Source of the DNA: Kineococcus radiotolerans SRS30216 = ATCC BAA-149
Lineage (GTDB): Bacteria; Actinomycetota; Actinomycetes; Actinomycetales; Kineococcaceae
Direction of reading: 5' to 3'
DNA: 32,000 nucleotides
Assembly: GCF_000017305.1 (NCBI RefSeq)
Contig: NC_009664.2
Location: 1,680,001 to 1,712,000 of the forward strand
In this document: piece after piece, positions 1 to 32,000 of the stretch
Layout of the letters: every line of letters starts with the position of its first letter
Numbering within the stretch: position 1 is the first letter of the stretch
Notes under the pieces: model-generated
Database searches by the model: none
What the model saw: only the letters and a program-made list of their open reading frames with translations
What the model was told of the DNA's origin: nothing
Position numbers and translations under genes: made by a program

Positions 1-753
1 ACGCCGGTGGCGCGGGTGCTGCCCCGGTGGGAGGCGTGGCTGGCGCGGTGGCCGGCACCGGGCGACCTGGCCGCGGAGCCGCCGGGCGAGGCGGTGCGGA
101 TGTGGGACCGGCTGGGCTACCCGCGGCGGGCCCTGCGCCTGCACGCCGCGGCCGTCGCGATCCGCGACGAGCACGGCGGGCGGGTCCCCGACGACCACGC
201 GCGGCTGCTGGCCCTGCCCGGGGTGGGGACCTACACGGCCGCGGCGGTGGCGTCGTTCGCCTTCGGGCAGCGCCACGCCGTCGTGGACACCAACGTGCGG
301 CGCGTGCACGCCCGCGCCGTCACGGGCGCGGCCGAACCGGCGGCGGCCCTGACCGCGGCGGAGAACCGGCTGGCCGTGGAGCTGCTGCCCGAGGACGAGG
401 GGACCGCGGCGCGGTGGGCGGTGGCCGTCATGGAGCTGGGCGCCCTGGTCTGCACGGCCCGCGCCCCGCGGTGCGACGCCTGCCCGCTGCTGGACCGCTG
501 CGCGTGGGTGCTCGCCGGCCGTCCCGCGCACACCGGCCCGGTCCGCCGCGGGCAGGCGTGGGCCGGGACGGACCGTCAGGTCCGCGGGAAGCTGCTGGCG
601 GTGCTGCGCGAGAGCGCGGGCCCGGTGGAGGCGGCGGTGCTCGCGGGCTGCTGGGCGGACGCGGCCCAGCGGGAGCGGTGCCTGGACGGGCTGGTGGCCG
701 ACGGGCTGGTCGAACCCCTGGACGACGGCCGCTTCACCCTCCCCCGCTCCTGA
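1..753 (+). CDS. mutY: A/G-specific adenine DNA glycosylase MutY, 5'-truncated by the window edge
   Basis: Track ORF 7..753, with the frame open back to nt 1. It has an HhH-GPD core (LPGVGTYTAAAVASFAFGQRHAVVDTNVRRV) and a Cys-x6-Cys-x2-Cys-x5-Cys 4Fe-4S loop (CTARAPRCDACPLLDRC). Stop is TGA at 751-753. Confidence 0.85.
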   Translation, partial: TPVARVLPRWEAWLARWPAPGDLAAEPPGEAVRMWDRLGYPRRALRLHAAAVAIRDEHGGRVPDDHARLLALPGVGTYTAAAVASFAFGQRHAVVDTNVRRVHARAVTGAAEPAAALTAAENRLAVELLPEDEGTAARWAVAVMELGALVCTARAPRCDACPLLDRCAWVLAGRPAHTGPVRRGQAWAGTDRQVRGKLLAVLRESAGPVEAAVLAGCWADAAQRERCLDGLVADGLVEPLDDGRFTLPRS

Positions 754-762
754 GGGCGGGCG

Positions 763-1188
763 TCAGTCGTCGGTGGAGCGGCGCAGGCGCTTGACGTCGC
801 TGCGCTGGCGCTTGGTCTCCAGCCGGCGGCGCTGGGAACCGCGGGTGGGCCGGGTCGGGCGGCGCTGGGCGGGGGCCGGGGCGAAGGCCGCGGCGAGCTG
901 GCTGCGCAGGCGCTCGGCCGCCGCGGCGCGGTTGCGCAGCTGGGCCCGGTGCTCGGAGGCGGCGACGGTGAGGGTCCCCTCGACGAGCCGGCCCGCCAGG
1001 CGCTCCAGCGCCCGCTCGCGCAGGTCCTCGGGCACCGACGGGGAACGGGCGAGGTCGAAGGACAGCTCGACGCGGGAGTCGGTCGTGTTCACGCCCTGGC
1101 CCCCGGGTCCGCTGGAGCGGGAGAACCGCTCGTGCAGCTCCGCCGCCGGGATCCGCACCCGGCGGTTCACCACGAGGTCCCCGTCCAC
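763..1188 (-). CDS. arfB: Alternative ribosome-rescue factor / peptidyl-tRNA hydrolase ArfB (YaeJ family)
   Basis: GGQ motif (SSGPGGQGVNTT) followed by an Arg/Lys-rich C-terminal tail, and about 141 aa like E. coli ArfB. Start placed at GTG 1188, which has GGAGG 8 nt upstream. The ORF stays open to GTG 1206, so the start is uncertain by 6 codons. Confidence 0.85.
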   Translation of the reverse strand: MDGDLVVNRRVRIPAAELHERFSRSSGPGGQGVNTTDSRVELSFDLARSPSVPEDLRERALERLAGRLVEGTLTVAASEHRAQLRNRAAAAERLRSQLAAAFAPAPAQRRPTRPTRGSQRRRLETKRQRSDVKRLRRSTDD

Positions 1189-1236
1189 GGCCCCACCCTC
1201 CCCCACCGCCCGCGGCGGCTCCCGCCCGGCCCCGGT

Positions 1237-1749
1237 TCAGGCCGGAACGCGGCTCAGCACCTCGGCGAGGACGCGGTCGGGGCCGCCCCGCACCGGGACC
1301 CGGAAACCCCGCTCGTCGGGCTGCAGGCCCTCGAGGGTGTCGAGCTGGCTGCGCAGCAGCGACGCCGGCATGTAGTGGCCCTCGCGCTGGGCCAGGCGCT
1401 GCGCGAGGACCTCCGTGGGCACCTCCAGCTCGCAGAACACCACCGACGGGTTGTCCCGCGCCAGCAGGTCCCGGTAAGCGCGCTTGAGCGCCGAGCAGGT
1501 CACGACGACGGATTCCCCGGCCTCCTCGCGGGCGGCGATCCAGGCGGCGATGGACCGCAGCCAGGGCCAGCGGTCCTCGTCGGTGAGCGGCGTGCCGGAG
1601 GCCATCTTGGCGACGTTCGCCGGGGAGTGGAACTCGTCGCCCTCGGCGAAGGCCCATCCCCGGGCCGCGGCGATCCCCTCGGCCACGGTGGTCTTCCCGC
1701 CGCCGGAGACGCCCATGACGACGACGGTCGTGGTGCTGCCCGCGCTCAC
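1237..1749 (-). CDS. gntK: Gluconokinase (GntK-type P-loop sugar-acid kinase)
   Basis: P-loop MGVSGGGKTT, plus blocks matching E. coli GntK by eye (KMASGTPLTDEDRWPWL, CSALKRAYRDLL, GHYMPASLLRSQLDTLE). GTG 1749 is preceded by GGAGGAG and forms a GTGA overlap with the upstream stop. The rest of track ORF 1237..2325 is a spurious extension. Confidence 0.87.
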   Translation of the reverse strand: MSAGSTTTVVVMGVSGGGKTTVAEGIAAARGWAFAEGDEFHSPANVAKMASGTPLTDEDRWPWLRSIAAWIAAREEAGESVVVTCSALKRAYRDLLARDNPSVVFCELEVPTEVLAQRLAQREGHYMPASLLRSQLDTLEGLQPDERGFRVPVRGGPDRVLAEVLSRVPA

Positions 1750-2279
1750 CGGTCTCCTCCCCCCGCGGCGGGCAGGACCCGCAGCATCCTGCTGTTGCCC
1801 AGCGTGTTCGGCTTGACGCGGGCCAGGTCGAGGAACTCCGCGACCCCCTCGTCGTGGCTGCGCAGCATCTCGGCGTAGACCTCCGGCTCGACCGGCGTGC
1901 CCTCGATCTCGACGAAGCCGTGGCGCTCGAAGAAGGCCGTCTCGAAGGTGAGGCAGAACAGCCGGGTCACGCCCAGGTCGTCGGCCCGGCGCAGCAGCTC
2001 CTCCAGGACCCGCCCCCCGGTGCCCGTCCCCCGGGCGTCGGGGTGGACGGCGAGGGTGCGGATCTCGGCGAGGTCCTCCCACAGGACGTGGATCGCCCCG
2101 CACCCCACGACCCGGCCGTCGAGCTCGGCGACGACGAACTCCTGGACGGCCTCGTAGAGGGTGATGAGCTCCTTGCCGAGCAGGATGCGCTGGCGGGCGT
2201 ACTCCTCGACGAGGGCTCGCACGGCGGGCACGTCCGCCGTGCGGGCGGGACGGACCACGACCCCGGGACTCTCGGACAC
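1746..2279 (-). CDS. GNAT-family amino-acid N-acetyltransferase (short ArgA-like form)
   Basis: Acetyl-CoA binding block RTLAVHPDARGTGTGGRVLEELL. Overall it resembles the ~175-aa actinobacterial short N-acetylglutamate synthases (LYEAVQEF, FETAFFERHGF, VKPNTLGNSRML). Start placed at GTG 2279 (GAGGA 8 nt upstream). The ORF stays open to GTG 2312, but that site lies inside the clpC1 terminator hairpin. Confidence 0.75.
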   Translation of the reverse strand: MSESPGVVVRPARTADVPAVRALVEEYARQRILLGKELITLYEAVQEFVVAELDGRVVGCGAIHVLWEDLAEIRTLAVHPDARGTGTGGRVLEELLRRADDLGVTRLFCLTFETAFFERHGFVEIEGTPVEPEVYAEMLRSHDEGVAEFLDLARVKPNTLGNSRMLRVLPAAGGGDR

Positions 2280-2310
2280 GCCGGTGATCCTCGCAGACCG
2301 GCCCGGACGC

Positions 2311-2349
2311 ACGACGGCCCGGCACCCCCGTGGGGTGCCGGGCCGTCGT
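2311..2349 (-). terminator. Stem-loop downstream of clpC1 (intrinsic-terminator-like, no U-tract)
   Basis: Perfect 18-bp inverted repeat ACGACGGCCCGGCACCCC / GGGGTGCCGGGCCGTCGT with 3 unpaired nt between the arms. It starts 14 nt after the clpC1 stop codon (2363-2365). Confidence 0.6.
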
Positions 2350-2362
2350 CAGCGGTGCGGGA

Positions 2363-4864
<2,502 letters not shown>

Positions 4865-5084
4865 GCGGCGCTCCTCGCGGGTGGTCGGGTCCGAAGGAGC
4901 AAGTCCCCCACGAACCATTCCGATGCTAGACCCGACCTCCGACAGCTTCACGCCCGTCGGCGTCGGCCGAGGGGCGGTGAGGCGGTCTGAGCCCGGTTGT
5001 CCTGTCCAACCTGCGCCCCGGACCCGGTGTTCCGCCACCTCGTTCGCTGGTGGCGTAGCCGCTCAGGTCCGCCCGTGCGCCGCC

Positions 5085-5112
5085 GCGCGGGGCTCGCGCG
5101 GGGCTCGCGCGG
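5085..5112. repeat. 11-bp tandem direct repeat, 2.5 copies (gcgcggggctc)
   Basis: gcgcggggctc at 5085-5095 and again at 5096-5106, then a partial gcgcgg. It lies in the clpC1 / oxidoreductase divergent intergenic region, 29 nt upstream of GTG 5141. Confidence 0.9.
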
Positions 5113-5140
5113 CACCCCCGCCGGCCCTAGCGTCCCCCCG

Positions 5141-6238
5141 GTGAGCGCTCCCCCGCGGCCGGCCCGCCTCGCCCTGACCGGCGGCGGCTTCCGCGCCGGC
5201 CTGCACCTGGACCTGCTGCGCCGGCTGCCGGAGCTGTTCGAGGTGACGGGGGTCCTGGCCCGCGGCGAGGCGAGCGCGGCCGCCGCGACCCGCCGCGGCC
5301 TGCCCGTCCACCGCGACCTCGACGGCCTGCTGCGCGCCGCGCCCGACGTCGTCGTGGTCTCGGTGCCCCCGGCCGCCGCCCCCGGCCTGGTGCGGGAGCT
5401 GGCCGGGCGCGGCGCGGCCGTGCTGACCGAGACGCCCCCGGCCGCGGACCTGGCCGGGCTGCGCGCGCTGTGGGAGGCGGTGGGGCCCTCCGGGCGCGTG
5501 CAGGTCGCGGAGCAGTACCCGCTCTCCCCCCACAACGCGGCGCGCGCGGAGGTGGTCCGCCGCGGGCTGCTGGGGACGCCGACGTCGGTGCAGGTCTCCT
5601 CCACGCAGCTGCACCACGCCGCCGCGCTGCTGCGCGGGTTCCTCGGGGTGGGCGCACGCCCGGCGCGGGTGGTGGCGACCGCGACGACGGCCCCGCTGGC
5701 CGACCCGATCACCCGCGCCGGGTGGACCGGCAGCGCCCACGAGCGCCCGCAGGTGACGACGGTGGCGACCCTGGACTTCGGCGACGGCCGCAGCGCGCTG
5801 TACGACTTCACCGAGACCCAGACCCGCAACCCGCTGCGCGCGCGTCGGCTGGTCGTCCGCGGCAGCGCCGGCGAGCTGGTCGACGACCGCCTGGTCCGGC
5901 TGGCGGACCCGGTGACGGTGCTGACCTCCTCGATCGAGCGGCGCCAGACCGGGCAGCACCAGGACCTGCAGGGCGCGGACCTGGACCACCTCGCCCTCGA
6001 CGGGCGGGTCCTGTTCCGCAACCCCTTCGCCGGCGCCCGGCTCTCCGACGAGGAGATCGCGGTGACGGAGCTGCTGCTGCGGGCCGCCGCGTGGGGGCGG
6101 GGCGAGGCGCCGGGGCCCTACCCGCTGGCGGAGGCGGCCCAGGACCACCTCCTCGGGCTGGCGATCGGCGCGTCCCTGGCCGCCGGCGGGCCCGTCGTCA
6201 CCGCGCAGGAGGCGTGGGCGGCGGCGCTCAGCCGGTGA
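5141..6238 (+). CDS. Gfo/Idh/MocA-like oxidoreductase (divergent member)
   Basis: N-terminal Rossmann-like RLALTGGGFRAG. AVLTETP sits where the family EKP motif normally is, and the size fits (365 aa). Start placed at GTG 5141 so the glycine motif lies ~10 aa from the N-terminus. The track ORF from 4997 runs into the clpC1 promoter region. No clear SD, so the start is uncertain. Confidence 0.62.
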   Translation: MSAPPRPARLALTGGGFRAGLHLDLLRRLPELFEVTGVLARGEASAAAATRRGLPVHRDLDGLLRAAPDVVVVSVPPAAAPGLVRELAGRGAAVLTETPPAADLAGLRALWEAVGPSGRVQVAEQYPLSPHNAARAEVVRRGLLGTPTSVQVSSTQLHHAAALLRGFLGVGARPARVVATATTAPLADPITRAGWTGSAHERPQVTTVATLDFGDGRSALYDFTETQTRNPLRARRLVVRGSAGELVDDRLVRLADPVTVLTSSIERRQTGQHQDLQGADLDHLALDGRVLFRNPFAGARLSDEEIAVTELLLRAAAWGRGEAPGPYPLAEAAQDHLLGLAIGASLAAGGPVVTAQEAWAAALSR

Positions 6239-7379
6239 CCGGCGCTGCGGCGGGGGCCCAGCGGGGGTCCAGCTCGGAGAAGGTCGCCAGCCGCTGCGCG
6301 GCGGCGGCCACCAGCTCGTCGACCCCGCGCACGACGCGGCGCTGGCCGTCCTCCTCGTCCAGGACCTCCACGAGCTCCGGCGGCACCGGCCGCGGGTCGG
6401 GCGCGGTGCGCACGGCCTCCAGGACGGTGGCGAAGGCGGCGGTGCGCTCCAGCGGCACCAGCAGCGGCGCGGCCGGGTCCTCGCGGTGCGCCAGCAGGTC
6501 CTCCAGCAGGTCGCGGCGGGTGTGCTGCTCCACCGCCGTCCCCTCCGGGGTCGACCAGGTCACCTCGTCGCGGGTGTAGCGCACCGTGGCGGTGCCGCGG
6601 CTGCCGTGCAGGACGACAGCGGGTTCGCGGGCGGTGGCGGCGCACAGGGTGACGGCGACGACGACCGTCGTCCCCCGCGCGGTCCGCAGCCGCAGGCAGG
6701 AGGTGTCGTCCGCCTCGATGGGGTTGGCGCGGTGCAGCTCCAGCTCCACGGAGGTCAGCGAGTCGGCGTCCTCGCTGCCGTCCAGGCGCAGCGCGGTGGC
6801 CACCGCGTGCGCGAAGGGGTTGGTGAGGGCGCCGTCGACGACGGGGCGGCCGTCCAGGGTGCGCCGTCCCGCCCAGGGGGCGCGGTCCCAGTAGCCGCTG
6901 CCGCGCTGCCAGGTGCCGGTGGCGCCGATGCCGCGCAGGGTGCCGATGCGCCCGGCCGCGACGTCGGCGACGACGGCGGGCAGCGCCTGCGACCCGAGGC
7001 TCTGGAAGCCGACCTGCACGCTGCGCCCGGCGGCCGCGGCGGCCCGCTGGAGCTGCTGGAACTCCGCCCAGGTGGCCGTGGGCGGCTTCTCCAGCAGCAG
7101 GTCGGCCCCGGCGGCGAGGGCGGCCAGCCCGATGGGGGCGTGGGTGGGGATGGGGGTGACCACGACGACGACGTCGGGACGGGCGCGGCGCAGGGCCACG
7201 TCGAGGTCGTCGGTCCAGGGGGCCGTTCCCGACAGCGCGGCCAGCTCCGGGTCGGGGGCGGTGGTGTCGCAGACGCCGGCGAGCTCCAGGCGGCCGGCGT
7301 CGGCGAAGCGGCGCAGCCGCTGCAGGTGCCCGCGCCCGTGCCCGTGGGCGCCCACGAGCAGGACGCGCGGCGCGCTCAC
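6228..7379 (-). CDS. Gfo/Idh/MocA family oxidoreductase
   Basis: N-terminus RVLLVGAHGHGRGHL plus ADLLLEKPP (family EKP motif). 383 aa. GTG 7379 forms a GTGA overlap with the upstream gene's stop. The rest of track ORF 6228..7985 is Arg/Pro-rich shadow. Confidence 0.8.
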   Translation of the reverse strand: MSAPRVLLVGAHGHGRGHLQRLRRFADAGRLELAGVCDTTAPDPELAALSGTAPWTDDLDVALRRARPDVVVVVTPIPTHAPIGLAALAAGADLLLEKPPTATWAEFQQLQRAAAAAGRSVQVGFQSLGSQALPAVVADVAAGRIGTLRGIGATGTWQRGSGYWDRAPWAGRRTLDGRPVVDGALTNPFAHAVATALRLDGSEDADSLTSVELELHRANPIEADDTSCLRLRTARGTTVVVAVTLCAATAREPAVVLHGSRGTATVRYTRDEVTWSTPEGTAVEQHTRRDLLEDLLAHREDPAAPLLVPLERTAAFATVLEAVRTAPDPRPVPPELVEVLDEEDGQRRVVRGVDELVAAAAQRLATFSELDPRWAPAAAPVTG

Positions 7380-8092
7380 CGCCCTGGCCCGCCCGCCCCG
7401 GACCCCCCGGCGTCGGCCGCGTCGGCGGTGTCGGCGGTGGCGGGGACGAGGCGCGGGAGCACCAGCCGGCGGTGCACGGCGTGCAGCGACAGCACCCACA
7501 GCGCGGGCAGGACCAGGAACACCCCGGGCAGGGTGAGGGCGAGCAGCGCGGCCACGGCCGTGACGGCCAGGGCGGCCGCACCGGCCAGCGGGACGCGGCG
7601 CAGCGCCAGCCAGCCCCCGGCCAGCGCGGGCCGCCAGCCGCGCCCGGCGGGACCGTCGGCGAGCTGCGGGATCCCGAGCAGGACGGCGGCCAGCAGGACG
7701 GCGACGACGACGAGCAGCGCGCCGGCGGCGAGGTCGCCGCCGGGGACGGTCCCCGAGCGCAGCAGGCCCAGCTCGACGGCGACGAGCCACCCGGCGAGGA
7801 GGGTGGCGACGCCGACGGGGACGCCGGGCAGGAAGCGGCGGCCGAACTCGCGGGCGGTCTCGGACCAGGGCGGCAGGTCGTCGGTGTCGGCCCAGTGCCC
7901 CACCGCCCGCGACACGGCCGCGACGACGGCGCCCAGGGGCAGCACGCAGAGGCTGAGCAGGGCCGCGACGACCCCGAGCAGGCACAGCTCGGAGATGCGC
8001 CGGACCTGCTCCTTCCAGCCGCTGCCGGACCCGGTGGCCTCGGGGGCGCGGCGGCGCCGGGCCCGCGGGGCGGTCGCCACGGGGGCGCTCAC
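7376..8092 (-). CDS. Polytopic membrane protein, DUF624/YesL-like
   Basis: 238 aa with several hydrophobic segments. The N-terminal pattern (LLGVVAALLSLCVLPLGAVVAAVSRAVGHW...REFGRRF) resembles DUF624. GTG 8092 overlaps the permease stop (GTGA), and its own stop overlaps the next GTG. High GC3. Confidence 0.58.
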   Translation of the reverse strand: MSAPVATAPRARRRRAPEATGSGSGWKEQVRRISELCLLGVVAALLSLCVLPLGAVVAAVSRAVGHWADTDDLPPWSETAREFGRRFLPGVPVGVATLLAGWLVAVELGLLRSGTVPGGDLAAGALLVVVAVLLAAVLLGIPQLADGPAGRGWRPALAGGWLALRRVPLAGAAALAVTAVAALLALTLPGVFLVLPALWVLSLHAVHRRLVLPRLVPATADTADAADAGGSGAGGPGR

Positions 8093-8991
8093 CCCTTGAT
8101 CCCGCTGGTGTTGATGCCCTCGACGATGAGCCGCTGGAAGACGAGGAAGAAGAGGAACACCGGGACCAGGCTGAGGACGGACATCGCGAACATCGGGCCG
8201 ATGGCGTTCTGCCCGGAGGAGTCCAGGAAGAGCCGCAGGCCGATGGGCAGCGTGTAGCGGGTGATGTCGTTGAGGTAGACCAGCTGGGAGAAGAAGTCGT
8301 TCCAGGTCTGGATGAACGAGAAGACCGTCGTCGTGACCAGGGCGGGCTTGCTCAGCGGGAGCACGATCCGGAAGAACGTGGCGAACGGCCCGCACCCGTC
8401 GATGGAGGCGGCCTCGTCCAGGGTGCGCGGGATGCCGCGCATGAACTGGACCATGAGGAAGATGAAGAACGCGTCCGTCGCGAGGAACTTCGGGACGATG
8501 AGCGGCAGCGGGGTGTTGACCCAGCCGAGGGCGTTGAACAGGACGTACTGGGGGACGACGAGCACGTGGTGCGGCAGCAGCAGCGTGCCGATCATCAGCG
8601 CGAACCACAGCCCCCGCAGCGGGAAGCGCAGCCGGGCGAAGGCGTAGGCGGCCAGCGCGCAGGAGACGACGTTGCCGATGACCACGCCGGCGGAGACGAC
8701 GACGCTGTTGGCGAAGAACCGGGCGAAGCTGACGCCGGGGATGCCGGACCAGCCCTCGGCGTAGTTCCCGGGGGTGAAGGACTCCGGCAGGACGTTGAGG
8801 TTGTTGGAGATCTCCTGCGGGGACTTCAGCGACGTGCCGATCATGTAGACGATCGGGTACAGCGCGACGACCAGCAGGGCCACCAGGACGACGTGGGCGA
8901 CGATCCCGCCGCGCCCGCGCGCGGGGCGGCCGCCGGTGGGGGCCTGCGGTGCGAGCGGCGCGGAGGCCAGCGTGCTCGGAGCGGTGGTCAT
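8089..8991 (-). CDS. Carbohydrate ABC transporter permease (MalG/CUT1 type)
   Basis: 300 aa with six hydrophobic segments. EAA-loop region LDEAASIDGCGPFATFFRIVLPLSKPAL. ATG 8991 overlaps the upstream stop by 1 nt (TGATG). Confidence 0.92.
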   Translation of the reverse strand: MTTAPSTLASAPLAPQAPTGGRPARGRGGIVAHVVLVALLVVALYPIVYMIGTSLKSPQEISNNLNVLPESFTPGNYAEGWSGIPGVSFARFFANSVVVSAGVVIGNVVSCALAAYAFARLRFPLRGLWFALMIGTLLLPHHVLVVPQYVLFNALGWVNTPLPLIVPKFLATDAFFIFLMVQFMRGIPRTLDEAASIDGCGPFATFFRIVLPLSKPALVTTTVFSFIQTWNDFFSQLVYLNDITRYTLPIGLRLFLDSSGQNAIGPMFAMSVLSLVPVFLFFLVFQRLIVEGINTSGIKG

Positions 8992-9959
8992 CAGTGCTCC
9001 CCCTCGTCGGCGTAGTGGACCCACAGCGAACCGCTGCGGAACACGATGGCGGTGATGACCCCCAGGACGAGCAGGAAGCCCCAGGCCATCGCCGAGGCGT
9101 AGCCCATCTGGAAGTCGCCGAACCCGCGCAGGTACAGGTACAGGGTGTAGAGCAGCGTCGAGTCCGCGGGGCCGCCGGTGCCGCCGCTGATGACGAACGC
9201 GGCGGTGAACCCCTGGAACCCGGCGATGGTCTCCAGCACGAGGTTGAAGAAGAGCACCGGGGACAGCATCGGCAGGGTGATGTGCCAGAACTGCTTGAAC
9301 CGGCCGGCGCCGTCGAGGGAGCCCGCCTCGAACAGCTCGGTGGGGATCTGCTTGAGGCCGGCCAGGAAGATCACCATGGGGGCGCCGAACTGCCAGGCCG
9401 CCAGCAGCACCAGGGTGCCCAGCGCCGTCGAGGGGTTGGTGATCCAGCTGCGCCCGTCGATCCCGACGAAGCCGAGGACCTCGTTGATGGCGCCCTGGCC
9501 GCCGAACAGCGTCTGCCACACGATGGCGATGGCGACGCTGCCGCCGAGCAGCGAGGGGACGTAGAACAGCGCCCGGTACAGGCCGACGCCGCGGCGGTCG
9601 CGGTAGAGCAGCAGGGCGACCCCGAGGGCGACGGCGAGCTTCAGCGGCACCGAGACGACCGCGAACAGCAGCGTCGCCTTGACGGAGTTCCAGTACTGTG
9701 GGTCGTCGGTGAGCATCCGGACGTAGTTCTCGAGCCCCACCCACTGCGGGGCCTGCAGCAGGTCGTAGTCGGTGAAGCTCAGGTAGAGCGAGTACAGCAT
9801 CGGGAAGAGCGTGATGCCGAACAGGCCGACGAACCACGGGATGAGGAACGTGTAGCCCGCGACCGCCTCCCGCCGGCGGCGGGGGCTGCTGCCCCGCACC
9901 TGGGCACCGGCGCTGCGGCGGGGTACGGCGTGCGGCGCGCGGTGGGCCGTGTCGGCCAT
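8991..9959 (-). CDS. Carbohydrate ABC transporter permease (MalF/CUT1 type)
   Basis: EAA-loop region ELFEAGSLDGAGRFKQFWHITLPMLSPVL. Start placed at ATG 9959 (AGGAG 8 nt upstream). The alternative ATG 9998 has no SD. Confidence 0.9.
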   Translation of the reverse strand: MADTAHRAPHAVPRRSAGAQVRGSSPRRRREAVAGYTFLIPWFVGLFGITLFPMLYSLYLSFTDYDLLQAPQWVGLENYVRMLTDDPQYWNSVKATLLFAVVSVPLKLAVALGVALLLYRDRRGVGLYRALFYVPSLLGGSVAIAIVWQTLFGGQGAINEVLGFVGIDGRSWITNPSTALGTLVLLAAWQFGAPMVIFLAGLKQIPTELFEAGSLDGAGRFKQFWHITLPMLSPVLFFNLVLETIAGFQGFTAAFVISGGTGGPADSTLLYTLYLYLRGFGDFQMGYASAMAWGFLLVLGVITAIVFRSGSLWVHYADEGEH

Positions 9960-10020
9960 GGGAACGCTCCTGTCCGTGTGCTTCGTCGGAGGTGCCATCG
10001 GGATGTCGTCGCCCGGGGGC

Positions 10021-11379
10021 TCAGCTGCCGGCGCGCTTCAGGGCCGAGTTCGCCTGGGAGACGAACTCCGCGGCCGCGGCCCCGGCCTCGGCGCGACCGA
10101 AGGCGACGTTCTCGGCGGCGGAGGTGAGCAGCTGGCCGATCTGGGAGTCGCCCTGGGCCGGGACCGGCGGGGTGGGTCCGGCGGTGGCGGTGACCCGCTC
10201 GTCGAACTCCAGGACGTACTTGAGCTGCTCGCTGAAGGCGGGGGCGATGGCCGCGCGGACCTCGCTGTTCGGGGGCAGACCGCGCTCGGTGCCCAGGACG
10301 GCCCCGGCCTCGGGGTCGTTGTCGAAGAAGTTGATGACGTCGACGGCGGTGGGGATGTTCTTGCCGCGGGCGTAGGCGGTGAAGTACTGCGAGGGGCGGG
10401 CGTAGGCGCCGGCGGGGTCCCCGGGCAGCGGCACGAGCTGGAGCTGGTGGTCGGTGGCCTTGGCCAGCTCGGTGAGCTGGTTGTCGTAGGAGAAGGTGGC
10501 GACCGTCTGCTTGGTGGCGACGGTGTTCTTGGAGATGTCGCCGGCGTTGGCGGGCTGGCTCACCTCCGCCGGGGAGGCGCCCCCGCTGTCGCGCAGGTCG
10601 CCCCACATGGTGAACCACTCCGTGAGCTCGGTCTCGCCGAAGCCGAGGGCCTGGCCGTCGTAGAGGTTCTTGCCGCCCTGGCGCAGCCAGTACTCCAGCC
10701 AGTTGAGGTTCGCGCTCTCGTCGCGGGTCCCCCACAGGCCGCCGGTGGCCGTGGTGACGCTCGTGGCCCAGGCGGCGAACTCGTCCCAGTCGGCCCAGCC
10801 GCTCTCCGCGGGCAGCAGGTTCAGCGGCTGCAGGACGGTGGCGTCGACGGCCAGGGCCTGGGTGTTGGAGGCCAGCGGCATCGCGTAGAGCTTGCCGTCG
10901 ACCTCGCCGGTGTCGATGAGCTTGGGGTCGATGGCGTCGGTCTTCAGGGTGCCGCCCACCCAGGGGGTGAGGTCGGCGATGACGCTCTTGTTGGCGTACT
11001 CGCGCAGGGCGCGGTTGTCGATCTGGATGATGTCCGGCGCGTTGCGCCCGGCCGCCGAGGTGTTGATCTTGTCGTAGTAGCCGCTGTAGCCCTGCCACTG
11101 CGTCTTGAACGTGACGTTGGGGTGGGCCTTGGTGTAGAGGTCGAGCACCTTCTGGGTGTTCTCGGCGCGCGCCGGGCCGCCCCACCAGGCGACGGTGAGG
11201 ACGACGGGTTCGGTGGTCTCGGGGCCGGCGCCCGCTTCCGCGCCGCCGCCGGCGGCGCTGTCGCTGTTCCCGCCGCACGCGGCGAGGCCGAGCACCGAGG
11301 TGCCGAGGGCGCCGGCGAGGAAGGAGCGGCGCGCGGGGACGGCGAGGCGGGCCGGGGTGCGTCCGGTGGGGGTGGTCAT
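10021..11379 (-). CDS. ABC transporter substrate-binding lipoprotein (family-1 extracellular solute-binding protein)
   Basis: Twin-arginine-like signal ARRSFLAGALGTSVLGLAAC with lipobox Cys, followed by a Gly/Ala/Ser linker. 452 aa. ATG 11379 is preceded by GAAGGAG. Confidence 0.9.
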   Translation of the reverse strand: MTTPTGRTPARLAVPARRSFLAGALGTSVLGLAACGGNSDSAAGGGAEAGAGPETTEPVVLTVAWWGGPARAENTQKVLDLYTKAHPNVTFKTQWQGYSGYYDKINTSAAGRNAPDIIQIDNRALREYANKSVIADLTPWVGGTLKTDAIDPKLIDTGEVDGKLYAMPLASNTQALAVDATVLQPLNLLPAESGWADWDEFAAWATSVTTATGGLWGTRDESANLNWLEYWLRQGGKNLYDGQALGFGETELTEWFTMWGDLRDSGGASPAEVSQPANAGDISKNTVATKQTVATFSYDNQLTELAKATDHQLQLVPLPGDPAGAYARPSQYFTAYARGKNIPTAVDVINFFDNDPEAGAVLGTERGLPPNSEVRAAIAPAFSEQLKYVLEFDERVTATAGPTPPVPAQGDSQIGQLLTSAAENVAFGRAEAGAAAAEFVSQANSALKRAGS

Positions 11380-11493
11380 CGTGATCTCCTTCGATCGGTG
11401 ACGGGCCCGGCGGCGGCGGCGCTGCGTTCCCGGTGACTGGCCCCATTGCGGCACAGCCGGGCGTGCTCGTCAAGCGCTTTCCAGCAAGTTCCC

Positions 11494-11506
11494 ACAAAGG
11501 TTTTCA
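11494..11506. promoter_or_regulatory. LacI-type operator-like element, copy 1 (ACAAAGGTTTTCA)
   Basis: Imperfect palindrome in the 270-bp divergent intergenic region, 115 nt upstream of the binding-protein ATG. It shares the core CAAAGGTTT(T/G)CA with the sites at 11592 and 22072. Confidence 0.5.
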
Positions 11507-11591
11507 GTCTGTGACCACCGCGTCCCGTTCTCCGCGCGCCGACGCGCGCCCGGTGCTTGACAGGCCCCGCCGGGAGGGTGCTGACTGATCC

Positions 11592-11604
11592 GCAAAGGTT
11601 TGCA
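11592..11604. promoter_or_regulatory. LacI-type operator-like element, copy 2 (GCAAAGGTTTGCA)
   Basis: Arms GCAAA/TTTGC are perfectly symmetric around a GG centre. It lies 46 nt upstream of ATG 11650 and ~30 nt downstream of a TTGACA hexamer (11557-11562). Confidence 0.55.
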
Positions 11605-11649
11605 GAGGCGCTCCGGCGGCCCGCACCCCCGACTCGCGGAGGAGTCCCC

Positions 11650-13008
11650 ATGACCGTCCCCACGGCGTCCGACCCGGCCCCCGCCCGCACCCGCTACGCC
11701 GTCGTCGGCCTCGGCGGGCGGGCCCAGATGTACGTGCGCGCCCTGGCGCGCACCCACGCCGACCGCAGCGAGCTCGTGGCGTTCTGCGACGTCAACCAGA
11801 CGCGCATGGACGCCCACAACAAGGCGCTGCGCGACGACCACGACCACGACCCCGTCCCCACCTACGCGGCGGCGGACTTCACCACGATGCTCGCCGAGCA
11901 GCGGGTCGACGCGGTCGTCGTCACGACGGTGGACAGCACCCACGACCACTACATCGTCGCCGCGCTGCAGGCGGGGTGCGACGTCGTCACCGAGAAGCCC
12001 ATGACGATCGACGCGGAGCGCTGCCGGCGCATCCTCGACGCCCAGGAGGCCTCCGGGCGCAAGGTCACCGTCACCTTCAACTACCGCTACAACCCCGCCC
12101 ACGCCAAGGTCCGCGAGGTCATCGCCTCCGGGGCGATCGGCGAGGTCGGCTCCGTCCACTTCGAGTGGCTGCTCGACACCCGCCACGGGGCCGACTACTT
12201 CCGGCGCTGGCACCGCGACAAGGCCAACTCCGGCGGGCTCATGGTCCACAAGGCCACCCACCACTTCGACCTCGTCAACTGGTGGATCGCCTCCTCCCCC
12301 GAGACGGTCTTCGGCCTGGGCCGGCTGTTCTTCTACGGCGACGAGAACGGCGCCCGGCGCGGCCTGGCCCGCGACTACGACCGCGCGCACGGCGCCCCCG
12401 CCGCGGCCGAGGACCCCTTCGCGCTGCAGCTGGACTCCTCCCCCAACCTCACGGCGCTCTACCTCGACGCCGAGCACGAGGACGGCTACCACCGCGACCA
12501 GAACGTCTTCGCCCCCGGCGTGACCATCGAGGACGACATGTGCGTGGCCGTCCGCTACCGCAGCGGCGCGACGATGAGCTACCACCTCACCGCCTACTCC
12601 CCCTGGGAGGGCTACCGCGTGGTCTTCAACGGCAGCGGGGGCCGCCTGGAGCTGGACGTCGTCGAGAACGCGTTCGTCGACCCGGTCACCGCCGGCCGCG
12701 CCCCCGGCGAGGCGCTGCACGGCGTCGACGGACCCGACGCCGACTCCGGCGCGGGGACCCGTCTGGTCCTGCGCCGGCTGTGGGAGCGGCCCGTGGAGCT
12801 GGAGCTGCCCGACACCACCGGCGCCGGGCACGGCGGCGGTGACGACCGCATGCTCGCCGACATCTTCGGCGCCCCCGCGGGGCCGGACCCGCTGGGCCGG
12901 GCCTCCACCCAGCTCGACGGGGCGCGGTCCCTGCTCACCGGCCTGGCCGCCAACCGGTCCTTCGAGACCGGGCTGCCCGTGCGCGCGGACGACGTCCTGG
13001 CCCTCTGA
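11650..13008 (+). CDS. Gfo/Idh/MocA family oxidoreductase (long, ~450-aa form)
   Basis: RYAVVGLGGRAQMY Rossmann start plus CDVVTEKPM (EKP motif). ATG 11650 is preceded by GGAGGAG. The track start at TTG 11557 would read through the operator and promoter region. Confidence 0.85.
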   Translation: MTVPTASDPAPARTRYAVVGLGGRAQMYVRALARTHADRSELVAFCDVNQTRMDAHNKALRDDHDHDPVPTYAAADFTTMLAEQRVDAVVVTTVDSTHDHYIVAALQAGCDVVTEKPMTIDAERCRRILDAQEASGRKVTVTFNYRYNPAHAKVREVIASGAIGEVGSVHFEWLLDTRHGADYFRRWHRDKANSGGLMVHKATHHFDLVNWWIASSPETVFGLGRLFFYGDENGARRGLARDYDRAHGAPAAAEDPFALQLDSSPNLTALYLDAEHEDGYHRDQNVFAPGVTIEDDMCVAVRYRSGATMSYHLTAYSPWEGYRVVFNGSGGRLELDVVENAFVDPVTAGRAPGEALHGVDGPDADSGAGTRLVLRRLWERPVELELPDTTGAGHGGGDDRMLADIFGAPAGPDPLGRASTQLDGARSLLTGLAANRSFETGLPVRADDVLAL

Positions 13009-13053
13009 GCGGCCACCGCCCCCACCCCACCCGCGAACCCCCGGAGAACCCCC

Positions 13054-14475
13054 GTGCGCCCCCTCACCCTCGACGACGACCGCCTCCTGCCCACCGAACC
13101 GGGGGTGCGCGCGCTGGCCCGGGAGGTCTACGGCCACGTCCGGGACCTGCCGATCATCAGCATGCACGGCCACGTCGAGGCGCAGGTCCTGGCCGAGGAC
13201 GAGCCGTTCGACGACCCGGCCCGGATGCTCGTCGTCCCCGACCACTACGTGACCCGCATGCTCGTCTCCCAGGGCACCCGCCCCGAGGACCTCGGCGTGC
13301 CCCGCACCGACGGCGGGCCCGTCGAGCAGGACGGGCGGGAGATCTGGCGCCGCTTCTGCGCGGGCTGGCACCTGTTCCGCGGCACCCCCAGCCGGTACTG
13401 GCTGGAGCACGAGCTGCACGAGGTGTTCGGGGTGCGCGTGCACCCCTCCCCCGAGACCGCGGACGAGATCTACGACCAGCTCGCCGAGCGCATCGCGAGC
13501 CCCGAGTTCCGGCCCCGGGCGCTCTTCGACGCCTTCGGGGTGGAGCTGCTGGCCACGACCGACGCTCCCACCAGCCGGCTGGAGCACCACGCCGCCATCG
13601 CCGCCTCGGGCTGGTCGGGCACCGTCGTGCCCACCTTCCGCCCCGACGCCCTCGTCCACCTGGGCCGCCCGGGCTGGAAGCGGGACGTGGAGGAGCTCGC
13701 GGAGGTCTCCGGCGAGGACACCGGCGACTACGCCGGGTTCCTCGCCGCGCTGCGGCAGCGGCGCGCGCACTTCGCGGCGATGGGCGCGCGGGCCACCGAC
13801 CACGGCCACCTCACCGCGGACTCCGCCCCGCTGGAGCGCGCCGACGCCGAGCGCGTCTACGCCGCCGCCCGCGCGGGGGCGGTGGGCCCGGCCGACGCGT
13901 CGGCGTTCGCGGCCCACATGCTCTTCGAGATGGCCCGCATGAGCCGCGACGACGGCCTGGTCATGCAGATCCACCCGGGGGTGCTGCGCGACCACGACCC
14001 GGCGGTCCACGAGCGGTTCGGCTCCGACAAGGGTTTCGACATCCCGATCGCCGTCGACTTCGTCCACGGCCTGCGCCCGCTGCTGTCGGAGTTCGGGTCC
14101 GACCCGGCGTTCCGCTGCGTCCTGTTCACCATCGACGAGACGACGTTCTCGCGCGAGCTCGCCCCGCTCGCCGGGGCCTACCCCTCGGTGCGCCTGGGGG
14201 CGCCGTGGTGGTTCCTGGACTCCCCCCTGGCCATGCGCCGCTTCCGCGAGGCCGTCACCGAGACGGCCGGGTTCTACAACACCTCCGGCTTCGTCGACGA
14301 CACCCGCGCCTTCGCCTCGATCCCGGCCCGCCACGACGTGTCGCGCCGCGTCGACAGCGGGTTCCTCGCCACCCTCGTCGCCTCCGGGCAGCTCTCGCTG
14401 GAGGAGGCCGTGGAGACCGCCGTGGACCTCACCACCACCGTCCCCCGCACCGCGTACGCCCCCCGCGGCGCCTGA
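13054..14475 (+). CDS. uxaC: Glucuronate/galacturonate (uronate) isomerase
   Basis: Collinear by eye with E. coli UxaC: DLPIISMHGHV, PDHYVTRML, ATTDAPTSRLEHHAAIA, FRPDAL, GAPWWFLDSP, FVDDTRAF. GTG 13054 is preceded by GGAGAA. Confidence 0.93.
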   Translation: MRPLTLDDDRLLPTEPGVRALAREVYGHVRDLPIISMHGHVEAQVLAEDEPFDDPARMLVVPDHYVTRMLVSQGTRPEDLGVPRTDGGPVEQDGREIWRRFCAGWHLFRGTPSRYWLEHELHEVFGVRVHPSPETADEIYDQLAERIASPEFRPRALFDAFGVELLATTDAPTSRLEHHAAIAASGWSGTVVPTFRPDALVHLGRPGWKRDVEELAEVSGEDTGDYAGFLAALRQRRAHFAAMGARATDHGHLTADSAPLERADAERVYAAARAGAVGPADASAFAAHMLFEMARMSRDDGLVMQIHPGVLRDHDPAVHERFGSDKGFDIPIAVDFVHGLRPLLSEFGSDPAFRCVLFTIDETTFSRELAPLAGAYPSVRLGAPWWFLDSPLAMRRFREAVTETAGFYNTSGFVDDTRAFASIPARHDVSRRVDSGFLATLVASGQLSLEEAVETAVDLTTTVPRTAYAPRGA

Positions 14476-14507
14476 TCCCCCGGCCCCACCAGCACAGGAG
14501 CGAGCAC

Positions 14508-15683
14508 GTGATCAGAGTCGCCGTCGTCGGCACCGGGGGCATCTCCGCCTCCCACCTGCAGGCCTACCTCGACTTCCCGCAGCGCTGCACCGTCGTCGCC
14601 CTCGTCGACGTCTTCCCCGAGCGGGCGCAGGCCCGCCGTCGGGAGTTCGGCCTGGAGGGGGCGGGGGTGCACACCTCGCACCGGGAGCTGCTCGAGCGCG
14701 GGGACGTCGACCTCGTCAGCGTCTGCAGCCCGCCCTCCACCCACGAGGAGGTGAGCGTCGACCTCCTGCGCGCGGGCGTCAACGTGCTCTGCGAGAAGCC
14801 CATGGCCCCCTCCCTCGCCGCGTGCGACGCGATCCTGCGCGCCGAGCGCGAGGGCGGCGCGGTGTTCTCCTCGGTGGCGCAGAACCGGTTCCGTGACGAC
14901 GTGGTGCGGTTGAAGGCGGCCCTGGACTCCGGCCTGGCCGGTCCCGTCTCGCACGTCCAGGTGGACTCCGCCTGGTGGCGGGGCCTGGGCTACTACGACC
15001 TGTGGTGGCGCGGCACCTGGGCGGAGGAGGGCGGCGGCTGCACCCTCAACCACGCCGTGCACCACGTCGACCTGCTGCTGTGGCTGCTGGGCGCCCCGCG
15101 GTCGGTGACGGCCGCGCTCACCAACGCCGCGCACGAGAACGCCGAGGTCGAGGACCTCTCGGTCGCGGTCCTGGCCTACGAGCGGGCGCTGGCGACGATC
15201 ACCAGTTCCGTCGTCTCCCACGGCGAGCGGCAGCGCATCGTCGTGCAGGGCCGCCGCGCGAGCGTGGCCCTGGACGGCGAGGTCGTCGCCGAGCTCGCCC
15301 AGCCCAACGGGTTCCCCGCCCCGGAGGGCGACACCGAGCTCGCCGGGCGGTTGCGGGCGCTGGCCGCGGCGCACCGCCCGCTGGCCCACACCGGTCACCG
15401 GGGACAGGTCGACGACGTCCTGACCGCCCTGGAGACCGGCTGCCGCCCCGCCGTCGACGGCCACGACGGCCGCCGCACCATCGAGCTGATCACCGCGATC
15501 TACCGGGCGGGCATCGAGCGCCGCACCGTCGACCTCCCGCTGAGCGGCGACGACCCGTACGCGCGGCCCGGGACGCTGGCCGAGCGGGCCCCGCGGTTCT
15601 TCGCCAAGTCCGCCTCCGTCACCGACCTCGCGGGGTCGATCAGCGTGCCGGGCTCGGGCGCGGGGATCGGGGCCGGCCGGTGA
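14508..15683 (+). CDS. Gfo/Idh/MocA family oxidoreductase
   Basis: IRVAVVGTGGISASH plus VNVLCEKPM. 391 aa. GTG 14508 is preceded by ACAGGAG. Everything upstream in track ORF 14205..15683 overlaps uxaC out of frame. Confidence 0.88.
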   Translation: MIRVAVVGTGGISASHLQAYLDFPQRCTVVALVDVFPERAQARRREFGLEGAGVHTSHRELLERGDVDLVSVCSPPSTHEEVSVDLLRAGVNVLCEKPMAPSLAACDAILRAEREGGAVFSSVAQNRFRDDVVRLKAALDSGLAGPVSHVQVDSAWWRGLGYYDLWWRGTWAEEGGGCTLNHAVHHVDLLLWLLGAPRSVTAALTNAAHENAEVEDLSVAVLAYERALATITSSVVSHGERQRIVVQGRRASVALDGEVVAELAQPNGFPAPEGDTELAGRLRALAAAHRPLAHTGHRGQVDDVLTALETGCRPAVDGHDGRRTIELITAIYRAGIERRTVDLPLSGDDPYARPGTLAERAPRFFAKSASVTDLAGSISVPGSGAGIGAGR

Positions 15684-16768
15684 GCGCCGACGGCGGCACC
15701 TACGCCCCCGCCCCCCGGCCCGCGCCCGTCGTCGAGGCCGGGGAGTTCGTCGTCGCGGCGATCGGCCTGGAGCACGGTCACGCGTACGGCATGTGCGAAG
15801 GCCTCATTGGGGCCGGCGCCACCCTGAAGTGGGTGCACGACCCCGACCCGGTGAAGGTGGAGCGGTTCCGCGAGCGCTTCCCGCAGGTGCGGGTCGCGCG
15901 CTCGGAGGAGGAGGTCCTGGCCGACCCGGAGGTGCGGCTGGTGGCGGGGGCGGCGATCCCGGCGCAGCGGTGCGCGCTCGGCCTGCGGGTGATGGCGGCG
16001 GGCAAGGACTACTTCAGCGACAAGGCGCCCCTGACCACGCTCGAGCAGCTCGCCGCCGCGCGGGAGGCGGTGGCGCGCACCGGGTGCAAGTACGCCGTCT
16101 ACTACTCCGAGCGGGTCCACGTGGAGACGGCGGTGTTCGCCGGGCAGCTCATCGAGCAGGGGGCCATCGGGAAGGTGCTGCAGGTCGTGGGACTCGGCCC
16201 GCACCGGCTCAGCGCCCCCACCCGCCCGGGGTGGTTCTTCGACCGCGAGCAGCACGGCGGCATCCTCATCGACATCGGCAGCCACAACGTCGACCAGATC
16301 CTGCACTACACCGGCGCCGCCGGCGCCCGGGTCGTCAACAGCCAGATCGCGAACTACGCGCACCCGGAGCACCCGGGTTTCGACGACTTCGGCGACGCGA
16401 ACCTGGTGACCGACACCGGGGCCACCGGGTACTTCCGCTGCGACTGGTTCACCCCCGACGGCCTGCAGACCTGGGGGGACGGCCGCTCGTTCGTCCTGGG
16501 CACCGAGGGGTTCATCGAGCAGCGCAAGTACGCGAACATCGGCACCCAGGACGGCCCCGGGCACCTGTTCCTGGTCAACGGGCAGGGCGAGCAGCACTTC
16601 CACCTCGACGGGGAGGTGGGGTACCCGTTCTTCGGCCAGCTCGTGCTGGACTGCCTGCAGCGCACCGAGACGGCGATGACCCAGGAGCACGCGTTCACGG
16701 CGGTGGAGCTCGCGATCCGCGCGCAGCTGGAGGCGGCGGACCTCTCGCCGGTCCCCCGGCCGCGGTGA
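15680..16768 (+). CDS. Gfo/Idh/MocA-like oxidoreductase (atypical N-terminal motif)
   Basis: 362 aa with family-like C-terminal domain blocks (GGILIDIGSHNVDQI). The N-terminus reads VVAAIGLEHGHAYG and the EKP position reads YFSDKAP. GTG 15680 overlaps the upstream stop (GTGA). Confidence 0.78.
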   Translation: MSADGGTYAPAPRPAPVVEAGEFVVAAIGLEHGHAYGMCEGLIGAGATLKWVHDPDPVKVERFRERFPQVRVARSEEEVLADPEVRLVAGAAIPAQRCALGLRVMAAGKDYFSDKAPLTTLEQLAAAREAVARTGCKYAVYYSERVHVETAVFAGQLIEQGAIGKVLQVVGLGPHRLSAPTRPGWFFDREQHGGILIDIGSHNVDQILHYTGAAGARVVNSQIANYAHPEHPGFDDFGDANLVTDTGATGYFRCDWFTPDGLQTWGDGRSFVLGTEGFIEQRKYANIGTQDGPGHLFLVNGQGEQHFHLDGEVGYPFFGQLVLDCLQRTETAMTQEHAFTAVELAIRAQLEAADLSPVPRPR

Positions 16769-16771
16769 GGC

Positions 16772-16803
16772 CGCGGCGCCGGTGGCCCCCCACCGGCGCC
16801 GCG
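16772..16803. terminator. Bidirectional stem-loop between convergent operon ends
   Basis: 14-bp perfect stem CGCGGCGCCGGTGG / CCACCGGCGCCGCG with loop CCCC. It fills the 35-nt gap between the stop at 16766-16768 (+) and the stop at 16804-16806 (-). Confidence 0.6.
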
Positions 16804-17898
16804 TCAGCCCGTCAGGTGCTGCTCCAGGAACGCCCACGCCCGGTCCTGCATCGCGACGTCGAAGCGGTGGCCGCCGGGGTGCTGCTCCCCGCGGTAGGTG
16901 CCGGTGGCCGCGTGCCGGGCCAGGAGGCGCTCGTGGGCGGCGCGCATCCCCCCGGGCGGGAACAGCGGGTCGTCCACCGCGTACTGCACGAGCAGCGGGC
17001 GCCGCGCGGTGAGGTCGGGCAGGTCGGCGAAGCGGGCCAGCCCGGGCGAGTGCAGCAGCCACGAGTGGGTGTCCAGGTACCGGCCCACCAGCGCGTCCGT
17101 CGTGGAGAGCATGCAGGCGACGACGTGGGCGCGGACGCGTTCGTCCAGGGCCGCCAGCAGCAGCGCGCGCCCACCGCCGCCGGAGAACCCGAAGGCCCCC
17201 AGCCGGTGCGGGTCGGTCCCGGGCCGGGCGGCGAGGACGTCGAGGGCCACCAGGTCCTCGTGGAGGACCGCCCCCGTGAACGTCGTGCCCAGCACGCCGG
17301 CCGCCTTGGCGAGGGTCTCCTCGTGCAGCTGGGCGTGCGCGTCGTAGCGCTGCGCCGGGCCGTCCTCGACGCCGCGCGCCGCCCGGTCCGCCGCCAGGGC
17401 CGCGAGCCAGGGCGCCCACTTCGGGGAGGGCCGCGTCAGCGGGAACCGGCGGCTGCCCCAGGAGAACGCGTCGTGGACCAGGACGGCGAAACCGCGCCGG
17501 GCCAGGGCGTTGGCCGCGGCGCGCCCGCCGTAGCCGGGGAAGCGGGGCGCGGCGTCGGGCGGGGGCGTGCCGTCGTCGACGAGCTTGGCGGCGCCGGTCC
17601 ACTTCACCCCGCCGTGGCAGTGCAGGCCGAGCACCCCCGGCAGGACCCCGTCCGCGCCCGCGGGACGCAGCAGGAAGGCCCGGGTCCGCGGGCCGAAGCC
17701 GACGTCCCAGGACAGCGCGCTGACCTCGACGTCGCCGACCCGGCGCGATCCCTCCTCGTGCACCCGCGGCGGCGGGGGCCGGCGGGGCAGCCCCAGCACC
17801 GCGGCCAGGTCGGGCGGGCCGCTGCGCGCGGGCAGTTCCCGGCCCAGGAAGGCGGGCCAGTCCTCGAAACCCTCCAGCGCGTCGGCGGGGTCCTCCAC
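16804..17898 (-). CDS. Alpha/beta hydrolase, esterase-like (acetylxylan esterase / dienelactone hydrolase type)
   Basis: Nucleophile elbow GAFGFSGGG, with candidate acid and base residues later in the protein (VDDPLFP, HPGGHRF). Start placed at GTG 17898, 2 nt after the upstream stop; the start is uncertain. The rest of track ORF 16804..18741 is out-of-frame shadow. Confidence 0.72.
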   Translation of the reverse strand: MEDPADALEGFEDWPAFLGRELPARSGPPDLAAVLGLPRRPPPPRVHEEGSRRVGDVEVSALSWDVGFGPRTRAFLLRPAGADGVLPGVLGLHCHGGVKWTGAAKLVDDGTPPPDAAPRFPGYGGRAAANALARRGFAVLVHDAFSWGSRRFPLTRPSPKWAPWLAALAADRAARGVEDGPAQRYDAHAQLHEETLAKAAGVLGTTFTGAVLHEDLVALDVLAARPGTDPHRLGAFGFSGGGGRALLLAALDERVRAHVVACMLSTTDALVGRYLDTHSWLLHSPGLARFADLPDLTARRPLLVQYAVDDPLFPPGGMRAAHERLLARHAATGTYRGEQHPGGHRFDVAMQDRAWAFLEQHLTG

Positions 17899-17900
17899 CC

Positions 17901-19409
17901 TCAGCTCGCGACGCTCTCGCGGACCGCCCCCGCCACCCCGTCCCGGGTCAGGACCTCCAGCGCCTCCTCGACCAGCGCGCGGAAGCGGGCGTCGGCGGGC
18001 AGGTCCGTGCCGAAGACCTCCGGCAGCCCCAGCAGCGCGTCGACGACGGCCGCGGGCGACCCGGCGCCCGCGGTGACCTCGCCCAGGCGCGCGGCCAGCG
18101 GGTCGTCGACCGGCAGCGCCACCCCGGCTTCCGAGCGCCCGGTGGAGACGTACCGCATCCAGGCGGCGACCCCCAGGCAGGCCGCCCGGGGTTCGCGCCC
18201 GGCGGCCAGCGCGTCGGAGATCGTCCCCAGCAGGCGCTGCGGGAGCTTCTGGCTGCCGTCCATCGCGATCTGCAGGGTGCGGTGGTGCAGCGCGGGGTTG
18301 GCGAAGCGGTCCAGCAGGTCCTGCCGGTAGCGCGCCACGTCGAACCCGTCCGGCACGGCCAGGGTCGGCACGACGTCGTGCGCCATGAGGCGGTCCACGA
18401 GCGCGGCGATCCCGTCGTCGGCGACGGCGTCGGCGACGTGCTCGTGCCCGGCCAGCAGGCCCAGGTAGGCCAGCGTGGAGTGGCTGCCGTTGAGCAGCCG
18501 CAGCTTCATCGCCTCGTAGGGCGCGACGTCGGCGGTGAGGACGGCCCCGGCGCGCTCCCACGCCGGGCGCCCGGCGGCGAAGTCGTCCTCGACGACCCAC
18601 TGGCGGAACGGCTCGGTGACGACGACGCCCTCGTCGCGCAGCCCCAGCAGGCGCTGCACCTGGTCGCGGTCGGCGGGGGTCGTGGCGGGCACGATCCGGT
18701 CGACCATGGAGGAGGGGAAGCGCACCGACGCCGCGATCCACTCCCGCAGGCCGTCGCCGTCGGGCAGGGCGGCGCAGAAGTCCCCGACGAGGCCGCGCAG
18801 CACCGCCCCGTTGGCGGGCAGGTTGTCGCAGGAGAGCAGCGTGACCGGGCCCGCGTCGGCGGCCCGGCGGGCGGCCAGGCCCGCGACGAGCTGCCCCACG
18901 ACGGTGCGCGGCGGGCGGGCGGTGGACCAGCCGTCGAGGTCGGCGGCGACGTCGGGGTCCGCGCGCCGCAGCCGCCCGGTGGCCGGGTCGTGGCGGTAGC
19001 CCTTCTCGGTGACCGTCAGCGTGACGAGGCGGGTGGTGGGCGCGGCGATCAGGGCGCGCAGGCGCCCGGGTTCCTCCCCCGCGAACAGCAGCTCGCGCAC
19101 GGCGCCGACGACGCGGGCCGAGCTGCCGCCGGCGTCGTGGGCGAGCACGGTGTACAGCCCGTCCTGCGGGCCGAGCTGCTCCACGACGGAGCGGCTGCGC
19201 TGGGTGACCCCGCAGATGCCCCAGTCGCCGCCGGCGGCGGCGACGGCGTCCTCGGTGTAGACGGCCTGGTGGGCGCGGTGGAAGGCGCCGATGCCGAGGT
19301 GCACGACGCCGACCCCGAGGGCGCGGGGGTCCACGCGCGGGCGGTGCCCGGCCTCGACGGCGTCGAGGGTGCCCAGCGAGAGGCGCGGCGCCGGTGCGGG
19401 GGTGCTCAT
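17901..19409 (-). CDS. Mannitol dehydrogenase-family oxidoreductase, likely altronate/fructuronate (tagaturonate/fructuronate) reductase
   Basis: VVHLGIGAFHRAHQAVYT dinucleotide-binding signature of the long-chain mannitol dehydrogenase family (UxaB/UxuB/MtlD). 502 aa. ATG 19409 overlaps the uxaA stop (TGATG). UxaB and UxuB cannot be told apart by eye. Confidence 0.87.
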   Translation of the reverse strand: MSTPAPAPRLSLGTLDAVEAGHRPRVDPRALGVGVVHLGIGAFHRAHQAVYTEDAVAAAGGDWGICGVTQRSRSVVEQLGPQDGLYTVLAHDAGGSSARVVGAVRELLFAGEEPGRLRALIAAPTTRLVTLTVTEKGYRHDPATGRLRRADPDVAADLDGWSTARPPRTVVGQLVAGLAARRAADAGPVTLLSCDNLPANGAVLRGLVGDFCAALPDGDGLREWIAASVRFPSSMVDRIVPATTPADRDQVQRLLGLRDEGVVVTEPFRQWVVEDDFAAGRPAWERAGAVLTADVAPYEAMKLRLLNGSHSTLAYLGLLAGHEHVADAVADDGIAALVDRLMAHDVVPTLAVPDGFDVARYRQDLLDRFANPALHHRTLQIAMDGSQKLPQRLLGTISDALAAGREPRAACLGVAAWMRYVSTGRSEAGVALPVDDPLAARLGEVTAGAGSPAAVVDALLGLPEVFGTDLPADARFRALVEEALEVLTRDGVAGAVRESVAS

Positions 19410-21010
19410 CACATCACCGCCCCGAGCTGCCACGGCTGGAACTCCTCGTCGCCGACGCCGAGCTCCTCGCTCTTGCTGCGCCGCCCGGAGGCGACCTCGA
19501 GGATCAGCTCGAACAGCTCCCGCCCGGCCTCCTCCACGGTCTGCTCCCCGGTGAGGACGCGCCCGCAGTCGACGTCCATGTCCTCGTCCATCCGGGCGTA
19601 CACCTCGGAGTTGGTGGCGAGCTTGATGCTCGGGGCGGGTTTGCAGCCGAACACCGAGCCGCGCCCGGTGGTGAAGCAGACGACGTTGGCCCCGCCCGCG
19701 ACGAGCCCGGTGACGGAGACGGGGTCGTAGCCGGGGGTGTCCATGAAGGTGAACCCCTTGGCCGTGATGGGCTCGGCGTACTCGTAGACGGCTTCCAGCG
19801 CAGCGGAACCGCCCTTGGCCACGGCGCCGAGGGACTTCTCCAGGATCGTCGTCAGCCCGCCCGCCTTGTTCCCGGGCGAGGGGTTGTTGTCCATGCTGCC
19901 GCCGTGGGCCGCGGTGTACTCCTCCCACCAGCGGATGCGGCGGACCAGCTTCGCCGCCACCTCGGGGTCGCGGGCGCGGCGGGTCAGCAGGTGCTCGGCG
20001 CCGTAGACCTCCGGCGTCTCGGCGAGCACCGAGGTGCCGCCCTGCGCCACGAGCAGGTCGGAGGCGACGCCGAGGGCGGGGTTGGCGGTGACCCCGGACC
20101 AGGCGTCGCTGCCGCCGCAGTTGAGGCCGAGGACGAGCTCGGAGGCCGGGACCGGGACGCGGCGGACGGCGTCGACGACGGGCAGCAGCTCCCGGACGCG
20201 TTCCACCCCGGCGGCGACGGTGCGGGTGGTGCCGCCGATCTCCTGGATCGTCATGGCGACGACGGGGACCTCCGGGGGCAGGTCGAAGCCGGAGGTGAGC
20301 GCAGCGACCTGGTTCACCTCGCAGCCGAGGCCGATGACGAGCAGGGCCGCGAAGTTGGGGTGGCGCGCGTAGCCGGAGATGGTGCGCCGCAGCAGCTGCG
20401 CCCCCTCGCCGAGGGCGTCCATGCCGCAGCCGGTGCCGTGGGTGAGCGCGACGACCCCGTCGACGTTCGGGTAGGCGTCCAGCGCCCCGGGCCAGCGGAA
20501 GGTGTCGGCGATGCGCCGGGCCGCGGTGGCGGAGCAGTTCACCGAGGTGAGGATCCCGATGTAGTTGCGCGTCGCGACCCGGCCGTCGGCGCGCACGATG
20601 CCGTCGAAGGTGCGGCGCTCGGCCGGCGGCACGAGCGGGGTGGGGCGGGCGTCGACGCCGACGGCGTAGCCGCCCGGCCCGGCGTCGGCGCTGCCGGCCC
20701 CGGCCTGCGAGGCGGTGAAGGCGAGGTTGTGCACGTGGACGTGCTCGCCCGCGGCGATCGGGGCGGAAGCGAGACCGATGAGCTGGCCGTACTTGCGCAC
20801 CGCCTCCCCGGCCGCGACGTCGCGCAGCGCGACCTTGTGCCCGGCGGGGACGTCGGTGCGCACGGTCAGCGCGCCCGCCTCCCCCAGCGCGGCGAGGTCG
20901 ACGGCGGTGCCGGCCGCGAGCGCCTCGCGGGCGACGGCGACGGTGTCGCCCGGGGCCAGCCGCAGCAGCGGGGCCGCGGTGCGGGCGGGGAGGGGGGTGG
21001 ACGTCGTCAC
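19409..21010 (-). CDS. uxaA: UxaA-family sugar-acid dehydratase, likely altronate dehydratase
   Basis: N-terminal SAF-like segment (PAGHKVALRDVAAGEAVRKYG) and conserved family blocks (NCGGSDAWSGVTANPALG, NPSPGNKAGGLTTILEKSLGA, CFTTGRGS). GTG 21010 has GGAGG 7 nt upstream and overlaps the LacI stop (GTGA). GarD (galactarate dehydratase) belongs to the same family and is not excluded. Confidence 0.88.
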   Translation of the reverse strand: MTTSTPLPARTAAPLLRLAPGDTVAVAREALAAGTAVDLAALGEAGALTVRTDVPAGHKVALRDVAAGEAVRKYGQLIGLASAPIAAGEHVHVHNLAFTASQAGAGSADAGPGGYAVGVDARPTPLVPPAERRTFDGIVRADGRVATRNYIGILTSVNCSATAARRIADTFRWPGALDAYPNVDGVVALTHGTGCGMDALGEGAQLLRRTISGYARHPNFAALLVIGLGCEVNQVAALTSGFDLPPEVPVVAMTIQEIGGTTRTVAAGVERVRELLPVVDAVRRVPVPASELVLGLNCGGSDAWSGVTANPALGVASDLLVAQGGTSVLAETPEVYGAEHLLTRRARDPEVAAKLVRRIRWWEEYTAAHGGSMDNNPSPGNKAGGLTTILEKSLGAVAKGGSAALEAVYEYAEPITAKGFTFMDTPGYDPVSVTGLVAGGANVVCFTTGRGSVFGCKPAPSIKLATNSEVYARMDEDMDVDCGRVLTGEQTVEEAGRELFELILEVASGRRSKSEELGVGDEEFQPWQLGAVM

Positions 21011-22038
21011 GAGAGGGCCTCCAGCGGGGCGGGGGCGTCGGCGCGCACGGCCTGCGGCAGCGGCGGGACGGTGGTGGACCGGACCACGAGCTGGGACGGC
21101 AGCGTCCGCGTGGCTCCGGAGTGGTGCTCGGGGTGGGCCAGGACGTCGAGCAGCAGGTCGACCGCGGCCCGCCCGGCGGGTTCGGTCGGCATCGCCACGG
21201 TGGTGAGGGCGGGGGTGGTCATGGCCGACATCTGGATGCCGTCGAAGCCCACGACGCTCATCTCGGCGGGGGTGACGACGCCGCGGACGGCGAGGCGGTT
21301 GAGGACGCCGAGCGCCATGAGGTCGTTGTAGGCGAGCACGGCGGTCGCGCCGCTGGCGAGCACGAGGTCGGCCGCGGGCAGCCCGGCCTCGAAGGTGGGC
21401 GGGAAGGGCCCGAGCTCGACGACGTCGACGCCGGCGGCGGCCGCGGCCGCGCGCAGACCGCGGAGGCGCTCGGCGGTGGACCAGGAGCGCACGGGTCCGC
21501 TGAGGTGGGCGATGCGGCGGTGGCCGAGGGCGACGACGTGCTCGACGGCCTGGCGCATGCCGTCGGCGGAGTCCATGAGCACGCTGGGCAGGCCGGGGCT
21601 GCGGCGGTTGACCAGCACCATGGGTGTCGTCCCCGCGCTGCGCTCGAGGTCCTCGTCGCTCATCCGGGCCGAGCACAGGACGATGCCGTCGACCTGCTTG
21701 CCCATGGCCGCGACCAGCTCGGCCTCGACCCGGGGGTCCTCGGCGGCGTCGGCGAGGAAGACGACCTGCTGGGCCTCGCGGGCGCGGGCGTGGGCGCCCT
21801 TGAGGACCGCGCTGAAGAAGGGGTTGGCGACGTCGGGGACGACGACGCCGATGTTGCCGGTGCGGCCGGTGATGAGGCCGCGCGCGGCCCGGTTGGGCTG
21901 GTAGCCGAGCTCGTCGGCCACCGCGAGGACGCGGTCGCGGGTGCTGGCGCGGACCAGGTCGGGCACCGCGAGGGCGCGGGAGACGGTGGAGACGGACACG
22001 CCGGCCCGGCGGGCCACCTCGTGGATGGTCACAGCCAT
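21007..22038 (-). CDS. LacI-family transcriptional regulator
   Basis: N-terminal HTH VTIHEVARRAGVSVSTVSRAL, then YQPNRAARGL and a periplasmic-binding-protein-like sugar-binding domain. 343 aa. It is the first gene of the lacI-uxaA-reductase-esterase string. Confidence 0.94.
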   Translation of the reverse strand: MAVTIHEVARRAGVSVSTVSRALAVPDLVRASTRDRVLAVADELGYQPNRAARGLITGRTGNIGVVVPDVANPFFSAVLKGAHARAREAQQVVFLADAAEDPRVEAELVAAMGKQVDGIVLCSARMSDEDLERSAGTTPMVLVNRRSPGLPSVLMDSADGMRQAVEHVVALGHRRIAHLSGPVRSWSTAERLRGLRAAAAAAGVDVVELGPFPPTFEAGLPAADLVLASGATAVLAYNDLMALGVLNRLAVRGVVTPAEMSVVGFDGIQMSAMTTPALTTVAMPTEPAGRAAVDLLLDVLAHPEHHSGATRTLPSQLVVRSTTVPPLPQAVRADAPAPLEALS

Positions 22039-22067
22039 GGAGCCCCCCGACGACGTTGTTGCTGCTC

Positions 22068-22096
22068 ACAATGCAAAGGTTTTCATCGAGTGTCAA
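22068..22096 (-). promoter_or_regulatory. Candidate promoter of the LacI-uxaA operon (TTGACA-17 nt-CATTGT)
   Basis: On the minus strand, TTGACA (22096-22091), a 17-nt spacer, then CATTGT (22073-22068). It ends 30 nt upstream of ATG 22038. Operator copy 3 covers the spacer and the first bases of the -10 element. Confidence 0.45.
22072..22085. promoter_or_regulatory. LacI-type operator-like element, copy 3 (TGCAAAGGTTTTCA)
   Basis: 14-bp imperfect palindrome (half-sites TGCAAAG / TGAAAAC), 34 nt upstream of the LacI ATG. It has the same asymmetric AGG centre as the two sites near 11.5 kb. Confidence 0.58.
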
Positions 22097-22109
22097 GCTC
22101 CTTCCCGCT

Positions 22110-22145
22110 ACCGGGGCGGGACCGGGGCGGGACCGGGGCGGGACC
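22110..22145. repeat. 11-bp tandem direct repeat, 3.3 copies (accggggcggg)
   Basis: Three identical units at 22110-22120, 22121-22131 and 22132-22142, then a partial acc. It sits 14 nt upstream (minus-strand sense) of the TTGACA hexamer. Confidence 0.95.
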
Positions 22146-22167
22146 ACCCGGGCGCCGGGACGCGGCA

Positions 22168-22207
22168 GGGCCCGCGGACCACTCCCCCCCGGGTGGTCCA
22201 CGGGCCC
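22168..22207 (-). terminator. Stem-loop downstream of the ABC-2 permease gene
   Basis: GGGCCCGCGGACCAC / GTGGTCCACGGGCCC: a 15-bp stem with one mismatch and a ~10-nt C-rich loop. It starts 25 nt after the stop at 22232-22234. Confidence 0.5.
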
Positions 22208-22231
22208 TCGGCACCGCTCGCGCTGCGTCGC

Positions 22232-23068
22232 TCAGACGTCGCGGGTCTTCACCGCCAGCCCCCCGAGGCCGAGGAGGACCGCGACCCAGAGCGCGAACGC
22301 GGCCAGCCCCGCGCCCGGGGCGAGGAACGCCGGGTTCTCGACGACGGCGGCGAGGTTGGTCGTCGTGTTGGCGAAGAAGTACTTGCTGAGGGTGTCCCCG
22401 CCCCAGCTCTCCGGGACGGCCATGAGCAGCAGCGGCACCACGAAGATCGCCGCGAGCACGGTGCAGATCGCGCCGGCGGAGTTGCGCAGCAGGGCGCCCA
22501 CGCCGAGGCCGGCCAGCGCCACCCCGACGAGCAGCACGACGTTGCCCAGCAGGGCCCGCAGGACGTGGTCGTCACCGATCGAGGCGCCGAAGCCGCGGGC
22601 CTCCAGCACGGCCTGGCCGAGGAAGAACGCGGCGAACACGGCGACGCCCATGAGCACCGCGACGTTCACCGCCAGCACCAGCGCCTTGGCCAGGTACACG
22701 CCGATCCGCCCCGGAGCCACCGCGAAGGAGGTGCGGATCATGCCGGTGGAGAACTCCCCGGCGATGACGATGACGCCGACGGCGGCCACGATGAGGCTGG
22801 CCAGCTGCGCGCCGGTCATGCTCGCGCCCGTCGCGTCGACGCCGTTGGCCGCCATCGCCTGCGCCCCCTCGACGTCGCCCAGCGCGGAGCGGGTGGCGAA
22901 GGAGATGAGGACGCCGAGCCCCACGATCGCGACGAAGGACACCGCCATCGTCACCACGACGGAGCGGACGCTCCAGAACTTGATCCACTCCGACCTCAGC
23001 AGCCCCGGGAAGGTGACCCGGCGCTCGACGGGGACGAACTGCTGGGCCTGGACCGTGGTCGCGCTCAC
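22232..23068 (-). CDS. ABC-2 family transporter permease
   Basis: 278 aa with ~6 hydrophobic segments. The N-terminal LLRSEWIKFWSVRS motif is typical of ABC-2 permeases. GTG 23068 has AGGAGG 8 nt upstream and overlaps the ATPase stop (GTGA). Confidence 0.85.
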   Translation of the reverse strand: MSATTVQAQQFVPVERRVTFPGLLRSEWIKFWSVRSVVVTMAVSFVAIVGLGVLISFATRSALGDVEGAQAMAANGVDATGASMTGAQLASLIVAAVGVIVIAGEFSTGMIRTSFAVAPGRIGVYLAKALVLAVNVAVLMGVAVFAAFFLGQAVLEARGFGASIGDDHVLRALLGNVVLLVGVALAGLGVGALLRNSAGAICTVLAAIFVVPLLLMAVPESWGGDTLSKYFFANTTTNLAAVVENPAFLAPGAGLAAFALWVAVLLGLGGLAVKTRDV

Positions 23069-24039
23069 CGCGACACCTCCTGGGGGGTACGGGCGGGGGG
23101 ACCGGGGACGGCGACCGGTTCCCCGGGGCCGCCGGTGGGGTGGGCCTGGTACTCCACGGCACCGGCCGTGAGCTCCATGAACGCCTCCTCGAGGGAGGCC
23201 TTGACGGTGGTGAGCTCGTGCAGGGCGACCCCGCGGACGGCCGCGGCGTCGCCGATGGCCTCCGCGGACAGCCCGCGCACGTCCCAGCCGCCGTCCTCCA
23301 GCGGGGTGAGGGTGCCGCCCGCCGCGGTGACGAGCTCGCGCAGCTGCTCGGCCTGCGGGGAGCGGACGGTGACCCCGCGCGGCTGGACGCGGGCGATGAA
23401 GTCGCGCACGCTCTCGTCGGCGATGAGCCGGCCCCTGCCGATGACGACGAGGTGCTCGGCGGTCAGCGCCATCTCGCTCATGAGGTGGGAGGACACGAAC
23501 ACGGCCCGGCCCTCGCGGGCCAGGTCCTTCATGAGGTTGCGGATCCACAGGATGCCGTCGGGGTCGAGGCCGTTGACCGGCTCGTCGAACATGACGGTGC
23601 TCGGGTCGCCCAGCAGCGCCGAGGCGATGCCGAGGCGCTGGCCCATGCCGAGGGAGAACCCCCCGGCCCGCTTGCGGGCGACCTCACCCAGGCCGACGAG
23701 GTCGATGACCTCGTCCACCCGGGAGGTCGGGATGCCGGCGGTGGCGGCCATCGCCTGCAGGTGCCGGTACGCCGAGCGGCCGGTGTGCACGGCCTTGGCG
23801 TCCAGGAGGGCGCCCACGGACGAGAGCGGGGCGCGGTGCGCGGAGAAGGGCTTGCCGTCGACGAGCACCTGGCCGGCGGTCGGGCGGTCCAGCCCCACGA
23901 CCATCCGCATGGTGGTGGACTTGCCGGACCCGTTGGGTCCGAGGAACCCGGTGACGATGCCCGGGCGCACGGTGAAGCTGAGGTCGTGCACCGCGACCTT
24001 CTTGCCGTAGACCTTGCGCAGGCCGACCGCCTCGATCAT
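23065..24039 (-). CDS. ABC transporter ATP-binding protein (ABC-2/DrrA-like)
   Basis: Walker A GPNGSGKST, signature FSLGMGQR, Walker B VMFDEP, H-loop SSHLM. ATG 24039 is preceded by GAAGGG. Confidence 0.93.
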   Translation of the reverse strand: MIEAVGLRKVYGKKVAVHDLSFTVRPGIVTGFLGPNGSGKSTTMRMVVGLDRPTAGQVLVDGKPFSAHRAPLSSVGALLDAKAVHTGRSAYRHLQAMAATAGIPTSRVDEVIDLVGLGEVARKRAGGFSLGMGQRLGIASALLGDPSTVMFDEPVNGLDPDGILWIRNLMKDLAREGRAVFVSSHLMSEMALTAEHLVVIGRGRLIADESVRDFIARVQPRGVTVRSPQAEQLRELVTAAGGTLTPLEDGGWDVRGLSAEAIGDAAAVRGVALHELTTVKASLEEAFMELTAGAVEYQAHPTGGPGEPVAVPGPPARTPQEVSR

Positions 24040-24241
24040 GGGATGACCCTTCGGGTGGTGGACGGGGTGACGTCCTCATCCTCGCGGGGGTGTGACCGCG
24101 CCCACATCAGCCGATGGGCGCACCCGGTGTCCCGCCCAGGGTGGTGATCGGCGCGGGCGGGGCCACCGGAGGGGGTGCGCACCCGCGACGCACCGCCGAT
24201 GCCCCGCCGACGCGGCGACGACGAACGGCGCGCGCACGAAC

Positions 24242-24286
24242 GACGGCCCCGGACGCGGCGACGGGGTCGCTGCGTCCGGGGCCGTC
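24242..24286 (-). terminator. Long stem-loop downstream of lsr2
   Basis: GACGGCCCCGGACGC / GCGTCCGGGGCCGTC (15-bp perfect arms), with an inner GCGAC/GTCGC extension. It starts 41 nt after the lsr2 stop (24327-24329). Confidence 0.6.
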
Positions 24287-24326
24287 CGTGGTCCACCGGG
24301 GCGCCGCGCGGGGGCGGCGCCGGGGG

Positions 24327-24692
24327 TCAGTGCGCGTCGTCGAAGGCCTGGAGGATCTCCGCGGAGATCCGGCCGCGGTCGGAGACGGTGTAGCCGTTCT
24401 CCCGGGCCCAGGTGCGGACCTCGCCGGTGTCGCGCTGGGGGCCGCTGTCGCCCTCGCCGCCGGACTTCGCCGCGGCCTGGCGGGGAGCGCTGCTGCGGCG
24501 GCCCGGGGTCGCGCGGCCGCTGACGCGGCGGGCGTGCCCGACCCAGGGGGCGAAGGCCTCGCGCAGGGCGGCGGCGTGCTCCTCGGAGAGGTCGATCTCG
24601 TAGTTGACCCCGTCGAGGGAGAAGGTCAGCGTCTCCGACGCCTCACCGGCGTCGATGTCGTCGACGAGGAGGACCTGGACCTTCTGCGCCAT
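24327..24692 (-). CDS. lsr2: Lsr2-family nucleoid-associated protein
   Basis: MAQKVQVLLVDDIDAGEASETLTFSLDGVNYEIDLS N-terminal oligomerisation domain, a basic linker, and a C-terminal DNA-binding domain with the RGR motif (VRTWARENGYTVSDRGRISAEILQAF). Confidence 0.94.
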   Translation of the reverse strand: MAQKVQVLLVDDIDAGEASETLTFSLDGVNYEIDLSEEHAAALREAFAPWVGHARRVSGRATPGRRSSAPRQAAAKSGGEGDSGPQRDTGEVRTWARENGYTVSDRGRISAEILQAFDDAH

Positions 24693-24810
24693 GAGCGGGC
24701 AACCTTTCGCGAAGAATCATCGTCCGACCGCGGGGTGCACCGGACGAACGTCACTCTGACGCATTCCGGCGCACCGGGTCAAATCAACTCGCGGAAAGGC
24801 GGAAAAGGCT

Positions 24811-24981
24811 TCAGGAAGCCGGGCCGGAACCGTCGGCGCTTTCCGGGGCGGTTCCCCGCCCGGCCCGCTCCTTCGCGATCGCCGCCCGTTCGCGGCGGTC
24901 GGCGTGCAGGATCGAGCGCATCAGGACCAGGAAGAGGACCAGGAGCCCGGCGGACGGCAGCAGAGCGGCGAGGTAGTCCAC
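24811..24981 (-). CDS. Small single-pass membrane protein (56 aa), hypothetical; below the ORF-track length cutoff
   Basis: Hand translation from GTG 24981: VDYLAALLPSAGLLVLFLVLMRSILHADRRERAAIAKERAGRGTAPESADGSGPAS, stop TGA at 24813-24811. One hydrophobic helix followed by a basic tail. About 50 of 56 codons end in G/C. The SD is weak (GGGGG). Confidence 0.4.
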   Translation of the reverse strand: MDYLAALLPSAGLLVLFLVLMRSILHADRRERAAIAKERAGRGTAPESADGSGPAS

Positions 24982-25026
24982 GCCCCCAGCTTACGTCCGC
25001 CGGGCCTCCTCCCCCGCGGGATCCGC

Positions 25027-26562
25027 TCAGCGCGGCTTGACCAGCGGGAACGTGATGGTCTCGCGGATCCCGAGGCCCGTCAGCGCCATCAGCAGCCGGT
25101 CGATGCCCATGCCCATGCCGCCCGTGGGGGGCATGCCGTGCTCCTGGGCGCGCAGGAAGTCCTCGTCGATGCGCATGGCCTCGTCGTCGCCGAGGTCGGC
25201 GAGGCGGGCCTGCTCGACGAAGCGCTCGCGCTGCACGACGGGGTCCACGAGCTCGGAATAGCCGGTGGCGAGCTCGAATCCCCGCACGTACAGGTCCCAC
25301 TTCTCCACGACCCCGGGCAGCTCCCGGTGCCCGCGCACCAGCGGGGACGTTTCGACGGGGAAGTCGCGCACGAACGTCGGAGAATGCAGGGAATCGGCGA
25401 TCCGGTGTTCCCAGAGCTCTTCGACGAGCTTTCCGTGCGTCCAGCGCACGGTGTCGACGCTGATTCCCAGGCGTTCCGCGATCCCGATGAGGTGTTCCCT
25501 GGGGGTTTCCGGGGTGATCTCCTCGCCCAGCGACGCCGACAGCGACGGGTACATCGAGATCGAGGTCCACTCCCCCCCGAGGTCGTACTCCGAGCCGTCG
25601 GCGAGGGTCACGAGCTGGGTGCCGAACGCCTCGGTCGCGGCGTTCTGGACCAGGGCCCGGGTCAGCTCCCCGATCGAGTCGTAGTCGCCCCAGGCCTGGT
25701 AGGTCTCGAGCATGGCGAACTCCGGGGAGTGGGTGGAGTCCGCGCCCTCGTTGCGGAAGTTCCGGTTGATCTCGAAGACGCGCTCGATGCCGCCGACGAC
25801 GCAGCGCTTGAGGAAGAGCTCGGGGGCGATCCGCAGGTAGAGCTCGGTGTCGAACGCGTTCGAGCGCGTCACGAAGGGCCGCGCGCTGGCCCCGCCGTGC
25901 AGGGTCTGCAGCATGGGCGTCTCGACCTCGAGGAATCCGCGGTCCTCCAGGGTGCGGCGCAGCGCGCGCACGACGTTGGAGCGGGCGCGGACGTTGGTGC
26001 GGGCGGCCTCGCGGACGATGAGGTCGACGTAGCGCTGGCGGACCCGGGTCTCCTCGGACAGTTCCTTGTGCAGGACCGGCAGCGGCCGCAACGACTTCGA
26101 GGCCATCCGCCAGGAGTCGGCGAGGACCGACAGCTCCCCGCGCCGGGAGGAGATGACGTTCCCGTGGACGAACACGATGTCGCCCAGGTCCACGTCGGAC
26201 TTCCACGCCGCCAGGGCGTCCTCGCCGACCCCGTCGCGGGAGACCATGACCTGCAACCGGGTGCCGTCGCCCTCCTGGAGGGTCGCGAACGCCAATTTCC
26301 CGGTGCCGCGCAGGAACACCACCCGCCCGGTGACGCCGACCTGGTCGGTCGTCTCCTCCCCCGCCTCGAGGTGGGCGTAGCGCTCGCGCAGGTCGGCGAG
26401 GGAGTCGGTGCGCGGCACCGACACCGGGTAGGCCTCCCCGCCGGCGGCGAGGATCCGGTCGCGCTTCTCCCGGCGGACCCTGACCTGTTCGGGGACGTCC
26501 TCGAACTCCTCGTCGGGCCCGTCCACCACGTTCGTCTCCCTCGGGACCTGCGTCTCACTCAC
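25027..26562 (-). CDS. lysS: Lysine--tRNA ligase, class II
   Basis: Collinear by eye with actinobacterial LysS: OB-fold region [22 protein letters not shown], class II motifs ([37 protein letters not shown]). GTG start at 26562; the start is uncertain by a few codons. Confidence 0.96.
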
Positions 26563-26585
26563 GCCGCAAGGTTAGACGGCTCCGC

Positions 26586-27452
26586 TCAGTCGAGCGGGCG
26601 CCCGACGACGAGGGGGACGTTGTCGATGAGCCGGGTCGAGCCCACCCGGGCCGCGACGGCCAGCAGCGCCTCCCCGCGGTGGTGCTCGGGGACGTCGGCG
26701 AGGTCGTGGGGGTCGACCAGGGCCAGGTAGTCGACGCGGGCCGCGGGCTCGGCGAGGAGCACGTCGCGCGCGGCGCGGCGCACGGCGCTGGGCCCCTCGC
26801 CCGCGGCCGCCGCCCCCGCCCGCAGCGCCCGCTGCAGCACCAGGGCGACCTCGCGGTCGAAGGGGGTGAGGTAGCGGTTGCGGCTGGACATCGCCAGGCC
26901 GTCGTCCTCGCGCACGGTGGGGACGGCGACGACGTCGACCCCGAGGTCGAGGTCGCGGACCATCCGGCGCACCAGCAGCAGCTGCTGGGCGTCCTTCTGC
27001 CCGAAGAGCGCGAGGTCGGCGCGCGTCAGGTGGAGCAGCTTCGCCACGACCGTGAGGACCCCGTCGAAGTGGCCGGGGCGGCTGGCCCCCTCCAGGACGG
27101 TCCCCAGCGGTCCGGCCGCGACCCGCACGCCGGGGTCGCCGTCGGGGTAGACGACGTCGGGGGCGGGGGCGAACACGACGTCGGCACCGGCCGCGGCGGC
27201 CAGCCGCAGGTCGTCGTCGAGGGTGCGCGGGTAGCGGGCCAGGTCCTCCCCCGCCCCGAACTGCAACGGGTTGAGGAAGATCGTCACGAGCACCGACGGG
27301 GCCCGGCGGCGGGCCTCCTCGATGAGCCGGGCGTGCCCGGCGTGCAGCGCCCCCATCGTCATGACCACGGCGACCGGGCCCTCGAGGGCGGCACGGGCCG
27401 CGGCGAGCTCGGTGCGGGTGCGGGCGACCGTCAGGTCGGTGGGGAGGCTCAC
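26586..27452 (-). CDS. panC: Pantoate--beta-alanine ligase
   Basis: [12 protein letters not shown] (HIGH-like motif), [21 protein letters not shown]. 288 aa. GTG 27452 has GGAGAA upstream and overlaps the upstream stop (GTGA). The N-terminal 530 codons of track ORF 26586..29054 are out-of-frame shadow. Confidence 0.93.
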
Positions 27453-28363
27453 GGTTCTCCAGGTGCGGGCGGCGCCGGGCGGGCGGCGGTGCTGGTGGCG
27501 GTCTCGATGGCGGCGCGCACGGCTTCGGCCGGCGCGTCGGGCAGCCTGCCCGACGCCTGTGCGCGGTCGGCGGCGGCCCCCGCGAGCTGGGCGTAGGTCG
27601 CGGCGGTGCCGGGGTCGTGGGCGGCGAGGACGCCGAGGTGGGTCGCGACCGTCCCGGCGTCCCCGCGGGCGACGGGCCCGGTGAGGGCGTCGTCGCCGCG
27701 GTCCAGGACGTTGTCGAGGGCGGCCTGCAGCAGCGGCCGCAGCACCCGCCCGGCGTCCTCGCCGACGGCGGCGCGCGCCGCGTCGAGGGCCTGGGCGACC
27801 AGGGTGACGAGGTGGTTCGACCCGTGGGCCAGCGAGGCGTGGTAGAGCGCGCGGTCGCCCTCGGCGACCCCGACGGGGGTGCAGCCCCACTCCCGCACCA
27901 GGGCGTCGGCGACGGGGGCGAGGACGGCGGAGCTGGTGACCGCGACGGCCGCCCCGAGGAGGCGCTGCAGGTCCAGGGAGGTCCCGGTGAACGTCATCGC
28001 CGGGTGCAGGGCCAGCGGGAGGGCCCCCCGGGCGGCGGCGGGGTCCAGGACGCCGGTGCCGTGCCGGCCGCAGGTGTGCACCACGAGCTGGCCGGGGCGG
28101 ACGTGCGGGGCGAGGTCGGCGACGAGCGGTCCGAGGACGTCGTCGGGCACGGCGAGCAGGACGAGGTCGGCGGCGAACGCCTCGGCGGGTTCGATCCACG
28201 GCACGTCCGGCAGCAGCGCCTCGACGCGCTCGGCGGCCCCGCGCGTGCGGGCCGCGACCCCGGTGATGCGGTGCCCGGCGGCGCGCATCGCCGCCCCGAG
28301 CACCGGCCCCACCCGGCCGGCGCCGACCACCGCGACGTCCAAGCGTCCCGCCTGCGAACCCAC
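27449..28363 (-). CDS. Rossmann-fold NAD(P)-binding protein with DUF2520-like C-terminal domain
   Basis: [16 protein letters not shown] dinucleotide-binding start, 304 aa, Ala/Leu-rich. Translationally coupled to panC. It resembles the conserved protein encoded upstream of panC in other actinobacteria. Confidence 0.72.
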
Positions 28364-28419
28364 CGCGGCACCCTAGCCCGCGTGCCCGCGGCTCACCCGG
28401 GCGCCGTCGGGAGGAGCCT

Positions 28420-30630
28420 TCAGCCGCCGAGGTGACCCGGCGTCCCGGCGGGCGCTGCCGGGGGCCTCGGGGCCCCGCCGGGCGGGTTGGGGACGGGCGG
28501 GTTGGGGGCGGGCGGGTTGGACCCCGGCGGGTTGGACCCCGGCGGGTTGGGGGCGGGCGGGTTGGACCCCGGCGGGTTGGACCCCGGCGGGTTGGACCCC
28601 GGCGGGTTGGGCACAGGGGGTGCCGGAGGGTTCGGCGGTTCCGGCGCACCGGTTGGCTCGGGCGCAGCCGTCGACGGTCCCGGCTTGGGCGCACCGGTCG
28701 AGGGCTCCGGCTTCGGTGCACCGGTCGACGGTTCCGGCTTTGGACCCGCCGGCTCGGACGGTTCCGGCTTCGGACCCGCCGGCTCGGACGGCTTGGGCTT
28801 CGGACCCGCCGGCTCGGACGGCTTCGGCTTCGGCGTACCGGTCGACGGCTTGGGCTTCGGCGTACCGGTCGACGGCTTGGGCTTCGACGCACCCGTCGAC
28901 GGCTTGGGCTTCGACGCACCCGTCGACGGCTTGGGCTTCGACGCACCCGTCGACGGCTTGGGCTTCGACGCACCCGTCGACGGCTTGGGCTTCGACGCAC
29001 CCGTCGACGGCTTGGGCTTCGACGCACCCGTCGACGGCTTGGGCTTGGGCGCACCCGTCGACGGCTTCACCGCCGACGCACCCCCGGCCGTGGGGGCCGT
29101 CGTCCGGCTGGCGGGTGCAGCGGGACGCGTCGCCGCTCCGGGGGTCGCCGCGGGGCGGGGGCCCGTCGTCCCGCGGGCCGGCGGCGTCGTGGACGGGACG
29201 AGGGAGGACGGGGACGCCTCGGGACCCGCGGTCAGCGGGAGGGGACCCGGGAGGACCGGGATCGACGAGGCCGAGGGGCTCGGGGCGGCCGCGGCCGGGA
29301 AGACCGGGAGGGTCGAGGAGGCCGCGGACGACGAGGCGGAGGATCCCGGGGAGGACGACCCCTCGGACGACGACCCGGGGGACGACGGGGTCCGGGGGGC
29401 GGGGGTCGCGGAGCCCGCCCGGGGGGTCCCGGCGGCGACCTCGGCCGGGGACGCCGTGGAGGCCGGGGCGGCCTCCACGGCCGCGGCGGGGGTGGAGGCG
29501 ACGGCGACCGCGGCGGACCCGGCGCCGACCCCGACGGCCGCGGACAGCACCGCGGCCGCCACCTGCCCGCCGGCGGTCTGCGCGACCGACGCGGCGGTGG
29601 ACAGCGCCTGGGCGGGGGCGACCCCCACCCCCGGCAGCGCGGCCAGCAGCGTCGCGGGGCCGGCGATGCGGCGCAGGCGGCCGATCCCGACGCTGAGGAA
29701 CGCGCGCACGACCTCGGGGTCGAACTGCTCCCCCGCGCAGCGGGTGATCTCGGCCCGGGCCTGCTCGGCCGGCATCGGCTTCTTGTAGGCGCGGGCGGAG
29801 GTGATGACGTCGTAGGTGTCGGCCACGGCGATGACGCGGGCGGCCAGGGAGATGTCCTGCCCGGCCAGACCGCGCGGGTACCCGCCGCCGTCCCAGCGCT
29901 CGTGGTGCTGCTCCACGCCGTCCAGCCAGTCCCCCAGCCAGCCGCGCAGCGGTTGCACGAGCTCCCCGCCGTGGTGGGGGTGCTGCTGCAGGGTGGCCCA
30001 CTCCTCCTCGGTGGGGCGGCCGTCCTTGTTGATGATCTCGACGGGGACGTGGACCTTGCCCACGTCGTGCAGCAGGGCGACCCAGCTGAGCCGGTCGACG
30101 TCGTCGTCGGACAGACCGAGCTCGCGCCCGATGAGGGCGGCGTAGGCCTGGACGCGTTCCCCGTGGGCGCGGGTGCGCGCGTCGTGGCCGGCGAGGGTGC
30201 CGACGAGGGCCAGCAGCCGCTGCGCGGCGCCCCCCTCGGCGCCCACCACCTCGCCCCCGGGCGCGGCGTCGCCCTCCAGCGCCGCGGGCGTCCAGGTGCG
30301 GCGGGCCACCTCGAAGCGGCTGGGGACCCGGTCGGGCAGCACCAGGCTGAGGCGCAGCAGCGCCGACAGCGGCAGCAGCCCGCGCAGCCAGCGGGAGAGG
30401 ACGACGAGGACGCCGGTGGAGGTCCCCACCACCAGCAGCAGCCACACCGGCCAGGGCAGCCCGGTCCGCGTCGCGGGCAGCCACTGCGCGGCCCCGGCGC
30501 CGACGACGAGGGCGACGACCAGGGGGCCCAGCGAGGACGTCGCCCGGACGAGGAGGGCGAGCGCGGGCCGGGAGCGCCACTGCGTCCCGGGGGCGGCGTC
30601 GCCGTAGTTCTGAGTCGGTCCCTTCACCAC
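28420..30630 (-). CDS. Membrane-anchored HD-GYP domain protein with a long Pro-rich tandem-repeat C-terminal tail
   Basis: Two N-terminal hydrophobic segments. HD-GYP core: [40 protein letters not shown]. The C-terminal ~330 aa are Ser/Ala/Pro-rich, then STGxxKPKP, [10 protein letters not shown] and NPPGS repeats. GTG start at 30630 (or 30627). Confidence 0.85.
28481..28615 (-). repeat. 15-bp in-frame tandem repeat, 9 copies (ggcgggttggNNNNN), encoding NPP(G/A/V)(S/P) pentapeptides
   Basis: Units start every 15 nt from 28481. Five units are the identical ggcgggttggacccc, two are ggcgggttgggggcg, and the two end units differ. The array lies inside the 3' end of the HD-GYP gene. Confidence 0.95.
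28670..29083 (-). repeat. 27/30-bp in-frame tandem repeat array, 15 units, encoding STGxxKPKP / [10 protein letters not shown]
   Basis: Unit starts at 28670, 28697, 28724, 28754, 28784, 28814, 28841, 28868, 28895, 28922, 28949, 28976, 29003, 29030 and 29057. The six units from 28868 to 29029 are all gtcgacggcttgggcttcgacgcaccc with no substitutions. Confidence 0.95.
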
Positions 30631-30727
30631 CCGTCGGGATTCGGCACCCGTTCACCGGGGTTGAGGGTCCTGGCCCGCCGTTCACCCGCTCGCCCGGCCG
30701 GCTCACCCGGTCGGGGGTCCCGGAACG

Positions 30728-30762
30728 CCGACGGCCCCGGACCAGGGGTCCGGGGCCGTCGG
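30728..30762 (-). terminator. Stem-loop downstream of the SAF-domain dehydrogenase gene
   Basis: CCGACGGCCCCGGACC / GGTCCGGGGCCGTCGG: 16-bp perfect stem with a 3-nt loop. It starts 16 nt after the stop at 30778-30780. Confidence 0.6.
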
Positions 30763-30777
30763 GGTGCGGGTGCGGCG

Positions 30778-32000
30778 TCAGTGCGCCAGCAGGGCCGCCT
30801 GCTCGGCGCGCAGGGCGTCGATGAGCCGCCCCTGCGGCAGGACCACGTCGTCGTAGGTGAGGACCTGGTCCTTCTTCACGGCGTGCTTGAGGACCGCGCC
30901 CTCGGCGACGCCCATGGGCAGCAGGTTCTGCGCCTTGGTGATCGCGTAGGTCTCGGCCACGCCGTAGGAGTCGTAGCCGCCGAGGCGGTCGATCTCCTTG
31001 CCGGCGGCGAGGTCGGTCTTGGCCGTGGTGACGACCTCGACCTTCACCTCGTCGCCGGGCACGATCGCGGCGTCGGCGAACAGCACCGCGCGGGCCACGG
31101 TCAGCGGCACCTCGAAGTGGCACAGGTGGTACGGCGTGTAGAACGAGTACAGCGGCCCGGTGCCGAGCTTGTACAGGTTCAGGTAGTGCTGCTGCTTGGG
31201 GTCGTCGTGGGTGCCGAGGACGTAGACGCCCGGGCCCGGCTTGGACCCCACGACGTAGTCGACGACGCCGCCGAGCTCCTTCAGCTGGTCCACGTCGTAG
31301 TGCGTGGTCAGCTCGTCGACGTGCCCGCGGTGGTCGGCGCCGCGCATGCCGCGCTTCTCCACGCTGAACCCCGCCGCGTTGGCGACCAGCGCCTGCTCGA
31401 AGGACACCTTGGTGCCGTCGGCGAAGCTCGTCACCATGTAGGGGTCCTGGCCCCACTGCTTGGCGAACCCCTCCTGGGTGGTGGGGTTGCGGTACTCGTC
31501 CTGCAGGCCCTTGATGTTCCCCGACACCAGCGGCGTGACGCCGATGGAGCGCACGAAGCGGATGAGGTTCATCTGCACGCCGGGCTGGTCGCCGTCGCAG
31601 CCGGTGTAGATGACGCCGGCCTTCTCGGCGCGGGTGCGCAGCGCGAGGCCGGCGGTGCCGTCGACCTCGGCGTTGAGCAGCACGACGTGCTTGCCGGCGT
31701 CAATGGCGCGGACCACGACGTGGGCGCCGTACTCGGTGTTGCCGGTCGCCTCGACGACGGCCTCGACCTGGCCCGCGTCGACGACGGCCTCGTAGGAGCC
31801 GGACACGACGGGCCGGCCCTGCGAGATGGCGCGGTCGACGGCGGCCGCGTCGTCGGCCTCGACCACGCCGGTGACCCCGGCCTGCTCGTAGGCGTCACGG
31901 GCCTTGGACACCGTCCGGTTGGCGATGGCGACGAGTTCCATGCCCGGGACGGAGTTCACGACCTGGTTGACGAAGCCGCGGCCCATGAACCCGGCCCCGA
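30778..32000 (-). CDS. NAD(P)-binding dehydrogenase with C-terminal SAF domain (homoserine-dehydrogenase-like, COG4091-type), 5'-truncated by the window edge
   Basis: The frame stays open to the window end: the bases beyond 31986 still read ..GPGFMGRGF, part of the glycine-rich Rossmann loop. The C-terminal segment VVTTAKTDLAAGKEIDRLGGYDSYG..VLTYDDVVLP looks like a SAF domain. Confidence 0.7.
   Translation of the reverse strand, partial: GAGFMGRGFVNQVVNSVPGMELVAIANRTVSKARDAYEQAGVTGVVEADDAAAVDRAISQGRPVVSGSYEAVVDAGQVEAVVEATGNTEYGAHVVVRAIDAGKHVVLLNAEVDGTAGLALRTRAEKAGVIYTGCDGDQPGVQMNLIRFVRSIGVTPLVSGNIKGLQDEYRNPTTQEGFAKQWGQDPYMVTSFADGTKVSFEQALVANAAGFSVEKRGMRGADHRGHVDELTTHYDVDQLKELGGVVDYVVGSKPGPGVYVLGTHDDPKQQHYLNLYKLGTGPLYSFYTPYHLCHFEVPLTVARAVLFADAAIVPGDEVKVEVVTTAKTDLAAGKEIDRLGGYDSYGVAETYAITKAQNLLPMGVAEGAVLKHAVKKDQVLTYDDVVLPQGRLIDALRAEQAALLAH

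Follow-up and report, generated by a model that had tools for sequence, protein, structure and literature searches.

A predicted membrane-bound HD-GYP phosphodiesterase of Kineococcus radiotolerans with a C-terminal tail grown by in-frame tandem repeats

The locus and its reading frame

The stretch of DNA analysed (32,000 nt; hereafter the window) contains a minus-strand ORF with a GTG start codon and a product of 736 aa. An exact match in public databases identifies this product as ABS02062.1 / WP_049821119.1 of Kineococcus radiotolerans SRS30216, where the annotation of ABS02062.1 is "metal dependent phosphohydrolase" and nothing further. The following features were located, with the evidence for each in parentheses.

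28420..30630, minus strand: whole gene, 736 codons plus stop (ORF list, third-position GC, exact protein look-up)
30604..30621, minus strand: N-terminal cytoplasmic motif GPTQNY, aa 4-9 (near-invariant among close family members)
30481..30564, minus strand: predicted transmembrane helix TM1, aa ~23-50 (hydropathy; AlphaFold helix 22-50, pLDDT 75-95)
30382..30456, minus strand: predicted TM2, aa ~59-83 (hydropathy, AlphaFold)
30295..30381, minus strand: conserved Arg-rich juxtamembrane segment, aa 84-112, with P87, D100, P103 and R105 invariant (family alignment)
29671..30195, minus strand: HD-GYP catalytic domain, aa 146-320 (Pfam, alignment, AlphaFold, structure match)
29605..29670, minus strand: conserved, weakly hydrophobic segment, aa 321-342, with G324, P325 and P333 near-invariant (alignment, hydropathy)
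29491..29565, minus strand: TM3, aa ~356-380, rich in Ala, Val and Gly, predicted direction inside to outside (hydropathy, family charge statistics)
29068..29490, minus strand: non-repetitive Ser/Ala/Pro/Thr-rich part of the tail, aa 381-521 (composition, AlphaFold)
28819..29061, minus strand: nine consecutive STG(A/T)(S/P)KPKP nonamers, 27-bp units, aa 524-604 (repeat analysis)
28729..28818, minus strand: three SEPAGPKP(K/E)P decamers, 30-bp units, aa 605-634 (repeat analysis)
28675..28728, minus strand: two further nonamer variants, STGAPKPEP and STGAPKPGP, aa 635-652 (sequence)
28474..28632, minus strand: ten NPP(G/A/V)(S/P/G) pentamers, 15/45-bp units, aa 667-719 (repeat analysis)
28393..29453, minus strand: segment without DNA similarity to the closest syntenic relative (L006, see below), comprising tail aa ~393-736, the stop codon and 27 nt downstream (DNA comparison)

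The single unbroken 736-codon ORF described in the initial annotation of this DNA was recovered. Lack of interruption is weak evidence here, because the local GC content of 78-80% also leaves another frame open over the same DNA (1027 aa). The reading frame is fixed by third-position GC (0.94 overall and 0.80-1.0 in each 60-codon block, the tail included), by homology that extends to aa ~392 and by the presence of tails in all relatives. The codons of the repeat unit (TCG ACG GGT GCG TCG AAG CCC AAG CCG) follow the usage typical of a high-GC genome. On third-position GC and codon evidence the 1027-aa ORF is an artefact of high GC, as is a 433-aa antisense ORF (28487-29788) that would need TTG and GCA codons repeatedly. 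A promoter/terminator scan of 28200-30900 returned no promoter-like site and one terminator-like match, which lies inside the gene and is at chance level.

Genes encoding GGDEF/EAL proteins adjoin family members in four of the eight loci inspected, and none was found within the window. The order DRL / HD-GYP / DUF2520 / panC / lysS is common only to L006 among 24 Kineococcus/Quadrisphaera-type loci, and conserved synteny with DUF2520-panC was thus rejected. Adjacency in one close relative indicates that the position is lineage-specific, and it is not evidence for orthology. An analogy had been drawn with the protein upstream of DUF2520-panC in M. tuberculosis. The annotation of Rv3604c as an Ala/Arg/Pro-rich transmembrane protein (PMC10598944), which we compared by published annotation only, fits this analogy, but orthology is unsupported.

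The catalytic domain

The Pfam HD_5 profile (PF13487) matches aa 146-307 with E=3e-35 (121.9 bits, against a cut-off of 27.2) and PF01966 (HD) matches with 61.6 bits, whereas a scan of the 736-aa protein gave no Pfam match to HDOD, TonB or pentapeptide families. The motif LLHDVGK is present. Matches to V-cGAP3, PmGH and PA4781 were obtained by phmmer (E=1e-28 to 1e-32), and the AlphaFold model, in which pLDDT is >85 over aa 30-320, has the bimetallic PA4781 as its best structural match (TM-score 0.72).

Using the published PmGH active-site residues as the mapping reference (PMC4159591), we identified seven of the eight metal ligands: H156, H188, D189, H217, H242, H243 and D271 (PmGH H189, H221, D222, H250, H276, H277 and D305, respectively), all of which are invariant in the alignment of relatives. 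Also present are the catalytic pair D150/K192 (PmGH D183/K225), the GYP motif (G250-Y251-P252) and the equivalents of PmGH D308 and R314/K317 (D274 and R280..K283). The mapped residues are invariant or nearly so in 68 relatives. Thus the complete-looking HD-GYP core reported in the initial annotation is confirmed, and the loss of metal or catalytic residues that would have contradicted it was not seen. The eighth ligand, PmGH E185 of the E/D-T-G motif, is replaced by R152 (DARTRAH versus DPETQNH). This position is occupied by E or D in the trinuclear group and by Y or F in the other group (PMC4159591), and R152 matches neither. We therefore predict a binuclear subclass; the replacement does not exclude membership of the HD-GYP family. 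The RxY[K/R] substrate motif occurs as R280-A-Y-K283, and RxYK is a marker of specificity for c-di-GMP rather than cGAMP (bioRxiv 10.1101/2021.11.05.467447). It is well supported by these findings that the protein has the complete residue complement of a working c-di-GMP phosphodiesterase, predicted to fall in the binuclear-metal subclass, and the enzyme is apparently active.

A family with variable C-terminal modules

HD-GYP enzymes are described at the protein C-terminus, behind N-terminal sensors. The first 135 aa of the K. radiotolerans protein alone match 1029 clusters (50% identity) at E<=1e-3, and 109 at E<=1e-10. The core family occurs in Actinomycetota and Chloroflexota (including Kineococcus, Quadrisphaera, Cellulomonas, Actinotalea and Acidimicrobiales), and its members are auto-annotated as HD domain-containing phosphohydrolase or HD-GYP domain-containing protein. 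Over aa 1-390, relatives share 45-87% identity with the K. radiotolerans protein. Comparison of members shows a predicted layout of two transmembrane helices (2TM), HD-GYP domain, conserved interfacial helix, TM3, Pro/Thr-rich linker and variable ectodomain. The N-terminal 2TM module (with the family segment LLPLxxLLRLSLxFPDxxPSRF), the juxtamembrane motifs, the HD-GYP domain, the AGPxxLLxxLP helix, TM3 and a Pro-rich linker are homologous in K. radiotolerans, where a conserved AGPxxLxxLP segment and a single hydrophobic helix follow the HD-GYP domain as in the family.

Among the C-terminal regions of 58 diverse members we found Big_9 (26), Cadherin_4 (24), Cadherin_5 (22) and LTD (10), along with He_PIG, FG-GAP, PKD and RibLong. 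The predicted ectodomains thus include cadherin-like/Ig arrays, a lamin-tail domain, a pentapeptide beta-helix and a small Cys-knob. In complete family members the chain always continues for ~80 residues or more beyond TM3, and no full-length member lacks a C-terminal extension; orthologues do not uniformly stop right after the HD-GYP domain, an outcome that the initial annotation had allowed for. Two candidates for such orthologues, P0001 (479 aa) and P0002 (392 aa), were rejected, as all-frame translation of their contigs revealed frameshifts, with the tail continuing in another frame. Most relatives carry a terminal ectodomain, whereas the K. radiotolerans protein has none, has the longest linker of the 120 closest homologues and has repeat units of its own. 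Neither a terminal globular ectodomain nor a Cys-knob was identified in it (Pfam matches are confined to the HD domains, the tail contains no Cys, and disorder in the model extends to the C-terminus). We infer that it is a linker-only variant of the family, with an ectodomain cassette wholly unlike those of its nearest relatives.

Literature searches (HD-GYP with pentapeptide repeat, HD-GYP with cadherin, Kineococcus with c-di-GMP) found no paper on the 2TM-HD-GYP-TM-ectodomain architecture. The earlier impression of an undescribed domain combination therefore stands as far as publications go, although the combination is not rare, given the 1029 clusters: it is common in databases and uncharacterised.

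Membrane topology

We predicted topology from hydropathy, charge statistics across the family and the types of domain in relatives. Hydrophobic segments were identified at about aa 23-50, 59-83 and 356-380 (Kyte-Doolittle 1.9-2.0), the first two being the N-terminal segments already apparent in the sequence. Hydrophobic stretches had also been noted after the catalytic domain. There are indeed two, but only TM3 is hydrophobic enough to cross: it exceeds a Kyte-Doolittle value of 1.6 in 78% of 82 members, versus 6% for the segment at aa 321-342, a helix that probably lies at the membrane interface and does not cross. Across the 82 members, net charge is +2.45 before TM3, against -2.41 for the 30 residues that follow the helix, and K+R is higher before TM3 than after in 67 of them. 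Because of the single post-domain crossing, these positive-inside charges and the extracellular-type domains that relatives carry at the same position, the tail is predicted to be most likely outside the membrane, in line with the earlier suggestion that it could project through the cell wall. In K. radiotolerans itself TM3 is rich in Ala and Gly, and its value on a biological hydrophobicity scale is marginal. AlphaFold confidence is low for aa 320-366 (pLDDT 47-73).

The repeat tail

The tail (aa 381-736, 356 residues) is of Pro/Ser/Ala/Lys type and contains 9-, 10- and 5-residue tandem repeats. Pro makes up 29% of it, and Cys, Asp, Trp, Tyr, Met and Gln are all absent. Counts and composition bear out the description of a non-globular C-terminal half built of nonamers, decamers and pentamers. 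The AlphaFold model has no secondary structure after aa 367 (pLDDT 37-60) and is disordered to the C-terminus. The tail is strongly basic (net about +20), and the graded charge reported earlier is real, with K+R versus D+E of 13/1 in aa 471-560, 16/6 in aa 561-650 and 1/2 in aa 651-736. Six consecutive 27-bp nonamer units are 100% identical in DNA. The tail is thus a disordered, polycationic, Pro-rich chain grown by recent in-frame tandem-repeat expansions.

The closest syntenic relative, the metagenome contig L006, has ~90% DNA identity in the flanks and encodes at the corresponding position a PT/PA linker and a pentapeptide-repeat domain (profile E=2.8e-23); the tail cassette has been sharply replaced between the two. 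Repeat type differs in every Kineococcus species examined: (TPTA)n, (SPTAVPTT)n, (PAKPA)n, (PKPVA)n and (KPTEKA)n. Tail charge is not conserved among relatives either, many of which have neutral Thr/Pro tails. As neither its sequence nor its charge is conserved, a specific sensing role for the tail is speculative. The tail of K. radiotolerans is a hypervariable linker derived from very recent in-frame minisatellite expansions and not a conserved design. Tails lack a Pfam domain in 81 of the 120 closest homologues. Linker-only tails of 200-270 aa, some of them Lys/Pro-rich, occur in several other Kineococcus species, which suggests that a long stalk itself is tolerated or selected.

A search with the tail alone (aa 402-736) against 5.8 billion proteins found no homologue at E<=1e-3. 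The tail therefore represents no conserved family, and the idea of homology to TonB, to which it had been likened, was dropped. No sortase sorting signal (LPXTG, hydrophobic stretch and basic tail) was found at the C-terminus; the sole LPXTG-like string in the protein is an internal LPLTAG. The NPPGS pentamers were considered as a degenerate pentapeptide-repeat domain and rejected (no match to PF00805, PF13576 or PF13599), since they share with the A(D/N)LXX-type repeats of pentapeptide-repeat proteins only the 5-residue period.

Comparison with known systems

The catalytic fold and motifs are the same as those of PA4781 (4r8z, bimetallic), PmGH (4mcw, tri-iron) and V-cGAP3 (5z7c). However, those proteins are soluble, with N-terminal REC or GAF-type sensor modules, whereas in K. 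radiotolerans the domain is predicted to be flanked on both sides by membrane helices, with the variable module at the C-terminus and probably outside the cell. Membrane-bound HD-GYP proteins are likewise known from another actinobacterium, Streptomyces venezuelae (HdgA/HdgB, 6TM/MASE9-HD-GYP). These have a multi-TM N-terminal sensor and a C-terminal HD-GYP domain, without a C-terminal TM or ectodomain (PMC6205966; bioRxiv 10.1101/2021.11.05.467447).

The resemblance of the tail to the Pro-rich (EP)n(KP)n spacer of TonB is compositional. Similar are the X-Pro alternation with Lys and Glu, the expected extended, polyproline-II-like form and the predicted position in the envelope beyond a membrane anchor. 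Unlike TonB, the tail lacks TonB_C (no Pfam or NCBIfam match) and is disordered to its end, the 13 occurrences of KPKP/KPEP are embedded in 9- and 10-residue units, and there is no sequence homology. Genes for an ExbB/ExbD partner or an outer-membrane receptor were not seen among the window ORFs scanned. The host is a Gram-positive actinobacterium (reference list of PMC2040194) and has no outer membrane.

Secreted actinobacterial proteins contain Pro/Thr ("PT box") and Ala/Pro-rich linkers, the cellulase linkers of Cellulomonas fimi being one example. They are similar in that low-complexity Pro/Thr/Ser/Ala tandem repeats join an anchor to an extracellular module, and relatives of the K. radiotolerans protein show literal (PT)n and (TPTA)n, but its own tail ends without a module and is strongly basic.

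Interpretation and alternatives

The best overall explanation, to which we assign a probability of roughly 0.6, is a three-pass protein whose N-terminus lies inside and whose C-terminus lies outside the membrane, in which an HD-GYP enzyme is combined with a repeat stalk that would relay to c-di-GMP hydrolysis. The cytoplasmic HD-GYP domain would be held between TM2 and TM3, and the chain would leave TM3 on the outer face of the membrane. The tail may then form a flexible, largely polyproline-II-like spacer threading into or through the Gram-positive wall. A signal sensed or a tether engaged by the tail (wall polymers, charge or strain) could be relayed via TM3 and the AGPxxLLxxLP helix, which is predicted to continue the last helix of the catalytic domain directly, and would modulate or localise c-di-GMP hydrolysis. 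The repeat arrays would make tail length evolvable.

A less likely alternative keeps the enzyme and the topology but regards the tail as a remnant without function, left by loss or replacement of an ectodomain and drifting by neutral minisatellite change, so that the protein is a simple membrane-anchored c-di-GMP phosphodiesterase. The pentapeptide domain of L006 where K. radiotolerans has none, the lack of tail homologues and the unlike tails of every species are consistent with this, as are the perfect 27-bp repeats (recent growth, probably driven by slippage or recombination) and frames that stay open by chance at 78-80% GC. The absence of a terminal domain kept by most relatives fits a loss of ectodomain function equally well. 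However, every complete family member keeps a substantial extension after TM3, linker-only tails recur in other Kineococcus species, and this tail, at 356 aa, is the longest among the 120 closest homologues.

Pentapeptide-repeat proteins can be cytoplasmic. A cytoplasmic tail would arise if both post-domain stretches crossed the membrane (giving four TMs) or neither did, in which case the basic, Pro-rich part would serve as a disordered scaffold inside the cell that binds, for instance, nucleic acid, anionic lipid or SH3-like partners. We consider this unlikely. Two hydrophobic stretches do follow the domain, RLRR directly precedes the first, TM3 is marginal and the cytoplasmic occurrence of pentapeptide proteins is compatible with it, but the first stretch contains three Pro, seldom reaches the TM threshold in relatives (the 6% above) and holds Arg in the counterparts of some (P0111). 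In addition, the residues following TM3 are net acidic across the family, and relatives bear cadherin-like, Big_9, LTD, PKD and FG-GAP arrays of up to 1850 residues at the same position.

DvhD of Desulfovibrio vulgaris, a dCache-TM-PAS-HD-GYP c-di-GMP receptor, is among the top structural matches; it too is a membrane protein in which HD-GYP is coupled to an extracytoplasmic part, and it is adhesin-linked. With the adhesin-type ectodomains of family relatives, this raises the very unlikely alternative that the HD-GYP domain acts mainly as an inside-out c-di-GMP receptor, as in DvhD/LapD, altering the conformation or exposure of an external module and not the c-di-GMP pool. DvhD, however, is catalytically dead, having lost its HD and HH motifs (SQ for HD, MN for HH), whereas the catalytic residues here are intact and all invariant; its external domain is N-terminal to HD-GYP and not C-terminal; and the K. 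radiotolerans protein has no adhesin domain to display. It is extremely improbable that, owing to a frameshift or to errors in assembling the repeats, the tail is untranslated and the actual protein stops soon after TM3: repeat arrays are error-prone in assembly and the records of many relatives are partial or truncated (P0001 and P0002 stop early through metagenome-contig frameshifts), but this is a finished genome in which GenBank and RefSeq agree on a 735/736-aa product, in-frame third-position GC stays high (>=0.80) throughout, every repeat unit is a multiple of 3 bp and tails are present in all complete relatives.

A bolder and doubtful extension of the three-pass reading is that the family may form an unrecognised, "inverted" one-component c-di-GMP class, in which a C-terminal surface module would gate the cytoplasmic HD-GYP domain via a single helix. 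The module may consist of adhesin-like arrays or a beta-helix; in K. radiotolerans it would be a polycationic stalk threading the wall. Surface contact, adhesion load or cell-wall state would then lead directly to c-di-GMP degradation. The ectodomain would be an exchangeable, fast-evolving cassette, because it is fully replaced between genomes ~90% identical in their flanks, with its length tuned by in-frame minisatellites.

Significance

A practical warning is that tails of this kind disrupt assembly and gene prediction; the entries of many relatives are partial or frameshifted. The gene is an entry to a large family in Actinomycetota and Chloroflexota with reversed order, in which the enzyme lies between membrane helices and a variable C-terminal module is probably surface-exposed. 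A census of HD-GYP architectures in 2021 listed none linked to an extracytoplasmic sensor that had been experimentally characterised by then (bioRxiv 10.1101/2021.11.05.467447). Control of the enzyme by the tail or ectodomain, if it exists, would link the cell surface or wall directly to c-di-GMP, a kind of connection that is poorly known in Gram-positive bacteria. If there is no such control, the locus still illustrates clearly how a surface linker can be replaced like a cassette and grow by minisatellite expansion.

Gene identity and reading frame

The gene under study, panC and the long ORFs that overlap real genes are as follows.

28420-30630, minus strand: membrane HD-GYP protein, GTG start, 736 codons
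26586-27449, minus strand: panC, true extent
28373-31456, minus strand: spurious ORF, 1027 aa
26586-29054, minus strand: spurious ORF, 822 aa
28487-29788, plus strand: spurious ORF, 433 aa

At the 78-80% GC of this DNA an open frame alone is weak evidence for a gene: a 1027-codon frame is also open over the HD-GYP ORF, and an antisense frame is open for 433. We attribute the three long ORFs, which overlap real genes in other frames, to the high GC content. The HD-GYP reading frame is fixed by GC3 (0.94 overall and 0.80-1.0 in each 60-codon block, tail included), by the codons of the tail repeats, which follow typical high-GC genome usage, by homology to relatives that is unbroken through aa ~392, and by the presence of tails in all relatives. 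Public databases already list the protein, though only by a generic name: an exact look-up returned K. radiotolerans SRS30216 ABS02062.1, "metal dependent phosphohydrolase" (RefSeq counterpart WP_049821119.1, 735 aa).

The layout proposed in the initial annotation was recovered, with two N-terminal hydrophobic segments (TM1 and TM2, aa ~23-50 and ~59-83), an HD-GYP core (Pfam HD_5, aa 146-307, E=3e-35) and, after the domain, a third hydrophobic helix (TM3, aa 356-380). An N-terminal cytoplasmic motif, GPTQNY(D/G)D (30604-30621, minus strand), is near-invariant before TM1 in close family members, from Kineococcus to Cellulomonas.

Catalytic domain

A phmmer search of PDB sequences matched V-cGAP3, PmGH and PA4781, HD-GYP proteins with solved structures, at E=1e-28 to 1e-32. 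Set against the residues listed for PmGH (PMC4159591), the protein gives the correspondences below.

Residues of PmGH and their equivalents in the K. radiotolerans protein
D183: D150
H189: H156
H221/D222: H188/D189
K225: K192
H250: H217
H276/H277: H242/H243
G284-Y285-P286: G250-Y251-P252
D305: D271
D308: D274
R314/K317: R280/K283

These residues are invariant or nearly so across an alignment of 68 relatives. The D/K pair, seven of the eight PmGH metal ligands, GYP and RxYK are accounted for, which bears out the earlier description of a complete-looking domain; only the eighth ligand of PmGH, E185, is replaced, by Arg152. Proteins without this carboxylate are predicted to form a binuclear subclass (PMC4159591), and, consistent with this, the AlphaFold model (pLDDT >85 at aa ~30-320) is structurally closest to the bimetallic PA4781, with a TM-score of 0.72. 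The RxYK motif, present here as R280/K283, goes with specificity for c-di-GMP rather than cGAMP (bioRxiv 10.1101/2021.11.05.467447). Judged from its sequence, the enzyme part is ordinary and its catalytic site intact, and the protein very probably works as a catalytically active phosphodiesterase on c-di-GMP.

The repeat tail

The tail (aa 381-736) is disordered, repeat-built and hypervariable. Its 356 residues are 29% Pro and include no Cys or Asp and a single aromatic, one Phe. All the repeats first listed are present: nine STG(A/T)(S/P)KPKP nonamers, three SEPAGPKP(K/E)P decamers, two more nonamer variants and ten NPPxx pentamers, and the charge gradient along them, from basic through mixed to neutral, is real. 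Six successive 27-bp units are identical in DNA, and every repeat unit, whether 27, 30 or 15/45 bp, is a multiple of three in length; the arrays grew recently, by in-frame minisatellite expansion. The AlphaFold model has no secondary structure between aa 367 and the C-terminus (pLDDT 37-60).

Used alone as a query, the tail matched no protein at E<=1e-3; profile searches gave no TonB, pentapeptide or other match, and a C-terminal sorting signal is absent. Thus, the description "TonB-like" holds for composition and probable conformation, and not for family membership.

Turnover of the C-terminal part

The gene order of the window is common to only one relative, metagenome contig L006, which encodes P0002, a protein 86% identical in the core. 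By blastn, window 32000-29454 and 28392-27511 match L006 at 89.8% and 90.3% identity. The middle 1061 bp comprise tail aa ~393-736, the stop codon and a further 27 nt; L006 has 1177 bp in this position, and the two segments show no detectable similarity. Once a few frameshifts are bridged, the 1177 bp code for (PT)n/(PA)n runs and for a pentapeptide-repeat domain (Pfam E=2.8e-23). The unrelated block starts 12 residues past TM3. The post-TM3 part is thus replaced as one piece, and core and flanking genes remain about 90% identical. L006 6001-11700 contains many frameshifts, with HD-GYP, DUF2520, panC and lysS all called as fragments, so the 392 aa of P0002 are falsely short. A third close relative, on contig L087 (87% core identity), lies in a different context, adjoining a PAS-GGDEF-EAL gene, and its tail is different again, Thr/Pro-rich with a CASNNKNKNKCGH end.

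Relatives and the wider family

Residues 1-389 matched 1053 proteins at E<=1e-10, the best from Kineococcus and Quadrisphaera, at 71-87% identity; Cellulomonas and Actinotalea come next, at about 50-60%. Complete members share two N-terminal TMs, an HD-GYP core to near aa 320 and a conserved AGPxxLLxxLP segment, and most have a detectable TM3 (Kyte-Doolittle >1.6 in 78% of 82). None ends right after the HD-GYP domain; all carry tails of roughly 80 to 360 residues. The K. radiotolerans protein is membrane-anchored and belongs to this family. Among the 22 closest NCBI-listed homologues six bear the label 'partial', and at least two of these lie on contigs that stop within the repeat tail. The copies named 'Streptomyces sp. 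NP160' (L021) and 'Jannaschia sp. R86511' (L052) share 73% and 69% identity with the Kineococcus protein, and these names look at odds with sequence affinity.

The tail differs in each Kineococcus species. Some are (TPTA)n, (TGTPTP)n or (SPTAVPTT)n, and several of these close with a small Cys-x-Cys Gly/Asn "knob"; in others a PT linker leads to a pentapeptide domain. Because some species carry Lys/Pro-containing repeats, e.g., (PAKPA)n, (PKPVA)n and (KPTEKA)n, a Pro/Lys repeat tail recurs in the genus, yet the sequences are unrelated. The knob, Cys-x(9-18)-Cys and Gly/Asn- or Asn/Lys-rich, ends many Kineococcus homologues (...TGNCSGHGNGGGQGDGHAHC, ...CASNNKDKDKCGH, ...DDCHRHGGGEDRDDDRC; L007 ~5700-5773; called-ORF ends of L008, L012, L014, L016 and L017; L011 and L087 ~1900-2010; L004/L023) and could be a disulfide-closed loop or metal-binding tip; the K. 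radiotolerans tail lacks Cys. Quadrisphaera-type tails (L019, L022) have an Ala/Lys/Asp-rich, helical-looking segment (AAKAAQKAADDAAARAAKDAADAAK...) and then (TGGL)n rather than Pro-rich repeats.

Among the best 120 of the 1053 matches, C-terminal domains are pentapeptide-repeat (36), cadherin-like/Big_9 (two) and lamin-tail (one), each preceded by a Pro/Thr/Ala-rich linker. A query of just aa 1-135 (motif, TM1, TM2, juxtamembrane segment) matched 1029 clusters at 50% identity (E<=1e-3), with proteins of up to 2237 aa. HD_5 is present in all 58 diverse full-length representatives surveyed, with C-terminal Big_9 in 26, Cadherin_4 in 24, Cadherin_5 in 22, LTD in 10, Cadherin and He_PIG in 5 each, and FG-GAP, PKD, RibLong and CshA repeats in 1-2 each. 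These are extracellular-adhesin domain types. The family ranges over Kineosporiales, Micrococcales, Acidimicrobiales, Nitriliruptoria, Frankiales, Chloroflexota and Dormibacterota assemblies, and one genome can hold several paralogues.

Genomic context

The minus-strand order is DRL-type oxidoreductase, HD-GYP, DUF2520, panC, lysS, lsr2, a sugar-acid utilisation island and clpC. The island (5000-21000) encodes a LacI regulator, ABC transporter SBP and permeases, uxaC, a mannitol-dehydrogenase-like protein and several GFO/IDH/MocA oxidoreductases; it separates lsr2 from clpC, near neighbours in M. tuberculosis. A small RF-1-domain protein (763-1206, minus strand; 147 aa, ArfB/peptidyl-tRNA hydrolase-like) is flanked by an HhH-GPD glycosylase fragment and a GNAT acetyltransferase.

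DUF2520 starts 56 nt downstream of the HD-GYP gene, and no terminator-like site was found between them. The initial annotation placed a poorly characterised Ala/Pro-rich membrane protein at the equivalent position in M. tuberculosis, and the published annotation of Rv3604c does describe an Ala/Arg/Pro-rich transmembrane protein (PMC10598944). The DUF2520-panC adjacency is not kept in other Kineococcus species, so the likeness is positional coincidence, not relationship.

No GGDEF/EAL genes occur in the window; they lie beside family members in four of eight loci inspected, directly adjoining in L003 (31-1101), L004 (829-4899), L005 (3718-5118) and L087 (2114-4255). In L087 a gene for a methyl-accepting chemotaxis protein comes after it, and the next gene in L003 (8004-9362), overlapping the family member's stop, encodes another cadherin/Big_9/He_PIG protein.

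Topology and proposed function

The first post-domain stretch has TM-like hydropathy in just 6% of the 82 members, against 78% for TM3. Mean net charge is +2.45 in the segment before TM3 and -2.41 in the 30 residues after, with K+R greater before TM3 in 67/82. Together with the adhesin-type domains, hydropathy and charge point to three passes, a cytoplasmic N-terminus and an external tail; the assignment stays provisional because TM3 here is Ala/Gly-rich and the model is unsure at aa 320-366.

The tail would then lie extracytoplasmically as an extended, flexible spacer. Since polyproline-II extends ~0.3 nm per residue, the 200 residues of the repeats could reach across tens of nanometres, similar to the thickness of a Gram-positive wall. 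The main rival explanation is that the tail in this strain is a vestigial linker remaining after ectodomain loss. The outside part may be coupled to the enzyme through TM3 and the conserved helix that extends the final HD-GYP helix (305-330 in the model).

According to a 2021 HD-GYP census, no HD-GYP joined to an extracytoplasmic sensor had by then been characterised experimentally (bioRxiv 10.1101/2021.11.05.467447). The studied actinobacterial HD-GYP proteins HdgA and HdgB differ in layout from the K. radiotolerans protein. Full-text literature searches gave no paper combining HD-GYP with pentapeptide repeats or describing cadherin-type fusions, in keeping with the first impression that this combination is not a described family. 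The K. radiotolerans member, having the linker only, is the least informative form of a family whose architecture is undescribed and mechanistically suggestive.
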